In this document: positions 1-64,000 of the stretch, in pieces
How positions within the stretch are numbered: the first letter of the stretch is position 1
Layout: the number at the start of each line of letters is the position of its first letter
NCBI GenBank assembly: GCA_004295015.1
Contig: SHNE01000044.1
Coordinates: forward strand, 3,998 to 67,997
DNA from: Bacteroidota bacterium
Lineage (GTDB): Bacteria > Bacteroidota > Bacteroidia > AKYH767-A > 2013-40CM-41-45
DNA: 64,000 bases
Direction: 5' to 3'
Notes under the pieces: model-generated
The model's database searches: none
What the model was told of the DNA's origin: nothing
The model's input: the letters and a program-made list of their open reading frames with translations, nothing else
Position numbers and translations under genes: made by a program

Positions 1-858
1 TGACAAGCTGATTTCTGAGCTTTCATCGTAGAGCAGGACAAAATAAATTCCTGAAGAGAGATTTTCAATTTTGTATTCTGTTTCGGATTGTTGAATTGGG
101 AAGGAGCTGATTTTTTTTCCGGAAATGTCTCTCAATTCGGCTCGCTTAATTGTGAGCGAAGGAGAGCTGATCAATAATGTCTTTGATGCCGGCAAATAGT
201 TTATTGTATTTAGTGACATCGGAATGTTTTCTCTTGTGCCTGTAGAATTGGAAATCAAAGCCAGATCGTCGACAATGAGAGTGCTGTTGACCACCGCGGT
301 AAAACCTGCGCTGGAGGAGAGGAGGCAGCGCGAAAGCACCGGTGTACCAGAGCTAAAATAATTTATTGCTGTTGAGAAATATGTATAGGTCCCAACAGAG
401 GCAGCCGGCGTGGTAAAATTGGCAATACCTATTGTGTCATTTATTGCATCAAGAAGTACAAAGACCACGAAGCCATTGTCACCACCCACGGAGGTATATT
501 TGTACCATCCGCTGATGCTGTCAGGTCTTCCTGTATAGGGAATTCCACCGGAAATAGTTTGTGTGCCTGCATCAATGTTTCCTGTTGTTGCTATTCCGTT
601 TGCCGTGAATGAAAGAACAGTCTTTGTTACGAGCTTCACAGCAAAGCTTCCGCTATGTGCGTCGGCGCCGCTTGCTTTTAGGGCTGTGAGGACACCGAAA
701 GTAAATGTATTTGGATTTAAAGTGTTCCAGCTTGTGAGGTTATCGTAGCCGGCTGCATTCGTCCAAGCTTCAAAACTTGAATCGGGGAGAGGGTTTTGTG
801 CCTGAATTGAAGGTATAATGAAAAACAGAAAAAGGAGGAGAGAAAGAATTTTGTTCAT
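1..858 (-). CDS. Secreted protein with T9SS C-terminal sorting domain. Partial: the N-terminus is at 858 and the C-terminal end runs past the left edge of the window.
   Basis: Reverse-complement ORF starts with ATG at 856-858 (MNKILSLLLFLFFIIPSIQAQ, a signal peptide) and stays open to position 1. The most C-terminal part visible (LISNSTG...YFVLLYDESSEISLS) resembles a Por-secretion-tail domain. It is absent from the ORF track because it runs off the window. Confidence 0.7.
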   Translation of the reverse strand, partial: MNKILSLLLFLFFIIPSIQAQNPLPDSSFEAWTNAAGYDNLTSWNTLNPNTFTFGVLTALKASGADAHSGSFAVKLVTKTVLSFTANGIATTGNIDAGTQTISGGIPYTGRPDSISGWYKYTSVGGDNGFVVFVLLDAINDTIGIANFTTPAASVGTYTYFSTAINYFSSGTPVLSRCLLSSSAGFTAVVNSTLIVDDLALISNSTGTRENIPMSLNTINYLPASKTLLISSPSLTIKRAELRDISGKKISSFPIQQSETEYKIENLSSGIYFVLLYDESSEISLS

Positions 859-924
859 GATCCGGGATTTGATTAGAGCTTAAAGGTAAAAATATTTTTT
901 TCGCATGAAAATTTGCAGCCTTGG

Positions 925-990
925 TGCAATAGCCCCGGGCGAGACGAGTGCAACGAGTTGAGCACGGGACGGGTGTTTGCTTAGAGCTCA
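925..990. promoter_or_regulatory. GC-rich island with repeated CGAG/ACGAG motifs inside an AT-rich divergent promoter region
   Basis: The stretch cccgggcgagacgagtgcaacgagttgagcacgggacggg sits between divergently transcribed genes (858 minus and 1121 plus) and stands out against AT-rich flanks. Confidence 0.2.
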
Positions 991-1120
991 CATCCTATCG
1001 CTTCAAAAGATTGTTTCAGAGAATATTTTAAAAAAAGATATGAGCGGTTTATTGTTTGTTTTTCCCTGTTATTTTAAAATTTGTACATTATAAAATTGTA
1101 TCTTCAGTTCTTATTGGAAA

Positions 1121-1615
1121 ATGATAAAAATGAAGAAAATAGTCGGAATTCTGATGTTATGCATGATTTTTTCTTGCATTTCGATCAATGTGGAGGCTCA
1201 GGAAAGAGCTAATCCCGGGCGGAGTGTGGCCTTGATTTTAACGGTGAGTGGCGTGGATAAGGTCATGGATAGGGTTGAAATATTTAAACAAGATGTATTT
1301 GATGGGAAGGCAAAAAATATTTATACGATGGGTTCTTTGCATTCGAAGAGCGCATTGCACGTTCAGGTATTGAATCAATCGAATGAGATTATTTTTGAAG
1401 GATACCTGGACAATCCACTTGACTTACAACTGGAAAGTTTTAATCCGGATGGAAGCATTGAACGCTCGAGTATGGTCAAAGAGGAAGGCCACGTAAATTT
1501 GCGTTTTCCATTACCTGAGGGAAATCCGGATTTAGTAATAAAATGTTATCAGTATTTCAGTAGCGAATCGGAAACTCTGGTTTCAACTATTAATTTGTCG
1601 AACTATGAGAACTAG
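1121..1615 (+). CDS. Small secreted hypothetical protein (164 aa). It overlaps the downstream peptidase gene by 11 nt and may be its partner or inhibitor.
   Basis: N-terminal signal peptide (MKKIVGILMLCMIFSCISINVEAQ). The stop lies inside the ATGAGAACTAG overlap with the start of the next ORF, which suggests translational coupling. Confidence 0.6.
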   Translation: MIKMKKIVGILMLCMIFSCISINVEAQERANPGRSVALILTVSGVDKVMDRVEIFKQDVFDGKAKNIYTMGSLHSKSALHVQVLNQSNEIIFEGYLDNPLDLQLESFNPDGSIERSSMVKEEGHVNLRFPLPEGNPDLVIKCYQYFSSESETLVSTINLSNYEN

Positions 1616-4454
1616 ATTGCTGATTGCTGTATTTACTTTGATAAGCCTGAGTTCCGCTGCACAGGTTTTTACTGTTGATACGATAGCTTACAATGGAAAC
1701 CCGAATAACAGAATAAATTTGCTCATCATGGGTGATGGTTATATGAGTTCGGAAATGAATACTTTTAGGAGTGATGCTCAGTTGGTGGCAAATTATTTCT
1801 TTTCGGTACCACCGTATAATTTGTACAGGAATTTCTTTAATGTTTTTGCGATCGAAGTGATTTCCAATGAAAGTGGGAATGATCATCCCGGTACGGCCAG
1901 TGATGAAGGCTCGGGTACACAACCTGTCACGTCGGTAGATAATTATTTGCAGACAACTTTCGATTACGGTGGTACTCATCGTTGTATTTATTCGAGTCAG
2001 GGTTCATTGGTATATTCAATAGCCAACACGAATTTTCCAATGTATGATTTCATCAATGTTATTGTAAATACTTCTTACTATGGTGGATGTGCTGGGGGAA
2101 TAGCTTACACCAGTATGAATTCATCATCTCCGGAAGTATTCGTGCATGAGTTTGGACATATGTTCGGAAATCTTTCGGATGAATATGCTTATAGTGATCC
2201 TTGCAACGCAGGAACTGCACAGAATATTAATGTGACTCAGGTTACTGATCCGAATACCATTGTATGGAAGAACTGGCTGACTACTGCTCCATTACCGACA
2301 CCCTCAGGAACAAATTGTAGTTTAATAGGTGCCTATGAAGGTGCAAAGTATTGCACTACTAATTGGTATCGTCCGAAATGTAATTGCAAGATGCGCTCAC
2401 TAAATCAACCGCATTGTGAAGTTTGTACCGAGCAACTTATTTACAAAGTGAGTACTTATGTGAATTATATTGAATCATTCACACCGTCCAATACAGGGAC
2501 CATTTCACTTTGTAAGAATGCTACCTTAAATTTTAATGCCAATGTTCTTAATAGTACAAGCAATACGGTGAGGAGTCAATGGTTTGTAGACAATGTATTA
2601 GTTGTAAATAATAATGTAAATTTTACTTTCGATCCGTCTTCACTTTCTACCGGAATTCATCAGGTAAAATTAGTTGCTTATGATACTACATTACAGGTGA
2701 GAAAGGCATTGAGCACTTATCAGGTTCAGTGGACAGTCGATGTTCTTCCTGCGCCGGTTGCCGTGGCATCATCGAATGGGACTAATTTTTGTTTCGGCCA
2801 GACTTTGAATCTTAGCGCATCAGGGACGGCTCCATTTTCCTGGACAGGACCAAAGGCCTTTTCTGCTTCTGTTCAAAATCCGAGTATCAGTAATCTGGAC
2901 AGTTTAAATTCAGGTACCTATGAGCTTACAACAAGTAATTCCTGTGGGACAGCGACGTCGACTGTGGTAGTGAATGTGAGTTCTTCAATCAATGCAAGCA
3001 TCAGTCCGGCGGGACCTGTTTCATTTTGTATGGGTGATGATATTGTCTTACAGGCAGGAAATACACCCGGTTACAGTTATCAATGGTATTGGAATTCAGG
3101 AGTAATTAGCGGATCAACAAGTCATGACATGACTGTTACACAGGGAGGAGATTATTATGTTGCTGTTTCTATTGACGGAACTTCCTGCAGCGCAAATTCT
3201 TCTACCGTTTCGGTTACTGTTAATCCTGTGCCGGTATCGGGTATTACCACTGCTGATAGTACGACTTTTTGCGAAGGGGATGCTGCACTCTTGCAGGGTC
3301 AGACCGGAGCGGGATATTCGTATCAATGGTTCAGGGATAATCAGGTTTTATCAGGTGGCACCAATGTACAGTGGGCAGCAGTGAGTTCCGGTTCGTATAA
3401 TCTCGTTACATTTATTGGGAGCTGTAGCGATACCTCCTCTGCCATAAGTATCAGTGCTCGTCCTTCTCCTGATGCAACAATTTCATTTATTGGTGACACC
3501 GTGTTTTGTATAGGCGGACAGGTAAATTTATCTGTTCCTGCTTGTGGTGTATGTGTGTATCAATGGAAGAAAAACTTCATAGACATTGTTGCAGCCAATG
3601 ATGTTGATTTGGATATTAGTGAAAGTGGTAATTACCGCGTGGAGATACGAGATACCGTCAATGCTTGTGCATCCTTGTCGAGGGAAGTTTTTGTTGATGT
3701 GCACATGCTCCCTAATGTGATTATAAGTGCAGGCGGCACTTCCTCTATTTGTTCAGGCGATAGTCTTTCATTGTCGGTACCTTTTGATTCTTCCTATACA
3801 TATGAATGGTATAAAAATGGAATCCTTCAAGCCGGGAAAATTTCTTCGTTTATAGTTGTGCTTGATTCAGGAGATTATACTGTGACCGTCAATGATGCTG
3901 TATGCAGTGCGCAAAGTATTCCTTATAGTGTTGCATTGAAAAGCACGCCGAATGTAAGTGTGGTTGCCATACCGGATACAATGTGTATTTTTAACAGCTC
4001 AATTCCTTTGTCAGGAACTCCTTCAGGGGGAATATTTTCCGGTGATGGAGTAACGGGAAACTCCTTTGACCCGGCCGCAGCAGGCACAGGCCAACATAGC
4101 ATTTCGTATAGCTATACAGATACCAATGGCTGTACCGGACAAGTTAGCAATTTAGTTTTCGTAGACATTTGTTTGGGAAGAATTAATCCGGAAGTCCAAA
4201 GCAACTTTAGTATTTTCCCGAATCCGACGACCGGACTTACAAGCATACATTTTACATTGCCTTCTATTTCAGAAGTTCAGTTTAGGCTAAATGATATTTT
4301 CGGCAGGCTGATTCATACTGTTGAAGTATCAGATCTGAACAATTATGAAAATTCATTTATCTTGAACACAAGTGAATTTAATTCAGGCATTTATTTTTTG
4401 ACGATGGAATGGAGCGGTGTGGAGAAAACTCAAAAATTGGTTGTTGTGAAATAG
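1605..4454 (+). CDS. Large secreted M64-like (IgA-peptidase-like) zinc metallopeptidase with tandem Ig-like repeats and a T9SS C-terminal sorting domain
   Basis: Signal peptide present. The N-terminal catalytic domain carries HEFGHMFGNLSDEY (an HExxH zinc motif in a context typical of Peptidase_M64). About six ~80-aa repeats share Y-x-W and G-x-Y motifs. The C-terminal 80 aa (FSIFPNPTTGLTSIHF...GIYFLTMEW...KLVVVK) look like a T9SS sorting domain. Confidence 0.7.
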   Translation: MRTRLLIAVFTLISLSSAAQVFTVDTIAYNGNPNNRINLLIMGDGYMSSEMNTFRSDAQLVANYFFSVPPYNLYRNFFNVFAIEVISNESGNDHPGTASDEGSGTQPVTSVDNYLQTTFDYGGTHRCIYSSQGSLVYSIANTNFPMYDFINVIVNTSYYGGCAGGIAYTSMNSSSPEVFVHEFGHMFGNLSDEYAYSDPCNAGTAQNINVTQVTDPNTIVWKNWLTTAPLPTPSGTNCSLIGAYEGAKYCTTNWYRPKCNCKMRSLNQPHCEVCTEQLIYKVSTYVNYIESFTPSNTGTISLCKNATLNFNANVLNSTSNTVRSQWFVDNVLVVNNNVNFTFDPSSLSTGIHQVKLVAYDTTLQVRKALSTYQVQWTVDVLPAPVAVASSNGTNFCFGQTLNLSASGTAPFSWTGPKAFSASVQNPSISNLDSLNSGTYELTTSNSCGTATSTVVVNVSSSINASISPAGPVSFCMGDDIVLQAGNTPGYSYQWYWNSGVISGSTSHDMTVTQGGDYYVAVSIDGTSCSANSSTVSVTVNPVPVSGITTADSTTFCEGDAALLQGQTGAGYSYQWFRDNQVLSGGTNVQWAAVSSGSYNLVTFIGSCSDTSSAISISARPSPDATISFIGDTVFCIGGQVNLSVPACGVCVYQWKKNFIDIVAANDVDLDISESGNYRVEIRDTVNACASLSREVFVDVHMLPNVIISAGGTSSICSGDSLSLSVPFDSSYTYEWYKNGILQAGKISSFIVVLDSGDYTVTVNDAVCSAQSIPYSVALKSTPNVSVVAIPDTMCIFNSSIPLSGTPSGGIFSGDGVTGNSFDPAAAGTGQHSISYSYTDTNGCTGQVSNLVFVDICLGRINPEVQSNFSIFPNPTTGLTSIHFTLPSISEVQFRLNDIFGRLIHTVEVSDLNNYENSFILNTSEFNSGIYFLTMEWSGVEKTQKLVVVK
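2480..3960 (+). repeat. Tandem Ig-like repeats of about 240 nt (80 aa) inside the M64-like peptidase gene
   Basis: Conserved YQW/YEW/FSW codon blocks recur at about 2575, 2835, 3070, 3310, 3550 and 3790. Each is followed by ...G.Y.V.V....C... and V.V.P. Confidence 0.55.
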
Positions 4455-4494
4455 ATTTTGTTTGAATATTTATTCTTTCGTCCGGTAGACAATC

Positions 4495-6105
4495 TTATTT
4501 GCTAAGTTTCACCCAGGAAATATTTTCGTTTACTTTTCCACTTATTAGTTTAACCAGGTAATAGCCGTCCTGTAAATGAGATGCATCTAAAATAGTTCTC
4601 GTGTACTGAACTTGATTGAGCATTAGTTTCCCACTCAAATCATAGATTCTGATTTCTACTTCGACGTCATCTCCACTAATATTAATTTTACCTGATGAAG
4701 GAACAGGATAAATTGAAAAATGGTTTTTAAATAGTTTAGATACGCCTGTAAGCGCAGAGGCTGAAATTTTCCCTATAACAAAATTCATCAGGCTATTTCC
4801 AATATACGCAGTGCTGTCAAACACAGAGTTGTCTCTGAATGCTGCATTGAAGTAGCAATCACCATTCTCAGCAACTTTTAATGCATTAAGCTTGTTATAG
4901 GTTTCGCTTCCAAAAATTTTCCCCCAACGGGTGTTTCCATTTGGATCGAATGAAATAATACTAAGTCTGTTTTCATATAGCTGCCCTAAGCCGGCTGTCA
5001 GTACAACTCCATTTCCCCAATCCAAGATGCCTGCAGAGCGGCCACTCAAATAAATATTACCGGCAAGATCAACGTCTATACAGTCATCTGCTGTAGGCGT
5101 GAATCTTCCTGTGATAGCTGATGTTCCGGCAGGATTGGATTTTCCCCATTGGAATATTCCCAAGCTGTCAATTTTCAGCAGGAAAAATTCCTGACTCCAT
5201 TGCGGACGAGGGAATGTAAGAGTTCCGAAATTTGTACTGTCATATATTACTCCGGCCAAGTAAGCATTCCCGAGCTCATCACTAACTACCTTGTGATTTA
5301 GAAAAGTGATATCGTTTGCGAAATGAGCCCAGCTTGCATTCCTGTTTGCATCATACCGGCCTATGAATTTAGCATAAGCTGGAATGACAGTATAACTTTG
5401 ATTTCCAAAAGTCATGATCCCACCCTCTGTAGCTCCAGCTATAAAAATATTTCCATAGGGATCAAAGCTGAAGCTGGTCAACAGCAGTGCTCCGTCCTGT
5501 ATTAATGAATCGAGATCATCACCATTTGAATCAACCTGATAAAGTGCGGAATTATTAAAATCATTAATAGCGTACCATAGATTTCCTGACAGATCAATTT
5601 GAAGGTCCTCCAGATTTGTCAGCGGATGTGTTAATTCAAGATTACGCTTCCATAGCAATTGTCCGCCGGCATCAATCTTTGCCAGAAATTTGTTTACATT
5701 CAAACCACTTGCTATGTTAAGGAGTTCATGCAAACCATCGAAATTTAAGGTATCCATAAAGCCGCCACAGATGTATACATTATGATTTAAATCGGTGACA
5801 ATCTTTTTGATAAAAACTTTTTTTGACAAAGTGATACTCCATGAAGGAATGCCTGCCGCATCTCGTTTCTCAAGAAAAACTTTACCGAATGCATCCTGAC
5901 TATAATGAATTGCAAAACTGTCAAGCCTGGCATTGACTTCAGCGCCATCAGAAAAAATTGCAATAGGTGAATTCACCATGTCAGGATTTAAACTGTACTG
6001 AGACTGATGATGGCTTATCCATTCGAAATATTGCGCTTTGTTATCAAGTGAAAAAAGCAAGAACATGAGTGAGAAGACAAGTATTTTTCGAAACATGTGA
6101 AGCAA
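4495..6105 (-). CDS. Secreted beta-propeller-like protein with T9SS C-terminal sorting domain
   Basis: Signal peptide (MFRKILVFSLMFLLFSLDNKAQ). Internal repeats fit a propeller. The C-terminal FSIYPVPSSGKINISGDDVEVEIRIYDLSGKL...YYLVKLISGK region is a Por_Secre_tail-like domain. Confidence 0.7.
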   Translation of the reverse strand: MLHMFRKILVFSLMFLLFSLDNKAQYFEWISHHQSQYSLNPDMVNSPIAIFSDGAEVNARLDSFAIHYSQDAFGKVFLEKRDAAGIPSWSITLSKKVFIKKIVTDLNHNVYICGGFMDTLNFDGLHELLNIASGLNVNKFLAKIDAGGQLLWKRNLELTHPLTNLEDLQIDLSGNLWYAINDFNNSALYQVDSNGDDLDSLIQDGALLLTSFSFDPYGNIFIAGATEGGIMTFGNQSYTVIPAYAKFIGRYDANRNASWAHFANDITFLNHKVVSDELGNAYLAGVIYDSTNFGTLTFPRPQWSQEFFLLKIDSLGIFQWGKSNPAGTSAITGRFTPTADDCIDVDLAGNIYLSGRSAGILDWGNGVVLTAGLGQLYENRLSIISFDPNGNTRWGKIFGSETYNKLNALKVAENGDCYFNAAFRDNSVFDSTAYIGNSLMNFVIGKISASALTGVSKLFKNHFSIYPVPSSGKINISGDDVEVEIRIYDLSGKLMLNQVQYTRTILDASHLQDGYYLVKLISGKVNENISWVKLSK

Positions 6106-6253
6106 GTTTAATGAGTCTTAACCAAAGTTAAGATTTCTGCTTTGGTTTATCGAGTATTTTAACGATAAATTAATTATAAATATAATACTGTATTTGAATT
6201 GGGCCTTAATTTGATTTTTTTGAAGAGTTCTTTCTGTTTCGTACATTTAGGCT

Positions 6254-6715
6254 ATGGTAGGCAAGGCCAACATAAAGAATTTATTAAAGGCAGAATGTGT
6301 CCGCATCTTAGAAGAGCGTATCGAACATGCTTCCCTGGCTATGCTTTCTGCTCAGGAAGCTGCAAACAGCGAAGGAAAGAGTTCAGCAGGTGATAAATAT
6401 GAAACTTCTCGTGCAATGGGACAGCAGGACCGCGACATGAATGCACGGCAATTGGAACAAGCTCGTAAAGATTTGGCTTTTATTCAAGCTCTTGATGTAA
6501 GCCATATACCTGATAGTATTAAGGTCGGCTCATTGGTTTATTGCAAAGAAGGAATATTTTTTATTGCTGCCGGTTTAGGAAGCGTGAATATTGGAGGGAA
6601 ACAAATACATATCGTCTCTCCGGCAGCACCTTTGGCAAATTTGTTATTAAACAAGAGAGTTGGACAAAAAATATCTATGAATGAAAGGAGTTTTGAAATT
6701 TTGGAATTAGGATAG
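6254..6715 (+). CDS. GreA/GreB-family (Rnk-like) protein. Bacteroidota homologs are sometimes mis-annotated as 3-oxoacyl-ACP synthase.
   Basis: The C-terminal FKBP-like segment VGSLVYCKEG...GKQIHIVSPAAPLANLLLNKRVGQKI resembles the GreA C-terminal domain (ISxxSPiaraLiGkkvGd). Confidence 0.5.
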   Translation: MVGKANIKNLLKAECVRILEERIEHASLAMLSAQEAANSEGKSSAGDKYETSRAMGQQDRDMNARQLEQARKDLAFIQALDVSHIPDSIKVGSLVYCKEGIFFIAAGLGSVNIGGKQIHIVSPAAPLANLLLNKRVGQKISMNERSFEILELG

Positions 6716-6753
6716 CAGAATACTATTTACTGAATAAAAAAAGACCCTCAAAA

Positions 6754-8448
6754 ATGAACCGACTTAAAATTTGTTCCGCAATTTTAGTTTTTGTACTTGT
6801 ATCAAGTAACAGTTATTCTCAAACACAACATGCCGGTTGTGCACCGAAAGTTGCCGACAGGGAATGGTACAGTAGTGGTAAAAGAGCACCGCTTTTCGAA
6901 GGGCTTGATGGAATAAATTTTCCGATAACGACAAAAAATCCTGAGGTCCAGAAATATTTTAATCAGGGTCTCATGCTTAGCTATGCATTCAATCATGCTG
7001 AGGCAGCACGTTCTTTTTATGAAGCCATCCGTTTAGATTCCTCATGTGCCATGTGTTATTGGGGCTATGCCCTCGTACTTGGTCCAAATTATAACGCAGG
7101 AATGGAAATGGATAATATCCAAAGGGCCTATGAGGCTTCGCAACGTGCTGTTCAACTAAGCGAATCACTAACACAGAAAGAAAAAATGCTCATTATGGCA
7201 TTGAGTATGCGATATGATTCTGTGCAGACTGAAGATCGATCTTGGAATGATGAGTCATATGCTTTCACCATGGGTTCAGTTTATCTCGTTTTCCCGGATG
7301 ACCCTGATGTGGCTGCATTATATGCAGAAGCACTCATGGATCAACATCCCTGGGATTTATGGAATAGAGATGGCAGCGCGAAATCCTGGACGCCTGAAAT
7401 TGTAAATGTGTTGGAGAAAACACTTAAGAAAAATCCTACACATCCCGGGGCAAATCACTTTTATATACACGCAGTAGAAGCTTCTTCAACACCTGAAAGA
7501 GCGATGGCAAGCGCTGATCTGCTTAGAGATCTTGTCCCTGGAGCAGGGCATTTGGTTCATATGCCTTCACACATATATATACGCACCGGTCGATATCATG
7601 AAGGGACACTCGCAAATCAAAAAGCTGTTGAAGTTGATGAGGAGTATATTTCGGCTTGTCATGCTCAGGGCGTTTATCCCTTGGCATATTTCCCGCACAA
7701 TTATCATTTTATGGCTGCTACTGCTGCCTTAGAAGGTGATAAAACAACAGCAATTATGGCTAGCCGTAAGATGCGTGAGCAATTAAACGCAGAATTATTG
7801 CGTGATCCAGATTGGGGAACCTTGCAGCATTATTATTCCATCATTTACTATGTGATGGTAAAATTTGGAATGTGGGATGAAATACTTATGGAAGCTGTCC
7901 CTGATGCAGAACTCCCATATCCAAGAGCCATTCTTGAATACGCAAAGGGAATGGCCTTTCTTTCAAAGAACAATCTTCCTGAGGCCAAAAAGCATCTTCA
8001 AACGTTGGTGACTCTTTCGAAAGATACTTTAGCTCAGAAAGTAAGTATTTGGGAAATTAACTCTGCAAGTGACCTCATGGCTATCGCCATACATGTTTTA
8101 CATGGGGAGATATTAAACAGAGAAGGAAATGGACAAATGGCAATTGAAGAGTTGAAAAAGGCAATTGCTATAGAAGATCAATTGCAGTATAATGAACCAC
8201 CGGATTGGTTTTTCTCTGTACGTCATAATCTGGGTTCCGTCTTATTGGAGAATAAGATGTATCCTGAAGCTGAGAAAGTTTTGCGTGAAGATCTCGTAAA
8301 GTACCCTTTAAACGGGTGGTCACTTATTGGATTAAATCTTTCGCTTCAGTTCCAGAATAAAATTGAAGAAGCAAAACAGACAGACCTTCAGTTTGAAAAG
8401 GCCTGGAAATATTCTACTGTTGCCATTAAAACTTCAAGAATTCTATAA
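6754..8448 (+). CDS. Secreted hypothetical protein (564 aa), probably alpha-helical and TPR-like
   Basis: Signal peptide (MNRLKICSAILVFVLVSSNSYSQ). I recognise no catalytic motif. Confidence 0.55.
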   Translation: MNRLKICSAILVFVLVSSNSYSQTQHAGCAPKVADREWYSSGKRAPLFEGLDGINFPITTKNPEVQKYFNQGLMLSYAFNHAEAARSFYEAIRLDSSCAMCYWGYALVLGPNYNAGMEMDNIQRAYEASQRAVQLSESLTQKEKMLIMALSMRYDSVQTEDRSWNDESYAFTMGSVYLVFPDDPDVAALYAEALMDQHPWDLWNRDGSAKSWTPEIVNVLEKTLKKNPTHPGANHFYIHAVEASSTPERAMASADLLRDLVPGAGHLVHMPSHIYIRTGRYHEGTLANQKAVEVDEEYISACHAQGVYPLAYFPHNYHFMAATAALEGDKTTAIMASRKMREQLNAELLRDPDWGTLQHYYSIIYYVMVKFGMWDEILMEAVPDAELPYPRAILEYAKGMAFLSKNNLPEAKKHLQTLVTLSKDTLAQKVSIWEINSASDLMAIAIHVLHGEILNREGNGQMAIEELKKAIAIEDQLQYNEPPDWFFSVRHNLGSVLLENKMYPEAEKVLREDLVKYPLNGWSLIGLNLSLQFQNKIEEAKQTDLQFEKAWKYSTVAIKTSRIL

Positions 8449-8513
8449 AATGGAATTTCATGGAATAATAAACTATTTTGTTAAATGTTTGAATAGTCTT
8501 CAGTGCAAAGTTC

Positions 8514-9062
8514 ATGGTACAAGCAGAAATATTTTCTGAACTTCAGGTTAAACATACATCATTTATCGATTATGTGAATTCATTGAATGAAACTTCGTTC
8601 AATTTTTCTCATAATGAAAAATGGACTGCCGGGCAACAGCTTGCACATATTGACCTTTCATTAAAACCCCTTGCAAAAGTTTTATTCTTCCCGAAATTTA
8701 TACTAAAAAGAAAATTTGGTAGAGCTAATCGGGAAAGTAAAAGTTATCAGGCACTGAAGGAAAAATATGTGATGAAGTTACAGGGAGGTGGCACAGCAAA
8801 TACAGCATTCAGACCCGAGGCTATAAAGGTTGATCAGCGCAGGAAGATAATAGAGGATATTGAAAGGTCTTTGGAACGCATTTACAGAAGGGCAGGCAGG
8901 TATTCAGAAGCTGACCTGGATTTTTATATTCTTCCTCATCCTCTGCTTGGAAAACTGACTGTCCGTGAGATGTTATATTTTACAATATATCATGTTCAGC
9001 ATCATGAAGAAATTACAAAAAGAAATTTGACAGAAATTATGAAGTTGAATTCTTCTGTTTAA
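8514..9062 (+). CDS. DinB/YfiT-like four-helix-bundle metal-binding protein (DinB_2-like)
   Basis: Conserved His positions: AHIDLSLKP near the N-terminus and YHVQHHEEI near the C-terminus, as in DinB_2 family proteins. Confidence 0.5.
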   Translation: MVQAEIFSELQVKHTSFIDYVNSLNETSFNFSHNEKWTAGQQLAHIDLSLKPLAKVLFFPKFILKRKFGRANRESKSYQALKEKYVMKLQGGGTANTAFRPEAIKVDQRRKIIEDIERSLERIYRRAGRYSEADLDFYILPHPLLGKLTVREMLYFTIYHVQHHEEITKRNLTEIMKLNSSV

Positions 9063-9076
9063 ATTATTTCATGCTT

Positions 9077-9766
9077 TTATTTATCGATTGCTAAGGCTGC
9101 ATTTATCAGTTGACGTATTGAGGCCAAATGTGATAGCAGAACCAATGGTACTACAACAGTAGGTAACCAATTAAATGGAAAGTAGAGAACGGCGACATTC
9201 GGTTGTTCCAACCCAAATTGTTGGAAGGGAAAGGGAGCAGATAGAATGGCAATACCAACGATATTAAATAGAAGTCCAAGGCAAATGATGTTCCATAGAA
9301 TAAGAAAGTTGGAATTCATTTGTTTTTTAATGAAGAAGAAATAATAAACAATGGGGGCGGTTAAACCGGAGATTATATCAAGATTCCTTCCTTCAAAAGT
9401 CATAATTTGTGGTACAAGTTGATGCAAGAAAAGCCAGAATAAAACCAATTCTACCGGAATGCGGACCATGTGTAGAAGCGTGAGCATTTTGAGATCAAGT
9501 GTGTCAATAAATCGACGTCCTCCTGGTAAAGCAAACAGTGCTATTATGGTTAGAATTGTCGGTAAGACCATTAATGCTAATCGTGGAGGCATGGTATCCG
9601 TTTGTTTTAAATACTCTGTCTGTCCAACCAGTCCTTGCAGAGCCATCCAGGCCAGTAGAATGATAAGGACAATTTTAGAATTCCGGGCCGCTCTGAAAAA
9701 AAGGATAACACTAAGGATAGTCGTAAAGACGAAGGTAATTCCGATTAGAGAGGGAAGTGTTTCCAT
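9077..9766 (-). CDS. Polytopic membrane protein, hypothetical
   Basis: 229 aa with about six hydrophobic helices. I recognise no motif. Confidence 0.5.
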   Translation of the reverse strand: METLPSLIGITFVFTTILSVILFFRAARNSKIVLIILLAWMALQGLVGQTEYLKQTDTMPPRLALMVLPTILTIIALFALPGGRRFIDTLDLKMLTLLHMVRIPVELVLFWLFLHQLVPQIMTFEGRNLDIISGLTAPIVYYFFFIKKQMNSNFLILWNIICLGLLFNIVGIAILSAPFPFQQFGLEQPNVAVLYFPFNWLPTVVVPLVLLSHLASIRQLINAALAIDK

Positions 9767-9862
9767 AAAAAGCAGAATTTTTACAAAGATTATACTAAAA
9801 AACTTGGCAATGCAAGAAATATTTAATTAGGCTCCAGATGGGAAGACTCAAATTTTGTTCAT

Positions 9863-10897
9863 TTATATTTTAATTCCCATTACAAGTACATCATCAACCT
9901 GCTCGTATGCACCTTTCCATGTTTCAAAATAGGTAGAAAGTGAATGACCTTGCACAGACATGCTTTCCTGATGGATGCTCATCAACTGTTCTTTGAATTT
10001 TCCTGACATTATTTTCTTTCCATGCATCCCACCAAATTGATCAGCATAACCGTCGCTATACATGTATAATTGATCTCCCTTTTGAAGTTGTATTTCTTTT
10101 TGAGTAAATTTTCTGTCCTCGTCGGGGCGGAATCCACCGATCGGTAATTTATCCGGACGAAGGCTATCTGCCTGACCATTTCGTATAAGGAACAAAGGTC
10201 TGTTCGCTCCTGCAAAACTGGCTTCCATTGTCATGGGATTATATCGTAGAAGTGCGATATCCATCCCACTATGGCTTTCATTATCTTTTTGCTGTAAGGC
10301 AGTTACAATACCTTCATTCAAGTTTCCAAGAATTTCTGCAGGAGCACTTATTTTTTTTTGGCCAATTATCTGGTGTAAAAGTGAGGATCCCACCATCGAC
10401 ATGAATGCACCTGCGACACCATGTCCTGTACAATCGGCAATAGCTATGTATCCAACTCCATCCACTTCTTCAAAAAAGTAAAAATCTCCACTGACTATAT
10501 CTTTGGGTTGGTAAAGGACAAAGTATTCCGGAAAGATCTTACGGATATTTTCTTCCTTGGGCAATACGGCATATTGAATGTTTCGTGCATAACGTAAGCC
10601 ATCGAGAATGTCCTGGTTTTGTTGCCCTATGTTCAGATTCTTTCGTTCGAGTTCCCATTTTTGCATCATTACCTGATAAGCTCTCTCACTTAACTTAGCA
10701 GAGAGATTCTTATTCTCATCCTTAAAACGCTTGTTCACCCAACGGAAATAAAAATAGCCGCCTGCCAAAATAAAAATGTTGCTGAATATCAAAAAAAGAG
10801 TCAACTCTTGGCTGAAATAAGATCCTCTTCGGAGACTATCCAATAAAATGCCGGGATATGAAGCTAAGTACAACAGACTCATGAGCTTTAAATGCAA
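9863..10897 (-). CDS. Membrane-anchored PP2C-family (SpoIIE/RsbU-like) serine phosphatase, SiaA-like
   Basis: N-terminal transmembrane helices and a coiled coil, followed by a PP2C core: GDFYFFEEVDGVGYIAIADCTGHGVAGAFMSMV ... YMYSDGYADQFGG ... DDVLVMGIKI. Confidence 0.75.
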   Translation of the reverse strand: MHLKLMSLLYLASYPGILLDSLRRGSYFSQELTLFLIFSNIFILAGGYFYFRWVNKRFKDENKNLSAKLSERAYQVMMQKWELERKNLNIGQQNQDILDGLRYARNIQYAVLPKEENIRKIFPEYFVLYQPKDIVSGDFYFFEEVDGVGYIAIADCTGHGVAGAFMSMVGSSLLHQIIGQKKISAPAEILGNLNEGIVTALQQKDNESHSGMDIALLRYNPMTMEASFAGANRPLFLIRNGQADSLRPDKLPIGGFRPDEDRKFTQKEIQLQKGDQLYMYSDGYADQFGGMHGKKIMSGKFKEQLMSIHQESMSVQGHSLSTYFETWKGAYEQVDDVLVMGIKI

Positions 10898-11070
10898 GCT
10901 GCAAATTAGGCTTTTATTCTAAACTAATTGTTGATTTTTATGCTCTCTATAATGAAGCATTTGGCTAAGGAATACTGATCGACCGATTCAATTGTTATTT
11001 TATTCCTTATTTTTCTTTTGTAAACTGAAGTATATCCCTATTTTTGATCGATACCATTATCCCAAAAGCA

Positions 11071-11622
11071 ATGCCGGGCCCTGACATGTACAAATTGTTT
11101 AATCAGATGGATGAGGATAATATTATCCTTTCCTTCAAGGGCAGTATCAGCAAAGAGTTACTTTCTTCGATTTACGATATCATGGAAACGCGTCTGGATC
11201 AAACCAGCGATGATCAGCAAAGAAAGAAGAAATTTTACCATATCCTGGTGGAGAGTTTACAGAATATCTTTCATCATATGGAAGGCGTAAGTAGTGTAGA
11301 AAAAGGCAGTTTAGACAAAGAGGCTATGTTTATGGTAGGTTACCATCCTGCTACCGGTTACAGAATCCTGACAGGTAATTTTATGAAGAGTGATGAAGTA
11401 CCTGCTTTGGAAGAGAAACTGAAAAAGATAAATACCCTAAAGCCGGATGAGCTAAGAGAATATTACCGGGAAAAACTTGGTAGTACGGAACTCAGTGACC
11501 GTGGAGGTGCCGGATTGGGTTTTATTGATATGGCTCGTAAATCAGGGCAGAAGTTGGAATTTCATTTTCAGCCGGTAGAGAAGGGAATACATTTTTTTAC
11601 TTTCTCCGTTAGTATACGTTAA
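11071..11622 (+). CDS. SiaB-like protein kinase with a GHKL/anti-sigma-kinase-like fold
   Basis: ELSDRGGAGLGFIDMARKSGQKLEF resembles a G2-box ATP lid. It is divergent from the PP2C gene and immediately followed by a DUF1987 gene. The ORF track starts at a TTG at 11044; I prefer the ATG at 11071. Confidence 0.5.
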   Translation: MPGPDMYKLFNQMDEDNIILSFKGSISKELLSSIYDIMETRLDQTSDDQQRKKKFYHILVESLQNIFHHMEGVSSVEKGSLDKEAMFMVGYHPATGYRILTGNFMKSDEVPALEEKLKKINTLKPDELREYYREKLGSTELSDRGGAGLGFIDMARKSGQKLEFHFQPVEKGIHFFTFSVSIR

Positions 11623-11635
11623 AAAAAGAAGCAAT

Positions 11636-12019
11636 ATGGATCCTTTAATTATTGAAGAAAGTATTAAAACACCAACAATTTCATTCGATGCCGGCTCCGG
11701 TGTTCTGGAAATAAAAGGCAAATCTATTCCGGAGAATTCGCTGGAATTTTATAAACCTGTCTTCGATTGGTTGGACAAGTACACATCAAGTCCTGCACAG
11801 TCAACAGAGTTTCGCGTTCAATTGGAATATTTTAATACTAGCTCCAGTAAATGCCTGCTCGATCTTTTTCGCAAACTTGAAGCTACTGCTACTTCCGGAA
11901 AAAGCAAGGTGAAGGTAAGCTGGTTCTATGAAGCCGACGATGAAGACATGATGGAGGCCGGTGATGATTATCAGGCCTTGGTGAAAATTCCTTTTGAGTT
12001 GATAAAAGTGGAGGGTTGA
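11636..12019 (+). CDS. DUF1987 / SiaC-like partner-switch protein
   Basis: The SIPENSLEFYKPVFDWLDKY and QLEYFNTSSSKCLLDLF motifs match the DUF1987 (SiaC) signature as I recall it. The size, 127 aa, is typical. Confidence 0.55.
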   Translation: MDPLIIEESIKTPTISFDAGSGVLEIKGKSIPENSLEFYKPVFDWLDKYTSSPAQSTEFRVQLEYFNTSSSKCLLDLFRKLEATATSGKSKVKVSWFYEADDEDMMEAGDDYQALVKIPFELIKVEG

Positions 12020-12068
12020 GAAATTTCGCATTGGCTTATTTATTTAAGTATAATTTTTTTGGGGCTTC

Positions 12069-12416
12069 ATGACCGCACAAAACAACCACATCAACTACAT
12101 CGAGTTCAAGGCCATTGACCTTGAAAAAATAAAATCTTTTTATTCAACAGCCTTTGGCTGGACCTTTACTGATTATGGCCCGGGATATGTTGCTTTTGAA
12201 GAGAGCGGATTACAGGGAGGCTTTGAAAAAACGGATGCAAATATTGTAAATGGGGCTTTGGTTGTATTGTATCATCAAGACCTCATAATGTTAAAAGATA
12301 AAATTAAGGATGCAGGCGGAAGAATCTCCAAAGACATTTTTTCTTTTCCTGGTGGAAAACGTTTTCACTTTGTGGATCCGTCAGGGAATGAACTGGCAGT
12401 TTGGTCGGATAAATAA
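12069..12416 (+). CDS. VOC-family (glyoxalase/bleomycin-resistance fold) protein
   Basis: 115 aa. YIEFKAIDLEKIKSFYSTAFGWTF...YVAF has the betaalphabetabetabeta glyoxalase pattern. Confidence 0.65.
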   Translation: MTAQNNHINYIEFKAIDLEKIKSFYSTAFGWTFTDYGPGYVAFEESGLQGGFEKTDANIVNGALVVLYHQDLIMLKDKIKDAGGRISKDIFSFPGGKRFHFVDPSGNELAVWSDK

Positions 12417-12419
12417 GTT

Positions 12420-12458
12420 GAAATCTGACATTTGCCTGTAGTCTGATTTCATTTTTTA
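12420..12458 (+). terminator. Rho-independent terminator after the VOC gene
   Basis: GAAATCTGAC-atttgcctgta-GTCTGATTTC (9 of 10 bp stem) followed by ATTTTTT. Confidence 0.5.
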
Positions 12459-12581
12459 CATTTTTATGAAGTACAATTTATATTCGGATTGATATACCTA
12501 ATTATTTTTGAGTCTTGACAATTTAATACCTTTGCCTGGCGTTATTCCATTCTTTTAAATAGTCTGCTAAACAATATTCCC

Positions 12582-13949
12582 ATGAATGATAATAAACTTT
12601 CATTTTTTGAAAAGGCAAATAACTGGATTCGGCAATCTGTCACGATCCGTTTAATGACAATGGGAATTCTGATCCTTCTCTTATTGATACCCGTATCAAT
12701 GGTAGAAGATCTCATACGGGAAAGAGAATATAGACAAGAAGAAGCAATAAGGGAAGTCAGTTCGAAGTGGGGCGAGAAACAAACCATTACCGGAATGGTG
12801 CTAACGGTTCCTTATAAAAGTTATGAGAAAGTTTTTGAAACCGAGAGTAATGAAAAGTACAAATTAATAGAATCCGTTAAGTTCGCACATTTTTTACCTG
12901 AACTGTTGAACATCGATGGAGAAATTTCTCCTGAGATCAGATATCGGGGTATTTATGAGGTAATTGTATACAATTCAAAAGTTAGGTTGACCGGGAATTT
13001 CCTGATGCCGAATTTTGACGAGTGGAAGATAGCCAAAGAGAATATTATCTGGGATGATGCTTATTTATCATTGGGTCTTTCAGATTTGAGAAGTATTCAG
13101 GAAAACATTTCGGTGGAATGGAATAACAAACAATATTTTTTCAATCCGGGTGTAGAATCTAGCGATGTAATTCAAACCGGAATAAGTACACGGCTTTCAT
13201 TGAACCATACCGACAGTCTGGGAGCAAATTTCATTTTTTCTCTCAATCTGAATTTTAATGGCAGCTCGGGATTAAGTTTTATTCCTCTTGGGAAAGTCAG
13301 CAAGGTGAATATTAAATCAAAATGGCAGAACCCGAGTTTTGACGGAGCTTTTCTACCTGATAATAGAGAGATTAACGCTGATGGTTTTACAGCCAACTGG
13401 GAAGTATTGCATTTGAACCGTTCGTACCCTCAAAGTTTCAGAGGAAGTGTTGAAGGAATAGAGGAATCATCTTTTGGAGTTAATCTGATTGTACCGGTTG
13501 ATGAATACCAAAAAAGTATGCGATCGGCCAAGTATGCAGTAATGTTCATTGCCTTAACTTTTTTAATTTTCTTTTTCGTTCAAATTCTGAATGAAGTAAG
13601 AATTCATCCTATTCAATACATCATAGTTGGTTTGGCTCTATGTGTTTTTTATACATTGCTAATAGCTTTGTCGGAGCACATTGCTTTTAACTATAGTTAT
13701 CTAATAGCAAGTGTTTCCATTATCGCATTGATTACTCTTTATGCAAAAAGTATTTTCAAAAGTTCAATGCTTACAGGTGTGATGTGTTTGATTCTTAGTA
13801 TACTTTATCTCTTTATATTTTCCATTCTACAAATGGAAGATTATGCTTTACTTATGGGAAGTGTGGGTCTTTTTATTCTTCTGGCAATTGTGATGTATTT
13901 GTCAAGAAAAATAGATTGGTATGCGATAAAAACAAAAGGAGGAGAATAA
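12582..13949 (+). CDS. creD: Cell-envelope integrity inner-membrane protein CreD
   Basis: N-terminal helix, then LIREREYRQEEAIREVSSKWGEKQTITGMVLTVPY and a GIYEV motif, a C-terminal cluster of five or six transmembrane helices, and 455 aa. This matches CreD-family architecture. Confidence 0.7.
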   Translation: MNDNKLSFFEKANNWIRQSVTIRLMTMGILILLLLIPVSMVEDLIREREYRQEEAIREVSSKWGEKQTITGMVLTVPYKSYEKVFETESNEKYKLIESVKFAHFLPELLNIDGEISPEIRYRGIYEVIVYNSKVRLTGNFLMPNFDEWKIAKENIIWDDAYLSLGLSDLRSIQENISVEWNNKQYFFNPGVESSDVIQTGISTRLSLNHTDSLGANFIFSLNLNFNGSSGLSFIPLGKVSKVNIKSKWQNPSFDGAFLPDNREINADGFTANWEVLHLNRSYPQSFRGSVEGIEESSFGVNLIVPVDEYQKSMRSAKYAVMFIALTFLIFFFVQILNEVRIHPIQYIIVGLALCVFYTLLIALSEHIAFNYSYLIASVSIIALITLYAKSIFKSSMLTGVMCLILSILYLFIFSILQMEDYALLMGSVGLFILLAIVMYLSRKIDWYAIKTKGGE

Positions 13950-14135
13950 CCATTATATTTATTAAATTGTAATATAGAATTTAGGCTGTGTTCGTTTATT
14001 GCTGACAAGAAAACATCAATGATATATAAATCAGGCTTTTGCTTTCCTTATCGCCTAACTTTTTGGCACGACTATTTATTTACTATTCTCCAATAAACTG
14101 CTCTGCTTTGATAGTTTCCCAAACTCTTTCTTAAT

Positions 14136-14711
14136 ATGACTTCGCACCCGGTACTCGTTAAAAATATGGTTTGTCATCGCTGTGTACTCTCAGTCGAGGA
14201 TATATTAACTAAGGAAGCTATTCCATTTAACGCTGTGCTCATTGGGGAGATTCATTTGGCTAATCCAATAACCGTTGAGGAGAAAGAGAGACTTTCTGCC
14301 AAGTTGAAAGCTGTAGGTTTTGAATTAATTGACACTCATTTAACCGGTTTAATTGAAAAGATCAAATTGCTCGTCACACGGAAGGCTCGTAACGAGGTTG
14401 ATAAAAAGGAAGCGAAGCTAAATCTATCGGCATATCTTTCAGATAAACTTAATTACGAATATACCCATCTTAGTAGCCTGTTTTCATCTGTCGAAGGACG
14501 AACCATCGAGAAGTATTTTATTGAACAAAGGGTTGAAAAAGCCAAAGAACTCCTTATTTATGGCCAAATGACCTTGTCTGAAATAGCTTTTGAACTTGAC
14601 TATAGTAGTACCGCGCATCTTTCAACCCAATTTAAAAAATTGACCGGTTTGACCCCTTCCTACTTCAAAGAGGTGGGAATTGCCAAGCGAAAAGCGCTTG
14701 ATAAAGTATAA
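14136..14711 (+). CDS. Metal-sensing transcriptional regulator: N-terminal heavy-metal-associated (HMA) domain fused to an AraC-type HTH
   Basis: VLVKNMVCHRCVLSVEDILTKEAIP...VGFELI fits the M-x-C-x-x-C ferredoxin-like HMA fold. The C-terminal LSEIAFELDYSSTAHLSTQFKKLTGLTPSYFKE is an AraC HTH. Confidence 0.65.
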   Translation: MTSHPVLVKNMVCHRCVLSVEDILTKEAIPFNAVLIGEIHLANPITVEEKERLSAKLKAVGFELIDTHLTGLIEKIKLLVTRKARNEVDKKEAKLNLSAYLSDKLNYEYTHLSSLFSSVEGRTIEKYFIEQRVEKAKELLIYGQMTLSEIAFELDYSSTAHLSTQFKKLTGLTPSYFKEVGIAKRKALDKV

Positions 14712-14747
14712 TCCCAATATTATATAATCCTTACCCAAAGTACTATA

Positions 14748-14778
14748 ACACCCAAGCTGGGTGTCGGCTATACTTTTG
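14748..14778 (+). promoter_or_regulatory. Dyad-symmetric site ACACCC-aagct-GGGTGT plus a candidate Bacteroidota -7 box (TACTTTTG). Together they form a putative operator and promoter for the Cys-rich gene.
   Basis: Inverted 6-bp arms at 14748-14764. TACTTTTG at 14771-14778 lies 28 nt upstream of the ATG at 14806. Confidence 0.35.
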
Positions 14779-14805
14779 TCCTATAAATTTTAAATATATA
14801 GAACA

Positions 14806-14979
14806 ATGAAAAACGCCAATGTAAAGAGCCAAAGCGCTCTTGAAAACAGCCAGTCCACTTGTGGCAGAGCAAATTGTACATGCGAGACTTGCATGTGTGA
14901 AACATGTACCTGTGGTACTTCAAAATCCGGAAATTGCACTTGCGGTACTTCGTGCAACTGTTCAGGCTCTTGCAGCTAA
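14806..14979 (+). CDS. Cys-rich 57-aa miniprotein, a metallothionein-like candidate metal-binding peptide
   Basis: ATG at 14806, TAA at 14977. The translation is MKNANVKSQSALENSQSTCGRANCTCETCMCETCTCGTSKSGNCTCGTSCNCSGSCS, with 14 Cys in C-x-C/C-T-C repeats. A strong terminator follows. It is missing from the ORF track because it is under 60 aa. Confidence 0.5.
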   Translation: MKNANVKSQSALENSQSTCGRANCTCETCMCETCTCGTSKSGNCTCGTSCNCSGSCS

Positions 14980-14986
14980 TTATTTG

Positions 14987-15022
14987 AATAGCCGCTTCTT
15001 CGGGAGCGGCTATTATTTAAAC
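14987..15022 (+). terminator. Rho-independent terminator after the Cys-rich ORF
   Basis: Perfect 10-bp inverted repeat AATAGCCGCT-tcttcggg-AGCGGCTATT, then a T-rich ATTTAAA stretch. Confidence 0.55.
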
Positions 15023-15046
15023 CAAAAACAATTAAATTCTAAAGAA

Positions 15047-15838
15047 ATGAAAAATATATTACTAATCCTGGTTATTCTCTTTTTGGCCTCTTGTAAGAAA
15101 GAGGAATTTAATCCCAACCTCACAAAGGAGTTTTCCATTCACGCAAGTTCCAACGGTGCAAACTATGATATTAAAGTTGCACTTCCTGAAAACTATAATC
15201 CTGAAGCAACACAATATTCTACAATATATCTCCTGGATGGAGAAGAGATTTTTTCATTTGTCGCCGAAAAATCAAAAAAAATAAGTTCTGATTTGTCTGT
15301 TTTAAATGCCTTGGTAATAAGTATAAGTTATGGTAACGACAGAGTCAATGATTATACTCCTTCAAAGGCAAGTGAAGGAGATGGAGGAGCTGAAAATTTT
15401 GCGCTCTTTATCAAAAATGACTTGATACCAAGGATAGAGAGTGATTTTGCCGCAGACACTTCCAGAAGAAGTCGTGTTATCCTCGGACATTCCTTCGGTG
15501 GCTTGTTTGCAGCTTATGCATTTACAAATCATAATAGCGATTTCGGGAATTACATTATGCTTAGTCCTTCTATTTGGTACGACAATGAGATCATGCTAAG
15601 ACTTGAGCAGGAGAACCGCAATACGAATAAGTACAATGATCAATTGGTTTTCATGGGTATCGGTTAAATTGATAACAATGGAAGAATGCTCGCGCCCTAT
15701 CAGGCTTTTTATAATCGATTAAAAGACAATTATCCTTCAATTAAAATTACGAGTCATATTGAACCACACCTTGATCACATGGGGTCTGAAAAGCCTAACA
15801 TTATAGAAGGTCTTAATTTTTATTTTAAAAACCGTTAA
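15047..15838 (+). pseudogene. Lipoprotein esterase (alpha/beta hydrolase, putative esterase/Fes-IroE-like family) interrupted by an in-frame TAA at 15665-15667
   Basis: Lipoprotein signal (MKNILLILVILFLASC). It has the GHSFGG nucleophile elbow. The reading frame continues in the same frame after the TAA (IDNNGRMLAPYQAFYNRLKDNYP...HLDHMGSEKPNIIEGLNFYFKNR), which is the expected C-terminal part of this esterase family including the catalytic His region. Confidence 0.55.
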
Positions 15839-15881
15839 TCAAATTCAATTTATCAAAATCATATAAAAGTAACACACACAC

Positions 15882-16496
15882 ATGAAAATCTTCAAAATAT
15901 TACCCGTCCTAATAATCCTGTTGAATCTTTCAACATCAGCAAAGAAAAATGACTCTATCGGATTGGCACAGCAAAATTACCCGATATCAATTATAAGTAT
16001 TGAGCCTTCTATTGGACTAAAGCCATCTCCTATGTCTGATCTGATAATTAGCAATCTTGTTCAGTGGAATTTAATGAAAAGACTAAGTATTGTGTCTCAT
16101 ACTTCCTACTCTTTCAACAATGTATTTCTCAGAGAATTTAATTATGTGGAAACAGATTATAACTATTCCCTGGGACAGAAATTTGGAATCGGAACTTCTC
16201 TGTATTCAAATCGCTCTTCGCACACATTTTCTTTGATGGCCGGAATAAAATACGACTCCTATAAAGAGACTTTGGCTAACCCTGAATTTGAAAAGGTCTC
16301 GGCATCTGCAAATTCTCTAAGTCCTGACTTTGGATTGTTATATAATTTGAAAAAGGGAAAGAAAAAATACTATTTTAGCTTCAGCATGTATCTTCCTCTT
16401 TACCCATATCCGATGATAAGTTTAGATACTTATAGTCTGAGCGGAAACCTGGCGAATATCTCTATGGAATTCGGAGTAGGAATCCGATTAAAATAA
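15882..16496 (+). CDS. Small secreted hypothetical protein (204 aa), possibly an outer-membrane beta-barrel
   Basis: Signal peptide (MKIFKILPVLIILLNLSTSA). Alternating hydrophobic pattern and a Y/S/G-rich composition. Confidence 0.45.
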   Translation: MKIFKILPVLIILLNLSTSAKKNDSIGLAQQNYPISIISIEPSIGLKPSPMSDLIISNLVQWNLMKRLSIVSHTSYSFNNVFLREFNYVETDYNYSLGQKFGIGTSLYSNRSSHTFSLMAGIKYDSYKETLANPEFEKVSASANSLSPDFGLLYNLKKGKKKYYFSFSMYLPLYPYPMISLDTYSLSGNLANISMEFGVGIRLK

Positions 16497-16542
16497 TTAA
16501 ATAAAGGCAACCTGATAAGATTAATCATTTCATCTCAGCATT

Positions 16543-17871
16543 ATGAAAAATCAAAACAAAGTAGTAGAGTATAATTTTGAGGCAAGTGAATTCAACTGGG
16601 ATATAGCTCCCGGGAAAACGATCAAAGCATGGGGTTTCAACAAGCAGCTCCCCGGTCCGGTATTAAGAGCAAACGTTGGCGATACACTTGTTGTTCGGCT
16701 GACCAATAATCTTACACAACCAACTTTGATGCATTGGCATGGATTGAGGATACCTGCCTTCATGGACGGGACGGCTGAAGTTCAGAGACCAATCGAACCC
16801 GGTGAAGTTTTTGAATACCGCTTTGTATTACCTGATGCAGGAACATTTTGGTACCATTCGCATGTCAATGAAACGGTACAAATGGAAAGAGGATTGTATG
16901 GTGCAATCATAGTGGAGGATCCCACTGACCCGATTATGGATGATGAAAAAATATTCATGATTGATGATATGAAATTGGACGAAGCAAATGAATTCACAAC
17001 TCCAGCCTGGTCATTACCCCGCCTTGTTGAAAGACACGATGGACGGGAAGGAAAGACGCTGTTGATCAATGGAAAAGAAACTCCACAAATTCATATTTAT
17101 GCCGGGCAAACTGAAAGATGGAGGTTTGTCAATTCTTCCAGTGCAAGATATTTTGTCTTGTATTTAAATGGGAAAGAATTTAAAATTATAGGAACCGACG
17201 GCGGGCTTCTTGAGCATCCACGAACAGTTACTCAGGTTTTAATAACTCCCGGCGAAAGAATCGATATTGCAGCCGGACCTTTTGAAGAGGGTGAAACATT
17301 TTCCATGGAATCTTTACGATATAACAGAAGTACTTTTTTCAGACCGAAGCGTCAAACGTTTGCAAGCATTGTCGTTGGAAGTCCTAAAGCGTCTGTGGCA
17401 TTTGTCCCCGATACATTGAGAAAGATAGAACCTTTGGCAGATCAACATGCACCTGTAAACCGAAAAATAAAATTATCTGTCGGACCGAGTTTAAAGAACG
17501 GATTAAATTTTCTGGTGAATGGCGATATGCATGTTCAGGATAAACCGGTGAAGGTCGGGGAACTTCAGGTTTGGGAAGTGTCTAACCCCAGTCTGATGGA
17601 TCATCCTTTTCACTTGCACGGTTATTTCTTCCAGGTTATCGAAGAGAACGGAAAAGTACCCGAATACCTTGCATGGAAGGACACCGTTAATTTACTTCCA
17701 AGGTCAAAAGTAAAAATTGCATGGATGCCTGATAATCGTCCCGGTACATGGATGTATCATTGCCATATTATCGAACACCATGCTGCAGGTATGATGGCTA
17801 GTTTTGAAGTAGTTGATGGGACGAAGCCGGTTGGGGAGGAGACACATGCAAGAACGCATCATCATCATTAA
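16543..17871 (+). CDS. Multicopper oxidase (laccase/CueO-like) without a signal peptide and with a C-terminal His-rich tail
   Basis: All four copper-ligand motifs are present: HWHG, WYHSH, HPFHLHG and HCHIIEHHAAGMM. The protein ends in HARTHHHH. An upstream in-frame stop at 16522 rules out a longer N-terminus. Confidence 0.85.
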   Translation: MKNQNKVVEYNFEASEFNWDIAPGKTIKAWGFNKQLPGPVLRANVGDTLVVRLTNNLTQPTLMHWHGLRIPAFMDGTAEVQRPIEPGEVFEYRFVLPDAGTFWYHSHVNETVQMERGLYGAIIVEDPTDPIMDDEKIFMIDDMKLDEANEFTTPAWSLPRLVERHDGREGKTLLINGKETPQIHIYAGQTERWRFVNSSSARYFVLYLNGKEFKIIGTDGGLLEHPRTVTQVLITPGERIDIAAGPFEEGETFSMESLRYNRSTFFRPKRQTFASIVVGSPKASVAFVPDTLRKIEPLADQHAPVNRKIKLSVGPSLKNGLNFLVNGDMHVQDKPVKVGELQVWEVSNPSLMDHPFHLHGYFFQVIEENGKVPEYLAWKDTVNLLPRSKVKIAWMPDNRPGTWMYHCHIIEHHAAGMMASFEVVDGTKPVGEETHARTHHHH

Positions 17872-17902
17872 TTGTAGTTAGAGGGGGGCTATTTTAGACA
17901 CA

Positions 17903-17925
17903 ATCCGGATCTTAGCTATGGAGCT
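17903..17925 (+). terminator. Possible terminator hairpin after the multicopper oxidase gene
   Basis: TAGCTATG-gagcttg-CATAGTTA (7 of 8 bp) followed by T-rich sequence. Confidence 0.25.
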
Positions 17926-18101
17926 TGCATAGTTATCGCATTTAATTTTTGCTTCAATCCGGAAAAAGCACTAATCTTATTAATTATTTTGAAGCTTTGA
18001 ACGGATACCTTCCTCATCTTGCAGACAAATAACCCTACTTTGAATAATATGTTTTATAAACAGTTAAAAACGATTCAATTTTGTGCCCTTAAATCTCAAA
18101 A

Positions 18102-19178
18102 TTGAAAATTATGAAAAAGTCGATCGTTGTTTTATTGCATGTTGGATTTTGGTTATGTTACCTGCTGTTGGCAATTATCATGGTTGCAGTATATTATAGA
18201 AGCAGTGGGCATGGTTTGGATCAGACCGCAAGGATAGAAAACGCATTTAAATCAATATTAATCTTTGCCGTCTTTCCTTCAATCATAACCTTTTATCTCT
18301 CCTATTTTCTTGTATTCCCTAAACATCTCCAGCAAAAGAAAATATTCAGGTCAATTTTATTGGGCTTACTCATCTCAGTAGGTGCTGCCATATTGGGTTA
18401 TGTTGCCATACGGTATTTTATTGAAACCGGTCGTTTGATTGATATGGACAATGGGGGAAAAAACGGAAGGTCTACTGCCATAGGAGTCATCTTCGTGATG
18501 ACCATCATCGCTTCAATTTCCGGTATGGTTGCCCTGGTTATGAAAGGCTTTATAACTTGGTATGAAGAAATGAAATTGAAAGAAGAATTAAAACAAAAGA
18601 ATCATGAAACAGAAATGGCTTTACTTAAAGCCCAGCTCGACCCACACTTTTTGTTTAATACACTGAATAATATTGATGTTTTATTGATAAAAGATGCTAC
18701 GAAAGCCTCAGATTATTTAAATATGCTTAGTGATATTTTGCGTTTTATGCTGTACGAAACTAAAACAGACACCATATTGCTTGAAAAGGAAATTGAATAT
18801 ATCCATAAGTATATTGAATTGCAAAAAATAAGAACCTCTAATTTAAACTATGTTAATTTTGAGGTAACCGGAAACCCCGGTAATAAAATGATAGCTCCAA
18901 TGGTTTATATACCATTTATTGAAAATGCTTTCAAGCATTCCACCAATAAGAAAATAGACAATGCTATTAATGTCAAGGTATTTATTAATAAAGACAACAT
19001 TCTGTTTATTTGTGAAAACAAATTCGATTCAAGTAGAATGATTAAACAAGATAGTGGGGGATTGGGAAATGAACTTATTAAAAAACGACTAAATCTACTT
19101 TACCCCGATATGCACAACTTAGAAATAGTTAATCAAAGTGATAATTATAGTGTACTTTTAACTATACAATATGGATAA
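18102..19178 (+). CDS. LytS/YehU-type sensor histidine kinase
   Basis: N-terminal transmembrane helices. LKAQLDPHFLFNTLNNI is the His_kinase (PF06580-type) H-box. A C-terminal HATPase region follows. The gene overlaps the downstream response-regulator gene by 8 nt. Confidence 0.8.
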   Translation: MKIMKKSIVVLLHVGFWLCYLLLAIIMVAVYYRSSGHGLDQTARIENAFKSILIFAVFPSIITFYLSYFLVFPKHLQQKKIFRSILLGLLISVGAAILGYVAIRYFIETGRLIDMDNGGKNGRSTAIGVIFVMTIIASISGMVALVMKGFITWYEEMKLKEELKQKNHETEMALLKAQLDPHFLFNTLNNIDVLLIKDATKASDYLNMLSDILRFMLYETKTDTILLEKEIEYIHKYIELQKIRTSNLNYVNFEVTGNPGNKMIAPMVYIPFIENAFKHSTNKKIDNAINVKVFINKDNILFICENKFDSSRMIKQDSGGLGNELIKKRLNLLYPDMHNLEIVNQSDNYSVLLTIQYG

Positions 19179-19866
19179 GTATTCCTGTATAATCATTGAA
19201 GACGAACCCTTGGCTCTGCACAGAACCAAGGGATTTGTCGATAAAATACCTTTCCTGAATTTATCCGCAACTTTTGATAATGCGCTAAGTGGTCTCACTT
19301 ATTTAAAATCAAATAAAGTCGATTTGCTTTTTCTGGATATTAATATGGATGAATTGTCCGGCATTGAATTACTGGAAAACTCTAAAATTGACAGTCAGGT
19401 TATTATTACGACGGCATATCAGGAATATGCTCTAAAGGGTTATGAATTAAATGTAACCGATTACCTCCTGAAACCATTTAATTTTGACCGCTTTTTAAAA
19501 GCAGTAAATAAAGCTCAGGAAAATCTTCAGAAGTCTCAATCTGTTAATCCGGCCAATTTTATTTTCGTCAAAACAGAAAATCGACTGGAAAAGATTGAAA
19601 TTAATGACATACTATTTATAGAAGGAATGCGGGATTACCGTAGAATTCATACTGTGAGTAAACGGATTATGACTCTACAAAATTTTTCAGAGCTGGAACA
19701 GGTTTTGCCGGCTCATTTGGTATGTAGAGTCCACAAATCCTATATGGTTGGTATCAATAAAATTGAATCGATTGAGCGAAGCAGAATAAAAATCGCCGAT
19801 CAGTTGATTCCAATTTCGGATACTTACAAGGAGCTTTTTTTTCAGCTAATTAACAACCGTCTCTAA
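19171..19866 (+). CDS. LytTR-family response regulator
   Basis: Receiver domain (IIEDEPLA...LFLDINMDELSGIEL) plus a C-terminal LytTR DNA-binding domain. Confidence 0.85.
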   Translation: MDKYSCIIIEDEPLALHRTKGFVDKIPFLNLSATFDNALSGLTYLKSNKVDLLFLDINMDELSGIELLENSKIDSQVIITTAYQEYALKGYELNVTDYLLKPFNFDRFLKAVNKAQENLQKSQSVNPANFIFVKTENRLEKIEINDILFIEGMRDYRRIHTVSKRIMTLQNFSELEQVLPAHLVCRVHKSYMVGINKIESIERSRIKIADQLIPISDTYKELFFQLINNRL

Positions 19867-20002
19867 GTTTTTCCATTGCCCTTGCAGAACAAAGTGGGGA
19901 ATTGGCAGACAGCTTCCCTTGATTTGCATATTCAAATTGTCGTAACGTGCTCAGTTTTGGACTTTTGTGTAAGTATTAAACATTTAAACAAACGAACCAA
20001 AA

Positions 20003-22435
20003 ATGAAAAAGCTAATTTCTACAACATTCTTACTGATCCTGCTGAGTGGACTTGTAAGGAGCCAAAATCTAACTCAGACAGTAAGAGGTACCATTTTGGA
20101 CACCGACAGCAGACTTCCCCTCATCGGCGTCGTGGTTCAATTGAGTACAGACCTAAACATTGGTGCGACAACTGATTTGAATGGAGAGTTTCGACTGGAT
20201 AATATTCCGGTTGGAAGAATTTCATTGCAGTTATCTTATTTAGGTTATGAAAGCAAAACTATTCCTGATATTGAAGTTAACTCAGGGAAAGAGAAAGTTT
20301 TGGAACTTTCTATGCAGGAATCTCTGCTAAAACTTAAAGAGGTCGAAATTAAGGCTTACAAAAACAAGGGTGAGGCCTTGAATGAAATGTCATTAATAAG
20401 TACCCGTTCCATTTCTGCGGAAGAAACAAAACGTTATGCGGGTGGTTTGGATGACCCATCTAAAATTTTGTCGAACTATGCGGGGGTTACGGCTTCGCAA
20501 AACGGGCAAAACGATATCATCGTTCGTGGTAATTCACCAAAATATATTCAGTGGCGATTGGATGGAGTAGAGATTACCAACCCCACGCATTTTGCCGATC
20601 AAAATTCTGTAAATGGTGGTGTGAGTGCATTAAATAATAGTTTATTGGGAACATCCGATTTCTCAACCGGAGCCTTTTCACCTGAATATGGTGATGTATT
20701 ATCCGGCGTGTACGACGTAAAATTCCGTACAGGTAATAATGAGAAATATGAGACGTCAGTCGGTGTTGGAATTCAAGGAACGGATGTAACTCTTGAAGGT
20801 CCACTTAAAAAGGGATACGGAGGTTCATTTTTAATTAATTACAGATATTCAACTATTTCTCTATTGAACAAACTGAACGTATTGGATCTTGATGGAGACT
20901 TAAGTTATCAGGACGGTGCTTTTAAAATTGTACTTCCTACAAAGAAAGCCGGCGTATTCTCGGTCTTTGGCTTAGGTGGTTTAAGTTCTGCCTCTTTGAA
21001 AGATATAAAAGCAGATATGATCGCAACTCCAACTAACGGAACAATTACTGCAGAAATGAGTGAAGATTATGATAAGAGTAATTTTCTCGCAAACATTGGA
21101 TTGAATCATACCCTTCCTTGTAATGACAGGAGCTTCCTTAAAACAACCCTTTCTTATTCGAATGAAGGCATTGATGAAGATGTATTCAAAATTAAAACCA
21201 GTAAAATTTATGATGACCAGGGAGAGTTCTTGACAGATTCTATAGGTGAACGAGCACTGGATTATACAAGTAGACTAAAAAACTCAACCTATAGAGCTGC
21301 CATGGCTTACAATAATAAGTTAAATTCGAAGAATACAATTCAAGCAGGAGCAAAATATGCAGTTCATGGATATGATAATTATTTAAGTAGTATTCGTGAT
21401 AGTTCAAATCTTATGTTTTCTATGGCCGATTTCAATGAGAACATAAGCACGCTGAGAACATTTGTGAGTTGGAAACATCGCTTAACTGAAAATCTAACTG
21501 TCGTTGCAGGTGTACATAACATGAATGTACTATACAACAAGAAGAGTACTGTAGAGCCGAGGCTTGCAATAGATTGGAAGCTCAACCAAGCCAGTGCCTT
21601 GAATGCAGGGTATGGCAGACACAGCACCATGGAAAGTGTACATAACTATTTTACAAGAGTAGAACAGAAGGATGGAACTGTAACCGAGCCCAATAAAGAT
21701 TTGGATTTATTAAAGGCCGACCATTTTGTATTGGGATATGAAAAACGTTTTGGTGAAAATATCAGATTTAAGCTTGAATCATATTACCAGAAACTGTACA
21801 GCTTACCTGTTGAAAATTTTAATACCAGTTCTTATGCAACAATTAATGAAGGAGCCGATTTTAAATATGTGGATCTTGTCAATAAAGGTACTGGGAAAAA
21901 TTATGGAATAGAAATCACCCTAGAGCGATTTTTCAACAAGAATTACTACTATTTAATAAATGCTTCGATCTATGATTCAAAATACAAGACTTTAGACGGA
22001 GTAGAAAGAAATACACAGTATAACGGAAATTATCTGGTAAATGCTTTAGTTGGTAAAGAGTTCACTCACCTCGGCAGGAAGAAGAATCAGACATTAAATT
22101 TAAATACTAAAATATTTTTCGGAGGGGGAAAAAGATATATTCCTTTGCTGAGAGACGCACAAGGAAATTTGGCGGTGGATCCTGCAAACAACAAGTTCTG
22201 GGATTATGAGAAAGCATACGAAAAGAAATTTGAAGATATCTACCAGGTAAATGTGTCAGCAAGTTATAAGTGGAACAAAAACAAAGTTACACATGAACTA
22301 TTTCTGACCTTAAATAATGTTACTAATGCAAAGGCAAAATTGTCAGAGTACTATGATGAGAAACTGCCTGGAAGTATTGGTCACGTCACCCAATTTCAAT
22401 TTTTCCCTAATTTGATGTACCGATTGTATTTTTAA
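20003..22435 (+). CDS. TonB-dependent outer-membrane receptor with an N-terminal carboxypeptidase-regulatory-like domain
   Basis: Signal peptide, the CarbopepD_reg-like segment TVRGTILDTDSRLPLIGVVVQL...GEFRLDNIPVGRISLQLSYLGYESK, a plug domain, a long beta-barrel and a C-terminal aromatic residue. No SusD gene follows. Confidence 0.85.
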   Translation: MKKLISTTFLLILLSGLVRSQNLTQTVRGTILDTDSRLPLIGVVVQLSTDLNIGATTDLNGEFRLDNIPVGRISLQLSYLGYESKTIPDIEVNSGKEKVLELSMQESLLKLKEVEIKAYKNKGEALNEMSLISTRSISAEETKRYAGGLDDPSKILSNYAGVTASQNGQNDIIVRGNSPKYIQWRLDGVEITNPTHFADQNSVNGGVSALNNSLLGTSDFSTGAFSPEYGDVLSGVYDVKFRTGNNEKYETSVGVGIQGTDVTLEGPLKKGYGGSFLINYRYSTISLLNKLNVLDLDGDLSYQDGAFKIVLPTKKAGVFSVFGLGGLSSASLKDIKADMIATPTNGTITAEMSEDYDKSNFLANIGLNHTLPCNDRSFLKTTLSYSNEGIDEDVFKIKTSKIYDDQGEFLTDSIGERALDYTSRLKNSTYRAAMAYNNKLNSKNTIQAGAKYAVHGYDNYLSSIRDSSNLMFSMADFNENISTLRTFVSWKHRLTENLTVVAGVHNMNVLYNKKSTVEPRLAIDWKLNQASALNAGYGRHSTMESVHNYFTRVEQKDGTVTEPNKDLDLLKADHFVLGYEKRFGENIRFKLESYYQKLYSLPVENFNTSSYATINEGADFKYVDLVNKGTGKNYGIEITLERFFNKNYYYLINASIYDSKYKTLDGVERNTQYNGNYLVNALVGKEFTHLGRKKNQTLNLNTKIFFGGGKRYIPLLRDAQGNLAVDPANNKFWDYEKAYEKKFEDIYQVNVSASYKWNKNKVTHELFLTLNNVTNAKAKLSEYYDEKLPGSIGHVTQFQFFPNLMYRLYF

Positions 22436-22481
22436 AGTGTCCGGTTCATTAATAATAGTTCCAGAAGCTGATGTTATTATT

Positions 22482-22594
22482 TTTTGGCCACGAATGCACG
22501 GAAATGCTCTCTTCAAGTACAATTTGTCTTACAAAAATTGGAAGTCATAGAAAATAATTATATTCAGGTTTTATTCGTGCACTCGTGGCAAAAT
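22482..22594. promoter_or_regulatory. Long-range inverted repeat (about 20-bp arms, 18 of 20 matches, 72-bp spacer) upstream of the AraC regulator gene
   Basis: TTTTGGCCACGAATGCACGG at 22482-22501 against the reverse complement of TTCGTGCACTCGTGGCAAAAT at 22574-22594. Confidence 0.3.
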
Positions 22595-22644
22595 TATCTC
22601 ATTGAAAGATTTATACTTATATTTTTGTTGAACGGAAAATTCAG

Positions 22645-23508
22645 ATGAAAAAAATTCCAATTAGAAGAATTGGGCTAAATCAACATGTGCCGGAGCTTTC
22701 CGGCACATTTGTCATTCGGGATATTAAAAGCCTGTTGTCAGAAAAAGACATGAATCAGGATCTTCACCGGCACGATTATTTTTATATATTGGTTTTGGAA
22801 AAGGGTAAGGGCAGACATGATATCGATTTTATATCTTACAAAGTCTGCGACAACTGCGTATTTTTCTTGCGGCCGGGACAAGTTCACAAGTTGAATCTAA
22901 ACGCAGGGAGCAGGGGATACTTGATGCAATTCAATCCGGAGTTTTATCATCCATTGGATCATGAATCAAGGCAACTCTTAAGAAAGGCAAGCAGTAAACC
23001 CCATTGTCAGCCTGAAGCCAAAGGATTTGGCAGATTACTCAGGCTATTGGCAGATGTATTTCAGGAATTTACTGATAAGAAGGAAGGGTATCAAGAAGTG
23101 ATCCGGGCCTATTTAGGAATCTTCTTTATTGAACTTGTCAGACAGAAACAGAATATCTCGAATTCACCGGGTAAAGTTGATCTATATGATCAGGAGCGTC
23201 TCGATAAATTTTTAGAGCTTTTGGAAAGGAATATTTCGACTCATAAACAAGTGTCTGAATATGCAGAAATGATGCACCTTTCAACTTATCAGCTGAATGC
23301 AATTACCAAGGCTGCCTTAGGCAAGACTTGTTCAACTCTTATCAACGAAGCAGTAATTCTTGAAGCTAAAAGATGCTTGCTTGCTACTTCCAATCAGGTA
23401 AACCAGGTTGCATTTCAGTTAGGCTATGAGGATGTTTCATACTTTATAAGGTTCTTTAAAAAGCACAGCGGATTTTCTCCTGAGTCGTTTCGACTTAAAT
23501 TTAAATAA
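22645..23508 (+). CDS. AraC-family transcriptional regulator (cupin-like N-terminus plus AraC HTH)
   Basis: The C-terminal HTH_18 pattern (VSEYAEMMHLSTYQLNAITKAALGKTCSTLINE...VAFQLGYEDVSYFIRFFKKHSGFSP). Confidence 0.8.
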   Translation: MKKIPIRRIGLNQHVPELSGTFVIRDIKSLLSEKDMNQDLHRHDYFYILVLEKGKGRHDIDFISYKVCDNCVFFLRPGQVHKLNLNAGSRGYLMQFNPEFYHPLDHESRQLLRKASSKPHCQPEAKGFGRLLRLLADVFQEFTDKKEGYQEVIRAYLGIFFIELVRQKQNISNSPGKVDLYDQERLDKFLELLERNISTHKQVSEYAEMMHLSTYQLNAITKAALGKTCSTLINEAVILEAKRCLLATSNQVNQVAFQLGYEDVSYFIRFFKKHSGFSPESFRLKFK

Positions 23509-23595
23509 GTCCTATTCAATTTTAACTTTGTCCTATCGCGCAGTTTTTAAGCAGATTATCTTTGCTGAATAAATTAATTATTCAAAAAAGAAAAT

Positions 23596-23820
23596 ATGAA
23601 AACAAAAATGAAATTAATGGCATCTTTAAAAATTTGGCTGGCAATTTATCCATCAATCACTTTGTTCCTCTATTTGTTTGGCCAAGCCTTATCACCACTC
23701 CCGCTTTATCAAAGGACCGGTATACTAACTTTGTCACTTGTCCCTTGGATTGTGTTTGTTGGAGTTCCTTTTGTGGATTTAATCATGAGAAAGGCTTCAT
23801 CTAAAAGTGAAAAACAATAA
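23596..23820 (+). CDS. Small membrane protein (74 aa), hypothetical
   Basis: Two predicted transmembrane helices. It ends 6 nt before the next gene. A 23562 start in another frame is an alternative ORF. Confidence 0.35.
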   Translation: MKTKMKLMASLKIWLAIYPSITLFLYLFGQALSPLPLYQRTGILTLSLVPWIVFVGVPFVDLIMRKASSKSEKQ

Positions 23821-23825
23821 ATGGA

Positions 23826-24854
23826 ATGAGTTTAGTAGAAGAATTGATCATATCTTCAAGACGTGAATTCATTAAACAGAGCGGAGTAATTTTGGGCATC
23901 CTCGCTTTACCATCCCTTTTAAGAAATTTTTTAAATCAAAACGTCATGGAAGATCAGAGAAAATTTGATGTAATAATAATTGGTGGAAGTTATTCAGGAT
24001 TAGCCGCCGGAATGGCTCTGGGAAGGGCACTGAGAAAGGTATTGATTATTGATAGTAATTTACCTTGTAACAGACAGACTCCCTTTTCACATAATTTTTT
24101 AACCCATGACGGAAGTAAACCGAATGAAATTGCCGCACTTGCAAAGCAGCAAGTAGAAAGTTATTCCTCTGTTAAGTTCATTCATGGTCTTGCCACCAAT
24201 GGAGCTAAAACTGAAAAAGGATTTGAAATTGGAACCGACTCCGGCAAAACTTTTATTGCCAAGAAATTAGTTTTTGCTACAGGAATTAAAGATGTTTTTC
24301 CTTCAATCGAGGGTTTTGCCGCTTGCTGGGGAATTTCGGTTCTTCATTGCCCTTACTGTCATGGTTACGAAGTTAGAAATGAAGCCACAGGAATATTGGG
24401 GAATGGAGATTCCGGTTTTGAATTGGCCATGTTGATTTCAAATTGGACGAATGAACTCAGTGTTTTTACTAATGAGAAATCCGCATTCACCTTGGAGCAA
24501 ACAAACAAACTCAAAGAGCATAATATCATAGTATTCGAAAATAAAATTGAAAAGATTGATCATTCCGAAGGAAAGATTCAACAAATTGTTTTCAAAGAAG
24601 GAGGCGAATTTCCCATTAGTGTCCTATACGCTCCGGTTCCATTTGTTCAACACTGCACAATTCCCGGGGTTTTGGGTTGTGAAATGAATGATGCAGGATA
24701 CATTAATACAGATTCTTTTCAGAAGACCAATATAGCAGGCGTTTACGCTTGTGGTGATAACACTACCCGTATCCGAACGATTGCTAATGCTGTTTCGATG
24801 GGCACCACTGCAGGGATGATGCTAAATAAGGAAATTGTTCTTGAAGAATTTTAA
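23826..24854 (+). CDS. Thioredoxin-reductase-like FAD/NAD(P)-dependent disulfide oxidoreductase with a twin-arginine (Tat) signal
   Basis: SRREFIKQSGVILGILALPSLL matches the Tat consensus S-R-R-x-F-L-K followed by an h-region. A Rossmann GxGxxG follows (DVIIIGGSYSGLAAG), then HCPYCHG (CxxC aligned with the TrxR CAVCDG), then the distal FAD motif GVYACGD. Confidence 0.7.
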   Translation: MSLVEELIISSRREFIKQSGVILGILALPSLLRNFLNQNVMEDQRKFDVIIIGGSYSGLAAGMALGRALRKVLIIDSNLPCNRQTPFSHNFLTHDGSKPNEIAALAKQQVESYSSVKFIHGLATNGAKTEKGFEIGTDSGKTFIAKKLVFATGIKDVFPSIEGFAACWGISVLHCPYCHGYEVRNEATGILGNGDSGFELAMLISNWTNELSVFTNEKSAFTLEQTNKLKEHNIIVFENKIEKIDHSEGKIQQIVFKEGGEFPISVLYAPVPFVQHCTIPGVLGCEMNDAGYINTDSFQKTNIAGVYACGDNTTRIRTIANAVSMGTTAGMMLNKEIVLEEF

Positions 24855-25027
24855 TTTTGTACCGGGCTTATTCATCAGAAAATATTTGTTGAATTAAGCA
24901 AGTATAATAGCTGTTTAATTATAGCTAAAAATGATACTTTTGTTTCAATCGTGGAATAGATTTCCTTCTTTGTTGAATTTTCACCATTGAGGATAAGCTA
25001 CGTGTTATTTAGTTTCAAAATATCATT

Positions 25028-25468
25028 ATGAATAAAATAGTTTGGATAGCCTTAGCATTTCTTTCGGGAGCATTTCTCCCTATTCAAGCAGGCTTAAATA
25101 CAAAATTAGGCAGGGCTATTGAGAATCCTGTTTATGCATCCTTTTTCTCTTTCATAGTTGGAGCTATCGGACTTCTCATTTACATCATATTAACCAAGCA
25201 ACATATATCTTGGGGTGGAATAAGGTCGGCACCTCCATCTGTTTGGCTTGGAGGATTGTTGGGTGCTTTTTATGTAACCGTAATTATACTTGCTTTTCCG
25301 AAATTGGGGCCGGGTCTGACTTTTGGATTAATAGTAGCCGGACAAATGACTATTTCAATTTTGTTGGAGCATTTCAATATAATGGTTGTTCAACAGAGTT
25401 CAATCAGTTTTAGCAAAATTATTGGGGTAGTACTTGTTGTATTGGGCGTAATAATTATCAGACGCTAA
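25028..25468 (+). CDS. DMT-superfamily transporter (YdcZ/DUF606-like)
   Basis: 146 aa with four or five transmembrane helices. The N-terminal FLSGAFLPIQAGLNTKLG is typical of DUF606. Confidence 0.65.
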   Translation: MNKIVWIALAFLSGAFLPIQAGLNTKLGRAIENPVYASFFSFIVGAIGLLIYIILTKQHISWGGIRSAPPSVWLGGLLGAFYVTVIILAFPKLGPGLTFGLIVAGQMTISILLEHFNIMVVQQSSISFSKIIGVVLVVLGVIIIRR

Positions 25469-25623
25469 TTGGCAGAAATATATTTTTCGGAAAGGTTATT
25501 AGTCTAAAAGATCGTTGGATCAATGCCGATGGGATTGTTACGTTTGTTTCGTGTAAAAAAACTTCCTGATAAAATTTATAAAACTCCTTCTGCAAAATTT
25601 CAAAATTGTTGTACTTTGGAGGT

Positions 25624-25992
25624 ATGAATGCTCATCCTATTAATTTGGCCGTCCGCTTTCTCCTTGAACTTGTAGGTATGATTTCCATGGGGATGTGGGG
25701 ATGGAGGCAAGGCGATGGATTACTTCGATTCCTTCTCGCCTTTGGAATTCCTGTAATTGTAGCAGCCATGTGGGCAATTTTTAATGTTGCTGATGATCCT
25801 GGTCGTTCAGGCTCAGCTCCAGTTCCTGTTCCGGGGACTATTCGGCTATTGCTGGAACTGCTGTTTTTTTCATTCGCCATCTGGACATGGTACGACATGG
25901 ACTATGGTCGGATTTGTTTAGTTGTAGCCGTTATCGTAATTCTCCATTATATAGTATCCTATGACAGGATTTGGTGGCTGATCAAACATTAA
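25624..25992 (+). CDS. YrdB/DUF2568-like small membrane protein
   Basis: About 122 aa. Hydrophobic helices flank a Pro/Gly-rich loop. Composition and size are typical of YrdB. I prefer the ATG at 25624 over the TTG at 25606. Confidence 0.45.
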   Translation: MNAHPINLAVRFLLELVGMISMGMWGWRQGDGLLRFLLAFGIPVIVAAMWAIFNVADDPGRSGSAPVPVPGTIRLLLELLFFSFAIWTWYDMDYGRICLVVAVIVILHYIVSYDRIWWLIKH

Positions 25993-26100
25993 TCCTTAAC
26001 AATTGATTGCTTAAAAAATAATTGAAGTAAAATTCATATGACCAATAATTTTGACAATATTTTAAATTCAATAGCGTTTTAGCTCTAAATAAATTTTTAT

Positions 26101-27387
26101 TTGATGCGGCCTTTCCTGTTTCTGACTCTTTTATTAATTAGTTGTATCGACCTGCTTTGTTTTAATGAAGCATTTGCCTGCAGTATGTATAAGGTTACGA
26201 TTGATGATAAAACGATGGTTGGTTGTAACCATGACACATGGAATCAAACTCCTAGAATATGGTTTGAAACAGAATCTTACGGTGCTTGCTTCACAGGTGC
26301 GAGGCCTGTTGGAGAAAATAATTTTGCACCCCAATCTGGGATGAATGAATTCGGACTTGCTTTCTCACGACTTGATGCCGCAACTCCTTTGCAGGATGAT
26401 CTAAGTGCCAATAAAAAACAAATAGTGAATCCAACAGAATATCTGAAGGACATTTTGCATAAATGCAGAAATGTGGAGGAAGTAAAAATTTATGTTGATC
26501 AATATGATCGGAGTATATTTATTCACGACGTTTTTATCTATGTAGACAGATCTGGAAAGTATTTGATTGTGGAGCCATACATCACGACTATGGCTAATGA
26601 CCCTCAGTATGTATTAGCTAATTTTTGTCCTTCTCAAATAAAGGATTTCAATAGCATCAAACAAACCAGGTACATTAACGGTACAACATTTTTGAAGAAC
26701 AAATTAGACACCAGCCTAAGGTTTTGCAGAGAATTATCAGACACTATGCATGTATGTCGACAAAAAATCGGAGATGGTACTTTGCTTACAAGTATTTGGG
26801 ATTTGAAGGAAACAACTACATACTTATATTTCTACCATGACTACGAACATATGGTACAATTCAATTTAAAGGAAGAGTTAGCTAAAGGAGATCATATATT
26901 GGACATCACGACATTGTTTCCGCCTAACAAAGAGTTTGAAAAGTTGGCCAGCTTCAAAACGCCATTGAACAGTTTTCTTGTTGATAGATTTTTACGATTT
27001 TGTCTAGTGCTTTTTTTGTTTCTTTCATTCTACTACCTGTACACTTACTTCAGAAAAGCTAAAAGCCTTCCGTATTCCAATATCAAAGTGGGATTGTTCC
27101 TCCTTAGTTCCCTAATGAGTTATTACATCTTTGTTTTGGCTACAAAAATAAATATCTATTATTTTCCGGCACCCTACCAGGAACAGGATTTTTCATTGGT
27201 TAATGTGCTTAGTTTTATTCCTTTCTTGCTTTTACTTTTACTTATTCCTTTACTTAGATTTAATAGAAAATTATTCAGAGAGAAAAGCTGGACAATGATT
27301 TCTACCTGGATTCTAACATTGAATAATTTGGTGTTCATTGCCTTATTGTTTCTGTTTTTCTATTGGGGATTTTATGATATTTTTTAA
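26101..27387 (+). CDS. N-terminal Ntn-hydrolase (choloylglycine hydrolase / linear amide C-N hydrolase-like) domain fused to a C-terminal polytopic membrane domain
   Basis: The signal peptide ends ...AFA, directly followed by CSMYKVTIDDKTMVGCNHDTW. This fits the N-terminal nucleophile Cys plus the GRNxDW pattern of the C59 family. The last 150 aa contain about five transmembrane helices. Confidence 0.5.
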   Translation: MMRPFLFLTLLLISCIDLLCFNEAFACSMYKVTIDDKTMVGCNHDTWNQTPRIWFETESYGACFTGARPVGENNFAPQSGMNEFGLAFSRLDAATPLQDDLSANKKQIVNPTEYLKDILHKCRNVEEVKIYVDQYDRSIFIHDVFIYVDRSGKYLIVEPYITTMANDPQYVLANFCPSQIKDFNSIKQTRYINGTTFLKNKLDTSLRFCRELSDTMHVCRQKIGDGTLLTSIWDLKETTTYLYFYHDYEHMVQFNLKEELAKGDHILDITTLFPPNKEFEKLASFKTPLNSFLVDRFLRFCLVLFLFLSFYYLYTYFRKAKSLPYSNIKVGLFLLSSLMSYYIFVLATKINIYYFPAPYQEQDFSLVNVLSFIPFLLLLLLIPLLRFNRKLFREKSWTMISTWILTLNNLVFIALLFLFFYWGFYDIF

Positions 27388-27568
27388 GGAATTGTTTTTG
27401 TCTCGTCCTGAAAAAACCTTACAGGTTCTTATTGTTAGTACTGGTTTTCCTTGACATATTCTGAGTACTATATTACACAATTATTATTAATCTTTGTGTC
27501 GTTAGGTGAAGCGGAGTGGAGCTCTGCTGGAGAGCAACTTCTCAAGGAATAACCTAACCCGATAGTAT

Positions 27569-27601
27569 GACAGGAATCTAACTTTAAGATTCCTGTTTTT
27601 T
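27569..27601 (+). terminator. Hairpin plus T7 run at the junction between the upstream gene region and the IS element
   Basis: ACAGGAATC-taactttaa-GATTCCTGT followed by TTTTTTT. Confidence 0.45.
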
Positions 27602-28542
27602 TATACATTCATACTTTCGGTCGATGCCTTTACAAACTCTACCTCCTTTCTGATTTTATTCTGGTAAGGATATTTCTTCCACCGTTTTTTCAATTTCATG
27701 GAACTCAGGTGTGCTGCATCCGGTGTCAGGAAATCTATACTTGAATGTGGCCTAACAGTATTATAGTTTAAAACATTTCTATCGATTTGCTTTTTTGCCT
27801 CTTTGTAATTTTGATAAACTCTTCTTGGGTAAAATTCATTTTTAAGTATACCATTCACGCGTTCAGCCAATGCATTCTCATATGGACTGCCACTTTGCGT
27901 CATACTAATATCAATTTCTGCCTTTTGAAGTAGTTCAATATATGCATATGAGCAATATTGGATTCCTCGGTCTGAGTGGTGAATTAGCTTAAACATTGAA
28001 GTGCATTTGCGATTCGAAATTGCCATTTCTAAAGCCTCCATACATCCATGTGCTTCTAAAGTCGGATGTAATGCATGACCAACTATCTTTCGAGAATAAA
28101 CATCAGTAATCAAGCTGAGATAGGCAAATCCTTGAAGAGTTCTTATATAGGTAATATCGCTCACCCACAACTGTTCAATTCCATTTATGACTATATCCTT
28201 GGTTAGATTTGGATACTTTTTTAACCAGTGATGTGAATCGGTTGTTTTAACCATCCTTTTACGCCTCCGAACTAATAAACCATGAAACCGAAGCAAATTA
28301 AATAACTGATCTCTCCCCATTTTAATCCCATGAATTTGCAAATGAGGATCTATAAGATGATATAACTTTCTTGTTCCTACTAGTGGAATATCATTCCGGA
28401 ATTCTTTGACAAAACCCAGCACTAATGCATTTGCAATTGTAGTTTTCTTTTCGTTTGCTTGAGTTTCATAATAAGCCTGACGGGTTACACCAAACAGTGC
28501 ACATAGTCTTTCCAGGCTAACATTTGGAAATACCTGCCTCAT
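27601..28542 (-). CDS. IS3-family transposase OrfB (DDE integrase core)
   Basis: LWVSDITYIR...HSDRGIQYCS...GSPYENALAERVNGILKNEF is the rve domain with the DDE triad context. Confidence 0.9.
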   Translation of the reverse strand: MRQVFPNVSLERLCALFGVTRQAYYETQANEKKTTIANALVLGFVKEFRNDIPLVGTRKLYHLIDPHLQIHGIKMGRDQLFNLLRFHGLLVRRRKRMVKTTDSHHWLKKYPNLTKDIVINGIEQLWVSDITYIRTLQGFAYLSLITDVYSRKIVGHALHPTLEAHGCMEALEMAISNRKCTSMFKLIHHSDRGIQYCSYAYIELLQKAEIDISMTQSGSPYENALAERVNGILKNEFYPRRVYQNYKEAKKQIDRNVLNYNTVRPHSSIDFLTPDAAHLSSMKLKKRWKKYPYQNKIRKEVEFVKASTESMNV

Positions 28543-28946
28543 TCTTTTGACTGTTTGGTACCAGGCTTTTTTCTGATTTTGATTTGCAAATCATCCTCAC
28601 TCACCTTTATTAAAGTTTCCAAACTATTTATTTTAAGTTTGGCGTGTTCAAGCGCCCGTGTTAGCTCATGAATCTTTCGCTGAAGGGCTTTAGAATCCAG
28701 GTCTTGTTGCATATGTTTTATAGACTTCTTGGACATGACGGATTCTAAGTTACGCACAGATGCTCTGGTAATCCAAAGTTTCAGCGTATTTCTACATAGG
28801 CCATACTTGAAACAAGCACCACGGATAGTGAGAATTCCGGTCTTGATTTCACCAATAATTTTTGTCATTTCTGCCTCATTTCGCCTCACATATGGGTCCT
28901 TACTGACAGGTGTAAGTCGAGGTCTTTTTTGTCTTATTTTTACCAT
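28539..28946 (-). CDS. IS3-family transposase OrfA (HTH plus leucine zipper)
   Basis: 135 aa, basic N-terminus, heptad Leu repeat. The 3' end reads CAAATCAAAATCAGAAAAAAGCC, containing A_AAA_AAG (plus strand 28567-28575). Confidence 0.85.
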   Translation of the reverse strand: MVKIRQKRPRLTPVSKDPYVRRNEAEMTKIIGEIKTGILTIRGACFKYGLCRNTLKLWITRASVRNLESVMSKKSIKHMQQDLDSKALQRKIHELTRALEHAKLKINSLETLIKVSEDDLQIKIRKKPGTKQSKE

Positions 28947-29191
28947 TCTGAAAGCTTTTGTGTAAAGCTATTTCAGGACAAGACACAGTTTAAAATGAAA
29001 CTAGGGGGTCAATTTGTCTGAAATCTCCAGTTTTAGGCATTTCTTTCGCCGAAACTTATTTTTCCTATGAATTCTTGTATGATTATGCCAGCCATAACAA
29101 TCTATTCATCTTTCTTACGTTTAAGAATCTTATTAACTTTGTAATTGTTGTGGCACTCAACAGTCGGTGTTTTATTAATAAAAAGATAAGT

Positions 29192-30097
29192 ATGTATAAA
29201 ATCTTAGTTTTGTTTTTTTTGAGTTTTAGCTGGACATTTTCCGGTTGCGCATCTGAATGGAATAATACAACTACAAGCAAAGCCGGCGGATACGATCTAA
29301 ACAAGCCGATCCAAACATTTATTCTACCTGATACACTTCATGAAGTTTCCGGTCTCACAGATATAGATAAAACAACCTTTGCCTGCATTCAGGATGAGAA
29401 TGGTATTCTCTTCATATATGATTTTTCAAAGAATGAAATACAAAAACAATATTCTTTTCATATCGACGGGGATTATGAAGGGATAACACGTGTAGGAAGT
29501 ACGATGTATATACTTCGAAGCGATGGAGTGATTTTTGAAATACTGAATTTTGAATCCGCCAATTTTTCAATCGTTTCCTATAATACAGGCATTCCTGCTA
29601 ATAACAATGAAGGTCTATGTTATGATCCTGATAACTCAAGACTATTAATTGCAGCCAAGGGAAAAGTCGGCAAAGGCAAAGAGTTTAAGGATAAGAGAGT
29701 GATATATGGATTCGATTTGAACACAAAAAAATTGACTACCGATCCTGTATTTGATTTCGATCTTCAGGCTATTAGGGAGTTTGCTCTGACTCGTAAATTT
29801 GAGTTCCCGACAAAATCAAATAAGAAAGGAGTTGTGAAAGATCCTAATATTAAGTTCATGACTTCTGCAATTGCGATCCACCCTGTTTCGAAAAAGCTCT
29901 ATCTCTTATCAGCAGCAGATCATTTGTTTTTCATTTTTGGTAGCGATGGAACACTTGAACACATGGAACTTCTCAATCCGGAAATATTTAATAAAGCTGA
30001 GGGTATAACTTTCCTGGATAACCATGATATGTTGATCACAAATGAGGGTCAGAATAGAAGGCCAACTTTGTTACGATTCAGTTATCAGGCAAATTGA
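29192..30097 (+). CDS. Lipoprotein of the SdiA-regulated/YjiK-like beta-propeller family
   Basis: Lipoprotein signal (MYKILVLFFLSFSWTFSGC). An LHEVSGLT motif and repeated blade-like segments. The track start at 29075 is an upstream extension. Confidence 0.5.
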   Translation: MYKILVLFFLSFSWTFSGCASEWNNTTTSKAGGYDLNKPIQTFILPDTLHEVSGLTDIDKTTFACIQDENGILFIYDFSKNEIQKQYSFHIDGDYEGITRVGSTMYILRSDGVIFEILNFESANFSIVSYNTGIPANNNEGLCYDPDNSRLLIAAKGKVGKGKEFKDKRVIYGFDLNTKKLTTDPVFDFDLQAIREFALTRKFEFPTKSNKKGVVKDPNIKFMTSAIAIHPVSKKLYLLSAADHLFFIFGSDGTLEHMELLNPEIFNKAEGITFLDNHDMLITNEGQNRRPTLLRFSYQAN

Positions 30098-30274
30098 TTT
30101 CCACACAAAGGCAATTGCCGGATAGACTTTTTCTGGGTTGTTTTTGGATTGTTTTTTCTTAGGATGATAGCTTGATTCGGAGCTACCTGATCCATGCATA
30201 AATGAAGTTAGAATTATATACAATTTAAAATCAAGTAATTATCTCGTTTTCTCATTGAAAATTGCAAAATTATT

Positions 30275-30320
30275 TGTGTAACCATTTGATTACACATATA
30301 TTTGTAACCGATTAGTTACA
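30275..30320. promoter_or_regulatory. Two palindromic operator-like sites with TGTAAC/GTTACA half-sites immediately upstream of the ArsR-family gene
   Basis: TGTGTAACCATTTGATTACACA (30275-30296, 9 of 10 paired positions) and TGTAAC-cgatta-GTTACA (30303-30320). The ATG is at 30337. Confidence 0.4.
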
Positions 30321-30336
30321 TAAATTATCTGACTCA

Positions 30337-30669
30337 ATGAGAAGAGATGTGTTTCAAGCAATAGCCGATCCGACGAGAAGAGAAATTATCAATCTCCTGG
30401 CAAGTGAATCAATGAATCTAAATGCCCTTGCAGATAATTTTAATATTAGCCGGCCGGCCGTATCCAAGCACATTAAAATTTTAACTGAATGCGGTTTGGT
30501 GTCTATTAACCAACAGGGGAGGGAAAGATATTGTGAAGCCAAACTAGATTCGCTAAATGAAGTTGCAGATTGGGTAGAACAGTACAAAAAGATATGGGTC
30601 AAACGTTTTGAGATGCTCGACAAATTCCTTCTTGATACTCAAAAGAAATCAAAAAAGATAAGGCGATAG
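30337..30669 (+). CDS. ArsR/SmtB-family transcriptional regulator
   Basis: IADPTRREIINLLASESMNLNALADNFNISRPAVSKHIKILTECGLV is the winged-HTH ArsR signature. Confidence 0.85.
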   Translation: MRRDVFQAIADPTRREIINLLASESMNLNALADNFNISRPAVSKHIKILTECGLVSINQQGRERYCEAKLDSLNEVADWVEQYKKIWVKRFEMLDKFLLDTQKKSKKIRR

Positions 30670-30776
30670 GGAACTCTTGATTATTGATGCATTGTGTAGT
30701 TGCAATTGAGAGACAAGAGTAGGTAAAATGCCTATCCTAATAAATGTATATTAATCTTCAATCAAAATCACATTCG

Positions 30777-31271
30777 ATGAAAATGAATTTGGCAATGGAC
30801 TTTTTAGTCGACAAAGAAAGCAACAGCATTACAATTAAGCGTGAATTCGCTGCGCCCTTGCAAACCGTATGGGAAGCATTTACGAAAAGTGAAATTTTGG
30901 ATCAATGGTGGGCACCCGCACCCTGGAAGGCTCAAACGAAAAAAATGGATTTCCGTGAAGGTGGTCAATGGCAGTATGCCATGCTTGGGCCGGAAGGAGA
31001 AGTTCATTGGGCTTTAGCTCAATTTACGAAAATTATTCCTCTGGTAAGCTACTCCGGTCTGGATGCCTTTTCCGATGCTGAAGGAAATATAAACAAGGAA
31101 ATGCCGCAATCCCAATGGGATGTTTCATTTAGCAAAAGCGAGAATAAAACATTGGTGTTTTTCAGGATAAGCTATAATGATTTGGCTCAATTGGAAGCAA
31201 CCATTCAGATGGGCTTTAAAGAAGGTATTACTATAGCTATGGAAGGCCTCGATGCCTTGTTAGCTAAATAA
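30777..31271 (+). CDS. SRPBCC-fold protein (AHSA1 / activator of Hsp90 ATPase homolog-like), typically paired with ArsR
   Basis: ITIKREFAAPLQTVWEAFTKSEILDQWWAP matches the AHSA1-family N-terminus. The start at 30777 (MKMNL) is preferred over 30744. Confidence 0.65.
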   Translation: MKMNLAMDFLVDKESNSITIKREFAAPLQTVWEAFTKSEILDQWWAPAPWKAQTKKMDFREGGQWQYAMLGPEGEVHWALAQFTKIIPLVSYSGLDAFSDAEGNINKEMPQSQWDVSFSKSENKTLVFFRISYNDLAQLEATIQMGFKEGITIAMEGLDALLAK

Positions 31272-31317
31272 TTTCTGATTTTAGTCATATGCATGTTATC
31301 CTCACAGAGTTATTTTT

Positions 31318-31665
31318 GTGGGATATATGTCGAAGCTCGTCGTAATTAAAATCGTTCATACTTCAATCTGGATATTTTTCAATGTCGTAATCTTTTACCT
31401 GCTTTATGCTGTATTGACAAATAACATAGGCGTTTTTGTATGGCTTGGCATTGCAGCAGTTCTGGTTGAGGGATTAGTTTTATTGATTTTTAAGGCAAAG
31501 TGTCCACTCACTATCGTGGCCAGAAAATATTCTGATTCTACCAAAGAGAATTTTGATATTTATTTGCCTAATTGGTTGGCTAAATATAACAAGTTAATAT
31601 ACACGAGCATTTTTTGCGTAGTATTGCTTATACTTGTTTTTAGAATTTCAGGTTTATGGAAATAG
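31318..31665 (+). CDS. Small membrane protein, hypothetical
   Basis: 115 aa with three or four transmembrane helices. Confidence 0.4.
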   Translation: MGYMSKLVVIKIVHTSIWIFFNVVIFYLLYAVLTNNIGVFVWLGIAAVLVEGLVLLIFKAKCPLTIVARKYSDSTKENFDIYLPNWLAKYNKLIYTSIFCVVLLILVFRISGLWK

Positions 31666-31719
31666 TGACCTGAAATCCATATGCTCCTCCTCATTCGCCA
31701 TTAACTGTAAGTTTGCTTT

Positions 31720-32478
31720 ATGAAAATTCAAACATTCATCCGGATGATTTTTTCAAGAAAATGTACTCCGACTATCGTATTATTTTTAGCCCTTAGTAAT
31801 CCATTCAATGCATTGCATGCTCAGATGGTAAAGATTATTTCCTCCTCTGATCTCAATAATTTGCCGGCAAGCGATCTGTTCACTTTTCTCGAACCATCTT
31901 TGGATACAGCTACGTTTGTCTTTGTAGCAAGTATTCAGGCAAAGGACCGTGACAGGAAGGAAATAATTGAAAGCATGTATTTTGCAATTCGTGAACAAGC
32001 AATTAAGCTTGGTGCAAATAGCTTCAGACTAAATTCCTTTACCAGAGACACGTTGGATTCTGAAGCATTTCTTGTGCTGGACTGCTATTTTGCAACTGAT
32101 GAAATATTAAACATAAACAGATCTTTGCGGGAGGTTAATGCAGTATTTCTTTTTGGAGAAGAAAGAAAAGATTCCAAAAGTATGAAAGTGGACGTGAACA
32201 AGGAGGAGAAGGAGATAAAGGCCGGTACTTACCTGAAATATGTCCTCAATGAGAATGAAGAACTACTTTTAAGCAAAGGCGGTGTAACAGGCAGTAGTTT
32301 GCTTTTGAAAGGAGAAAAGGAAACTAAATCCACTTTTTATTCTTTGTCAGGATTCGGCTTAGGTGAATTATCCAGGCAGCCCGCGAATGGAATTTCGTTT
32401 AATTCAGGAAGGATAAATAAAATTTCTAATATGAGTCTTGGTTTATTAATGGTAGAGTTGCTTCAACAAGGAAATTAA
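31720..32478 (+). CDS. Secreted hypothetical protein
   Basis: Signal peptide (LFLALSNPFNALHAQ). No motif recognised. Confidence 0.45.
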   Translation: MKIQTFIRMIFSRKCTPTIVLFLALSNPFNALHAQMVKIISSSDLNNLPASDLFTFLEPSLDTATFVFVASIQAKDRDRKEIIESMYFAIREQAIKLGANSFRLNSFTRDTLDSEAFLVLDCYFATDEILNINRSLREVNAVFLFGEERKDSKSMKVDVNKEEKEIKAGTYLKYVLNENEELLLSKGGVTGSSLLLKGEKETKSTFYSLSGFGLGELSRQPANGISFNSGRINKISNMSLGLLMVELLQQGN

Positions 32479-32537
32479 TCTCTGAAGATTGCCGGTGAAT
32501 TTGTATCTTTAACCTTCAAAATTTCAAAAAGAAGATT

Positions 32538-32909
32538 ATGAAACTAGGTGCATTTTCAATCAGTCTTAACGTGAAAGACCTTCAAATTTCGAAAACATTT
32601 TACGAGAATCTTGGGTTTGCCGTTTTTGCCGGTGATTTAAAAATGAATTACCTGATTATGAAAAATGGAAATGCCCTCATCGGACTTTTTCATGGAATGT
32701 TTGAGAAAAACATCCTAACCTTTAATCCTGGATGGGATGAGAATGCAAAGATGCTTGATACATTTGATGATGTCAGAACAATCCAAAAGGAACTTAAAGC
32801 CAAAGGTATTAAGATTGAGACAGAAGCAGATGAGAAAAACTCCGGTCCGGCCAGTTTGGTGTTGATGGATCCGGATGGGAATATGATTCTGTTTGATCAG
32901 CATGTTTAA
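32538..32909 (+). CDS. VOC-family (glyoxalase-like) protein
   Basis: [30 protein letters not shown] is the glyoxalase fold N-terminus. Confidence 0.6.
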
Positions 32910-32960
32910 GTGTTGTTCTTTATAATTTCTACTTACATTAACTACAAATAAAATTTTATT

Positions 32961-33506
32961 ATGATGAATACCTTTAACCCATGGCATCATGTTTCTCCCG
33001 GATCAAAACTGCCTGGTATTGTTAATGGAATTATCGAAATTCCAAAAGGTTCGAGAGCTAAATATGAATTAGACAAGGAAAGCGGTTTATTAAAGTTGGA
33101 TCGGGTATTGTATTCATCTGTTTATTATCCTGCCAATTATGGATTTATTCCGCAAACCTACTGCGAGGACCGGGATCCTTTGGATATTCTTGTTCTTGCT
33201 CAGATTGAAGTGGTTCCTCTTTGTCTGGTTTCTGCAAAAGTAATTGGTGTCATGAGGATGCTTGATAATGGTGATGCCGATGATAAGATTATTGCTGTAG
33301 CAGCGGCTGATCCCAGCGTCAACCACATAAATGATATTTCTGAACTTCCGGCTTATGCTTTATCTGAAATACGTAATTTCTTCGAAGAGTATACAAAACT
33401 GGAACAGAAGACAGTCATCGTAAGAGATTTTATGGACAGGAAAACAGCCATCGAAATATTACAGGCAAGTTTTATTTTGTATGATGAAAAGATTAGAAAA
33501 CCTTAG
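32961..33506 (+). CDS. ppa: Inorganic pyrophosphatase (family I)
   Basis: [56 protein letters not shown] is a near-canonical PPase active-site region. Confidence 0.9.
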
Positions 33507-33640
33507 AAGGTGATCTAAAGCTCTTCTTTGAAGGGGAATATCCATTACAATCTTAATTTTTATTGATATTGTACAGTTTTTTTGAGTGCAAAAAATTACC
33601 TAGCTTTCTGCATTGATAGAACTATTTTTTCTATACCTCT

Positions 33641-35179
33641 ATGCTAAAATCCCTGAAAAAATATTATGATGAGAAGCCATTGGCTGTTATAATTTTTGCA
33701 GCTGCTTTTTTTAGATTACTGGCAGCCATATTTTCAAAGGGCTATGGAATGCACGATGATCATTTTTTAGTCATCGAAGCAGCCCAAAGTTGGGTGGATG
33801 GAGCAGACTATAATGATTGGTTGCCATCTGCAAACAATCCTGATATTAAAGCTTCCGGACATAGTCTCTTTTATCCCGGATTACACTATTTGTTATTTAG
33901 CGTTTTAGAGTTCTTTGGGATGTTCAATCCTCAGGCGAAAATGTTTGTCGTTCGTCTCCTGCATGGAATGTCCTCTTTACTAATTGTTTACTTTGGATTT
34001 AAGCTTGCTCTCCTTGAAGCCGGTTTGAAAGCTGCCAAAATTAGTGGGGGATTATTGGCTATTTTATTTTTCATGCCGATGATGAGTGTGCGTAATCTTG
34101 TTGAGTACACCTGCATACTTCCCTTATTGCTGGCAACCTGGTTAGTAATGAAGAATTCTGAAAGCAAGAAAGTTCTTCCATTTATTTTAGCCGGTGTTTT
34201 GCTGAGTGTGGCCTTCAGTATACGTTTCCAAACGGCACTTTTCGTTGGTGGATTTATGTTGGCTCTGTTAATTCAAAAGCAGTGGCGAATCTTTTTTTAT
34301 ACCGGCATTGGGTCTGTAATCGGTTTGCTTGTCATCCAGGCCGCTACTGATATTCTCATTTGGGGAAAGCCATTCGTAGAACTAGAAGAGTATGTTCGAT
34401 ATAACATTGAGAATGCAGAAACATATTTAACGCAACGCTGGTACACCTATCTACTATTAATAAGCGGAATTTTAATTCCTCCTATTAGTTTGTTTCTTGT
34501 TTTTGGATTTTTACGTAGTTGGAAGCAATACCTGCTGATATTTTTGCCTGTATTTATTTTCTTTGCATTTCATTCTGCATTTCCAAATAAACAAGAAAGG
34601 TTTATTCTTCCTGTAATTCAATTCATTATAATTTTAGGTAGCATTGGGTGGGTCAGGTTTATGGAACAATCGGCATTCTGGAAAAAGAATTACAAACTGT
34701 ATCGAGCCTCCTGGATTTTCTTTTTTGCCTTAAATACAATCCCTCTGTTTTTCGTTTCTGTTGCTTATTCTCATAGGAACAGAGTAGAGTCAATGACATG
34801 GCTATCTGCGAAACCGGATTTGAACAATGTTCTTATTGAAGAATCAATTCATGATGACTATACTCTGCCACCCCGCTTTTATCTTCGAAAGTGGAAGAGT
34901 GATTACTTTGTTACTAAAATATTTACAGTTGATTCCTTGGCTGAACGATTAAGAAATTCACCTCCTGAATTAGTTCCTGATTATGTCGTGTTTAATCTTC
35001 CCGACGATATTGATAGAAGAGTCGATGAGTTGAAGAAGATTTTTCCTGAGATGACTTACGAAACAACAATTGAACCAGGTTTTATTGATAAGGTAATGAC
35101 ATTCCTTAACAAACACAATGCGAACTTCACCAGCTATATTTATAAACTTGGAGAGCCCCGACTTATAAAGAGTAATTGA
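33641..35179 (+). CDS. Polytopic GT-C-type membrane glycosyltransferase (ArnT/PMT/GT39-like)
   Basis: 512 aa with at least 10 transmembrane helices. An acidic motif (HDDHF) in the first periplasmic loop. A soluble C-terminal domain. Confidence 0.45.
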   Translation: MLKSLKKYYDEKPLAVIIFAAAFFRLLAAIFSKGYGMHDDHFLVIEAAQSWVDGADYNDWLPSANNPDIKASGHSLFYPGLHYLLFSVLEFFGMFNPQAKMFVVRLLHGMSSLLIVYFGFKLALLEAGLKAAKISGGLLAILFFMPMMSVRNLVEYTCILPLLLATWLVMKNSESKKVLPFILAGVLLSVAFSIRFQTALFVGGFMLALLIQKQWRIFFYTGIGSVIGLLVIQAATDILIWGKPFVELEEYVRYNIENAETYLTQRWYTYLLLISGILIPPISLFLVFGFLRSWKQYLLIFLPVFIFFAFHSAFPNKQERFILPVIQFIIILGSIGWVRFMEQSAFWKKNYKLYRASWIFFFALNTIPLFFVSVAYSHRNRVESMTWLSAKPDLNNVLIEESIHDDYTLPPRFYLRKWKSDYFVTKIFTVDSLAERLRNSPPELVPDYVVFNLPDDIDRRVDELKKIFPEMTYETTIEPGFIDKVMTFLNKHNANFTSYIYKLGEPRLIKSN

Positions 35180-35283
35180 ATTTGAATTGCAATATTGAAA
35201 CTATTATCTAAGGGAGAAGACCGTAAAATATTCTCTACCCTCTGTCAAACTTTTTTTTATATCTAAAAGGTAACAACGTATTC

Positions 35284-36237
35284 ATGGAAAATGCCAGAAA
35301 TGTGGAATTGCGCTACAAGTTCAATTCCATTACCCAATGCAATATGTGTTCTTCCAATCCTGATCAGCACAAATTATTGGGAAAGCGATTGAATAAATCA
35401 CAGGGAAGAAGCCCTCGGAAACGGATTGGAATCACTACGACTATTTGTAAGTGTAAAAATTGCGGTTTGATATTTTCTAATCCTCAACCAATTCCATATG
35501 ATCTCCAGGATCACTACGGAGTAGCGCCCGACGATTACTGGAATGAGGAATATTTTCAAGTGGATGAAAATTATTTTCAAGGGGTTGTGAGAGTGGTGAA
35601 AGAACTGATAGAACTTAAGCCTGGAATGAAGTCGCTCGACATAGGAGCCGGAATCGGGAAGGCAATGATTGTTCTTTCCGGAATAGGTTTTGATGCTTAT
35701 GGTTTTGAGGCATCCGCTTCCTTTTACGAAAAGGCTATAAGTCAAATGGGGATCAACCCTGAGAAGTTAAAGCTGGGTATGATCGAAGAGCTGGAGTATC
35801 CGGAAAATTATTTTGATTTTATAACCTTCGGCGCTGTTTTAGAACACTTGTACGATCCATCTGATTCAATTATCAGAGCAATGAATTGGTTAAAGCCAAA
35901 CGGTATCATGCATATTGAGGTACCATCATCTGATTGGCTGGTCAATAAAATGATCAATTTATACTATTGGCTGGGAAGGACAGATTATGTAGGAAATTTG
36001 TCTCCAATGCATGCTCCATTTCACTTGTATGAGTTTGGCCTCAAGTCTTTTCAGGAACATGCAAAGACAAATAACTATGAGATAGCCTTTCATGACTATT
36101 ATGTTTGTCCAACTCATATGCCAAAAATTCTTGACCACTTTATCAAACCCTATATGAAGTGGACTAACACCGGGATGCAGTTGTGTGTTTGGTTGAGAAA
36201 GAAAGACCTTAAACTTCGTGATGAAATAACATTATGA
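35284..36237 (+). CDS. Class I SAM-dependent methyltransferase with an N-terminal Cys4 zinc-ribbon
   Basis: CNMCSS...CKCKNCG, then motif I (LDIGAGIGKAM) and motif post-I/II (FDFITFGAVLEHLYDP). Confidence 0.7.
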   Translation: MENARNVELRYKFNSITQCNMCSSNPDQHKLLGKRLNKSQGRSPRKRIGITTTICKCKNCGLIFSNPQPIPYDLQDHYGVAPDDYWNEEYFQVDENYFQGVVRVVKELIELKPGMKSLDIGAGIGKAMIVLSGIGFDAYGFEASASFYEKAISQMGINPEKLKLGMIEELEYPENYFDFITFGAVLEHLYDPSDSIIRAMNWLKPNGIMHIEVPSSDWLVNKMINLYYWLGRTDYVGNLSPMHAPFHLYEFGLKSFQEHAKTNNYEIAFHDYYVCPTHMPKILDHFIKPYMKWTNTGMQLCVWLRKKDLKLRDEITL

Positions 36238-36766
36238 TGAATATTTAGTCCTTGGCCGTCACTTTGTCGAAGAGAGGCGAACGAATTGAGAATTAATTTG
36301 GAATGCTTATTTAGATTTGAACAATTTGTTAATGGCTTATTTTTTTACATTGGAATTTTCCAGGCTAATTTAAATGCAAGGCTAAGAATCAATTTTGTCG
36401 GACTTGCACTTTAGTTGTGTCTTCGGAAAAGAAGGAGATACGGTAATAAAAGATTTTTATTTAGTAAAGCGAACTAATTTGATTTAAGAAAAAGGGTAAA
36501 AGTTGCGTGATATATTTTCAATTCAATTCCGTTCAGAAATTAAGCTAAGAACAGTTGTAAAGCTTTTTTCTCAGACAGGAATCACCACTGTTTAAATTAA
36601 TCATTTTTCAATCCTAAAAGTTTGATTTTTGCATTTGAGTGATTTTCCTTTTTTCTGATTTATAATTGTAAGTCTGCTGATTATTTTTATCTTTGACAGA
36701 ACCTCATTCGATGAACGAGTATGCAGCAGGCATTAAGAGGGTAGAAACATAATTAAAAAAAATAGA

Positions 36767-37612
36767 ATGGCAACCAACGATTTAGACGAAATTATTTTTA
36801 AATTAACGAAAGGTCCCTGGAGAAAATATTTTTTCTTGGCTATCATATTCATTTTATTTTTAATGATCAAGCCTTGGGTTCAAATTGGAGCGGGCGAGAG
36901 GGGTATCGTTTTAAATTTTGGAGCGGTTCAAGACAAGGTATTGGATGAGGGGATGCATTTCAGAGTACCTATAATGCAAGAGGTAGTAATAATGGATGTG
37001 AAGATTCACAAAGTTGTGACTGATGCTGCTTCAGCTTCTTCAGATCTGCAAGATGTTGCTTTGTCAGTTGCATTGAATTACCATATCATTCCTGATAAAG
37101 CAAATATTGTTTATCAGTCAATTGGTGTAGAGTTCAAAGAGCGGATAATCGATCCTGCTATTCAGGAAGTAATGAAGGCTGTTTCTGCACGTTATTCTGC
37201 CGAAGAACTTATTACGAAACGTCCTGCAGTGAGTGCTGAAATGCAGGAGGCTCTGAAAGCAAGACTTCTTATGAATAATATTGCTGTTGATGCCTTTTCT
37301 ATAGTCTCTTTTAATTTCTCAAAGATATTCACGGATGCCATCGAAGCTAAACAGACTGCAGAGCAAAATGCCCTGAAAGCAAAGCGCGATTTGGATAGAA
37401 TCAAAGTGGAAGCAGAGCAAACAATTGCAGCGGCTACTGCAGAAGCAGAAGCTCTGCGACTTCAAAAAATGAATATTTCTCCTGACTTAATTGAGCTGCG
37501 CAAAATTGAAGCTAATTTAAAGGCCATTGAAAAATGGAATGGGGTCCTTCCTGAAGTAACAGGTGCAGGGGCCGTTCCTTTTATTGGTGTGGGAGATTCG
37601 AAGATGAAATAA
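36767..37612 (+). CDS. SPFH/band-7 (prohibitin/HflC-like) membrane protein
   Basis: N-terminal transmembrane helix, a band-7 core (RGIVLNFGAVQDKVLDEGMHFRVP) and a C-terminal coiled coil. Confidence 0.8.
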   Translation: MATNDLDEIIFKLTKGPWRKYFFLAIIFILFLMIKPWVQIGAGERGIVLNFGAVQDKVLDEGMHFRVPIMQEVVIMDVKIHKVVTDAASASSDLQDVALSVALNYHIIPDKANIVYQSIGVEFKERIIDPAIQEVMKAVSARYSAEELITKRPAVSAEMQEALKARLLMNNIAVDAFSIVSFNFSKIFTDAIEAKQTAEQNALKAKRDLDRIKVEAEQTIAAATAEAEALRLQKMNISPDLIELRKIEANLKAIEKWNGVLPEVTGAGAVPFIGVGDSKMK

Positions 37613-38059
37613 GACCAACATTTTCAATTAGTGAGAAGCAGGCCGGACGAAAGTTACAGGTGTTACAATAGCCTGTGCTTTCCTTTGGCTTTTTGCATTC
37701 TTCAGAAATTTGACCATGTATAAAACTGTCGAAAGCCTCATAAACATATAGCTAACTATTTATTGATTCATTCAGTTTCTCCCTTGTTGTTAAAGAAATC
37801 AAATTCCAAAAAGTATTTCAAGCTTACTATTTAGAAGTATTCTGGTAAAACTGGAAGCATTAGAGGCAAGAATCCAGTGCACCTTTAACGGTTTCCGGAG
37901 GCAATTGTGAATTTTACTCACATTTAACTTGTGATTCAATGCCTAATAGTTTGTTTTTAATTTGTAGATGAACCATGTCATGAAACCTGAATTTACTTTT
38001 CCTATTTTTGTCTTCTAAAACATTTCTCTTCAGCCAAAGGTGAAATTGGAACCGCAAAT

Positions 38060-39388
38060 ATGAATATTAAAATTCTGGATACATTTCGTTTATTCAAAGA
38101 AAAAGAAGACAATAAAATTGTTCGAAAATCTATTGAACAAGATGTAGTTTTTCACGGAACAAATCTTTGGATTCTATTTTTCGCAATTCTGGTTGCGTCT
38201 TTGGGCCTGAATATGAATTCCACGGCAGTCATTATTGGAGCCATGCTTATCTCTCCGTTAATGGGCCCAATCGTTGGCATCGGATTTGGTGTAGCGATTA
38301 ATGACCTAAGCCTCATTCGTAAGGCCTTTAAGAATTATTTATTTGCAGCCGCGGTAGGACTGGTAGCATCTACAGTCTATTTTTTATTATCACCTATAGA
38401 TGAAGCACATTCGGAAATATTGTCAAGGACATTGCCAACTATTTATGATGTACTTATTGCATTCTTCGGAGGATTTGCCGGAATTATTGCTTTGTCAAGT
38501 AAGCATAAAGGAAACGTAATCGCCGGTGTGGCTATCGCTACAGCCTTAATGCCACCATTGTGTACAGCGGGTTATGGGTTGGCTACCGGGCAATTTAATT
38601 TCTTTCTCGGTGCTTTTTATTTGTATCTGATTAATAGTGTTTTTATAGCATTAGCTACTTTGATCACAACCTATTTCATGAAGTTTCCGGTAAAGAAATA
38701 TGAAGACCCAAGGATTGCAAGAAAAGAAAGAGTAATTCTTTGGTCTGTTGTTAGTGTTACATTGATTCCAAGCATGTATTTGGGTTATGACATTGTCCAG
38801 CAGCACAAATTTATCGACCGATCGAACAGCTTTGTTTCCAACGAAGCAATATTTCCAAACGATTATTTACTTCAAAAAGATATTGACCCTAAGAAACAAA
38901 GCATAATCCTGACTTTTGGAGGAAAGGAAATTCTTCCTGAACAAATCGCAGAGTTGAAATCGAAGCTTAAGTATTACAATCTGGAAGATGCTGCCCTGGA
39001 AGTCAGACAAGGTTTTACTTTTGTGAAGGATGTTGGTTCAGAAGATCGCTTGAGTCAACTTACTCTTGCTATGAAAAGAATGGAAGAGGAGCGACTCATG
39101 ATTAAAATGGATTTGGATAGTCTCACTAATCAGTCTGCAATCAGCCAACAGGTTTATAAAGAATTGAAAACCCAATATCCTGATTTGAAAGAGGCAATAA
39201 TCCAACCTGTATCAGTAAATAGCGATTCGCTTCAAGGGCAGATAGCCACACATCTTGTTGTGCTTTCCCTTAAGAATAAATTAGATGAACCGGATCAAAG
39301 AAAGTTAGAAAACTGGTTAAAGGTCAGACTCAATAATGAAAGTATTAGGTTGCTGATAGAAATTCATAAGGACGAATCTAAAAAATAA
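38060..39388 (+). CDS. DUF389-family membrane protein (TIGR00341-like hydrophobic domain plus a C-terminal soluble domain)
   Basis: GAMLISPLMGPIVGIGFG and ALMPPLCTAGYGLATGQ motifs are characteristic of DUF389. Confidence 0.6.
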   Translation: MNIKILDTFRLFKEKEDNKIVRKSIEQDVVFHGTNLWILFFAILVASLGLNMNSTAVIIGAMLISPLMGPIVGIGFGVAINDLSLIRKAFKNYLFAAAVGLVASTVYFLLSPIDEAHSEILSRTLPTIYDVLIAFFGGFAGIIALSSKHKGNVIAGVAIATALMPPLCTAGYGLATGQFNFFLGAFYLYLINSVFIALATLITTYFMKFPVKKYEDPRIARKERVILWSVVSVTLIPSMYLGYDIVQQHKFIDRSNSFVSNEAIFPNDYLLQKDIDPKKQSIILTFGGKEILPEQIAELKSKLKYYNLEDAALEVRQGFTFVKDVGSEDRLSQLTLAMKRMEEERLMIKMDLDSLTNQSAISQQVYKELKTQYPDLKEAIIQPVSVNSDSLQGQIATHLVVLSLKNKLDEPDQRKLENWLKVRLNNESIRLLIEIHKDESKK

Positions 39389-39928
39389 TTTCGGTTTGAC
39401 TTTTTTGGAGCGCTTCAATTAGTGACTTGTGTCGTGTTTTTTACTGTTTGATATCAAACTTCTTATTCAGCACAATTTCCTTGCATCTAATCCTGCAGAA
39501 TAAATTTACGATGTACAATATTTCGGATTGTAAATCTTTAATTTACATTAGGGTTTTTCATGTCAACGCTATTTCCAGGATCTTCAAAGAATCAATCGTT
39601 CGAATCTCAATTAAGCATATAATATCTTAATAAAGAGTCATTTAGCTTATTTATTTAGGTATGTCCCTTGCCTGATGATTTCTAGGATAAAGGTTTAATT
39701 GCCAAACTCTCCCGTTTTATTCAGACAGCCAAAACAGAATTATACTGCACTTTTTGAAGATGCTGTGTCGGTTTTTATCCAAGAATACCCCACCCGGGGG
39801 AGGCGTTTTTTATACTTTTAGACACGGTATAATCCCTTGATGACCTTATAATAATTGCCCTGTAAATCGGTATATTTACATTGATTTTGGTTCTGTGAAC
39901 GTATTTTATAAACAAGCCCCGGTATCCA

Positions 39929-42040
39929 ATGAAGATCACAAAATTGTTGTTTGTCCTATCCGCAATTTATACGTTGCCCTTCATAACTCATGCACAAATT
40001 CTCAGCGACTATGCTCCGGTTACTATTGCCGTTAGTCGTGACACAAGTGTAAATCCCCAGGCGATTCCTGTTAATACAAGCAAGATCGCTGTCTTCAGTT
40101 CAGGAAATTTTTCAGGTGTGCTCACAGCGAATCCGGCAAGCGGGAGAGTTACAATAACCGATGCAAAGCCTGTGGGAAACTATACTATCACAGTGAAAGC
40201 TTTTAGTTCTTCCGGAACAAGCAGCACAAAGACCTTCTCGCTCATAGTAAATAATACGGAATGCAGTGATGGTCGTTTTAGTGGAAACTTTAATTACCCG
40301 ATTATACGACCAAACCTCACCGGACTGGCCATTGGTGATTTTAACGGCGATGATAAACAAGATTTACTTGCTGCACATTTGGGATATAATTCTGTATCCA
40401 TACGTTTAGGAAATGGTACTGGTGGATTTACCGGCAACACGGAGGAAGGTGTGAGTTCACATCCCTATTCTTTGGCAGTAGGTGATTTTGATCGTGACGG
40501 TAAGCAGGATTTTATTGTAAGTAATGAAGGGGCCAATCTGATTGCTGTTCGATTGGGAAATGGTGCCGGAGCATTTGGAAGCATGCCAAATGTTCCTGTT
40601 GGGACTGCGCCTGCAATCGTAGCACTGGGAGATTTTAACAACGATGCGAAATTAGATTTTGCAGTTGCAAATTTTCAGTCAAATACTGTATCAATACGCT
40701 TAGGAGATGGTTCCGGGAACTTCAGTGGATCATTAAATCTACCGGTCGGTTCTTATCCTGAGTTTGTCGCGGTAGAAGATATTAACCATGATGGTAATGA
40801 TGATATCCTTGTAAGCAACAGCGGTTCGCAAAGTGTTTCAGTTCGTTTAGGAAATGGAAATGCTACATTCACTTCCATGCCTGATGTCCCTGTAGGTTAC
40901 AATGCATATAGTATCGGTTTGGGCGATTTCAATAGTGATGGAAATTTGGATATGGCCGTAAGTAATTTTGCTTCGAACACACTCTCGCTTCGCTTTGGAG
41001 ATGGAACCGGTGCTTTTACAGGATCAGGTAATATCCCAATTCCCGGTGGCCCATATTCCGTCACGATCGGAAATTTTAATGGCGATGGCCATCTTGATTT
41101 AGCAGTGACAATTTATTTTCAAAATAAAGTTTCTATTTTGCTTGGTGATGGGGCCGGCGGATTTACATTTCAAAATCAGGTTGCTGTTGGTTCTTATCCG
41201 GTTTATGTCGTGGCAGGTGATTTCAACGGGGATAGAAGGCAGGATCTTGCAGTTGCAAATTATACTGATCATAACATTTCTGTCCGTTTAGGAATCAATG
41301 GAACTCCGTCAATTAGTCCGGTCGCCAGTAATAGCCCTGTGTGTGAAGGTCAGACCGTACAGTTTTATTCTACAGGTGGGAACTCCTTTTTATGGTCCGG
41401 ACCAAATGGTTTCTCTTCAAGCACGCAGAATCCTGTTATTTTAAATTCGCTTGCTTCTCATTCAGGAATTTACTCTCTTAGTTTTGCAGACAACAATAAT
41501 TGTTCTGCAACAGTATCAACTATTGTAAGAGTGAATCCGCCGCCTCTTGTTTCCAGCATGCTTGTTCAGGATTCCATCTGTAGCGACGATGCTCCAATAA
41601 TTCTTAGCGGAGGCATACCGGCCGGTGGTGTTTTTTCCGGCCCGGGAGTCTTACCAGGTAATATATTTGATCCTGCATTAGTTGTTGCCGGAAATTATTA
41701 TCTTAATTATTCATACACTGATGCTAATCATTGTTCAAGCTCTGCAATAGATAAAATTTCAGTGCTCATTTGTACAGGAAGGGATGAGTTAGACAGTCAG
41801 GATCGATTAACAATTTATCCTAATCCGGCTAAGGATTTTTTTTATGTAAATCTTCGTTCAAAGCTGGGTATGTATCAGATCGAATTATTTAACATAGAAT
41901 GCAAGCTTGTCAGGCGCTGGAACCCTGATGGCGAACAGGTTTATAAATGTTTAATTTCAGACCTGCCTTCCGGAGTTTATTTTCTGAAATACAATTCAGC
42001 CCAGGGCATAAAAATGATTCAGCTTGAAATTTTAAACTGA
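39929..42040 (+). CDS. Secreted FG-GAP/VCBS-repeat beta-propeller protein with an Ig-like domain and a T9SS C-terminal sorting domain
   Basis: Signal peptide. At least eight repeats of GDFNGDxKxDxxxxN...VSIRLGNG. The C-terminal LTIYPNPAKDFFYVNL...GVYFLKYNSAQGIKMIQLEILN is a Por_Secre_tail. Confidence 0.75.
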   Translation: MKITKLLFVLSAIYTLPFITHAQILSDYAPVTIAVSRDTSVNPQAIPVNTSKIAVFSSGNFSGVLTANPASGRVTITDAKPVGNYTITVKAFSSSGTSSTKTFSLIVNNTECSDGRFSGNFNYPIIRPNLTGLAIGDFNGDDKQDLLAAHLGYNSVSIRLGNGTGGFTGNTEEGVSSHPYSLAVGDFDRDGKQDFIVSNEGANLIAVRLGNGAGAFGSMPNVPVGTAPAIVALGDFNNDAKLDFAVANFQSNTVSIRLGDGSGNFSGSLNLPVGSYPEFVAVEDINHDGNDDILVSNSGSQSVSVRLGNGNATFTSMPDVPVGYNAYSIGLGDFNSDGNLDMAVSNFASNTLSLRFGDGTGAFTGSGNIPIPGGPYSVTIGNFNGDGHLDLAVTIYFQNKVSILLGDGAGGFTFQNQVAVGSYPVYVVAGDFNGDRRQDLAVANYTDHNISVRLGINGTPSISPVASNSPVCEGQTVQFYSTGGNSFLWSGPNGFSSSTQNPVILNSLASHSGIYSLSFADNNNCSATVSTIVRVNPPPLVSSMLVQDSICSDDAPIILSGGIPAGGVFSGPGVLPGNIFDPALVVAGNYYLNYSYTDANHCSSSAIDKISVLICTGRDELDSQDRLTIYPNPAKDFFYVNLRSKLGMYQIELFNIECKLVRRWNPDGEQVYKCLISDLPSGVYFLKYNSAQGIKMIQLEILN

Positions 42041-42099
42041 TATTATTATTCCCTGCTAGCCCTGAATGAAGAAAAAATTTAATACCGGATAAAAGTCTA

Positions 42100-45000
42100 T
42101 CATCGTTTCTTCCATCTGCTACCAAACAGTAGAATCTTTCTAAGCACATCCCAAACCAGTGCGAAGTAGAAGAGGATTGTCATTGCCCATATCACGGCGA
42201 TATTCACTGTGAAGGTATCATAGGTTTTTCCGAAAAATGATTTTGTTGGAGTGAAGAACATTCCCTTTAACGAATTTTCAGAGGGATTTACTCTGAAGAC
42301 AGGTTCGAAATAACTTATAACCTCATCCTTGTAAACACGGAGACGTTCCATTCCTGAACTGTTTCGTACAATTTGATCCAGACTCTCATTGTAGTAATCT
42401 CTTTTTCTTTCTCGGAATTCTCTTTGTCCATCCGGACTGCTTGTCATTTTTTCAATGATAGCTTCCTTCTTTTCACTGCTGGAATTAAATTGTTCGATGT
42501 AAAAATCTTTCAGATTTTCTAAATCCTTTCGCATTGTTTGAATGGTACTCATATCAGGCTTGCCGGCGTCATTGGTTTTTAACGTTAACAATTTAAGACG
42601 GGAATTCACTTTTTGCTCTTTCGTAAGTTCATTATAAACCAGTTTCAGGATTGTGTTCAGAGAGTCTGTTGAAGCACCTTTTCCTATAAGTCGTTCGCTT
42701 TTGTCTGTTCTTTCTCTTAATATTGGTATCCACCAGTCTTTTTTAAAGGTGGCTTCACTCATCTTTGCGTCAAGTGCAAAGAAGTCTCTCTCAAACTTAT
42801 TTTCTCTGAATTGATAAACACTCAGCGCTTCAAAAGCCCAACGCGATGCCATCACATTTCCGACGAACGGAACTTCAGCAGGATCACTGATGATAGGATT
42901 TAGCTTTTCAAATTTAACTATTACTCCACTCAGTAAAATTTGAGGTATGATGAGAAATGGAATTAAGATATAAATGGTAACAACAGAATCCAATCCTGAT
43001 GAAATATTTAGTCCAACCAGATTTGCGAAACAGGCGGTGGTAAATAATACCCACCAATATTGTAGCAGCATATCCTGAACCCCAAAGATTAGATTGCCTA
43101 TCAACACAAAAGATAAGGTTTGTATAGCCGAAACAATAAATAACAAAGCAATTTTCGAAAATAAATAACTTTGCCTGCTTAAATTCAGGAATTTTTCCCG
43201 CTGAAGAATTTTTCTGTCACGAATTATCTCTTCAGCACTTGCAGTCATTCCAAGAAATAAAGCAACTATAACGCATATAAATAAGTAAGCCGGTAAATTC
43301 GGATTATCGGTAAAGGAATAAGCTTCTCCGGGATTTGTATAACGTAGTATAAACCCCAAAATACCCGCGAGCAATGGAGCTTCGAGTAGGGTAATAGCCA
43401 TGTATTGTTTATTACTCAGCTTGGATAAAAAGTCGCGCGTAAAAAACACCCGCCACTGACGAAAGTAATTCGCTTTGTTTCCACTCGCATGAGTCTCTGC
43501 ATTTTCAAGTGCGCTTTTGTTTTCCTGTTCTGTCTTTTTCTTGTACCATTCATACCATTCCTTTGGGGAAATTTTTCTGATCCCTGTCCTGTTTCCAAAC
43601 TCATCGACAACTTCCTGATCAATAATATTAAAAATTTGTTCGGAGTTAATATTTCCGCAAGCCGGACATTCACTTTCGTCAGCATCTGCAAACTGTGCTT
43701 GTCTTTTGAAGTAAAGCAAAGAATCGGATGGGTTGCCGTAATAAATTGGATAGCCACCGGTATCAAGAATTAAAAGTCTGTCGAACATTCTGAAAATATC
43801 TGACGATGGTTGATGAATAACTACAAAAACCAATTTACCGCTAAGCGTCAATTGCTTCAACAGATCCATGACATTCTCTGCATCATGAGACGAGAGTCCG
43901 GAAGTTGGCTCGTCGACAAACAATACCGCCGGCTCACGGATAAGTTCCAAAGCAATATTAAGTCGTTTTCTTTGCCCGCCACTGATCGTCTTGTTCAGCG
44001 CATTTCCCACTTTCAATTCCGCTGTTTCTGTAAGTCCAAGGGAATCGAGCATGTTCATCACACGTACACGAATCTCCTCGTCAGAATCTTTTCCATAGAC
44101 AAGCTTCGTATTGTAAAACAAGTTTTGATACACACTCAACTCTTCAATCAACAAATCATCCTGAGGTATATTCCCAATCATTCCTTCAAGAACTCCTGCT
44201 TCTTTGTAAACGTCTTTTCCATTCAGCAATAATTTTCCTGAAGACACCGGAGAGGTCCCGTTCAGTACACTTAGCAATGTGGATTTTCCTGCCCCGCTGC
44301 TTCCCATGATTCCAACCAGTTCTCCGGAATTGGATGTGATGTTCAAAGAATGCAATCCTGTTTTCCCATTCGGAAATTTGAATTCGAGATTTTCAGCCCG
44401 AAGCTGTATTGGACGAATTTCTTTTTTATCAATGAAAAAGTTTAATACATCACTGTAGTATAAAGCCTGAATTTTTTGGCCACGTAAAACAGCGCCTTGT
44501 GTAAACACCGATACTTTTTCCGGATCCACCGGTTTTCCGTTTACGGTGAGGATGTCTTTTCCGGTGTAACGAAGGAAAAACATCCCTGCCGGCTCTATGT
44601 TTAGGAACCAAATCGTCTGATCCAAATCGGCATGTTGCAATTGATGGTATTGATGTGTGACTGAATCAGCATTTTTTCTTACACACAAAACAGACTTATC
44701 TTCAAGTGTACTCACATCAGGATTCTTCTGCGCCAAAGCCAGACAAAGCTGTTGTAAATTTTGTTCAATATTAAAAACTGTTGCAACCGTTTCTAAAAAT
44801 TCTCTCTCCGGCTCTGTGATAGCTGAATCAGAACTATGCATAAATTCGACCAGACGGATAAATACAATATATTTCTGACTGGTATTTAGTTCCTTATTGA
44901 TTTCAGTACAAATGCGCAAAGCTTTAACAGAACTCAGTGCAAGCTTCTTTCTTGCTTTTGTCAGATCTTCCCCTCCTTGTAAAGCCAGTAAATGTTGATC

Positions 45001-45150
45001 GAAAAGTTCCAGGTATTCAGGGATTCTTTGCAGACTAAGTTGTTGCCTTAAAAATGCTTCTACAACTGAACGGCTTTGCAAGGTTAACCTTTCGAGACTC
45101 GCGCCAATGGCAAACAGTTGCATTAAAGCTCTTAATATTCTTTCACTCAT
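42100..45150 (-). CDS. ABC transporter, fused ATPase plus ABC-2 permease (ABCG-like), with a roughly 250-aa N-terminal domain of unknown function
   Basis: Walker A (GIMGSSGAGKSTLL), signature (LSGGQRKRLNIALELI), Walker B (VLFVDEPTSGLS) and a C-terminal six-transmembrane ABC-2 region. Confidence 0.85.
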   Translation of the reverse strand: MSERILRALMQLFAIGASLERLTLQSRSVVEAFLRQQLSLQRIPEYLELFDQHLLALQGGEDLTKARKKLALSSVKALRICTEINKELNTSQKYIVFIRLVEFMHSSDSAITEPEREFLETVATVFNIEQNLQQLCLALAQKNPDVSTLEDKSVLCVRKNADSVTHQYHQLQHADLDQTIWFLNIEPAGMFFLRYTGKDILTVNGKPVDPEKVSVFTQGAVLRGQKIQALYYSDVLNFFIDKKEIRPIQLRAENLEFKFPNGKTGLHSLNITSNSGELVGIMGSSGAGKSTLLSVLNGTSPVSSGKLLLNGKDVYKEAGVLEGMIGNIPQDDLLIEELSVYQNLFYNTKLVYGKDSDEEIRVRVMNMLDSLGLTETAELKVGNALNKTISGGQRKRLNIALELIREPAVLFVDEPTSGLSSHDAENVMDLLKQLTLSGKLVFVVIHQPSSDIFRMFDRLLILDTGGYPIYYGNPSDSLLYFKRQAQFADADESECPACGNINSEQIFNIIDQEVVDEFGNRTGIRKISPKEWYEWYKKKTEQENKSALENAETHASGNKANYFRQWRVFFTRDFLSKLSNKQYMAITLLEAPLLAGILGFILRYTNPGEAYSFTDNPNLPAYLFICVIVALFLGMTASAEEIIRDRKILQREKFLNLSRQSYLFSKIALLFIVSAIQTLSFVLIGNLIFGVQDMLLQYWWVLFTTACFANLVGLNISSGLDSVVTIYILIPFLIIPQILLSGVIVKFEKLNPIISDPAEVPFVGNVMASRWAFEALSVYQFRENKFERDFFALDAKMSEATFKKDWWIPILRERTDKSERLIGKGASTDSLNTILKLVYNELTKEQKVNSRLKLLTLKTNDAGKPDMSTIQTMRKDLENLKDFYIEQFNSSSEKKEAIIEKMTSSPDGQREFRERKRDYYNESLDQIVRNSSGMERLRVYKDEVISYFEPVFRVNPSENSLKGMFFTPTKSFFGKTYDTFTVNIAVIWAMTILFYFALVWDVLRKILLFGSRWKKR

Positions 45151-45246
45151 AAAAAACGATTATGTACACGGTTGATAAAAGACAGGGTTAAATGTAGAAA
45201 AATTTAACTGCTATCCCACTATGAAAATGTGAAGGAAGTGGGATGT

Positions 45247-45286
45247 AAAAAAAAAGACCGTCCGGTTAATCCGGACGATCTTTTTT
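45247..45286. terminator. Bidirectional Rho-independent terminator
   Basis: AAAAAAAAGAC-CGTCCGG-ttaat-CCGGACG-ATCTTTTTT, a stem flanked by A and T runs. Confidence 0.7.
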
Positions 45287-45311
45287 AAGAATTACCTGAG
45301 GGGCCAAAATT

Positions 45312-46169
45312 TTAACCAATCATGCCATCGCGGACTTTCTTCACCGCTGCGGATAATTTTTCCAGATTGGCTTTATCAAGATCTTCCGGTGCCTTAATGC
45401 TGTCGTAAGTTTTTTTCAATTCTTCCAACTGAATATAAAGCTGAGCAGAGCTGGGGATTTTTTTCAACTCAGTGAATAAATTCACCAGGTTATCTACATA
45501 TAACTTTTGATTGTAAATTTTTTCGAAGATGTCGGAGTTTTCTTTAACACGCTCACGGTCTTTCATTAATTCAATGCTCAGGTATTGAACTTCGATGATT
45601 GTACCGGCTAATACGTGTGCAGCAACTTCAAGACGCTTATTGGTTTTAAGAAATGCATCAGTCTCAGCATAAGCGCGATCAATCATTTTAATGAGTGAAT
45701 CTTTGTTATCAGCATTCTCACGAAAGGTTGTAGTGAAGTTATCAAAAGTTTCCTGTACACCTAGTTTTTCAGAGAGCTTACGCGTACTTGCATAGTATTC
45801 TAAAAGATCCTGATTTTGCCCATAGAAGGCAGCATAAGCCATATCAATACCATAGACACCATAGTTGATAGCTTTTTTGTAAGCCGTATTGTATTTTCCT
45901 TCAGATGCCGGTGGATTCAGCAAGTCCTTGTTAAAAGGAACTTCGTGCTGATAAATGGCATTGATAATTTCCATAGGTGATGGAAGATTGGCAATCGTAT
46001 AAAAGAATTTAAAGTCGAGCAATTCTTTTGCAGCTATCGAGGCAGAATCTTGTGGTTCTTCCATGGAAGCGTCAATCGATTCCTCTGCTACTTGCTCAGT
46101 TTTATTACTGCTGCAAGAAAAGAGAATGCCGGTGCTGACCAGACTGAAAACAAGGAGAAGCTTTTTCAT
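45312..46169 (-). CDS. Lipoprotein, hypothetical
   Basis: MKKLLLVFSLVSTGILFSC lipobox. Helical with many charged residues. The track ORF extends to 46217. Confidence 0.55.
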   Translation of the reverse strand: MKKLLLVFSLVSTGILFSCSSNKTEQVAEESIDASMEEPQDSASIAAKELLDFKFFYTIANLPSPMEIINAIYQHEVPFNKDLLNPPASEGKYNTAYKKAINYGVYGIDMAYAAFYGQNQDLLEYYASTRKLSEKLGVQETFDNFTTTFRENADNKDSLIKMIDRAYAETDAFLKTNKRLEVAAHVLAGTIIEVQYLSIELMKDRERVKENSDIFEKIYNQKLYVDNLVNLFTELKKIPSSAQLYIQLEELKKTYDSIKAPEDLDKANLEKLSAAVKKVRDGMIG

Positions 46170-46314
46170 AAATAATTGAGATTTGATGCAAAAATAGAAA
46201 GGATTGGCTAAAATCAAAGAAGTTTAGCAATCCGGATTTCGAATTATGACATTTGGATGTGCAAATTGCCAGATCCTTTTAAAATGCCTTATTTCGTGAT
46301 GAAGATACGGATTA

Positions 46315-48342
46315 ATGTCAAAAACCAAAGTTCCCCATCGTAAAAAGCCTGCAGAGGCTAAAATCCCTAAGGATAACGCATTTCTTGTCTCAATCGGCTG
46401 GATTGCATTACTTTCCCTAGGGACATGGATGCTCTACTCATCCTCCCTTAAATTCGACATTCTCAATTGGGATGAGAAGCACTATATATATGAGCAGAGT
46501 ATGACCCTCGGAGTTTCTTGGGAAAATATACAGGCAATGTTCTCGAAAAAAGTGCTGGGTAGTTACAATCCATTAGTGTTAGTCTCCTTCGCCATTGATC
46601 ACGACCTCTCTGATTCCAAAGCTTCCTGGTATCATGGGGTGAACGTGTTTTTTCATATTCTAAATACTCTTTTACTCTTTGCTGTCGTTCGTAAACTTGG
46701 TTTTCGCCCCTTGATCGCCGGCTTTGTAGCCTTGCTCTTCGCCATTCATCCGATGCACATAGAATCCGTAGCCTGGATTGCAAGCAGAAAGGACGTATTG
46801 ATGGGCTTCTTTATGTTTTCTTCCTGGCTGATCTACCTGCAATTTAGAAAAACGAAAAAATGGTATACGTATGCCTTTAGTATTTTGCTGTTTCTATTTG
46901 CACTCTTATCGAAAGCACAAGCGGTGACGCTTCCATTGATATTTATTTTGTCTGATTACCTTCAGGATAAAACATGGACTTGGAAAGCTCTCTATAACAA
47001 AATTCCATTCTTAATTCTTTCCCTGATTATTGGCTATGTTGCAGTAAGCGGAAGTACTTTCTCGGCTGACAAGTATGCCATACCATTGAGTTTTATTGAT
47101 AAGATTTCATATTCTCTCATTGCTCTTTGGGTCTATATTTATAAGGCGATTCTCCCCATTCAGCAAAGTGCCATCTATGCTTTTCCGGAGAAAGGCTCAC
47201 AACAATTTATTCTTCAATTAATCATCAGTACTCTTTTGGTTATTGGAGCCGCATGGCTCATAGTAAAAAATTTCCGGGCCAGGCCGCTTATTGCTTTTGC
47301 CTTGTTGTTTTTTCTGATGAATACATTTCTCACTTTGCATATTGTTGCCGTAAACAGTTCACTTATTTACGAACGTTTCGCTTATCTCAGTTATATCGGT
47401 CTCTTTTTTCTTGTTGCTCTTCCTTTGGGGAATGAGAAATTTAAAAAGCAGGCACCTTGGTTCTTTGCGGGAGTCTGTATACTTTTTGCCTACCTCACAA
47501 GTCAGAGATTACCGGTATGGAAAAACAGTATCGCTTTGTGGACCGATACAATTGAAAAAAATCCAAGTTCCAGCGAAGCATATAATAATCGTGGCGACTA
47601 CTATAATTCCGCTGGAGTGTTAGACAAAGCATTCGAAGACTTTACAAATTCAACGAAAGTAAATACTAAGCAACCAAATGCATTTAATAATCTCGCAGTA
47701 ATATGGTTCAAGCGTAATGATCTTGATAAAGCATTGGTAGAAAATCAGAAAGCCCTTGATCTTGATCCGGAGTATGCACAAGCAACATCAAACAGGGGTA
47801 TTTTATATTTTAATAAAGGACAAATGGATTCTGCCAAATTCTATTATAGAAAGGCAATAGGTCTTTTACCTAATTATGCCTTTGCCATTTGTAATCTTGG
47901 ATCTGTATATCTCAAAGAGGAAAAGCCCGACTCTGCCATTATGTATTACAAACAAGCTCTTGCAATTCAAACTCAGTATCATGATGCGAGTAAATATTTA
48001 GGGCTGGCATATCTGAAAAAACAAGCCTTCGATGATGCAGAGCAGGCAATGTACAATGCACAAAAGATGAGTAAGACATCAGATGCTTTACAAGTTCTCA
48101 GTTCAGAGTATGTGATCCTTGCTTCGAAAGCATTTCACAACGATGAAAAAGATAAGGCTATACTCTTGTGTGAAAGAGCCATAAAAGCAAATCCTCAAAA
48201 TGCGGAAGCATATTATAATCTTGGCGGCTATTACATGACCCTACAAAATCTCACAAAGACTAGAGAGAACTGGAAAAAGGCCCTGCAGATTAATCCAAAC
48301 TACAAAGAAGCAAAAGAATGGTTGGAGAGGATAGGGGGCTAA
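46315..48342 (+). CDS. TMTC-like protein: N-terminal polytopic (PMT/DUF2723-like) membrane domain fused to C-terminal TPR repeats
   Basis: About 11 transmembrane helices in the first 400 aa. At least seven TPR units (AYNNRGDYY, AFNNLAVIW, ...) in the C-terminal 270 aa. Confidence 0.6.
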   Translation: MSKTKVPHRKKPAEAKIPKDNAFLVSIGWIALLSLGTWMLYSSSLKFDILNWDEKHYIYEQSMTLGVSWENIQAMFSKKVLGSYNPLVLVSFAIDHDLSDSKASWYHGVNVFFHILNTLLLFAVVRKLGFRPLIAGFVALLFAIHPMHIESVAWIASRKDVLMGFFMFSSWLIYLQFRKTKKWYTYAFSILLFLFALLSKAQAVTLPLIFILSDYLQDKTWTWKALYNKIPFLILSLIIGYVAVSGSTFSADKYAIPLSFIDKISYSLIALWVYIYKAILPIQQSAIYAFPEKGSQQFILQLIISTLLVIGAAWLIVKNFRARPLIAFALLFFLMNTFLTLHIVAVNSSLIYERFAYLSYIGLFFLVALPLGNEKFKKQAPWFFAGVCILFAYLTSQRLPVWKNSIALWTDTIEKNPSSSEAYNNRGDYYNSAGVLDKAFEDFTNSTKVNTKQPNAFNNLAVIWFKRNDLDKALVENQKALDLDPEYAQATSNRGILYFNKGQMDSAKFYYRKAIGLLPNYAFAICNLGSVYLKEEKPDSAIMYYKQALAIQTQYHDASKYLGLAYLKKQAFDDAEQAMYNAQKMSKTSDALQVLSSEYVILASKAFHNDEKDKAILLCERAIKANPQNAEAYYNLGGYYMTLQNLTKTRENWKKALQINPNYKEAKEWLERIGG

Positions 48343-48380
48343 AACTTCTGAATCTACCCTTCATTCACTACCTTTACCAC

Positions 48381-48857
48381 ATGCATTCACCATCATTTGA
48401 CGAAATCTACATGGAGCTGGCGCAAAATCTTTCGCGCAAATCGCACTGTGTGAAAATTGGAGTAGGGGCAGTTCTGACAAAAGAAACCCGTATTGTTTCC
48501 TTAGGATATAATGGTCCGCCTGCCGGTACTCATAATTGTGATCAGGAATGGCCGGGTGTAGGTTGTGCTAGAGATAGTAAAGGAAGTTGTTCGCTCGCAC
48601 TTCATGCGGAACAAAATGCGATTCTTTATGCTGCCAAAAATGGGGTGCCTATGAATGGATGCACCTTATATGTCACTCTTTCCCCTTGTCTGGCTTGTGC
48701 CCGCATCATCTTCACAATGGGCATTCGAAAGGTTTTGTTCTTAGAATCTTACGCGGCATACAAAGGCATAGGGCTCGATGAAGGGGTAGACTTTTTACGT
48801 CGGTTTGGGGTTGAAGTGGAGCAATATGTGCCGGGTACCGAAAAGGTTAATGCCTGA
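48381..48857 (+). CDS. dCMP/cytidine deaminase-family zinc enzyme (ComEB-like)
   Basis: HAEQNAI and SPCLACAR zinc-ligand motifs. Start at the ATG at 48381. Confidence 0.8.
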   Translation: MHSPSFDEIYMELAQNLSRKSHCVKIGVGAVLTKETRIVSLGYNGPPAGTHNCDQEWPGVGCARDSKGSCSLALHAEQNAILYAAKNGVPMNGCTLYVTLSPCLACARIIFTMGIRKVLFLESYAAYKGIGLDEGVDFLRRFGVEVEQYVPGTEKVNA

Positions 48858-49039
48858 TACACCTGGCATTTTATTTATTTAACTCTCTTTTTTGTAAAAA
48901 TTTAAAACATTTTGAGGAAAACAGAGTTTAACTATGTCTGCGGGAACCATTCCTGTTCTCCAGGATTTTAAGCATACAGGGTCTGATTTATAAAGCAGCT
49001 GATCCATTCAATTATTAATCCGGAAATAAATTTAATTCA

Positions 49040-50665
49040 GTGAACAAACTCAGACTTTGGTTACCCTTTATTATGGCAGCCATTCTTGCGCTCGGTATTT
49101 ATGTGGGAATGCGTCTCAATGAACCCTTCAAAAGCAGCCGTTCGTTTTTTTCTTTTCGAACAGGACAATTCAATAAAATCAACGACGTAATAAATTACAT
49201 CAACAATGAATACGTTGATACTGTCAATCAAAAATCTCTTGTTGAGAATACCATCTCTCAATTGCTTCATCAGTTGGATCCACACTCTGCCTATATTCCT
49301 GCGGATGAGTTGCAGGCAATGAACGAGCCATTGGAAGGAAATTTTGACGGGATAGGTATAGAGTTTCATGTGCAGGATGATACCATTATGGTTGTTTCTG
49401 CTGTTGCCGGTGGTCCATCTGAACAGCTGGGTATTCAAAGTGGTGACCGCATTATTGCAGTTGAAGGAAAAAATGTAGCACATATAAATATTTCTAATGC
49501 GGAGGTTATGCAGCTTCTGCGTGGACCTAGTGGCACAAAAGTGAAGGTCACTATTTTACGGAAAAGTACCGGACAGAAAATGGTTTATAGCATAACACGT
49601 GGTAAAATTCCTATTTACAGTGTGGATGTTGCCTATATGTTAAACAAGGAAACCGGTTATATTAAAGTAAGCCACTTTGCAGACAGAACATACGACGAGT
49701 ACTTAAATGCTTTCGTAAAACTTAAAGATGCCGGCATGGAAAGTCTGGTTCTTGATCTCCGCGGGAATCCCGGTGGTTATATGAAGTCGGCCATCCAGTT
49801 GTCTGATGAATTTCTTCCCGATAGAAAATTGGTTGTCTACACTGAAGGGCGCTCTCGTCCTCGTGAGTCTTTTTACGCATCACAACGTGGCTTCTTCGAA
49901 CAGGGGGCATTAATTGTTTTGGTGGATGAAGGAAGTGCTTCAGCCAGTGAGATTGTAGCAGGTGCTTTGCAAGATTGGGATCGTGCAACGATTGTCGGCA
50001 GGAGATCATTTGGGAAAGGATTGGTGCAGGAACAAAGTATTTTCCCTGACGGTTCTGCGATGCGTTTAACGATAGCCAGATATTATACTCCTACCGGAAG
50101 AAGCATACAAAAACCTTACGCCGGTGGTTATGAAGCTTATTCCAATGAATTGTACGACAGAATGAAAAAAGGAGAACTGGCTTCATCTGACAGTATTCAA
50201 TTTGCCGACTCATTGCATTATACCACACCAGGTGGTAGAACCGTTTATGGCGGCGGAGGAATTATGCCTGATGTATTTGTTTCCATGGATACCGGGATGA
50301 CATCACAGTATTATGCCGAGGTGAGCAGCAAAGGAATGATTTCCCAGTTCGCATTTGATTACCTTGATCAAAACAGAAAAATGTTTGCGAAGTATAAAAC
50401 ATTTGAAGAGTATAAAAATTCCTTCACAGTGTCAGATGATCTTTTCAGAAAATTTTTGGATTATTCAGTTAAAGGTGGAGTAGAAAGGTCAGAATCCGGG
50501 ATAAAAGTTTCCTCTGAGCTCATTCGCACCCAAATCAAAGCGCTCATCGCCCGACAAATTTGGAAGAACGATGGTTTTTATCCAATCATTCAGACTTTGG
50601 ATAAAACAGTAGCCAAAGCCCTTGAACTTATTGAGAAGAAGCAGGTGGCGGTGAAGGGGAGTTAA
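49040..50665 (+). CDS. S41-family C-terminal processing peptidase (CtpA-like)
   Basis: N-terminal anchor, a PDZ domain (GIGIEF...GDRIIAVEG), LDLRGNPGG, and the catalytic Ser/Lys region SASASEIVAG...GKG. Confidence 0.85.
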   Translation: MNKLRLWLPFIMAAILALGIYVGMRLNEPFKSSRSFFSFRTGQFNKINDVINYINNEYVDTVNQKSLVENTISQLLHQLDPHSAYIPADELQAMNEPLEGNFDGIGIEFHVQDDTIMVVSAVAGGPSEQLGIQSGDRIIAVEGKNVAHINISNAEVMQLLRGPSGTKVKVTILRKSTGQKMVYSITRGKIPIYSVDVAYMLNKETGYIKVSHFADRTYDEYLNAFVKLKDAGMESLVLDLRGNPGGYMKSAIQLSDEFLPDRKLVVYTEGRSRPRESFYASQRGFFEQGALIVLVDEGSASASEIVAGALQDWDRATIVGRRSFGKGLVQEQSIFPDGSAMRLTIARYYTPTGRSIQKPYAGGYEAYSNELYDRMKKGELASSDSIQFADSLHYTTPGGRTVYGGGGIMPDVFVSMDTGMTSQYYAEVSSKGMISQFAFDYLDQNRKMFAKYKTFEEYKNSFTVSDDLFRKFLDYSVKGGVERSESGIKVSSELIRTQIKALIARQIWKNDGFYPIIQTLDKTVAKALELIEKKQVAVKGS

Positions 50666-50786
50666 TTACTGATTTTATTTTGCCCAGTAGAGTATTGTAA
50701 TTTTTTTTGATTAATTTTCATTAAATAGGATTCTTTAACTGCTTTTTTGTTAACGGCTTGGTTCTCGTTTAAATTCTATTTGTACC

Positions 50787-52841
50787 TTGAAGAAAATTTT
50801 TCAAATGAGAAATTTATTTTTCTTACTGCTTTTAGTTTTTTACTCGATTTCGCTGCAAGCTCAAATTTGGCAAACGGTGACGCCATATCCGGACCCATTC
50901 CCAAATGCACTTGTAATTCCTGATACGAATCACTTCAGAGGAGTGAATGGCCAAGAAGTTGTATTTTCAGATGATGGCGGACAAAGCTGGTCATCGATAA
51001 ATCTTGGAAGATCATTGGGCTCGATACAGTTTAGTTCTGCACAGAATGGATGGGTAAGTGGAGATTCAGGTAGGATATTTCATACAAATGATGCCTGTCA
51101 AACATGGGATACCATTGTTTTGCAGGCTAATTATTTAAGACTTCAATTCGTAAATGATACTGATGGATTCGCCTTCAGATCTGCAGCAGATAGTATTTAT
51201 ATTACGAATAATGGTGGAGTAAACTGGTTGTTGAAACCAACCGGCTTGGCAATAAACACATTTATCACATTCGCAGACAGGTTGAATGGTTGGGGAACGA
51301 TCTTCGGTGATTCACTAATCCGAAAGACAAGTGATGGCGGACAAAGCTGGGTGAGCATTTCATTGCCACGACCTTATTATTCTGCCTCAATTCAGTTTAT
51401 AGACTCATTAAATGGATGGATCTTAGGACGAGGAAGCAATGATTCACTCATGCGTACGCGCGATGGCGGATTTACCTGGCAAAGCCTGAGCGATATCAAT
51501 TCTGATCATTTTTGTTTTAAAGATACACTGCAAGGTATTTCTACGGATGGATATATGGTGTATTATACAAATGATGGAGGACTGACCTGGACTTACTCAC
51601 ATGCTTCTTCTGATATAATATGTTTAGTAAGTCAGAATGTATTTTATGTTTACGGATTATCACTAATTAATTCAAGTGATCGCATTAACTGGACGACTCT
51701 TGCTTATAGAACATTTCCTGTTCTTAACTGGAGTTATATTTTCGCCGCACCTAGACTGGAATTCAGCAGCCAATCAACGGGTGTTTATATAATGGGCGAT
51801 GAACAAACTGGAATGAATTTTTTTACAAATTATGTTTACGTCACGACTGATTCGGGTAAGTCATGGACGAACAGACCTGATGCATTCCCTATATGCAGCG
51901 ATATTCAACTTTTATCCGATACTTTATGGTATTTTACCTTAAGCTATTTGCATGCAAGTTCATCAACTTTCTGTAGAAGTAAGGATATGCTCCAGACTGT
52001 AGAAGTGGTGAACAATGCATTTGGACCTCTTTCTTTTCATTTTACTGATTCCCTGCATGGTGTAGGGGGAGGGTACTATACAAATGATGGGGGAGTGTCT
52101 TGGCTTGCAAACGGAAATTTGAATTATGGATGGGATTATAGCTTTATTGATTCATTGAATGGATGGACCTCCGGCGGAAACTATGTCAGTCGTACTTTCG
52201 ATGGCGGACAAAGTTGGATTAATATATCGAGCAATGCTCCTTTCACAGGTCAAGATAAATCACAACGAATTCAATTTACTGATTCTTCAAATGCTTTCAT
52301 CACGAATTCGGCATGGAATAATACTGCAACATTATATAAAAGCACAGATGGTGGTGTTTTATGGCAACAAGTTCACACTAACTTTAAATTCTTCTCTTCT
52401 TACTTTACTGATTCAATTCACGGATGGCTAGCCGGTGAAGATGGAATATTTTATACGGATGATGGCGGTTTTTCATTTACACAGCAGAGTTCAAAGGCAC
52501 TACAGATGATCACTTTCATTGACTCTGTCCATGGATTTTGTGAAGGCTCCAATTTGTTTTTAAAAACGGATCAGACCGGTATGATTAATACTGTGACAAG
52601 GTATAATTCACCAATAGATATTACTGTATATCCGAATCCAACTCAAGGGCTTGTTAATATTTTAACTTCACAAATGGATTCTAAATATTTTTTATATGAT
52701 AATCTTGGAAGGCTGGTTTTAGATGGAACTGCATTTCTCGGCTTAACGCAATTTGATATTTCGAAATATCCTAATGGAATCTATTATTTGAAAATCCTGT
52801 CGGAGGAATTCCGGTTTGGCAGAATAATAATCAAGGATTGA
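50787..52841 (+). CDS. Secreted BNR/Asp-box (Ycf48/sialidase-like) beta-propeller repeat protein with a T9SS C-terminal sorting domain
   Basis: At least eight S/T-D-G-G-x-S/T-W motifs. The C-terminal ITVYPNPTQGLVNIL...GIYYLKIL region is a Por_Secre_tail. Confidence 0.7.
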   Translation: MKKIFQMRNLFFLLLLVFYSISLQAQIWQTVTPYPDPFPNALVIPDTNHFRGVNGQEVVFSDDGGQSWSSINLGRSLGSIQFSSAQNGWVSGDSGRIFHTNDACQTWDTIVLQANYLRLQFVNDTDGFAFRSAADSIYITNNGGVNWLLKPTGLAINTFITFADRLNGWGTIFGDSLIRKTSDGGQSWVSISLPRPYYSASIQFIDSLNGWILGRGSNDSLMRTRDGGFTWQSLSDINSDHFCFKDTLQGISTDGYMVYYTNDGGLTWTYSHASSDIICLVSQNVFYVYGLSLINSSDRINWTTLAYRTFPVLNWSYIFAAPRLEFSSQSTGVYIMGDEQTGMNFFTNYVYVTTDSGKSWTNRPDAFPICSDIQLLSDTLWYFTLSYLHASSSTFCRSKDMLQTVEVVNNAFGPLSFHFTDSLHGVGGGYYTNDGGVSWLANGNLNYGWDYSFIDSLNGWTSGGNYVSRTFDGGQSWINISSNAPFTGQDKSQRIQFTDSSNAFITNSAWNNTATLYKSTDGGVLWQQVHTNFKFFSSYFTDSIHGWLAGEDGIFYTDDGGFSFTQQSSKALQMITFIDSVHGFCEGSNLFLKTDQTGMINTVTRYNSPIDITVYPNPTQGLVNILTSQMDSKYFLYDNLGRLVLDGTAFLGLTQFDISKYPNGIYYLKILSEEFRFGRIIIKD

Positions 52842-52852
52842 TCATATCAATT

Positions 52853-52896
52853 GATTTGCAGATTATTTGCATAATTGATATCGATTTTCAGCAATT
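52853..52896 (+). terminator. Imperfect long palindrome/hairpin after the BNR gene, a possible terminator
   Basis: ATATCAATTgatTTGCA-gattat-TTGCAtAATTGATAT. Confidence 0.3.
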
Positions 52897-52988
52897 GTTC
52901 ATTTATTCTGCCTTTTAGAAACGCCTTTATTTTCGTACCTTTACACTCTACATTTCAATTTATCTACAAATTTTAAAATCAAATAAAA

Positions 52989-53600
52989 ATGGCTTTCGAA
53001 CTTCCTTCACTCCCTTATGCTTTTAACAGCCTCGAACCACATATTGATGCACGCACCATGGAGATCCATCATGGTAAGCATCATCAGGCTTATGTAACTA
53101 ACCTAAATAACGCTATTGCCGGAACCGATGCCGAGAAACTGAGCATCGAAGATATTTGCAAGAATATTTCTAAATATCCAATGGCTGTTCGCAACAATGG
53201 TGGCGGACATTATAACCACTCCCTCTTCTGGACGATTATGAAAGCAGGTGGAGGAGGAAATCCTTCCGGTCCTTTGGCTGATGCGATCAATTCTGCCTTC
53301 GGAAACATAGACGAGTTCAAGACAAAATTCGCAACTGCAGGTGCTACCCGTTTTGGAAGCGGTTGGGCCTGGCTGGTTGTTGGTGCTGATAAGAAATTGG
53401 CTATTGGCTCTAGTCCTAATCAGGATAATCCCCTGATGGATATCTCAGATCTGAAAGGTACTCCTGTTCTTGGTCTCGATGTCTGGGAGCACGCTTACTA
53501 CCTGAATTACCAAAACCGCCGCCCTGATTATATGAATGCATGGTGGAATGTGGTTAACTGGGATGAAGTGGCTAAACGTTTTACTGCCGCGATGAAGTAA
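52989..53600 (+). CDS. sodA: Fe/Mn superoxide dismutase
   Basis: [32 protein letters not shown] and DVWEHAYY are canonical Fe/Mn-SOD motifs. Confidence 0.9.
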
Positions 53601-53635
53601 GCTGCCTTTGAGCAGCCTCTTTCGGGCTTTGACTG

Positions 53636-53680
53636 ACGCACAGAATTGTCTTTTACCGGATCATTCTGTGCGTTTTTTCG
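53636..53680 (+). terminator. Rho-independent terminator after the SOD gene
   Basis: ACGCACAGAAT-(16-nt loop)-ATTCTGTGCGT followed by TTTTTT. Confidence 0.7.
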
Positions 53681-53770
53681 TATAGATAAATTGTGATAAA
53701 TCTGTTAGCAATTTCAAATGCTTTTTGGCGAGCGACAATTTCTTATTCTCACCTTCGTTGAGCAGGTAGA

Positions 53771-56305
53771 ATGAAGAGCAATTTCACGAAATATCTTAAA
53801 CTCACCGGTAAAATTGTCGGTTTGCTCAGCTTGGGTTTACTTGCCCTCGGATTCCTGATTGGCTTTTTTTACGGAGATGATATTAAGAAGATGATCATTG
53901 CCGAACTGAATAAGAATCTTGCAACCGAAATTAAGGTCGAGAAATTTGAGTTTTCCGTCTTCCGCCATTTCCCTCTTGCCTCGGTAGATTTAGAAAAAGT
54001 GATGGCCAAGGGTGTTTTGAAATCACTACCGGATGACACACTATTGTACGCCGACAGGATCTCTCTTCAGTTTAACATGGCCGGTATTTTCAGTAATAAT
54101 GTTGCGATAAAGAAAATTGTAGCCAGCAATGGTATCCTGAATATACGGCTTGATAAGGAGGGAAATAACAATTATCATTTCTGGAAATCTTCCGGCGATT
54201 CTACTAAAGCCTCACCTGTTATCAATCTTCAGCAGATTTTACTTAGTCATATGCTGATTCGTTATCAGGACCTGAAAAATGATCAGCATTATTTCATGAA
54301 AGCCAATGAAGCCGAACTCAGCGGTCAGTTTTCTGATGATCAGTTTACACTCACCACCACCGCTGATTTATTCATGGAACATCTCTATGCCGGGGAAACC
54401 AATTACGTTATTCGTAAGCAGGTGCGCATTCGTTCCGGCTTACATGTGAATACTGTAGATGGTACTTATAAATTCGACGAAAGCAGGGTAAAGATTGCGG
54501 AACTTGAGTTTGATGTCTCCGGGAATATTATCACTCTGGGAAGCTCAACAATATTGAATCTTGGAATCAAAGCCTATGAAGGCAGCTTAGAATCGTTTCT
54601 AAGCATGCTTCCTGTTGAATACGTCAAGTACTTCAGTGAATATAGAAGTAAGGGGAAATTCATGTGTACTATCGGCATAGAAGGGAAGGCTGGTTCGGGG
54701 AACATACCGGCAGTACAAGTCGAATTCTCTATTCGTAACGGAAGTATTACTCCCAAAGAAAGCAGCGTCTCCCTTTCAAAAGTAGAACTAAACGGATCTT
54801 TTCGTAATCGTGGTATTACAGGAAAGAGCGAGTTAGTCATTCCTCAACTCAGTGCAGAGCTTGGTGGAAATGCGATCAAAGCAGATCTTCGTCTCGACAA
54901 TCTCTCAGATCCATTTTTATCTATGCACGCTTCTGCATCATTGGATCTCGCAAATGTGAGGCATTTTATTTCTATGGATACGCTTGTCTCTCTCAATGGA
55001 GGACTGAAGTTTAATATTGCTTTTGCAGGGAAGGTAAAAGATGTTCAGAGTTATTCTATCGGACAACAATACAAAGTTCAGTCTTCAGGAAACATTGAAT
55101 TGAGCAATGTGAATTTTGTACTCAAGTTTAATCCGCTGGAGTATAAGAATATTCAGGCCAGGCTATCATTGCAGGATAATAATATCAATGTTGAATCGCT
55201 CAGTGGAAATATATCCTCAAGTGATTTGAAACTTAGTGGCACCTTTATCAATTTTGTAAATTTTGTTTTTATTCCAAATCAAGCCGCAGAGTTTAATGCT
55301 AAACTGAGTAGCAAATTGCTTAATCTCGATGAATTGCTTTCCGATAAATCAAATTCTGACAATGACACTTCATATATCATGAAGTTTAATCCGCGCTTGC
55401 TGAGTCATCTTGATGTTTCAATCGGTAATTTAAAATTCCGGCAGTTCAGTGCTTCACGTTTGCAAGGGAAAATTCTACTTGAGCGACAGGTGATCTCCGG
55501 CAAAAACCTGACATTCGCTGCTATGAATGGGATGGTCTTCATGGATGCAAAGATTAACGCATCAAGAAAGGACAGTATTCTGATGAGCTGTGAAGCGACG
55601 ATATCTTCCTTAGATGTAACTCAACTATTTTCACAACTGGAAAATTTTGGACAATCAACCATGACCGATAAAAATGTCAAGGGGAAGATCAATGCCGACA
55701 TTCAATTTACATCCAGCTGGACAACAAGTCTGACAGTGAATCCGGCCAAGGTGCGTGCACTTGCTGACATTACAATCTCAAACGGTGAACTTTTAAATTT
55801 TATTCCAATCCAGGCACTAGCAAAATACATCAAGGTTCCTGACTTGAATAACATCAAATTTTCGACAATCAAAAATCAGATCTCCATTTCTGACAGGAAA
55901 ATATTTATTCCTTCCATGGAAATAAACTCCACAGCCCTAAACCTAACTGCCAGTGGAGTACATGATTTTGATAATATAGTCGATTATAGATTGTCATTAT
56001 TGCTTTCTGATGTATTAGGAAAGAATGCGAGGCAGAATAATTCTGAATTTGGTGAAATTGAGGATGACGGATTGGGCAGAACAAAGCTTCTGCTTAGCAT
56101 GAAAGGACCGATCGACAATCCTCGCTTTGGCTATGACAGGAAAGGAGCCAGCGAAAAATTGAAAACAGACCTTGCAAAGGAGAAGCAAACCATGAAAGCT
56201 ATCCTAAAGGAGGAATTCGGTTTGTTCAAAAAAGATAGCGTAATTCTTCCAAAAAAGGCTAAAAAGGAAGAAATGCAAATTGACTGGGAGGATGATGGAC
56301 AATAG
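53771..56305 (+). CDS. AsmA-family outer-membrane assembly protein
   Basis: N-terminal transmembrane anchor, a long beta-rich body, a conserved AsmA C-terminal region, 844 aa. Confidence 0.7.
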   Translation: MKSNFTKYLKLTGKIVGLLSLGLLALGFLIGFFYGDDIKKMIIAELNKNLATEIKVEKFEFSVFRHFPLASVDLEKVMAKGVLKSLPDDTLLYADRISLQFNMAGIFSNNVAIKKIVASNGILNIRLDKEGNNNYHFWKSSGDSTKASPVINLQQILLSHMLIRYQDLKNDQHYFMKANEAELSGQFSDDQFTLTTTADLFMEHLYAGETNYVIRKQVRIRSGLHVNTVDGTYKFDESRVKIAELEFDVSGNIITLGSSTILNLGIKAYEGSLESFLSMLPVEYVKYFSEYRSKGKFMCTIGIEGKAGSGNIPAVQVEFSIRNGSITPKESSVSLSKVELNGSFRNRGITGKSELVIPQLSAELGGNAIKADLRLDNLSDPFLSMHASASLDLANVRHFISMDTLVSLNGGLKFNIAFAGKVKDVQSYSIGQQYKVQSSGNIELSNVNFVLKFNPLEYKNIQARLSLQDNNINVESLSGNISSSDLKLSGTFINFVNFVFIPNQAAEFNAKLSSKLLNLDELLSDKSNSDNDTSYIMKFNPRLLSHLDVSIGNLKFRQFSASRLQGKILLERQVISGKNLTFAAMNGMVFMDAKINASRKDSILMSCEATISSLDVTQLFSQLENFGQSTMTDKNVKGKINADIQFTSSWTTSLTVNPAKVRALADITISNGELLNFIPIQALAKYIKVPDLNNIKFSTIKNQISISDRKIFIPSMEINSTALNLTASGVHDFDNIVDYRLSLLLSDVLGKNARQNNSEFGEIEDDGLGRTKLLLSMKGPIDNPRFGYDRKGASEKLKTDLAKEKQTMKAILKEEFGLFKKDSVILPKKAKKEEMQIDWEDDGQ

Positions 56306-56398
56306 AATTTTTTACATGGCCAAATTCTCCCATCTTTGCGCCCTGAAAAAGTACAATCTTTCCTGAAAACCCTCGTTTTTATTTAAATTCCTGTCGGA

Positions 56399-57556
56399 TT
56401 GAATATTTATAGCCAAAAACAACGCTGGAAAATTCTATTGCTGCTCGCTGCCATGATGATCGGTGCAGCTTCCTTGTGGTATACCAATAAATTGGTCAAT
56501 AAACTTTCTGAAGAGGAGAATAAAAAAATCCAGCTCTGGGCGGAAGCCACAAAACGTCTTTCCGATGTATCGGAAGTTAACAGTGATATTAATTTCCTTT
56601 CGACCGTCATCAGCAATAACAATACGATTCCTGTAATTTGGGCGGATCAGAATTTTAACGTCATCTCATATCGTAACCTTGATTCGGTTCGGGCCACAAA
56701 ACCAAACTACCTGAAAAAGCAGGTGGAAGAGATGCGTGCACAACACGAACCTATTGAGATTCACATAGGACAGAATTTATTTCAGTATATACTCTATAAA
56801 GATTCTGACCTGCTTATTCGTCTGCGCTATTACCCTTATTTTCAGTTGGCCGTTATTGCCTTGTTTCTTTTTGTCTCCTATCTCGCCTTCAGCACATCAA
56901 GAAAAGCTGAACAGAATCAGGTTTGGGTAGGAATGGCTAAAGAAACAGCACATCAGTTAGGCACGCCTCTTTCCTCATTGCTTGCCTGGTTGGAGATTCT
57001 TAAGTTGAAAGGAACGAATGAAGAGTATACAACAGAGATAGAAAAGGATGTAGAAAGACTTCAAACCATAACCGAACGTTTCTCTAAGATAGGATCAGCA
57101 CCTTCCTTGCACAAAGAAAACGTTGCATTGGTTATGAAACACTCTGTAGATTATATCCGCACCCGAACATCTAACAGGGCTGTATTTGACATACAAAGTC
57201 CGGGCCATGAGGTTTTCGCACCCATGAACATTCCACTCTTCGAATGGGTGATCGAAAATATTCTCAAGAACGCTCTTGATGCAATGGAAGGTAAAGGCGA
57301 CATACAGGTTTTGATTACCGACCAGCAACAATTTGTCTATATAGATATTAAAGATTCCGGAAAGGGTATTCCAAAATCTTCTTACAAAACGATTTTTAAA
57401 CCGGGATACACGACCAAAAGTCGTGGCTGGGGACTTGGGCTTTCATTGAGCAAAAGGATTATTGAAGAATATCACGACGGGCAAATATTTGTTAAAAGTT
57501 CGGAACCGGGAAAGGGAACCACTTTTAGAATCGTGTTGAAGAAACAAAAAGTATAA
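56399..57556 (+). CDS. Sensor histidine kinase (HisKA plus HATPase_c), orphan
   Basis: Two transmembrane helices, the H-box ETAHQLGTPLSSLLAWLEIL, an N-box (NILKNALDA), and G-boxes (DSGKGIP, GWGLGLSLSKRI). Confidence 0.8.
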   Translation: MNIYSQKQRWKILLLLAAMMIGAASLWYTNKLVNKLSEEENKKIQLWAEATKRLSDVSEVNSDINFLSTVISNNNTIPVIWADQNFNVISYRNLDSVRATKPNYLKKQVEEMRAQHEPIEIHIGQNLFQYILYKDSDLLIRLRYYPYFQLAVIALFLFVSYLAFSTSRKAEQNQVWVGMAKETAHQLGTPLSSLLAWLEILKLKGTNEEYTTEIEKDVERLQTITERFSKIGSAPSLHKENVALVMKHSVDYIRTRTSNRAVFDIQSPGHEVFAPMNIPLFEWVIENILKNALDAMEGKGDIQVLITDQQQFVYIDIKDSGKGIPKSSYKTIFKPGYTTKSRGWGLGLSLSKRIIEEYHDGQIFVKSSEPGKGTTFRIVLKKQKV

Positions 57557-57565
57557 TTCCCAAAC

Positions 57566-58702
57566 ATGCCAGGTCTGTATTTACACATTCCCTTCTGCAA
57601 GCAGGCTTGTCATTACTGCGACTTTCATTTTTCTACGACATTGAAGAACAAGGATGAATTGCTCACAGCCCTTAAACTTGAAATAGGTCTTCGTCGTTCA
57701 TACCTTGAAAATAAAGCTTTGGATACGATCTATTTTGGCGGAGGTACTCCTTCCTTGCTGGAAGGAATTGAAATCCGTGAAATCATGGCTGAGATTCGTG
57801 ATAATTTCGAAATAACCAGAAGCGCCGAAATTACATTGGAAGCAAATCCGGATGATCTGACTAATGAGAAGTTAATGGCATTACATCAGGCGGGAATTAA
57901 TCGTCTCAGCATTGGAATCCAAAGTTTTTCAGAGGAAGATTTGAAATTTATGAACCGTGCACATAGCGTGGAACAAGCACTTCAATGTGTGAAGGATGCT
58001 CAAAGGATTGGTATCAACAATATAAGCATTGACTTAATCTATGGCGTACAAACCTTAGATGACGATCAATGGAAAAAGAATCTGGATATTGCTTTTTCAT
58101 TGGGTGTACAGCATTTGTCTTGCTACTCACTGACAATCGAGCCAAGAACAGCTTTGGCTAAAATGATAAAGGAAAAGAAGGTTGCTGAACTTGAGGATGA
58201 AAAATCAGTTCGTCAATTTGAAATGTTAATGGACAAGGCTGCCGATGCAGGGTTCGAACATTATGAAATTTCTAATTTTGCCAAACCGGGATTTTATTCA
58301 CGTCATAATACTTCTTATTGGAAGGCAGAACCATATTTAGGAATCGGGCCCTCTGCGCACTCCTACGATCGTACAAGCAGGCAATGGAATGTATCTAATA
58401 ACCATGAGTATATCAGAAAGCTAATGGTAGGAGCAATTCCTGCTGAGAAAGAGGTGTTGTCAGATGAGAATAAATTCAATGAATTTATTCTTACCAATCT
58501 TCGAACAAGCTGGGGAGTTGATGCAGAAAAATTAAAGAATGAATTTGGTGCCGAAGCATCTATGACATTTCTGGCAATTGCAAATTTTCAAATCCAGGAT
58601 GGCCTGATGGAGAAGTCCGGAAATATATTTCGACTGACGCGTAAAGGAAAATTTTATGCAGACCGTATTGCAGCAGATTTTTTCTCAGAGATGGAAGATT
58701 AA
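57566..58702 (+). CDS. hemW: Radical-SAM heme chaperone HemW (HemN-like, oxygen-independent coproporphyrinogen oxidase family)
   Basis: LYLHIPFCKQACHYCDFHFS contains the CxxxCxxC radical-SAM motif in the HemW context. Confidence 0.85.
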   Translation: MPGLYLHIPFCKQACHYCDFHFSTTLKNKDELLTALKLEIGLRRSYLENKALDTIYFGGGTPSLLEGIEIREIMAEIRDNFEITRSAEITLEANPDDLTNEKLMALHQAGINRLSIGIQSFSEEDLKFMNRAHSVEQALQCVKDAQRIGINNISIDLIYGVQTLDDDQWKKNLDIAFSLGVQHLSCYSLTIEPRTALAKMIKEKKVAELEDEKSVRQFEMLMDKAADAGFEHYEISNFAKPGFYSRHNTSYWKAEPYLGIGPSAHSYDRTSRQWNVSNNHEYIRKLMVGAIPAEKEVLSDENKFNEFILTNLRTSWGVDAEKLKNEFGAEASMTFLAIANFQIQDGLMEKSGNIFRLTRKGKFYADRIAADFFSEMED

Positions 58703-59443
58703 TTAATCTTCATCATTCAGGATATCTTCCTTGTCATCCTGTTCTTCCCTTTCCCTCTTTCGTTTTGCAAGATTCGGATTTCCACCTACAACAATTACAA
58801 TTTCTCCTTTGACGGTTTTTGCAGAAAAGTGTTCGTGACATTCCTTTAGAGTCCCATGAAAATTTTCTTCGAATAATTTACTCAGCTCCCGCGACACACA
58901 AGCCTGCCGGTCTTCTCCAAAGGCTTCAGCAAACTGCCCGAGAGTTTTCACAAGTCTGTAGGGAGATTCATAGAACACCATCGTTCTGTCTTCATTAAGA
59001 AGAGAACGTATCCGGGTTTGTCTTCCTTTTTTCTGAGGGAGGAAACCTTCAAAACAAAAACGGTCGGAAGGTAGTCCGGAATTAACCAGAGCAGGAATAA
59101 ATGCTGTCGGGCCGGGTAAGGTTTCTACCTCAACACCGTGACGAATGCATTCCCGTACAATTAAAAATCCCGGATCGGAAATTCCGGGAGTTCCTGCATC
59201 TGTTATAAGAGCAATATTTTTTCCTGCCTCAATTTCCTGTATGATTTCCTCCAGCACACGATGTTCATTGTGTGCATGGTAAGATTTCATCGGTTTACTG
59301 ATACCGAGATGTTTTAATAGGTGACTGCTTGTTCGGGTGTCTTCCGCTAAGATCAGATCGGCTTCCTGCAGAATTCTTATTGCACGAAGGGTGATGTCTT
59401 CAAGATTGCCAATTGGTGTCGGTACCAGAATAAGTTTGGCCAT
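58703..59443 (-). CDS. rsmI: 16S rRNA (cytidine1402-2'-O)-methyltransferase RsmI, with an acidic/basic C-terminal tail
   Basis: LILVPTPIGNLEDITLRAIRILQEADLILAEDTRTS is the TP-methylase signature. The tail reads KRKREREEQDDKEDILNDED. Confidence 0.9.
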   Translation of the reverse strand: MAKLILVPTPIGNLEDITLRAIRILQEADLILAEDTRTSSHLLKHLGISKPMKSYHAHNEHRVLEEIIQEIEAGKNIALITDAGTPGISDPGFLIVRECIRHGVEVETLPGPTAFIPALVNSGLPSDRFCFEGFLPQKKGRQTRIRSLLNEDRTMVFYESPYRLVKTLGQFAEAFGEDRQACVSRELSKLFEENFHGTLKECHEHFSAKTVKGEIVIVVGGNPNLAKRKREREEQDDKEDILNDED

Positions 59444-59452
59444 GAGAAAGCA

Positions 59453-60277
59453 TCAGGAAATAAAACGTCTTTCTACAAGGTCGACAAATAGGTTCGCCGG
59501 ATGTGAGCTTATATCCCAATCGTATTTAATGACGAGATTCTGGTTCACATGCGCTCTGGCAATCTCAATATTTGCACTCGTATTGAGTAGTTCTATACTC
59601 GAAAGATATGCTTGAGTATCACCGGAGAAAAGGTGATTTATAAATAAAAATTTCTCGTTGATTCCGATAGCAGATTTTAAATCTGAAATAGGTTTATGCT
59701 GATGCTTTTCAGCAAGTCCGTTTTGTTGTTTTGTTCCGGCCATACGCTTTGCAAGTGTTTCCTGATCGTTAAACCTGCCTGCAAAGGTTGGAACCTCATC
59801 AAATTTGTCGTGAATGTCAGTGATAACCTTCTTTCTTCTGATTGATTCCTGTGCCTGATTTGCTTCCGCTGTTTTATTTGCAGCAGCCATGAGTAATTCA
59901 TCCATTGAAGGATGTGAATGCATAGGTTTTGCTGCTGCGATTTGTTCTACCACTTGCAAGACCTCCTGAATAGGTGCCTTAATTTCCGCCTGGATGGCCG
60001 GGCCTTTAGGGATCAATGAATCTATATGCACGGGTTGTGCCTTTTGAGGATGAGGTACAGCCGCAAATTTAGCTGCCATTTCCGCCTCCAAAATCTGCAA
60101 CCTTTGAATTCCATATTGATGTTGCAGATCCAGGGCTTTTTCATAAAGAATCTTTAAGCCGGATATAAATTCCTGAATTGCCTCAGGTGTTGAGGATGAA
60201 GCAATCGATTCGCGCTGTAGTTCGACCAGCTTGTTTAAATAATTTTCAATTTCGCGCTGCAGTGATCTTGTATCCAT
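59453..60277 (-). CDS. Hypothetical protein (274 aa), mostly helical, unknown family
   Basis: Long ORF with intact codon structure and no recognisable motif. Confidence 0.5.
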   Translation of the reverse strand: MDTRSLQREIENYLNKLVELQRESIASSSTPEAIQEFISGLKILYEKALDLQHQYGIQRLQILEAEMAAKFAAVPHPQKAQPVHIDSLIPKGPAIQAEIKAPIQEVLQVVEQIAAAKPMHSHPSMDELLMAAANKTAEANQAQESIRRKKVITDIHDKFDEVPTFAGRFNDQETLAKRMAGTKQQNGLAEKHQHKPISDLKSAIGINEKFLFINHLFSGDTQAYLSSIELLNTSANIEIARAHVNQNLVIKYDWDISSHPANLFVDLVERRFIS

Positions 60278-60639
60278 GGCAATTTTTCTGTGGTTGGTTA
60301 TATCGGGATGCCTTTTACTATGATTACTTAGTATTGTTACCCAATCCTTTATATTTCTCCGGAGTATACTTGCAAACGAAAAAAATGTTTAAAAATTTTG
60401 CTGATTTTTTTAGAATTAAACCATTTGCCCCTTTTCTTGCCTTCAATACCAGCCTTTCTTTCAAGATTTTCTTCAAGAATTCAAATTCATGTTGAGGAAA
60501 TTTCATTTTCGACCGAAAACTTGTAACGAATCAAATTAGAAAAGAAGAATTTCAAATTCCGAAAATCAATTTCTCAGGGCTCATACTGCTCCTCAAAAGA
60601 TTAATTATCGGGAACGAAAATTATTCCTGAAGGACATCA

Positions 60640-60775
60640 ATTCTATTATCACAAGAAAATCCAATGAGTCCTAATCCACGCGAATCCAATAATCAGAGTA
60701 TAATCCTATGAATACAAGTCTAATCCCAAGAATCCCGGTCCAACTTGGCAAACCCCATCCAATTCCGTAGGTTTA
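60640..60775. repeat. Cluster of at least six AATCC/TAATCC pentamer repeats in the tdk upstream region
   Basis: aatccaatgagtcctaatccacgcgaatccaataatcagagtataatcctatgaatacaagtctaatcccaagaatccc...ccatccaattcc. Confidence 0.3.
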
Positions 60776-60792
60776 CACTCACAAATTAGCAT

Positions 60793-61377
60793 ATGTTTTT
60801 AGAGCAATTAAAACCGGGGTCTCACCACCACGGACATATAGAAGTGATCTGTGGCTCAATGTTTTCGGGAAAAACCGAGGAGCTGATTCGCCGCTTGAAA
60901 AGGGCAAAAATCGCAAGACAGAAAGTTGAGATTTTCAAGCCTAAACTGGATACCCGATACGATGAGATAAATGTCGTGTCCCATGATTCCAACTCTATCC
61001 ATTCAACACCTGTTGACTCATCTTCACAAATACTTTTAATGGCCAATGACGTAGAAGTTGTTGGTATTGACGAGGCACAATTTTTCGATGATGAATTACC
61101 TGCTGTTGCTCAGAATCTGGCAAACCGTGGGATAAGAGTCATTGTTGCCGGTTTGGATATGGATTATCTCGGAAAGCCTTTCGGACCTATTCCCCATATG
61201 CTTGCTATCGCAGAATTCGTAACAAAAGTTCATGCCATTTGCATGATTTGCGGAAACCTGGCCAATTATTCTCATCGTACCGTTTCGAATTCCTCCCGAA
61301 TTTTATTGGGTGAACAGGACAGCTATGCTCCATTATGTCGGGTTTGCTTTAATAACGAAAGATTAAAATCCGAATAA
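60793..61377 (+). CDS. tdk: Thymidine kinase
   Basis: P-loop ([14 protein letters not shown]) and a C-terminal Zn-ribbon ([13 protein letters not shown]...CRVC). Confidence 0.9.
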
Positions 61378-61378
61378 A

Positions 61379-63871
61379 TTGGTTCCTAATTCTGACTCAG
61401 GCTATACGATCTCCCGCATTTCGGAAATTATTTCCGGAAGCCTGACCTTAAATGCACCCGAATACATTTCAATTCAGGAGTTGCTTACGGATAGCAGGAA
61501 AATTATTCATGCCGACAGTTCATTATTTTTTGCAATCAAAGGAAATCGCCACGATGGCCACCGTTTTATTCCTGATTTAGTAAAACAAGGAGTCAGAAAT
61601 TTTATTGTGAATGATTTGCCTGCCGAATTAAAAAAGCTTGAAGCAAATTTTATTCTTGTTGACGATCCATTGGCTGCCTTGCAAAGCCTGAGCGCCTATC
61701 ATCGTAGCCGTTTTCATATACCTGTCATAGGAATCACCGGTAGTAATGGAAAAACCATCGTGAAAGAATGGCTTTATCAGTTATTGAGACCGGATCATAA
61801 TATTGTTCGTAGTCCTAAGAGTTTTAATTCGCAGGTAGGTGTTCCTTTGTCTGTATGGCTCATGAAGGAGGAAAATCAATTGGCGATAATAGAAGCAGGT
61901 ATCTCCATGCCTGACGAGATGCAAAAACTGGAAAGAATTATTCATCCCACCATTGGTATTTTTACAAACATAGGATCTGCGCACGACGAAAATTTTGAGA
62001 GTACAGAACAAAAGGTTTTAGAGAAATTGAAATTATTTTCAGGTGTTAAGTCCTTAATCTATTGCAAAGATTATTCTGACATTCATGAGAGCATTCAGAA
62101 AATTCTTGCACATGAAGGTGGACCGGAGATCTTCACCTGGTCAAGAAAGTCGAAAGCAGATTTACAGATTGGAAGAGTAACCAGGAACGAAGGGGAATGT
62201 GAAATACAAGGAGTCTATAAAAACTCTTTTCAGTCCATCACAATTCCCTTTACTGATGATGCATCGGTGGAAAATGCGATCAACTGCTGGGCCTTATTGC
62301 TGACACTTGAAATGGATCCGGGACAAATAAAGGAACGCATGCAGTTCCTCAGTCCTGTTGCCATGAGATTGGAAATGAAAACAGGAATTAATAATTCATC
62401 GGTTATCAACGACAGTTATAATTCCGATATCGGATCCCTCAGAGTAGCTCTTGATTTTTTGAACCAGCAAAAGCAGCATAAGACCCGTACTATCATCCTC
62501 TCAGATATTTTGCAGAGTGGAAAAAACGAAGAGGTTCTCTATAAAGAAGTCGCTAATTTATTAAAAGCAAAAGGTGTCGATCGGATGATAGGTATAGGAG
62601 GAGCCATATCCCGCCAGCAAAATCTTTTCGACTTGCCAAAAAGCTTTTATCAGGATACGGATGAGTTTCTAAAAGATTTTCCTCAGTTGGGATTCAGAGA
62701 TGAAACCATTCTTATAAAAGGTGCAAGGCCTTTTGGCTTTGAAAAAATCAGTAAGCTTCTGCAGCAGAAAGCGCATGAGACGATTTTAGAGATTAACCTA
62801 AACGCCTTGGTTCATAACCTGAATTTTTATCGGTCGCGCCTGAAGCCTTCAACAAAAATGATGGCAATGGTTAAGGCTGCCTCCTATGGAAGTGGAAGCT
62901 TTGAAATAGCAAACATTCTTCAGTTTCACCACGTAGATTATCTTGCTGTTGCATATACCGATGAAGGAGTGGAATTACGCAAGGCAGGCATTACCGTTCC
63001 AATCATGGTGATGAATCCGGAAGTTCAAAGTTTCGAATCGATGGTAAATCACCGTCTCGAACCGGAAATTTATAATCTTCGATTATTAAATCAGATTGGC
63101 GATGAGCTGAAGAAATATGAAGGTGAACCATTCCGGATTCATATTAAACTGGATACCGGAATGCATCGTCTAGGATTTGAAGAGAATGATCTGAATCAAC
63201 TCGTAGTTCGATTGAAAAACCTTCGTCAGGTTCGAATTGAATCTGTCTTTTCTCATCTTGCCGCCAGTGATTCAGCAGAACATGATGGTTTCACCCGCTT
63301 GCAGTTGGAGAAATTCCAAAAGATGAGTGAAGTTATTTGCAGAGCCTTCGATTACCCTATCCTTAAACATATTTTAAATTCTTCCGGCATCCTTCGATTC
63401 AGTGAAGCACAGATGGATATGGTTCGTTTGGGAATAGGATTATATGGTGTAGCCGCAACCCCACAGGAGCAGCAACATCTGATGCAAGTTGCCACTCTGA
63501 GAACAACCATTTCACAAATCAAACACGTTTCTTCCAACGAAACGATTGGTTATTCCCGTGTCGGGAAATTAAAAAGAGATACAGTGATAGCGACGGTAGC
63601 AATCGGCTATGCAGACGGCGTTAACAGAAAACTAAGCAATGGAGTCGGTAAAATGTGGCTGAACGGAAAGTTGGCTCCCATTGTCGGCAACGTGTGCATG
63701 GACATGACGATGTTAGATGTTACCGATATTCCGGCAAGAGAAGGCGATGAAGTAATAGTTTTTGGCCCAGAGCTCCCTGTTACAGAAATTGCCAATCAAT
63801 TGGGAACAATTCCTTATGAGGTTTTAGCAAATATCAGTCAGAGGGTGAAGAGGGTTTATTTTCAGGAGTAG
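61379..63871 (+). CDS. murF-alr: Bifunctional UDP-MurNAc-tripeptide--D-Ala-D-Ala ligase (MurF) / alanine racemase fusion
   Basis: The N-terminal Mur ligase P-loop (IGITGSNGKTIVKEWL). The C-terminal alanine racemase PLP site (MAMVKAASYGSG) and TIM barrel. Confidence 0.85.
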   Translation: MVPNSDSGYTISRISEIISGSLTLNAPEYISIQELLTDSRKIIHADSSLFFAIKGNRHDGHRFIPDLVKQGVRNFIVNDLPAELKKLEANFILVDDPLAALQSLSAYHRSRFHIPVIGITGSNGKTIVKEWLYQLLRPDHNIVRSPKSFNSQVGVPLSVWLMKEENQLAIIEAGISMPDEMQKLERIIHPTIGIFTNIGSAHDENFESTEQKVLEKLKLFSGVKSLIYCKDYSDIHESIQKILAHEGGPEIFTWSRKSKADLQIGRVTRNEGECEIQGVYKNSFQSITIPFTDDASVENAINCWALLLTLEMDPGQIKERMQFLSPVAMRLEMKTGINNSSVINDSYNSDIGSLRVALDFLNQQKQHKTRTIILSDILQSGKNEEVLYKEVANLLKAKGVDRMIGIGGAISRQQNLFDLPKSFYQDTDEFLKDFPQLGFRDETILIKGARPFGFEKISKLLQQKAHETILEINLNALVHNLNFYRSRLKPSTKMMAMVKAASYGSGSFEIANILQFHHVDYLAVAYTDEGVELRKAGITVPIMVMNPEVQSFESMVNHRLEPEIYNLRLLNQIGDELKKYEGEPFRIHIKLDTGMHRLGFEENDLNQLVVRLKNLRQVRIESVFSHLAASDSAEHDGFTRLQLEKFQKMSEVICRAFDYPILKHILNSSGILRFSEAQMDMVRLGIGLYGVAATPQEQQHLMQVATLRTTISQIKHVSSNETIGYSRVGKLKRDTVIATVAIGYADGVNRKLSNGVGKMWLNGKLAPIVGNVCMDMTMLDVTDIPAREGDEVIVFGPELPVTEIANQLGTIPYEVLANISQRVKRVYFQE

Positions 63872-63947
63872 AATTGATCATTAGGCTTCGAAGGCAGAAA
63901 ACAAACTAAATTTTAAACTGACTTTTTCACTTTCATCCATTCTTCTC

Positions 63948-63985
63948 AAAAAAAAATCCCGGCTCATAGCCGGGATTTTTTTTAA
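63948..63985 (+). terminator. Rho-independent terminator, bidirectional in appearance
   Basis: AAAAAAAAATCCCGGCT-cata-AGCCGGGATTTTTTTT. Confidence 0.7.
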
Positions 63986-64000
63986 TCCTATAAAATAACT

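Follow-up and report, generated by a model that had tools for sequence, protein, structure and literature searches.

What does a Sia-type phosphorylation switch control in a phylum where diguanylate cyclases are rare or absent? So far, the only role described for the Sia system has been control of a c-di-GMP cyclase in Pseudomonas, where the output is the diguanylate cyclase SiaD, bound by SiaC and not by SiaB (PMC8457831). The same core was found to be widespread in Bacteroidota (at least 590 species; see below). The question is posed by a locus in a Bacteroidota bacterium (GCA_004295015.1, contig SHNE01000044.1), of which a stretch of 64,000 nt (positions 3,998 to 67,997 of the forward strand; referred to as the window) was analyzed. 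A preliminary description of this DNA had proposed a Sia-type module that acts on an unknown target, and mentioned a VOC gene as a probably co-transcribed neighbor.

Organization of the gene cluster

Four open reading frames (PP2C, SiaB-like, DUF1987, and VOC) were recovered at the same coordinates as in the preliminary description. The gene for a membrane-anchored, SpoIIE-type PP2C phosphatase (9863..10897, minus strand; 344 aa) was indeed divergent from a tandem of genes for a SiaB-family (DUF6272) Ser/Thr protein kinase (11044 or 11071..11622, plus strand; 192 or 183 aa) and a SiaC-family (DUF1987) STAS-like phosphoprotein (11636..12019, plus strand; 127 aa). The region between the divergent genes (10898..11070) was 146-173 nt, depending on the start of the SiaB-like gene: this start is likely the ATG at 11071 (183 aa), as in the relative L081. 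The listed TTG start (11044) overlapped an element read from the sequence in this region, TATTTTTG (~11039-11046), which fits TAnnTTTG, the Bacteroidetes -7 promoter consensus. A sigma-70 promoter scan of the same region gave results no better than those of shuffles. PADLOC gave no match for the trio, and its reading as an anti-phage defense system was dropped.

Assignment of the three proteins and conservation of active-site residues

Profile and PDB searches matched all three proteins to the Sia families, as had been proposed. The PP2C protein matched SpoIIE (PF07228; E=1.1e-20) and the PP2C domain of SiaA (PDB 6k4e; E=1.1e-31); the kinase matched DUF6272 (PF19788; E=7.6e-38) and SiaB (6kko_A; E=2.2e-10), and exceeded the cut-off of the NCBIfam model SiaB_fam_kinase (NF038262; 153 against 85 bits); the DUF1987 protein matched SiaC in Pfam over 119 of 120 profile positions (PF09345; E=1.2e-43, 148 bits against a gathering threshold of 24.5) and in the PDB (6kko_C/6k4f; E=8.5e-16). 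It is therefore highly probable from these matches to Pfam, NCBIfam, and PDB entries that the trio represents a module of SiaA-PP2C-like, SiaB-family, and SiaC-family proteins. On the other hand, the equivalog cut-offs of NCBIfam were not reached by SiaA (NF038263; 169 against 700 bits), SiaB (NF038264; 82.5 against 225 bits), or SiaC (NF038265; 98.6 against 150 bits) candidates, and by these scores the three proteins belong to the Sia families without being orthologues of their Pseudomonas counterparts.

The PP2C protein consisted of one transmembrane segment (~aa 31-53), a coiled-coil linker, and the PP2C domain (~aa 100-344); since the segment at ~31-53 is strongly hydrophobic, the earlier label of a membrane PP2C holds. 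The six active-site residues of SiaA, D457, D474, G477, D600, G601, and D653 (PMC7647112), were kept as D138, D155, G158, D282, G283, and D335, and the metal-binding Asp residues were conserved in the alignment to SiaA. The match to NF038263 spanned model positions 379-656 of 658 only, and a periplasmic sensor domain was absent. By this comparison, the phosphatase is SiaA-like in its catalytic domain only, and the N-terminal sensor half of SiaA is missing.

In the kinase, the N-box residues Glu70 and Asn74 (the former aligned with the catalytic E61 of PaSiaB) and a Gly-rich ATP lid (G154-G155-x-G157-L158-G159; GGAGLG) were at least 95% conserved among 43 orthologues, and A164-R165-K166 was invariant in the clade. 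The description of this protein as a GHKL-like kinase was thus correct as far as the SiaB family and the N-box and lid motifs are concerned; however, no match to Pfam HATPase_c was found even at E<=10, and membership in HATPase_c/GHKL by Pfam was dropped, so that the GHKL likeness comes from motifs alone.

The motifs that had been taken to link the DUF1987 protein to SiaC (PENS, DW, and NTSS) were aligned in the comparison with SiaC in the PDB. Thr68, in the motif YFNTSSSKC, corresponded to T68 of NTSS in PaSiaC, the experimentally mapped phosphosite (PMC7647112), and was invariant in two sets of orthologues (24 and 43 sequences). Y65, N67, and S69 of PaSiaC were retained together with T68. 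Of the two outcomes named beforehand in the preliminary description as refuting its proposal, a 127-aa protein with no match to DUF1987 and a kinase candidate devoid of ATP-lid and catalytic residues, neither was observed. A phospho-switch at Thr68 is accordingly quite probable on the basis of this conservation. By homology, the SiaB-like protein is predicted to act as a kinase on the SiaC-like protein, and the kinase and phosphatase activities and the active phospho-form are likewise inferred from the Sia relatives.

Distribution of the SiaB-SiaC pair

The Bacteroidota-wide clade contained at least 590 species with the motifs YFNTSSSKC or KGKSIPEN. In 71-74 of 77 related loci, the gene for SiaB immediately preceded that for SiaC (median gap, 21 nt), and PP2C was adjacent in only 14 of the 77; the SiaB-SiaC pair is the core. 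The sensors of the PP2C proteins varied, from the bare transmembrane anchor in the window to Reg_prop/Y_Y_Y propellers in relatives. Mean pairwise identities were 75% for SiaC (43 species), 72% for the nucleotide-binding domain (NBD) of an ABC exporter described below, 49% for SiaB, and 39-49% for the N-terminal domains of the exporter. Since the Sia core is widespread in a cyclase-poor phylum and SiaC is 75% conserved, the family must have another, conserved output. DUF6272 was found in no paper of the literature searched, and the sole paper on DUF1987 concerned the SiaC-SiaD structure. The name "SiaC" in Bacteroidota papers apparently denotes an unrelated protein.

Search for a cyclase or a sigma factor

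No GGDEF domain was found by Pfam among the window genes scanned, and no GG[DE]EF motif was found in any reading frame, either in the window (64 kb) or in 164 related loci (165 loci and 2.36 Mb in total). The absence of a GGDEF gene nearby, as noted in the preliminary description, was thereby confirmed, and the output is almost certainly not an adjacent cyclase. The residues of PaSiaC that contact SiaD are D79, R103, L107, E110, and D114 (PMC8457831). In the SiaC-like protein of the window these were replaced (D79 to R, R103 to D, L107 to A, and D114 to L), with E110 to D as the sole conservative change; across the clade, D79 was R or K, R103 was D, and D114 was L or I, substitutions that are conserved in the clade and often reverse the charge. 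These replacements, together with the lack of a GG[DE]EF motif, count in favor of a target that differs from SiaD.

A SiaD-like cyclase encoded elsewhere in the genome, with c-di-GMP still as the output, is very unlikely. The window covers 64 kb of a 254-kb contig, and some Bacteroidota may encode GGDEF proteins; however, neither the motif scan of the clade nor the loss of the charged SiaD-contact residues fits this possibility. Furthermore, a census in 2005, when four Bacteroidetes genomes were available, found diguanylate cyclases in none of them (PMC1183210), which also supports, for these four genomes, the earlier statement that Bacteroidota generally lack c-di-GMP signaling.

Another possibility is that the logic is centered on the kinase, as in SpoIIAB and RsbW: the SiaB-like protein would sequester a sigma factor or some other regulator, and the SiaC-like protein would be a mere antagonist. 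SiaB has been described as the kinase of a partner switch and as resembling an anti-sigma factor (PMC7647112), and its constant pairing with SiaC, directly downstream, would suit such a role. However, no sigma-70 family domain was detected among the window genes scanned, and a sigma factor was absent from the 25 most frequent Pfam families among 80 neighbors in those relative loci that lack the exporter. In addition, the identities (49% for SiaB and 75% for SiaC) are opposite to what binding of a conserved target by SiaB would predict, one relative (L141) carries SiaC and PP2C with the exporter and without SiaB, and the output in Pseudomonas is bound by SiaC (PMC8457831). We therefore regard kinase-centered logic as improbable.

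VOC gene and accessory block

The VOC gene (12069..12416, plus strand; 115 aa; PF00903, E=4.8e-8) started 49 nt (not 50 nt) past the stop codon of SiaC on the same strand, and no terminator-like site was found in the gap. Although this arrangement is compatible with the co-transcription that had been suggested, VOC was not a conserved partner: it was a singleton among the 77 related loci, and in relatives with SiaC 88-90% identical to that of the window its place was taken by a 428-aa ORF (L081; SiaC 90% identical) or by a 262-aa ORF at the contig end (L083). The contig of a further relative (L082) ended at SiaC and was uninformative. VOC lies at the edge of a block of ~30 kb (12020..42099) between SiaC and the ABC exporter, outside the module, which was missing from relatives by tblastx/blastn against L002, L004, L085, L086, and L081. 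From these comparisons, the VOC gene is seen as a recent arrival with a lineage-specific accessory insertion; it was ruled out as a conserved partner of SiaC. The short gap, the shared strand, and the lack of a terminator-like hairpin speak for VOC as a partner or target encoded on the same transcript as the SiaC-like protein, but this idea is scarcely credible.

Besides VOC, Pfam assigned CreD, two AraC regulators, an esterase, a multicopper oxidase, a LytS/LytTR pair, and other genes to the block, which also contained an IS3-like transposase (27601-28946). The block genes near SiaC (VOC, CreD, and AraC) were singletons among 81 loci. As candidate partners, CreD, AraC, DinB, and a 229-aa membrane protein were set aside as specific to the window; only the 229-aa protein recurred, in the closest relative, L081. 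No tRNA was found in the window as an integration signature, and the sole repeat near the junctions (21 nt, 19/21 matches, at 12031 and 39642) is, by a rough estimate, within chance.

Gene neighborhood of SiaC and the ABCG-type exporter

On the far side of the block, the window encoded an ABCG-type half-transporter (42100..45150, minus strand; 1016 aa), a candidate output, and upstream of it, in the same operon, a conserved all-alpha lipoprotein (45312..46169, minus strand; 285 aa as annotated), referred to as cluster 14 (cl14). The exporter comprised a TerB-like helical domain (~1-145), an FHA-like beta-sandwich (~150-240), an NBD (266-417), an ABC-2 transmembrane domain (TMD; 564-753), and a C-terminal extension of ~260 aa; it matched PF00005, PF01061, and TIGR00955 (245 bits), and ABCG1/ABCG2 in the PDB aligned over residues 263-754. 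An AF2 model of residues 1-263 (pLDDT 89.9) gave FHA domains and the TerB-like PG1108 as the top Foldseek matches, and PF05099 was found in homologues of the exporter. FHA domains accounted for nearly all of the top matches; these were weak (E of 0.06-0.7, probability of 0.9-1.0, and TM-score of 0.4-0.5 on the target) and no Pfam FHA match was obtained. This domain lacked the canonical GR and SxxH residues for phosphothreonine binding: only G197, N204-G205, and G219 were conserved, and no conserved Arg, Ser, or His was found in the expected FHA loops. The notion that it reads phosphorylated Thr68 was not adopted because these binding residues are missing in spite of the FHA-like fold. The cl14 lipoprotein had no match in Pfam or NCBIfam, and its AF2 model (pLDDT 79.7) retrieved only non-specific helical bundles by Foldseek. 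The order cl14-(cl17)-ABC was found in most of the loci centered on the ABC exporter.

The preliminary description had left the target of the SiaC-like protein open, and the survey of gene neighborhoods returned one recurrent candidate. The exporter (~1020 aa) was adjacent and tail to tail (convergent) with SiaC in 50 of the 77 SiaC-centered loci, and within five genes in 54; in the window, 30 kb separate the two genes, and the downstream order (ABC, cl14, TPR, dCMP deaminase, and S41) was the same as in L002, L004, and L086. Main-lineage loci are marked by a THUMP gene upstream of SiaB, and 33 of the 50 adjacent cases came from one lineage context; this gene was absent in the other 17, where the upstream neighbors varied. 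The link was, however, not reciprocal: SiaC was nearby in only 16 of the 47 ABC-centered metagenome loci with enough flank and absent in 31 (66%), indicating that many lineages use the exporter in the absence of the module, and this test lowered our confidence in the link. Since a THUMP methylase, an S41 peptidase, and guaA, all housekeeping genes in the same neighborhood, share the deep synteny, ancient synteny alone could explain much of the SiaC-ABC adjacency. For both reasons, the exporter is proposed only tentatively as the direct target of the SiaC-like protein.

The Sia-type switch may thus be real while its target (an enzyme, a transcription factor, or several proteins) is encoded elsewhere and the adjacency of the exporter reflects inherited gene order. 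We consider this a serious possibility, albeit short of an even chance. In addition to the lack of reciprocity and the shared synteny, the exporter was missing within the fetched flanks, several of which were short, in 22 of the 77 SiaC-centered loci (29%); in such exporter-less loci no other candidate output recurred, and only PP2C genes did. The 75% identity of SiaC would also fit a hub with several partners. On the other hand, the module was found near the exporter in at least four arrangements: besides the convergent one, SiaC was followed after 13 nt by cl14 and ABC in tandem, with a convergent PP2C and no SiaB (L141); PP2C-cl23-SiaB-SiaC was located two genes upstream of cl14-cl17-ABC (L105 and L125); and ABC was followed by PP2C (L096). 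Moreover, the SiaC-ABC junction persisted while the gene upstream of SiaB varied. That SiaC and the NBD of the exporter are conserved to a similar degree (75% and 72%), with SiaB at 49%, also favors the link; the poor conservation of the N-terminal domains of the exporter (39-49%) relative to SiaC counts against it.

Possible mechanism

Our preferred reading, to which we assign a probability of roughly 0.45, is that the trio would be a genuine SiaABC-type threonine switch with a non-cyclase output, the most likely target of which is the lipoprotein and ABCG-type exporter operon (42100-46169). The SiaB-family kinase would phosphorylate Thr68 of the SiaC-family protein, and the membrane-anchored PP2C would remove the phosphate upon a membrane or envelope cue. 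The unphosphorylated SiaC-like protein would then bind its target through the face formed by Thr68, alpha2, and alpha3. By analogy, it may gate export as MlaB, a STAS protein, controls the ABC ATPase MlaF, with phosphorylation as an added layer of control. Extended to Bacteroidota as a whole, where the SiaC-like protein would be a Thr68-switchable, STAS-like regulator of the lipoprotein and the TerB/FHA-like ABCG-type exporter, and varied PP2C sensors would feed in envelope signals, the proposal is more tentative.

Comparison with known systems

SiaABCD of P. aeruginosa shares with the window the same three protein families, the order of kinase and phosphoprotein genes, Thr68 in NTSS, the active site of SiaA, and the Glu of SiaB. 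Unlike this system, no siaD/GGDEF gene was present among the window genes scanned, the SiaD-contact residues were replaced, the proteins scored below the equivalog cut-offs, and the phosphatase was not adjacent in most relatives; furthermore, SiaA is encoded first in the operon, whereas the phosphatase of the window is divergent and lacks the N-terminal sensor half (~380 aa). RsbU/RsbV/RsbW and SpoIIE/SpoIIAA/SpoIIAB likewise pair a PP2C and a kinase with a small phosphoprotein of the STAS fold, and a phosphosite at the N-terminus of helix alpha2 is common to the Sia and Rsb/SpoIIA switches (PMC7647112). These differ from the window in that no linked sigma factor was found in the scanned genes, the kinase belongs to DUF6272/SiaB and not to HATPase_c, and the phosphoprotein belongs to DUF1987 and not to Pfam STAS.

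Two systems bear on the candidate output. In E. coli MlaFEDB, the ABC ATPase MlaF is under the control of MlaB, a STAS protein (PMC7367683). As in the window, a small STAS-like protein is there genetically linked to an ABC transporter, which provides a precedent for STAS control of an NBD, although Mla is an MCE-type importer/exporter, the transporter of the window is of the ABCG type, and the linkage here is by gene neighborhood only. MlaB is not known to be phospho-regulated by a dedicated pair of kinase and phosphatase. Rv1747 of M. tuberculosis is an FHA-containing ABC exporter under the control of Ser/Thr phosphorylation with PknF (PMC3138270), and resembles the exporter of the window in being a half-transporter (NBD-TMD) that carries FHA-type domains at its N-terminus and is genetically linked to Ser/Thr phospho-signaling. 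However, Rv1747 carries two FHA domains, both canonical, and is paired with a Hanks-type kinase, whereas the exporter of the window combines a single non-canonical FHA-like domain with a TerB-like one; the kinase here, of the SiaB type, is proposed to act on a separate STAS-like protein.

The survey narrows the target of the Sia core in Bacteroidota to a testable candidate, an operon for an uncharacterized ABCG-type exporter that is widespread in this phylum. If the proposal is true, this would be the first output other than c-di-GMP for the Sia family and a phospho-controlled version of ABC regulation of the MlaB type. Such control would be a regulatory principle new to bacterial ABC exporters, and the DUF1987 and DUF6272 proteins of Bacteroidota, like the exporter, would gain a first functional handle.

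Family-level relationship to SiaABC

All four ORFs were recovered at the positions given in the preliminary description. The minus-strand ORF at 9863-10897 encodes a 344-aa protein with a SpoIIE/PP2C domain (PF07228, E=1.1e-20), for which the best match of solved structure was that of Pseudomonas aeruginosa SiaA (6k4e, E=1.1e-31). D138, D155, G158, D282, G283, and D335 are the aligned counterparts of the six active-site residues of SiaA: D457, D474, G477, D600, G601, and D653 (PMC7647112). The proposal of a membrane PP2C was borne out by this domain together with one strongly hydrophobic segment (residues ~31-53), followed by a charged helical linker; since this segment is the only one, the enzyme is membrane-anchored with an extracytoplasmic domain essentially missing. 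A 229-aa multi-pass membrane protein without Pfam or NCBIfam matches is encoded 96 nt downstream of the phosphatase on the same strand (9077-9766), and may be co-transcribed with it; a 228-aa gene takes this position in L081 (a related locus with a 90% identical SiaC), and is missing there in L082 and L083.

The putative kinase (11044-11622, plus strand; 192 aa) matched PF19788 (DUF6272, E=7.6e-38) and passed the NCBIfam SiaB-family kinase model (153 bits vs a cut-off of 85), while its alignment with the SiaB chain of 6kko spanned 170 residues. The start codon is probably ATG at 11071, giving 183 aa, as called in L081; TTG at 11044 shares bases with a TATTTTTG element, similar to the Bacteroidetes -7 promoter motif. 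No match to Pfam HATPase_c was found for the kinase. Among 43 aligned orthologues, E70 and N74 (N-box-like E..N), H77 and H78, G154-G155-x-G157-L158-G159, and A164-R165-K166 were at least 95% conserved, and E70 aligned with E61 of P. aeruginosa SiaB, a predicted catalytic residue. The catalytic residues and ATP-lid expected of a kinase were, therefore, retained as E70/N74 and the Gly-rich motif.

The third protein (11636-12019, plus strand; 127 aa), previously assigned to DUF1987, matched PF09345 (SiaC) strongly (E=1.2e-43), as well as solved SiaC structures (8.5e-16) with the PENS, DW, and NTSS motifs in register. Thr68, corresponding to the phosphosite mapped by mass spectrometry in P. aeruginosa SiaC (Thr68; PMC7647112), was invariant in orthologues.

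As judged from alignments, each of the three families has a member here in which the catalytic or phosphosite residues are retained. Their sequences place them in the Sia families at the family level only, because all three scored below the NCBIfam equivalog cut-offs: 169 vs 700 for SiaA (PP2C covering only the C-terminal 278 of 658 model positions), 82.5 vs 225 for SiaB, and 98.6 vs 150 for SiaC. SiaABCD is the closest known system, but differs in having the SiaD output, by which it is defined, and the sensor half of SiaA, both of which are missing from the window module. PADLOC returned nothing for the trio. Sia-type modules of Bacteroidota were not described in the papers found, none of which mentioned DUF6272, and database names of the module proteins give the domain only; in the 254-kb contig of the "Bacteroidetes bacterium" MAG containing the window, the SiaC-like protein is annotated just as a DUF1987 protein.

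Distribution and gene organization

Homologues of the SiaC-like protein numbered 7111 at E<=1e-5, the best of which were all from Bacteroidia. Clade peptides (YFNTSSSKC or KGKSIPEN) were found in at least 590 species, with one genome per species scanned; the species labels included Bacteroidales, Flavobacteriales, Chitinophagales, Salinivirgaceae, Rikenellaceae, and Cryomorphaceae, among others. For the neighborhood survey, ORFs were called and clustered in 80 fetched genome loci and the window. In 71-74 of 77 loci, SiaC was immediately preceded by a SiaB-like gene (median gap, 21 nt), while PP2C lay within eight genes of SiaC in only 14. The divergent PP2C of the window recurred in its wider clade (L002, L004, L085, L086, L089, L090, and L109), PP2C was upstream of and co-directional with SiaB-SiaC in another group of loci, and it did not adjoin the pair in Bacteroidales. 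In L032:5054-8356 and L068:5117-8440, the PP2C upstream of SiaB-SiaC was a protein of ~1100 aa with a Reg_prop propeller and Y_Y_Y domains, which serve as sensors in hybrid two-component systems of Bacteroides. From this variety of PP2C sensors, the input domains differ widely around a constant kinase-phosphoprotein core.

Genes for a canonical STAS protein (~112 aa, anti-sigma antagonist-like) and an Hpt-like protein (~120 aa) recurred a few genes from SiaB-SiaC in Bacteroidales-type loci (e.g., L053:3466-3804 and L050:19566-19928), suggesting a second phospho-signaling set in the same conserved neighborhood. A second, lone SiaC-like paralogue without an adjoining SiaB was found between guaA and an S41 peptidase gene, upstream of the main pair, in L014 (~2091-2470) and L059, both Bacteroidales-type loci.

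Accessory DNA downstream of SiaC

The VOC-fold gene (12069-12416; PF00903, 4.8e-8) starts 49 nt past the SiaC stop codon without a terminator-like hairpin between them, and may be transcribed by read-through. The earlier proposal of co-transcription is compatible with this spacing, but the gene was not conserved with the module: it was a singleton among the 81 loci, missing after SiaC in L081, and within an accessory block of ~30 kb, and was rejected as a conserved module component. That the VOC protein is the target of SiaC is, in spite of its proximity, hardly credible. The CreD, AraC, DinB-like, and 229-aa membrane proteins near the trio were also singletons. The gene order upstream was the same in L081 as in the window (M64 peptidase, 153-aa ORF, 564-aa TPR protein, 228-aa membrane protein, PP2C, SiaB, and SiaC), and the gene after SiaC was a 428-aa ORF, the counterpart of window 26101-27387. 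In the more distantly related L002, L004, L085, and L086, the match to window 9863-12010 ran straight into that to 42109-50665, and this direct join identifies 12020-42099 as lineage-specific accessory DNA. The junction between SiaC and an ABC exporter gene (see below) marks a hotspot where gene content varies, since the closest relative, L081, has other genes there.

The block encodes detoxification and stress proteins, a T9SS-sorted FG-GAP protein, a LytS/LytTR pair, a multicopper oxidase, two VOC proteins, CreD, two AraC regulators, an esterase, a TonB-dependent receptor-like protein, an ArsR/AHSA1 pair, an Alg9-like GT22 protein, SPFH, and DUF389. It also contains an IS3-like element (27601-28946, minus strand) with a transposase, comprising a 313-aa ORF with rve and rve_3 integrase core domains and an overlapping upstream 135-aa ORF with no Pfam match. 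A 21-nt imperfect direct repeat (19/21 matches) was found at 12031-12051, 12 nt past the SiaC stop codon, and at 39642-39662, 27.6 kb downstream; by a rough calculation, chance could produce it in this AT-rich region, while its place at the insertion junction is suggestive. No tRNA gene or convincing att repeat was found at the flanks of the block.

A probable conserved binding face without a nearby diguanylate cyclase

GG[DE]EF was found in no ORF and no reading frame of 165 loci (2.36 Mb in total), supporting, for the window and related loci, the original claim that the module has no cyclase output. In a 2005 census by Galperin, the four Bacteroidetes genomes of that time were without diguanylate cyclases (PMC1183210). 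The SiaC-like proteins had a mean pairwise identity of 75% over 43 species of several orders (SiaB, 49%), which is unusual for a small regulator, and share an invariant acidic stretch, DDEDMMEAGDDY, missing from P. aeruginosa SiaC. Among the SiaC residues touching the SiaD stalk (PMC8457831), those around the phosphosite (Y65, N67, T68, and S69) were 100% conserved in the Bacteroidota clade. The partner-specific ones were replaced by clade-conserved residues: D79 by R/K, R103 by D104, L107 by A108, D114 by L/I, D29 by K/R, and Y31 by I. This pattern is that expected for a conserved, non-SiaD partner on the same α2/α3 face, and a distal SiaD-like cyclase as the output, as in SiaABCD, appears very improbable. 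DUF1987 proteins have been proposed to be general modulators of adjacent proteins (PMC8457831).

An ABCG-type exporter as a candidate target

The recurrent neighbor of SiaC in relatives was a convergent gene for an ABC protein of ~1020 aa; it adjoined the 3' side of SiaC in 50 of 77 loci (median gap, 88 nt), and was no more than five genes away in 54. The window copy (42100-45150, minus strand) is followed by genes for the cl14 lipoprotein, a TPR protein, dCMP deaminase, and S41 peptidase, as in L002, L004, and L086. It is an ABCG-type half-transporter (TIGR00955, 245 bits; ABCG1 and ABCG2 aligned over 263-754) with 263 unannotated N-terminal residues and a C-terminal extension of ~260 residues. 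The N-terminus was modeled with confidence by AF2 as two domains (pLDDT 89.9, pTM 0.84). The first is helical, with PF05099 (TerB) in homologues and Foldseek matches to TerB-like PG1108. The second is a β-sandwich, whose top Foldseek matches were nearly all FHA at a probability of 0.9-1.0, but with E=0.06-0.7; canonical phosphothreonine-binding residues of FHA were not conserved, and a role in reading phosphorylated T68 is, therefore, not claimed. The conserved, all-α cl14 lipoprotein (45312-46169, minus strand), whose fold gave nothing informative, forms an operon with the exporter, which in many relatives also contains a ~145-aa lipoprotein. This operon is widespread in Bacteroidota, its extra parts having no Pfam annotation.

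In 17 of the 50 adjacent cases, the THUMP neighbor typical of the main lineage was missing; SiaC and ABC stay next to each other even where SiaB has a different upstream neighbor, which we counted for a functional link. In a second locus set, fetched independently with the exporter N-terminus as the query, L143, L088, L131, and L110 had one to nine genes inserted between the module and exporter, and L105 and L125 had PP2C-cl23-SiaB-SiaC, then the housekeeping genes PriA and THUMP, and then cl14-cl17-ABC. In L141:6616-12268, SiaC-like, cl14 (after a 13-nt gap), and ABC genes were all co-directional; 11 nt past ABC was a convergent gene for a PP2C of the TM/coiled-coil type, and the 16.8-kb locus had no SiaB-like gene. 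PP2C was also directly past ABC in L096. The conservation of SiaC was similar to that of the exporter NBD (72%) and TMD (66%), and that of SiaB far lower. The control of ABC transporters by STAS-type proteins (MlaB-MlaF; PMC7367683) and by phosphorylation (Rv1747-PknF; PMC3138270) was counted as precedent.

Counted against the link were the presence of SiaC in only 16 of 47 exporter-centered loci with adequate flanks, the single lineage context of 33 of the 50 adjacent cases, the deep synteny of THUMP methylase, S41 peptidase, and guaA with the exporter operon, comparable to that of SiaC, and the poor conservation of the exporter N-terminal domains (39-49%). The rival reading of an unlinked target, or of several targets, is about as probable as that of the exporter. 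A kinase-centered, anti-sigma-like logic is unlikely, because no sigma factor was linked, SiaB was less conserved than SiaC, and SiaB was missing in L141.

Proposed mechanism and significance

No cyclase was found nearby, the VOC gene is not conserved, and the exporter linkage recurs. We consider the exporter system to be a possible direct target of SiaC, with a probability of roughly one in three. By homology, the SiaB-like kinase would phosphorylate T68 of the SiaC-like protein and PP2C would dephosphorylate it, the unphosphorylated protein being the binding-competent form, as in P. aeruginosa SiaC and SpoIIAA-type antagonists. From the gene context, this form may bind the lipoprotein-ABCG exporter system and gate its activity, and the input may be a membrane or envelope cue received via the TM/coiled-coil region of PP2C or a partner. 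A conserved output other than c-di-GMP is implied for a widespread signaling family, and the neighborhood survey provides a concrete candidate for its target, the exporter.

Follow-up and report, generated by a model that had tools for sequence, protein, structure and literature searches.

The cluster at 14136–17871 of the DNA analysed here (a stretch of 64,000 nucleotides, hereafter the window) raises the question of whether the genes for a regulator, a Cys-rich miniprotein and a multicopper oxidase (MCO), which lie together with two others, form a single metal-responsive system and, if so, what kind of sensor would control it. All five co-oriented open reading frames of this 3.7-kb region were found where the initial annotation had placed them (Table 1), in the order regulator, Cys-rich miniprotein, siderophore-type esterase, 204-aa outer-membrane barrel and leaderless MCO. 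The gene order proved to be conserved: it was seen again in Saprospiraceae and Chitinophagales contigs and was identical to that of the window in Ca. Opimibacter skivensis, and all contexts to which the 204-aa protein led had it too. Many independent genomes have the gene set beside a regulator orthologue; the cluster thus goes beyond a chance arrangement and is a conserved unit. It looks like a copper-defence unit of Bacteroidota, a metal responsiveness that we infer from the gene context. The cluster did not stand out from its surroundings in composition, and therefore its description as an island, in the sense of horizontal transfer, was not supported. The compartment of the esterase and the barrel differs from that of the miniprotein and the oxidase.

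Table 1. Positions of the genes, protein domains and DNA elements of the cluster within the window
Feature	Position	Strand	Basis or remark
One-component regulator, 191 aa	14136..14711	+	Pfam HTH_18 1.1e-18, HTH_AraC
HMA-like domain of regulator, divergent	residues 1-66, nt 14136-14333	+	invariant K-N-M-V-C13-x-R-C16
Linker helix of regulator	residues 68-84		
AraC/XylS two-HTH DNA-binding domain of regulator	about residues 95-190		
Predicted tandem direct-repeat operator, CCCAAAnnnnTRTAA x2, 21-nt period	14713..14749	+	conservation, PWM
Operator box 1, CCCAATATTATATAA	14713-14727	+	
Operator box 2, CCCAAAGTACTATAAC	14734-14749	+	
GC-rich dyad ACACCCaagctGGGTGT, ACACCC-aagct-GGGTGT	14748..14764	+	palindromic character kept, sequence not
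Candidate -7 promoter box TACTTTTG, TAnnTTTG, Bacteroidota-type	14771..14778	+	27 nt before miniprotein ATG
Cys-rich miniprotein, 57 aa	14806..14979	+	conserved ORF, purifying selection
Intrinsic-terminator-like hairpin, 12-bp stem, UUCG loop, T-rich tail	14987..15020	+	
Lipoprotein esterase, PF00756, 263 codons	15047..15838	+	Pfam Esterase 2.1e-20
204-aa protein with N-terminal signal peptide	15882..16496	+	predicted 8-stranded outer-membrane beta-barrel
Three-domain MCO, 442 aa	16543..17871	+	Cu-oxidase_3, Cu-oxidase, Cu-oxidase_2 (cupredoxin domains, Pfam)

The N-terminus of the regulator, with the motif NMVCHRCV at residues 10–17, had been proposed to fold as an HMA domain. A check against PF00403 gave no Pfam HMA match even at E ≤ 10, and Pfam and NCBIfam returned generic AraC matches only; the predicted fold and an hhalign profile comparison agreed in pointing to an HMA-like domain. 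In the AlphaFold model (pLDDT 87) the N-domain was predicted to have a beta-alpha-beta-beta-alpha-beta topology with the CxxC at the beta1/alpha1 junction, and the top non-AraC structural matches were CopZ and the metal-binding domains of the Wilson ATPase. The first PDB matches outside AraC in Foldseek were CopZ 6ff2 (prob 0.99, TM 0.68), 2l3m, 2qif and WLN5-6; the E-values to HMA structures were weak (0.14–0.24) because the query was the model of the two-domain regulator. The hhalign comparison of the N-domain with the HMA domains of neighbouring ATPases gave a probability of 92% (P 5.8e-7) and aligned the two Cys pairs with each other. Fold and profile–profile comparison thus support the placement of the N-terminal domain as a divergent HMA domain. 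The C-terminal domain matched PF12833 and the structures of AraC, MarA, SoxS, Rob and Rns. The regulator family comprises 6,698 homologues and is Bacteroidota-wide, and the KNMVCxRC motif was invariant, being present in 80 of the 80 regulator loci fetched.

The genes linked to distant relatives of the regulator point to copper. In these relatives, which are spread across Bacteroidota, the first downstream gene encoded HMA domains in 28 of 43 loci and a CopA-type Cu(I) P-type ATPase in 22 of 43, and the P1B-1 signature (CPC, N-x6-YN-x4-P and M-x2-SS) was detected in all 22 regulator-linked ATPases. At one locus, L060 of Gillisia, a DUF326 (Csp-like) gene downstream of the regulator occupies the position of the miniprotein. 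The CopA-linked regulators belong to a paralogous sub-branch (42–55% identity), and regulators of the miniprotein-linked sub-branch might therefore respond to a different metal.

The initial annotation had taken the dyad at 14748–14764 for an operator-like site. This candidate was rejected, since the dyad sits in a spacer of genome-variable sequence and the conserved element, a tandem direct repeat, lies elsewhere, starting 2 nt past the regulator stop codon. Across the phylum, at least 52 of 80 loci have kept both the sequence and the position of the repeat; its PWM score was 46.9, every other site in the 64-kb window scoring below 12, and nowhere else in the window was the box pattern matched without a mismatch than in its two boxes. 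On these grounds it is predicted to be the real operator. The proposed TAnnTTTG −7 box was present, as the sole intergenic match between 13900 and 18100, and in 29 of 30 operator sites it was observed at the same distance from box 2, the spacer from operator to −7 box being fixed at 27 nt. In the window the operator precedes the miniprotein only. The assignment of the esterase, the 204-aa protein and the MCO to the same regulon was nevertheless upheld by relatives in which the tandem operator directly precedes the esterase (secondary sites in L008, L015, L018 and L020) or the MCO (its own tandem operator in L020; the next gene after the operator in L018). Extra miniprotein copies lie behind secondary operators in L011, L019, L020 and L003, and in L017 and L025 the operator is followed by esterase, barrel and MCO without the miniprotein. 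As for the dyad, arms of at least 5 were found in 10 of 22 sites after the regulator gene, where shuffling gave 8.8% (binomial 7e-6). None of the 7 secondary operator sites had such arms (Fisher 0.03). The same arms, with different loops, were seen in the window, L083 and L017. The dyad folded alone was not exceptional (z = −1.2), and it probably serves the regulator transcript as a 3′ hairpin or insulator.

The Cys-rich open reading frame is a real gene, conserved in relatives and situated directly under the promoter-proximal site of the regulator. It contains 12 Cys, and not 14 as had been counted, all within the last 39 residues (21% Cys overall) and arranged in CxC/CxxC repeats; a hydrophilic N-terminal segment precedes the Cys/Thr/Ser-rich core, and the sequence holds no aromatic residue, no His and no signal peptide. 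Nearly all loci whose regulators are at least 60% identical have an orthologue of 37–60 aa some 100 nt downstream of the regulator gene. With pN/pS of 0.1–0.3 at saturated synonymous sites, the miniprotein is, by this measure, under purifying selection. Only two relatives were present among 1.84 billion representative proteins, and gene finders almost always overlook it. The word-index protein search gave no homologue, and no significant match was obtained among Pfam metallothionein families (best Metallothio_Euk, E 0.57) or PDB metallothioneins (best wheat Ec-1, E 0.38). We regard the miniprotein as a putative cytoplasmic metallothionein-like metal buffer. The terminator reported behind it was recovered as a hairpin of −19.7 kcal/mol (z = −5.6), with none of 200 shuffles as stable, and an equivalent hairpin lies 3′ of every miniprotein orthologue.

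The esterase carries a lipoprotein-type signal (LFLASC) and the nucleophile motif GHSFGG. The nearest solved structures were BES 2qm0 (3e-23), the IroE-like 3gff, fungal siderophore esterases, Cee and IroE, and the protein is assigned to the IroE/BesA/Cee siderophore-esterase clade. It had been described as broken; an in-frame TAA is indeed present in the window (15665–15667) but is not a feature of the lineage. The codon is GAA in the independent contig L001, which is 99.97% identical, and the TAA and two neighbouring changes are all G→T differences from L001 at consensus residues (GIGEMEN), the stop codon being probably a sequence artefact. The 204-aa protein adjoins the esterase in all cases, and its N-terminal signal peptide was seen, as expected for the secreted protein that had been proposed. 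In the MCO we detected the four copper motifs (HWH, HSH, HPFHLH and HCHIIEHHAAGM) and the HARTHHHH C-terminal tail. Its lack of a signal peptide also stood: the leader is missing uniformly in orthologues, and in the window a stop codon immediately before the first ATG leaves no space for one. Seven orthologues start 8–12 residues before the first strand and have Cys/His-rich tails. The closest PDB entries were McoC 3zx1 (4.8e-59) and the Thermus laccase. To our knowledge, a cytoplasmic copper oxidase has no established role.

We consider it reasonably probable that the region forms a regulon for metal stress, with copper as the likeliest metal, under an undescribed type of one-component activator with a Cu(I)-sensing C13-x-x-C16. 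Metal binding, the inducing metal and activation as opposed to repression are all points that we infer for the cluster. The regulator would consist of an AraC/XylS DNA-binding domain fused to a divergent CopZ-like HMA domain, whose C13-x-x-C16 pair would sense cytoplasmic Cu(I). One monomer would occupy each operator box, as a MarA-like two-HTH domain would, and tandem occupancy beside the −33 position would be stabilised when Cu(I) bridges or loads the HMA domains, allowing the tandem-bound regulator to recruit RNA polymerase in a class II-like activation with a geometry like that of AraC I1–I2. The induced promoter, at about 14771–14785, would give rise to abundant miniprotein mRNA ending at the strong hairpin, and read-through past the hairpin to a lower expression of the esterase, the barrel and the oxidase, for none of which a separate promoter box is present in the window. 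Because a strong terminator separates the miniprotein from the esterase, co-transcription of the last three genes can only be presumed. In the cytoplasm, the miniprotein would buffer Cu(I) by binding it in thiolate clusters, and the oxidase, which has a Cys/His tail and no leader, may oxidise Cu(I) or catechols. The siderophore-type esterase, once exported, and the small barrel of the outer membrane may handle catecholate or metallophore esters, which aggravate copper toxicity. The GC-rich dyad may end or insulate the regulator's own transcript.

The same architecture and regulon might serve another metal, the miniprotein-linked sub-branch sensing Zn(II), Cd(II), Hg(II) or Ag(I) and the miniprotein being a Zn/Cd metallothionein. 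The HMA CxxC sites of ZntA, CadA and MerP bind divalent soft metals, Cys-only CxC/CxxC peptides take Zn and Cd besides Cu, Zn-dependent dehydrogenase genes are repeated neighbours, and the sub-branches, just 42–55% identical, occur in the same genera, with Ferruginibacter MAGs in both. However, the two sub-branches have an identical KNMVCxRC metal-binding motif, the family-linked ATPases are all of the Cu/Ag type and none of the Zn/Cd type, and an MCO is in the regulon at no fewer than 8 of about 23 close loci; we hold a change of metal to be unlikely. It is improbable that the CxxC is a disulfide redox switch by which the regulator senses oxidants or reactive chlorine, the copper genes being part of an oxidative-stress response, although DJ-1/PfpI and DinB-type genes lie near the cluster in some relatives and the AraC-family RclR is described as a Cys-based HOCl sensor with a Cu(II) reductase in its regulon (PMC7527725). 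In its fold and in the position of its Cys residues the sensing domain matches copper chaperones, and the conserved targets are dominated not by antioxidant enzymes but by Cu(I) ATPases, HMA proteins, a Csp-like protein and Cys-rich peptides.

Copper-linked RiPPs such as methanobactins and bufferins are known, and the 57-aa product could be read as a RiPP precursor (for example of a chalkophore-like copper chelator or a lanthipeptide) instead of a metallothionein, its N-terminal 18 residues, which are hydrophilic, forming the leader and the Cys/Ser/Thr-rich remainder the core; the MCO could in principle modify such a peptide. But radical-SAM, LanB/C/M, YcaO and MNIO/DUF692 were not found among the best 25 of 146 families (149 neighbouring genes at 23 loci), the neighbours vary except for the regulator, many miniprotein loci have no adjacent enzyme gene, and neither a signal peptide nor a transporter was present, which makes a RiPP quite improbable. 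That an ordinary AraC regulator of unknown ligand stands by accident beside unrelated genes and a non-coding small frame would fit the generic domain matches of the regulator and the empty word-index search. The comparative data already contradict this, since the small frame, the operator and the gene order are conserved across Bacteroidota families, the frame is under purifying selection and the operator is present a single time in the 64 kb, and we judge it extremely improbable.

The copper-responsive activator favoured here has no described counterpart that we could find: no publication on an HMA–AraC sensor type and no AraC member sensing a free metal ion came up in a literature search that lay outside most subscription journals. 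Two surveys report no sensor of the CueR, CsoR or CopY type for Bacteroidota (PMC11213822; PMC10141476), and the first 300,000 of the 605,994 characters of a 2024 Chem Rev review of metallosensor families, which mentions MymT and RicR, never mention AraC (PMC11672702). As had been noted initially, the architecture is neither that of CueR nor that of CopRS. In Escherichia coli CueR (MerR family)–CopA–CueO and the CsoR- or CopY-controlled copA operons, as proposed here, the Cu(I) sensor is a cytoplasmic one-component protein whose Cys site is of low coordination, and the CueR system likewise induces a P1B-1 ATPase (in the distant branch here) and an MCO (in the clade of the window). The DNA-binding fold is AraC two-HTH here and MerR, CsoR or winged helix there; the sensing module would be a whole HMA domain; the predicted operator consists of tandem direct repeats upstream of −33, in contrast to a dyad that overlies the promoter or is placed inside a long spacer; and CueO is Tat-exported and Met-rich, whereas the oxidase here is leaderless with a His/Cys tail. 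The C-terminal domain resembles AraC/XylS activators acting on tandem direct repeats (AraC I1–I2, RhaS, MarA/SoxS/Rob). The operator here has two 16-nt boxes with a 21-nt period ending beside −33, a geometry like that of AraC I1–I2. The regulator differs from AraC in having no ligand-binding cupin or dimerisation domain, and from the sensor-fused relatives Ada (Zn-Cys4 domain) and RclR (Cys redox sensor) in its 66-residue HMA-like domain.

Similarities of the individual products extend to other systems. Bacterial metallothioneins and Csps (SmtA/BmtA PF02069, MymT, Csp1/Csp3 DUF326 and the BxmR–bmtA–bxa1 system of Oscillatoria brevis) are likewise small, cytoplasmic and Cys-rich and are co-regulated with metal efflux through a metal sensor; the miniprotein has no His, unlike SmtA, and is not a four-helix bundle, unlike a Csp. 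An MCO gene beside a small outer-membrane beta-barrel is also found in the periplasmic oxidase and outer-membrane pair PcoA/PcoB (CopA/CopB). The esterase shares the PF00756 fold with the siderophore trilactone esterases IroE, Cee and BesA and an exported or lipoprotein location with IroE and Cee; unlike theirs, its gene would be under a metal-stress operator and not Fur-type iron control, and it has no neighbouring genes for the uptake or synthesis of siderophores. In the RicR regulon of Mycobacterium tuberculosis, a CsoR-family Cu(I) sensor controls mymT, mmcO, lpqS and socAB. As proposed for the window, a cytoplasmic copper sensor there governs a Cys-rich copper-buffering peptide, an MCO and a lipoprotein, with targets that are dispersed or clustered and carry the sensor's operator on each. 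The sensor here is AraC plus HMA-like and probably an activator, whereas RicR is a repressor with the four-helix bundle of CsoR; the miniprotein does not resemble MymT in sequence, the oxidase lacks an export signal, unlike the lipoprotein MmcO, and the cluster adds a siderophore-type esterase and an outer-membrane barrel.

All five co-oriented genes that the initial annotation had described at 14136-17871, encoding a regulator, a Cys-rich miniprotein, an esterase, a 204-aa protein and a multicopper oxidase (MCO), were found in the ORF listing and in the sequence. Their positions are collected in the table below, together with those of the flanking genes, the regulatory sites and related features in other loci (handles beginning with L denote loci or contigs carrying relatives of the cluster). 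The GC content of the cluster, 34-42%, was equal to that of its flanks and gave no contrast that would mark the proposed 'island' as a horizontal acquisition. Neither a second paralogue of the regulator nor a copA gene was found in the window. Immediately downstream, the oxidase is adjoined by genes for a histidine kinase resembling LytS and for a response regulator of the LytTR type. L083, a locus of Candidatus Opimibacter skivensis, likewise has a LytTR regulator close to the cluster (383-1078); since such pairs are very common in Bacteroidota, this link to the cluster may be coincidental.

Positions of the cluster genes, flanking genes and regulatory sites in the window and of related features in other loci
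Feature	Position	Strand	Remark or evidence
Regulator, 191 aa, AraC-type double HTH	14136-14711	+	PF12833 1.1e-18
Tandem direct-repeat operator	14713-14749	+	conserved after regulator stop codon
Dyad	14748-14764		
-7 box, TAnnTTTG	14771-14778		
Cys-rich miniprotein, 57 aa	14806-14979	+	ORF listing
PF00756 esterase	15047-15838	+	lipoprotein signal MKNILLILVILFLASC; in-frame TAA at 15665
204-aa ORF, signal peptide	15882-16496	+	no Pfam or NCBIfam match
Three-domain MCO, 442 aa	16543-17871	+	four copper motifs; tail HARTHHHH
creD (flanking)	12582-13949		
LytS-like kinase and LytTR regulator (flanking)	18102-19866		
Secondary operators upstream of esterase	L008:692, L015:756, L018:3212, L020:6577		PWM
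Secondary operator upstream of MCO	L020:9016		PWM
Operator followed by MCO	L018:1514		PWM
Secondary operators upstream of extra miniprotein copies	L011:8320, L019:708, L020:8208		PWM
Weaker operator before second Cys-rich ORF	L003		PWM
DUF6010 / dehydrogenase-like / DJ-1-AraC genes near cluster	L085-L087 7038-7427 / 5748-6137; L084 7038-7997		

[quoted passage not shown] Residues 1-80 gave no match to PF00403 even at E <= 10, and no precomputed PF00403 annotation was present among the best 120 of the 6,698 homologues in the database, which are 70-100% identical. This miss was overruled because both the predicted fold and a profile comparison place the domain as HMA. In the AlphaFold model (pLDDT 87) residues 4-65 form a beta-alpha-beta-beta-alpha-beta fold (E4-9, H14-26, E31-35, E38-41, H47-59, E63-65; pLDDT 75-93), and the two Cys lie where beta1 passes into alpha1. 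When the model was compared with the PDB by Foldseek, ranks 1-42 were matches of AraC-type DNA-binding domains, and the first confident non-AraC matches (probability 0.97-0.99) were to CopZ (6ff2, probability 0.99, target TM 0.68), followed by a copper-binding protein of B. anthracis, CopZ of B. subtilis and domains 5-6 of the Wilson ATPase (2l3m, 2qif, 2ew9). Alignment by hhalign of the profile of residues 1-70 with 20 HMA domains, taken from ATPases encoded beside members of the regulator family, gave a probability of 92.2% and a P of 5.8e-7 over 61 columns; the CxxC pairs were in register and the C-terminal strands were alike too (GFELID vs GYDLLIE). The segment M11-V-C13-H-R-C16 constitutes an M-x-C-x-x-C site in register with bona fide HMA domains. 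From fold and profile we conclude that the N-terminus is a predicted, divergent HMA domain, in agreement with the initial proposal.

Residues M11, C13, R15 and C16 were invariant in the alignment of the regulator, and the motif K-N-M-V-C-x-R-C was present in all 80 fetched genome loci, which span Chitinophagales, Saprospiraceae, Cytophagales, Sphingobacteriales, Flavobacteriales and Bacteroidales. Gene callers started the regulator at Met11 in L001 (at 10001), a near-identical metagenome contig, and in L083 (at 5360), giving a protein of 181 aa. This start leaves out 14136-14165 of the window and removes the conserved beta1 strand (LLVKN) of the HMA-like domain; conservation and the model support the 191-aa form. 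The C-terminal double HTH also matched PF00165 (1.4e-8), and Foldseek matched it to the DNA-binding domains of AraT, YesN, AraC, MarA, SoxS and Rob.

The genes that follow the regulator differ between two sub-branches of its family. In the more distant loci, whose regulators share 42-55% identity with that of the window, 28 of the 43 first downstream genes encoded an HMA domain and 22 a P-type ATPase, and each of these 22 ATPases showed the P1B-1 signature for Cu(I)/Ag(I) (CPC, N-x6-YN-x4-P, M-x2-SS). Other first neighbours in these loci encoded HMA+MauE membrane proteins, YceI proteins and, in Gillisia, a DUF326 protein. In the close loci (regulator at least 60% identical) a Cys-rich ORF of 37-60 aa followed on the same strand, about 100 nt downstream, in nearly every case, and the commonest further neighbours were the MCO, the esterase and orthologues of the 204-aa protein. 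Among 149 neighbouring genes in 23 close loci, the MCO and the esterase occurred eight times each, followed by DUF6010 proteins (6), DJ-1/PfpI-AraC fusion regulators (6) and Zn-dependent alcohol-dehydrogenase-like proteins (5); the last three may be further members of the regulon. The exact five-gene order of the window recurred in Candidatus Opimibacter skivensis, and an independent start from two 204-aa homologues returned only contexts consisting of regulator, miniprotein (mostly uncalled), esterase, 204-aa protein and MCO, so that the conservation in related Bacteroidota for which the initial annotation had suggested looking was indeed found. In two loci (L017 and L025) the miniprotein is missing, and the genes for esterase, 204-aa protein and MCO come straight after the operator. 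Judged on these sequences, the regulator is a candidate copper sensor phylum-wide, beyond the window.

Some of the variation among the neighbours deserves separate mention. In L038, L044, L047, L055, L066 and L069, HMA + MauE/DoxX-like proteins of ~240 aa replace CopA directly after the operator, often with a ~435-aa gene behind them. YceI-like proteins follow the regulator in L036, L051, L071 and L074 (Pedobacter, Sphingobacteriaceae), and a DUF326/Csp-like Cys-rich four-helix protein does so in Gillisia (L060, 6664-6984). Because such genes also follow the regulator, the targets of the family appear to be more varied than the ATPase or the miniprotein.

Comparison of the intergenic regions downstream of the regulator revealed a conserved tandem direct repeat, starting just behind the stop codon of the regulator gene, with the consensus CCCAAAaTTnTATAA-n6-CCCAAAGTAnTRTAAC and a 21-nt period; the distant branch has a related repeat pair, ..AAAtnnTRTAA, twice. 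With a simple pattern the repeat was recognised in 52 of the 80 loci. Apart from the two boxes of the window operator, the 64 kb contain no perfect match to the box pattern, and with a position weight matrix (PWM) built from 19 relatives the operator scored 46.9, while no other site in the window exceeded 12. The distance from TRTAA of box 2 to the -7 element TAnnTTTG was 27 nt in 29 of 30 sites. Each box consists of two sub-elements about 10 bp apart, a spacing that would fit the putative binding of one two-HTH AraC domain per box. The pair of boxes ends beside the expected -33 position, presumably an arrangement of the class II activation type and comparable to I1-I2 of AraC. AraC/XylS activators bind asymmetric sites, often direct repeats in tandem that adjoin the upstream promoter element, and the fixed distance of the repeat from the -7 box would agree with such a mode of action. 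A sigma-70 promoter and terminator scan missed the miniprotein terminator and was uninformative for Bacteroidota promoters; scans for TAnnTTTG and with the PWM were used in its place. The only intergenic -7 box in the cluster of the window precedes the miniprotein, and a strong hairpin follows it (-19.7 kcal/mol, z -5.6). Because of these two features, we infer that transcription would start at one inducible promoter before the miniprotein and reach the esterase, the 204-aa protein and the MCO by attenuated read-through.

The initial annotation had assigned the operator to the dyad, which shares two bases with the end of box 2 and otherwise lies in a spacer of variable sequence. Its arms ACACCC/GGGTG are common to the window, L083 and L017, with different loops. 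Elsewhere the sequence varies between genomes, and the dyad considered alone as a fold was unexceptional (z -1.2). GC-rich palindromes of unrelated sequence, with arms of 5 or more, occurred in the same place at 10 of 22 sites directly after the regulator gene, compared with 8.8% in shuffled sequences (binomial 7e-6), and at none of seven secondary operator sites (Fisher 0.03). This distribution argues against the dyad as the operator. It is better accounted for by a hairpin in the transcript, closing the regulator mRNA at its 3' end as a putative terminator or insulator, than by a protein-binding site. The miniprotein, a small Cys-rich peptide, was considered as a metallothionein and as the precursor of a RiPP. 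It contains 12 Cys, not the 14 counted originally, amounting to 21% of its residues (31% of the last 39), and has no Phe, Tyr, Trp or His, a composition within the range of metallothioneins (small, 15-30% Cys in CxC/CxxC/CC, few or no aromatics). The operator of the putative metal sensor lies directly upstream of it, a context that would suit a metal-induced peptide forming metal-thiolate clusters. The reading as a RiPP precursor was rejected, as no maturase family recurred in the neighbourhoods (25 of 146 families listed, 149 genes, 23 loci). The reading as a putative metallothionein-like peptide is preferred.

In 19 orthologues of the miniprotein the Cys columns were invariant and the core C-x-N-P-x-C-T-C-x-x-C-x-C-G was common to all. 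The initial annotation had allowed that the ORF might be absent from relatives; it is present in them, with a pN/pS of 0.1-0.3 among the short forms at near saturation of synonymous sites, and is a protein-coding gene. On one Ferruginibacter chromosome (L011) two paralogues (6674-6787 and 8417-8530) differ by three synonymous changes only and have an operator each. In L003 a second, Gly/Ala-rich Cys peptide (METTIKKCGCAGAAGTSSACTCGSNCPGAGCTCGCNTCA; 1123-1242, - strand) lies behind the weaker operator. No signal peptide was detected in the miniprotein. None of the 19 members had a Pfam match below E 0.5, no NCBIfam match was found, and no PDB metallothionein matched significantly (best, wheat Ec-1, E 0.38). 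By sequence the miniprotein would therefore stand outside the described metallothionein families (SmtA/BmtA PF02069, MymT, eukaryotic). A word-index protein search returned no candidates, an exhaustive phmmer search of 1.84 billion representative proteins detected two true relatives and one low-complexity false match (P0242), and exact look-up of four sequences of the family found none of them among 15 billion proteins. In L001 the gene caller had extended the esterase to 332 aa by starting it out of frame inside the miniprotein gene, at a TTG (14840), which masks the miniprotein (14840-15046 of the window); PGAP called both genes correctly in L083. Such TTG-extended esterase calls may explain the near absence of the family from protein databases.

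The esterase had been regarded as broken. The in-frame TAA is indeed present in the window, and comparison with near-identical DNA and with the family consensus speaks against a genuine pseudogene. L001 (Logan SRR8466246), found with the regulator sequence, is 99.97% identical to 4166-24711 of the window. At each of the six differences (9374, 11216, 15665, 15670, 15673 and 22402) the window shows a G->T or C->A change, and three of them fall within 9 nt. At this place L001 encodes GIGEMENNGRM and the window GIG*IDNNGRM; six orthologues follow the L001-type consensus G(I/L)GE(M/L/N)E, and the conserved C-terminal third of the protein is encoded after the stop. The stop is derived and recent at best. 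Because the mutation spectrum is one-sided, of a kind typical of oxidative damage or base-calling artefacts, the stop probably arose in sequencing or assembly, and further seeming stops or unusual residues of the window may have arisen likewise. In some MAGs the esterase and the MCO are split into several frames (L084 4159-4958 and 5651-6979; L008 840-1596; L017 6852-7599), probably by assembly frameshifts, and could pass for pseudogenes like that of the window.

With PF00756 (2.1e-20), the GHSFGG nucleophile motif (GxSxG) and BES (2qm0, 3e-23), IroE-like 3gff, the fungal SidJ/EstB-type siderophore esterases, Cee and IroE as its closest solved relatives, the esterase is a putative siderophore esterase of the IroE/BesA-like type, which would cleave catecholate or hydroxamate siderophore esters. 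No siderophore genes adjoined it. The sequence C16-KKEEF (15095-15112) places KKEE after the lipobox Cys, a stretch resembling the Lys-(Asp/Glu)2 surface-export signal of Bacteroidota lipoproteins; the enzyme might be surface-exposed rather than periplasmic.

The MCO comprises the Pfam domains Cu-oxidase_3, Cu-oxidase and Cu-oxidase_2 and is closest to McoC (4.8e-59), Thermus and CueO-type (CueO, 1e-40) enzymes. The four copper motifs announced for it were confirmed in the translation (HWH, HSH, HPFHLH and HCHIIEHHAAGM, including HCH-x3-H-x4-M), as were the His-rich tail and the missing signal peptide. There is no Tat or Sec signal, and the earliest start codon available behind the upstream stop leaves just 8 residues ahead of the first conserved strand. 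As seven orthologues also have no leader, its absence is a conserved trait and not a start-codon artefact; all seven end in short Cys/His-rich tails. For the 204-aa protein an analogy to PcoB was considered and rejected, with only a generic 8-stranded barrel fold in common and no specific similarity to PcoB.

The core of the initial proposal, an HMA-like AraC regulator controlling a metallothionein-like peptide together with an MCO, holds as regards fold, operator and gene context; it was wrong in the identity of the operator, the pseudogene and the Cys count. Metal sensing by the regulator, activation from the operator and the biochemical roles of the products are inferred from this arrangement. 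It is possible, at somewhat less than an even chance in our estimate, that the regulator is the 'missing' cytoplasmic copper sensor of Bacteroidota and represents a thirteenth structural class of bacterial metalloregulator. Such a class would join a CopZ-like HMA domain to an AraC activator acting on a tandem-repeat operator and, in one large clade, would drive a new metallothionein family and a leaderless MCO. Miniprotein and MCO would then form a wholly cytoplasmic copper-handling pair, the former belonging to a metallothionein family almost never annotated and the latter being among the very few candidate copper enzymes in the bacterial cytoplasm. With its conserved lack of a leader, the MCO challenges the rule by which copper enzymes of bacteria are extracytoplasmic. 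Thousands of genomes encode the candidate sensor, gut Bacteroides, Prevotella and Dysgonomonas among them. Its metal motif (KNMVCxRC) and its operator are defined, and the regulons predicted for it consist of copA or of miniprotein, oxidase, esterase and barrel protein. That current gene callers miss the miniprotein family bears on annotation and on surveys of metal resistance in soil and wastewater metagenomes, and the sensor/operator pair could serve as a copper-inducible expression switch in Bacteroidota.

Cytoplasmic copper sensing in Bacteroidota is an acknowledged gap. In the sections consulted, a 2024 Chem Rev review of metallosensors distinguishes twelve families (ArsR, MerR, CopY, CsoR, Fur, DtxR, NikR, Rrf2, TetR, MarR, LysR and GntR), assigns the control of CopA to three Cu(I) sensors, CsoR, CueR and CopY, and does not mention AraC (PMC11672702). 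In the flavobacterium Bizionia, whose genome was studied in 2024, no MerR or CopY protein was seen to possess a copper site (PMC11213822). For Bacteroidota, a survey of marine bacteria from 2023 listed two-component and ECF homologues only (PMC10141476), and neither study found a functional equivalent of CueR, CsoR or CopY. No description of an HMA-AraC or AraC-type copper sensor was present in the literature searched, which mostly excluded subscription journals, so that an earlier description is possible. The functionally closest known system is the mycobacterial RicR regulon with the metallothionein MymT, the oxidase MmcO and the lipoprotein LpqS, followed by CueR-CopA-CueO and the cyanobacterial BxmR system of ATPase and metallothionein. 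In contrast to all three, the cluster of the window has a different sensor architecture, a different type of operator, a different miniprotein family and a leaderless oxidase.

Follow-up and report, generated by a model that had tools for sequence, protein, structure and literature searches.

SmtA/BmtA, which constitute metallothionein family 14 (PF02069), occur with the ArsR-type repressor SmtB. Mycobacterium tuberculosis has a Cu(I)-binding metallothionein, MymT, whose gene (mymT) belongs to the RicR regulon along with those for a multicopper oxidase (mmcO) and a lipoprotein (lpqS). Activators of the AraC/XylS family bind to direct-repeat half-sites upstream of the promoter, as exemplified by I1-I2 for E. 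coli AraC and by the class II arrangement for MarA/SoxS/Rob. SmtA/BmtA and MymT are the only two bacterial metallothionein families that have been studied functionally (PMC7387436, PMC12193353), and MymT is named in reviews as a cytoplasmic Cu sink (PMC7387436, PMC11672702). A 2024 review that covers how bacteria sense metals (PMC11672702) describes no characterised metal sensor of the AraC family in its accessible portion, where the term “AraC” has 0 occurrences. The handling of copper and other metals in Bacteroidota is poorly understood.

The window analyzed here (i.e. the whole 64-kb stretch of DNA) contains, on its forward strand, an ORF at 14806..14979 with an ATG start and a TAA stop. 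This ORF had been proposed in an initial annotation as a 57-aa, metallothionein-like gene that had escaped gene calling, and its start, stop, and translation were exactly as quoted there. The Cys content given (25%) was too high: 12 of the 57 residues are Cys (21.1%). Aromatic residues and His are absent. The cysteines are spaced C-x4-C-x-C-x2-C-x-C-x2-C-x-C-x7-C-x-C-x3-C-x-C-x3-C, and the Cys-rich C-terminal core is preceded by a hydrophilic N-terminal stretch of 15–20 residues. No other ORF of 40 aa or more in the window had 8 or more cysteines making up 15% or more of its residues; when 64-kb windows were simulated (Markov-1), any such ORF was present in 2 of 200, and about 0.01 are thus expected by chance. 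The AF2 model of the apo-peptide had a pLDDT of 48.7 and was devoid of secondary structure, i.e. no autonomous fold was predicted. This result is compatible with metal-thiolate clusters, but it is not evidence for them.

Queried with the single peptide, a word-indexed homology search returned zero matches. Exhaustive phmmer searching of 1.84 billion representatives returned three, namely two family members and one spurious, repetitive protein of 405 aa. The family became visible only via the loci of the AraC-type regulator encoded upstream, whose homologues were used to collect the sample of loci, and then through a profile search; the family profile retrieved small, unnamed peptides only. For the window peptide, there was no family match in Pfam or NCBIfam and no match in a profile search of PDB sequences, and nothing was detected in Rfam around the locus; NCBIfam likewise gave no match for the relatives. 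Neither the window peptide nor 46 of its relatives matched PF02069 (BmtA/SmtA) at E-values up to 10, and none of them reached the gathering threshold of the eukaryotic metallothionein models in Pfam (PF00131, PF12749, PF01439, and PF02068). Weak matches were all that the 46 relatives gave in Pfam, and the models concerned were those of metallothioneins: PF12749 (4 relatives, best E-value 7.6e-4), PF02068 (2), and PF01439 (1). Hence, neither the peptide nor its relatives could be matched significantly by sequence to an established metallothionein family.

Relatives of the peptide in the databases were either designated “hypothetical protein” or not called at all, and the peptides of RefSeq isolate genomes were missing from a collection of 15 billion proteins. 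The contention that the gene was missing from the ORF annotation was therefore borne out, and the omission is general across the family; the locus cleanly illustrates how annotation can lose a small gene that is conserved.

A refutation test had been set beforehand, whereby the gene would be rejected if orthologous loci did not preserve its frame or its Cys codons. The gene passed this test. A Cys-rich small ORF was located on the same strand, ca. 90–136 nt past the regulator's stop codon, in 64 of 80 loci, and 74 family members were found in 70 of 81 loci. Five cysteines (C24, C26, C29, C31, and C34) were invariant, and the codons in the invariant columns were split nearly equally between TGT and TGC (e.g. 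41/33 and 42/32). Residues other than Cys were also kept (G, N-P-N, and T). With respect to its nearest relatives, the peptide gene had dN/dS values of 0.16–0.30. The 57-codon ORF is a genuine gene under purifying selection.

The family occurs widely across Bacteroidota, in samples from soil, freshwater, activated sludge, and the sea. Its cultured carriers include Ferruginibacter paludis CECT 8366 (L015) and Flavobacterium soyangense CGMCC 1.13493 (L049). Its members are 37–61 aa long and have a Cys content of 20.5% (72 members), with CxC and CxxC motifs, a hydrophilic N-terminus, and no signal peptide. An aromatic residue occurs within the Cys domain in only 7 of 72 peptides, and only 7 of 72 have a His. 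Two forms can be distinguished, a short one with 8 Cys and a long one with 12–13 Cys; the spacing in the short form is 4-1-2-1-3-1-2, compared to 4-1-2-1-2-1-7-1-3-1-3 in the window peptide.

These data also bear on the notion that no separate gene exists, the ORF being either a chance occurrence or the 5' end of a longer esterase gene initiating at a TTG at 14840. On a Logan contig that is 99.94% identical to the window, the gene caller indeed placed the start of the esterase gene at the equivalent of 14840, overlapping the peptide ORF in another frame. However, the lipoprotein signal of the esterase-like protein (MKNILLILVILFLASC) is at 15047, the two ORFs are separated by a terminator hairpin, and the peptide's frame is conserved even in loci that lack any esterase gene; the codon-level evidence and the estimate for chance occurrence favor a coding gene. 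Both the N-terminal extension and the chance ORF are effectively refuted by the conservation, neighborhood, codon, and simulation data, and virtually no likelihood is assigned to them. On the near-identical contig, a wrongly extended, overlapping ORF of the neighbor had been called in place of the peptide.

Two direct repeats precede the gene. The first (14713..14727, forward strand; CCCAATATTATATAA, family consensus CCCAAAATTnTatAA) begins 2 nt past the stop codon of the regulator, and the second (14734..14749, forward strand; CCCAAAGTACTATAAC, family consensus CCCAAAGTanTgTAACA) abuts the position of a would-be -33 element. As written for the family, the repeats are CCCAAAATTnTrTAA and CCCAAAGTAnTrTAAC, exactly 21 bp apart. 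Of 73 peptide genes of the family, 71 were preceded by a conserved repeat 1, and its distance from repeat 2 was 21 bp at all 71 of 71 sites. A Bacteroidetes-type -7 promoter box (TACTTTTG; consensus TAnnTTTG) is located at 14771..14778 on the forward strand, where it is the only TAnnTTTG between 14001 and 16571. Its position is fixed in nearly all family members, with 37 bp separating the start of repeat 2 from the start of the box at 61 of 67 sites, and an A-rich leader connects it to the small ORF. The gene thus does have a promoter of its own, as had been suggested, but one of the Bacteroidetes type and not sigma-70-like. A consensus scan for sigma-70-type promoters yielded weak candidates only; the conserved element is the Bacteroidetes -7 box. 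There is no TTTG -33 element upstream of the box, and the promoter is therefore probably activator-dependent.

The spacer between repeat 2 and the -7 box contains a GC-rich inverted repeat (14748..14764, forward strand; ACACCCA-agc-TGGGTGT). Repeats of this kind, CACC(C)-N3-6-(G)GGTG, were present in long-form loci and absent from short-form loci. The inverted repeat in the window overlaps a terminator-like site reported by the consensus terminator scan.

The bipartite operator was matched only once in the window. In the other loci, it accompanies the peptide gene even when the regulator is not adjacent, and also in tandem duplications, in which whole operator-peptide-terminator cassettes are repeated. 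When metagenomes were scanned for the operator in an unbiased fashion, a family peptide followed 35 of 59 sites. The same operator was found directly upstream of a multicopper oxidase gene or its esterase-like operon in other loci (L012, L013, L049, L050, L060, L063, L064, L070, L079, L101, and others). The cassette architecture is thus conserved, and the operator is common to the peptide and the multicopper-oxidase operons. For further targets of the operator, namely an unknown lipoprotein, a TonB-dependent receptor, and an esterase-like lipoprotein, a connection with copper is not obvious.

On the 3' side, a hairpin (14987..15014, forward strand) begins 7 nt after the ORF. Its TTCG loop closes a 12-bp stem, in which 10 perfect Watson-Crick pairs at the base are followed by one G-U and one C-G pair, and its folding energy is -19.7 kcal/mol; the terminator with a 10-bp perfect stem described in the initial annotation is thus real. 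The hairpin was missed in the consensus terminator scan because the T-tract behind it (ATTTAAA) is weak. Nearly every family member is followed by a strong hairpin within 60 nt, although the sequence varies by locus, which suggests that the peptide gene is a monocistronic unit. Conserved operator, promoter, and terminator elements therefore travel with the peptide gene, in keeping with the proposal that it forms an independent, tightly regulated transcript.

Three genes follow on the forward strand: one for an esterase-like lipoprotein (Pfam Esterase; 15047-15667, interrupted, continuing at 15686-15838), one for an unknown signal-peptide protein (15882-16496), and one for a multicopper oxidase (Pfam Cu-oxidase_1/2/3; 16543-17871). 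The peptide gene had been said to sit between the regulator and the multicopper oxidase. The regulator does adjoin it, but the oxidase is two genes away, the esterase-like and unknown genes intervening. No -7 box of their own was found for the genes in 15047..17871, and they are probably co-regulated by read-through, which is inferred and has not been demonstrated.

A strong hairpin 7 nt after the ORF, followed by an operon without its own -7 box, might also be expected if the small ORF were a leader peptide whose run of Cys codons, together with the hairpin, attenuated the downstream esterase-like/multicopper-oxidase operon via the ribosome. Against this, the gene downstream of the peptide differs widely among loci and is often convergent; in most loci, it is another gene or resides on the opposite strand. 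Also, tandem duplicates comprise complete operator-peptide-terminator cassettes, there is no sign of an alternative antiterminator pairing, and cysteine supply has no connection with the functions of the downstream genes. The conserved non-Cys residues and a dN/dS well below 1 likewise count against such a leader, and attenuation is regarded as very improbable.

The regulator gene (14136..14711, forward strand) encodes 191 aa. Its C-terminal part is an AraC/XylS double helix-turn-helix (Pfam HTH_18, 1.1e-18; HTH_AraC, 1.4e-8), and the PDB sequence and Foldseek matches to this part were AraC-family DNA-binding domains. The AF2 model of the regulator had a pLDDT of 88.8 (87–94 for residues 11–60 and 78–82 in the flanking blocks). 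In this model, residues 4–65 adopt a beta-alpha-beta-beta-alpha-beta arrangement (E4-9, H14-26, E31-35, E38-41, H47-59, and E63-65), for which Foldseek returned the CopZ structures 2qif and 6ff2 (probability 1.00, TMt 0.64–0.67), the best being the Cu4-bridged CopZ dimer 2qif. The N-terminal motif MVCHRC (M11-x-C13-x-R15-C16) places the CxxC pair at the junction of beta1 and alpha1 in the model, and M11, C13, R15, and C16 were invariant in 30 regulator homologues (MxCxRC). The Pfam HMA model (PF00403) did not match the regulator at E-values up to 1, so the HMA assignment rests on the predicted structure. To the extent that this prediction is accurate, the regulator combines a CopZ-like domain with an AraC-type DNA-binding one, and its earlier designation as a metal-sensing-type regulator is supported by the invariant CxxC in a modeled CopZ-like fold. 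No inference on metal specificity can be drawn from the MxCxxC motif.

The regulator was the sole gene consistently linked to the peptide gene. The annotated clusters among the recurrent neighbors were DJ-1/AraC, DUF6010, a YHS-containing protein, an HMA protein, DUF2147, DUF3703, and GNAT, in addition to the esterase-like lipoprotein and the multicopper oxidase; some other clusters had no Pfam match or were not scanned. HMA and YHS proteins were frequent neighbors of the family loci, and one related locus (L079) harbored a Csp-like ORF of 113 aa with 19 Cys. Genes for efflux by P-type ATPases, CusCBA, or CzcD were not conserved in the neighborhoods, which is unusual for a classical metal-resistance island. 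The large neighboring ORFs that were checked for metal efflux proved to be unrelated (e.g. secreted repeat proteins, a PEP-utilising enzyme, and a sulfatase-like protein).

An alternative reading, in line with the lack of conserved metal efflux pumps nearby, is that the peptide buffers oxidants or electrophiles (HOCl, reactive electrophiles, peroxide) with thiols that are sacrificed, and that the CxxC of the regulator acts as a redox switch instead of a metal site. One CxxC pair constitutes the only invariant Cys residues of the regulator and could equally serve as such a switch; RclR of E. coli, a Cys-based sensor of the AraC family, would be an analogous case. Among the frequent neighbors are regulators of the DJ-1/PfpI-AraC kind and genes of the glyoxalase type, both with links to electrophile stress, and metallothioneins themselves are known scavengers of oxidants. 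Nevertheless, the CxxC occupies the canonical MxCxxC metal-loop position of a predicted CopZ-like fold, multicopper oxidases carry the same operator, and HMA and YHS proteins often adjoin. The regular CxC/CxxC spacing in two Cys clusters is also typical of metal-thiolate clusters and not of generic thiol buffers. A thiol buffer is accordingly considered unlikely, but it retains some plausibility.

The conserved neighbors also speak to the bacteriocin-like alternative mentioned in the initial annotation, i.e. that the ORF encodes a RiPP or bacteriocin-like precursor with a leader and a modified, exported Cys core (chalkophore- or sactipeptide-like, for example). Its size is typical of such precursors, and a hydrophilic N-terminus is followed by a Cys-rich C-terminal core. 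However, the recurrent neighbor clusters that could be annotated include no maturase or exporter (radical-SAM, MNIO/DUF692, cyclodehydratase, peptidase, and ABC-exporter genes were all lacking), and the downstream genes vary widely and are often convergent. Neither a signal or leader peptide nor a double-glycine motif is present in the peptide itself, whose N-terminal region is not hydrophobic. This alternative was rejected, and only a very slim chance is accorded to it.

The explanation that is favored, and that is thought probable, is that the peptide serves as a metallothionein-like sink for toxic metal in the cytoplasm, with Cu(I) as the probable metal, under the control of a metal-sensing AraC-type activator; metal binding and induction are inferred. 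The classical metallothionein traits of low molecular weight (< ~10 kDa), richness in Cys as CxC/CxxC, and few or no aromatic or His residues are met, while metal binding and metal induction, also among these traits, remain inferences. The term “metallothionein-like” is thus apt with regard to composition, Cys motifs, and the absence of aromatic residues, but the peptide does not belong to any known metallothionein sequence family. Cu(I) is the most likely metal, as suggested by the operator shared with multicopper-oxidase operons and by the frequent HMA and YHS neighbors, although its identity is inferred, and Cd, Zn, Ag, and Hg are not excluded.

Under this explanation, the 12 cysteine thiolates of the peptide would sequester soft metal ions, and the peptide gene would be the main target of the adjacent regulator through its putative CopZ-like MxCxxC site and AraC-type DNA-binding domain. 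Metal would load the CxxC site, possibly bridging two monomers (a metal-dependent dimerization that is inferred). Two regulator molecules would then fill the direct repeats spaced by 21 bp, at about -72 to -36, and could bring RNA polymerase to the promoter, with its consensus -7 box and no -33 element; that the regulator activates rather than represses the promoter is likewise inferred. The product would be a short monocistronic mRNA with its 3' end at the strong hairpin. Some read-through is probable on account of the weak T-tract, and it may drive the esterase-like, unknown, and multicopper-oxidase genes. No experimental evidence for translation, metal binding, or metal induction is available here, and all three are therefore inferred.

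Whether the locus represents both a new bacterial metallothionein family (in short, 8-Cys and long, 12–13-Cys forms) and a new class of metal sensor (CopZ-like plus AraC, acting as a metal-dependent activator on an operator with 21-bp spacing) is evenly balanced in our estimation. This broader proposal includes a small regulon (metallothionein, signal-less multicopper oxidase, and lipoproteins) that is convergent with mycobacterial RicR/MymT/MmcO. Neither the peptide family nor an HMA-AraC sensor was found to be described in the searchable literature; subscription journals were outside of its coverage, and absence is not proven. If the inference holds, this would be a third, abundant family of bacterial metallothioneins, and the sensor would have an architecture absent from current surveys of metal sensing, as far as the accessible portion of PMC11672702 indicates. 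The sharply defined operator/promoter cassette would be directly testable, or reusable as a metal-inducible switch or biosensor in Bacteroidota.

Comparison with described systems can be made part by part. With CopZ/Atx1-type HMA chaperones, the N-terminal domain of the regulator shares, in its predicted structure, the beta-alpha-beta-beta-alpha-beta fold and the MxCxxC at beta1-alpha1. It differs in being fused to a DNA-binding domain and in lacking a significant match to Pfam HMA. Like AraC/XylS activators, the regulator has a double helix-turn-helix, and its presumed operator consists of two direct repeats 21 bp apart, the proximal one abutting -33/-35; unlike them, it has a 70-aa CopZ/HMA-like sensor in place of a cupin or other ligand-binding domain, and the promoter is of the Bacteroidetes sigma-A type.

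With regard to the peptide, cytoplasmic storage of Cu(I) on many thiolates, which is inferred here, is reminiscent of the Csps. Those proteins, however, are Cys-lined four-helix bundles of ca. 120 aa that form tetramers, whereas the peptides have 37–61 aa and no predicted secondary structure. The last five Cys of the short form are spaced C-x-C-x3-C-x-C-x2-C, a pattern shared with Neurospora crassa CuMT and the beta-domain of mammalian metallothioneins. When the family was compared to fungal and mammalian metallothioneins using hhalign, a local match of 13 columns over CxCGxxCxC was obtained (probability 72%), and a few relatives, but not the window peptide, weakly matched Pfam Metallothio_Euk. 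All of these matches were short, compositionally biased, and below family thresholds. Convergence on the geometry of a metal-thiolate cluster is a more likely source of this resemblance than common descent. Like SmtA/BmtA, the peptide would be a small bacterial metal-sequestering protein encoded beside its own metal sensor. SmtA, however, has a zinc-finger-like fold, His ligands, and aromatic residues, whereas the peptide family is essentially without His and aromatics and has no predicted fold; the regulators are from different families, with derepression in the case of SmtB and probable activation here.

A further parallel is MymT. No sequence similarity to MymT was detected in the exhaustive phmmer search of 1.84 billion representatives or in the family profile search. 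There, a CsoR-type repressor is used in another phylum, as opposed to a predicted CopZ-like + AraC activator here, and MymT has 7 Cys plus His, compared to 12 Cys and no His in the window peptide. Both are nonetheless cytoplasmic, Cys-rich peptides of ca. 50 aa with CxC motifs, encoded by small genes that long went unannotated, and in both systems one dedicated sensor appears to co-regulate the peptide with multicopper oxidase and lipoprotein genes.

The peptide ORF (14806-14979, forward strand) runs from ATG to TAA, and its translation is identical to the 57-residue sequence of the initial annotation. Twelve cysteines were counted (21%, not the 25% claimed there), with no aromatic residues and no His. 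It was the sole ORF in the 64-kb window to reach 40 residues, 8 Cys, and a Cys content of 15%; any ORF passing the same thresholds was present in only two of 200 Markov-1 simulated windows, which served as the null. The gene had indeed been missed by annotation: the exact peptide was absent from 15 billion proteins, as were the peptides of the RefSeq isolates Ferruginibacter paludis and Flavobacterium soyangense. Forty relatives from a profile search had no Pfam domain and were named "hypothetical protein" at best. On L081, a Logan contig 99.94% identical to the window, the peptide was uncalled, and the start of the downstream esterase had been pushed 5' to a TTG (window position 14840), so that the extension overlaps the peptide ORF in a different frame. 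The lipoprotein signal at 15047, the hairpin in between, and preservation of the peptide frame in loci lacking the esterase refute the reading of the ORF as an N-terminal extension of the esterase.

A word-indexed protein search with the peptide alone returned no match, and phmmer, run exhaustively over 1.84 billion representatives, recovered just two small relatives. Loci were therefore gathered via homologues (61-81% identical) of the regulator, the 191-residue AraC-type gene at 14136-14711 (forward strand) upstream of the peptide. The resulting 80 genomic loci came from Chitinophagaceae, Saprospiraceae, Ferruginibacter, Flavobacterium, and other Bacteroidota. In 64 of the 80, a small Cys-rich ORF starts about 90-136 nt past the regulator stop, on the same strand; in the remaining carrier loci it lies somewhat farther off, or upstream. 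The family totals 74 members across 70 of 81 loci. A short form (37-41 residues, 8 Cys) has the consensus ...KCxNPNCTCxNCNCGSxCTCxxCK, and a long form, to which the window peptide belongs, has 50-61 residues and 12 or 13 Cys. Of the Cys columns, five are invariant. TGT and TGC codons occur at near-equal frequency in the conserved Cys columns (e.g. 41/33 and 42/32), and dN/dS to the closest relatives is 0.16-0.30, a signature of selection acting on the protein. Loss of the frame or of its Cys codons at orthologous loci had been named as grounds for refutation, and the ORF survived that test. An attenuation leader peptide is contradicted by a dN/dS below 1, by the conservation of non-Cys residues, and by downstream genes that vary and are often convergent. 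The ORF is a real gene with near certainty.

Decayed family copies were also observed, with Cys replaced by Y, S, or F (L025, L026, L033, and L016) or with a frameshift (L036). A second type of small Cys-rich ORF (...TDSEGKNCLCGC(V/N)CCH; 33-38 residues, 7-10 Cys) occurs in L037 (5356-5457) and L047 (5248-5364). The latter copy is flanked by genes for an unknown signal-peptide protein and a TonB-dependent receptor and has no recognizable operator.

The architecture of the cassette was derived by aligning, on the ATG, the 130 nt that precede each family member. Two direct repeats form the operator (repeat 1, consensus CCCAAAATTnTatAA, 14713-14727; repeat 2, consensus CCCAAAGTanTgTAACA, 14734-14749), with 21 bp from the first to the second in 71 of 71 sites. 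Repeat 2 starts 37 bp before the start of a Bacteroidetes -7 box (TAnnTTTG; TACTTTTG, 14771-14778) in 61 of 67 sites, across a GC-rich spacer whose sequence is variable and unconserved. This box occupies a fixed position in nearly all members and is followed by an A-rich leader of 22-39 nt up to the ATG at 14806. A TTTG -33 element is absent, and repeat 2 abuts the position where it would lie, the geometry expected when a promoter depends on an activator (class II-like). The stretch separating repeat 2 from the -7 box contains a GC-rich inverted repeat (ACACCCA-agc-TGGGTGT, 14748-14764), which is kept, as CACC(C)-N3-6-(G)GGTG, solely in long-form loci and could serve as the regulator gene's terminator or as another site for protein binding.

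The proposed terminator with a 10-bp perfect stem was located at 14987-15014, where ten perfect pairs followed by G-U and C-G make a 12-bp stem with a TTCG loop (-19.7 kcal/mol). A strong GC-rich hairpin of locus-specific sequence occurs within 60 nt 3' of nearly every family member; a T-run follows in most loci, and the T-tract in the window is weak. The operator is retained by peptide units located away from the regulator (L043, L058, L061, and L066), and the whole operator-promoter-peptide-terminator unit is tandemly duplicated in L016, L031, and L049; it behaves as a module. The duplicated complete units, tandem or nearby, were mapped to 3010-3438 in L016, 4674 and 6417 in L031, and 4672 and 5000 in L049. 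Orphan operators were seen in L030 and L045.

The regulator begins ...NMVCHRCV, and M11, C13, R15, and C16 are invariant among its homologues. Pfam recognized only AraC helix-turn-helix domains, and database relatives are all labeled generically as AraC-family. In an AF2 model (pLDDT 88.8), residues 4-65 form a beta-alpha-beta-beta-alpha-beta domain with the MxCxxC at the beta1-alpha1 junction, followed by a canonical AraC DNA-binding domain. When searched against the PDB with Foldseek, the C-terminal half matched AraC-family DNA-binding domains, and the N-terminal domain matched CopZ metallochaperones (probability 1.00, TMt 0.64-0.67), including the Cu4-bridged CopZ dimer 2qif. Such an HMA-like/AraC sensor architecture is apparently undescribed; AraC-family sensors go unmentioned in the available text of a 2024 survey on metal sensing in bacteria (PMC11672702). 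On comparative evidence, dedicated control of the peptide gene by this adjacent regulator is well supported.

Downstream of the peptide lie an esterase-like lipoprotein gene (from 15047), a gene for an unknown signal-peptide protein (15882-16496), and a multicopper oxidase gene (16543-17871). The peptide had been placed between regulator and oxidase; the regulator is indeed directly upstream, but the oxidase is two genes off. Within the window the bipartite operator occurs once. In the 80 loci it lies 5' of the peptide 70 times, directly 5' of the esterase-like gene heading an esterase/unknown/multicopper-oxidase operon five times, directly 5' of a multicopper oxidase four to five times, and of a DJ-1/PfpI-AraC regulator twice. 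Metagenome contigs, TARA ocean samples among them, were scanned by the operator anchor independently of the regulator. The 59 sites found were followed by a family peptide in 35 cases, an esterase-like gene in about six, an unknown lipoprotein in about 11, and an oxidase, a TonB-dependent receptor, and a small signal-peptide protein in one each. The unknown lipoprotein (about 185 residues, MKALTILSVFILLFISCQ...) takes the peptide's place in L088, L090, L092, L093, L103, L106, L111, L118, L128, and L135, recurs at L035 (4653-5210), and is a putative additional, uncharacterized regulon member. Other recurring neighbors are an HMA lipoprotein and YHS-domain, DUF2147, DUF3703, and DUF6010 proteins. 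Neither an efflux ATPase nor an RND pump is conserved nearby. Upstream in the window (11044-13949) are DUF6272 and SiaC-like proteins, a glyoxalase-family protein, and CreD, none obviously metal-related; the cassette thus lies outside a classical metal-resistance island.

Several features of these neighbors were recorded. The esterase-like gene (15047-15838) is cut by a TAA at 15665-15667 where L081 has GAA and an intact gene; three G-to-T differences from L081 fall within 9 nt (15665, 15670, and 15673), and the remainder of the gene is the ORF 15686-15838. This may reflect a pseudogene, variation between strains, or an error in the sequence. The esterase matches Pfam "Putative esterase", with weak NCBIfam similarity to enterochelin esterase. 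Since operons under the operator contain the esterase with the oxidase or, in some loci, a TonB-dependent receptor, there are hints of catecholate/siderophore chemistry tied to copper stress. The oxidase (16543-17871) has no signal or TAT peptide, an upstream in-frame extension is impossible, and its C-terminus is a His-rich tail (HARTHHHH); a metagenome homologue (L101) likewise starts without a signal peptide. It would be unusual for a multicopper oxidase in the cytoplasm to share its regulation with a Cys peptide that is also cytoplasmic. In the related locus L079 (43-384, reverse strand), a 113-residue ORF whose 19 Cys fall in CxxxC-type helical repeats resembles a copper storage protein (Csp/DUF326-like) and adjoins a DJ-1/AraC regulator and a multicopper oxidase.

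Under the proposed mechanism, metal-loaded regulator would occupy both direct repeats, possibly as a metal-bridged dimer, and turn on a strong, otherwise silent promoter. A short monocistronic mRNA would yield a cytoplasmic peptide whose thiolates sequester metal, and part of the transcription would read through to the multicopper oxidase and its partners. Metal binding, induction, activation over repression, and dimerization are all inferences. Read-through into the esterase-like, unknown, and oxidase genes is likewise inferred, and is plausible because no -7 box for them was found between 14779 and 16571 and the hairpin T-tract is weak. Cu(I) is the most likely effector, given the multicopper oxidase link and the CopZ-like sensor, although the MxCxxC motif does not fix metal specificity. 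That link and that fold also speak against a peptide that scavenges oxidants or electrophiles and is controlled by a CxxC redox switch, a reading that remains possible but was considered unlikely. The best-supported inference is instead a metallothionein-like sink, probably for copper, a role that is untested. It rests on the family's Cys content (20.5%), regular CxC/CxxC spacing, few aromatics and His, a hydrophilic N-terminus without signal peptide, and the lack of an autonomous fold (AF2 pLDDT 48.7 for the peptide). The window peptide has 7 Cys in one cluster and 5 in the next, joined by a GTSKSGN linker, an arrangement suggestive of two metal-thiolate clusters, the binding itself being inferred. 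A RiPP or bacteriocin precursor is disfavored, as no leader or signal motif is present and no maturase, protease, or exporter genes are among the conserved neighbors. The cassette is directly testable in cultured carriers.

The initial metallothionein-like reading is supported; it stands on composition and spacing, but not on any match to known metallothionein families: no Pfam model, NCBIfam model, or PDB sequence matched the window peptide. A few of 46 relatives gave sub-threshold Pfam matches, solely to metallothionein families (PF12749, PF02068, and PF01439). In the short form, the final five Cys are spaced as in Neurospora CuMT and the mammalian beta-domain, and hhalign gave a local match; convergence is a better reading of this likeness than homology. 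In reviews from 2020 and 2025 (PMC7387436, PMC12193353), the bacterial metallothioneins named are confined to SmtA/BmtA-type proteins and MymT. BmtA/SmtA membership was ruled out by the absence of an HMM match, of His, and of a fold, and no sequence similarity between MymT and the window peptide was detected. As far as was found, with subscription journals outside coverage, neither the peptide family nor the HMA-AraC sensor has been described. The mycobacterial RicR regulon, which includes a lipoprotein alongside MymT and the multicopper oxidase MmcO, is the closest functional parallel to the present set of peptide, oxidase, and lipoprotein. The peptides are best filed as a new sequence family inside the functional class of metallothioneins.
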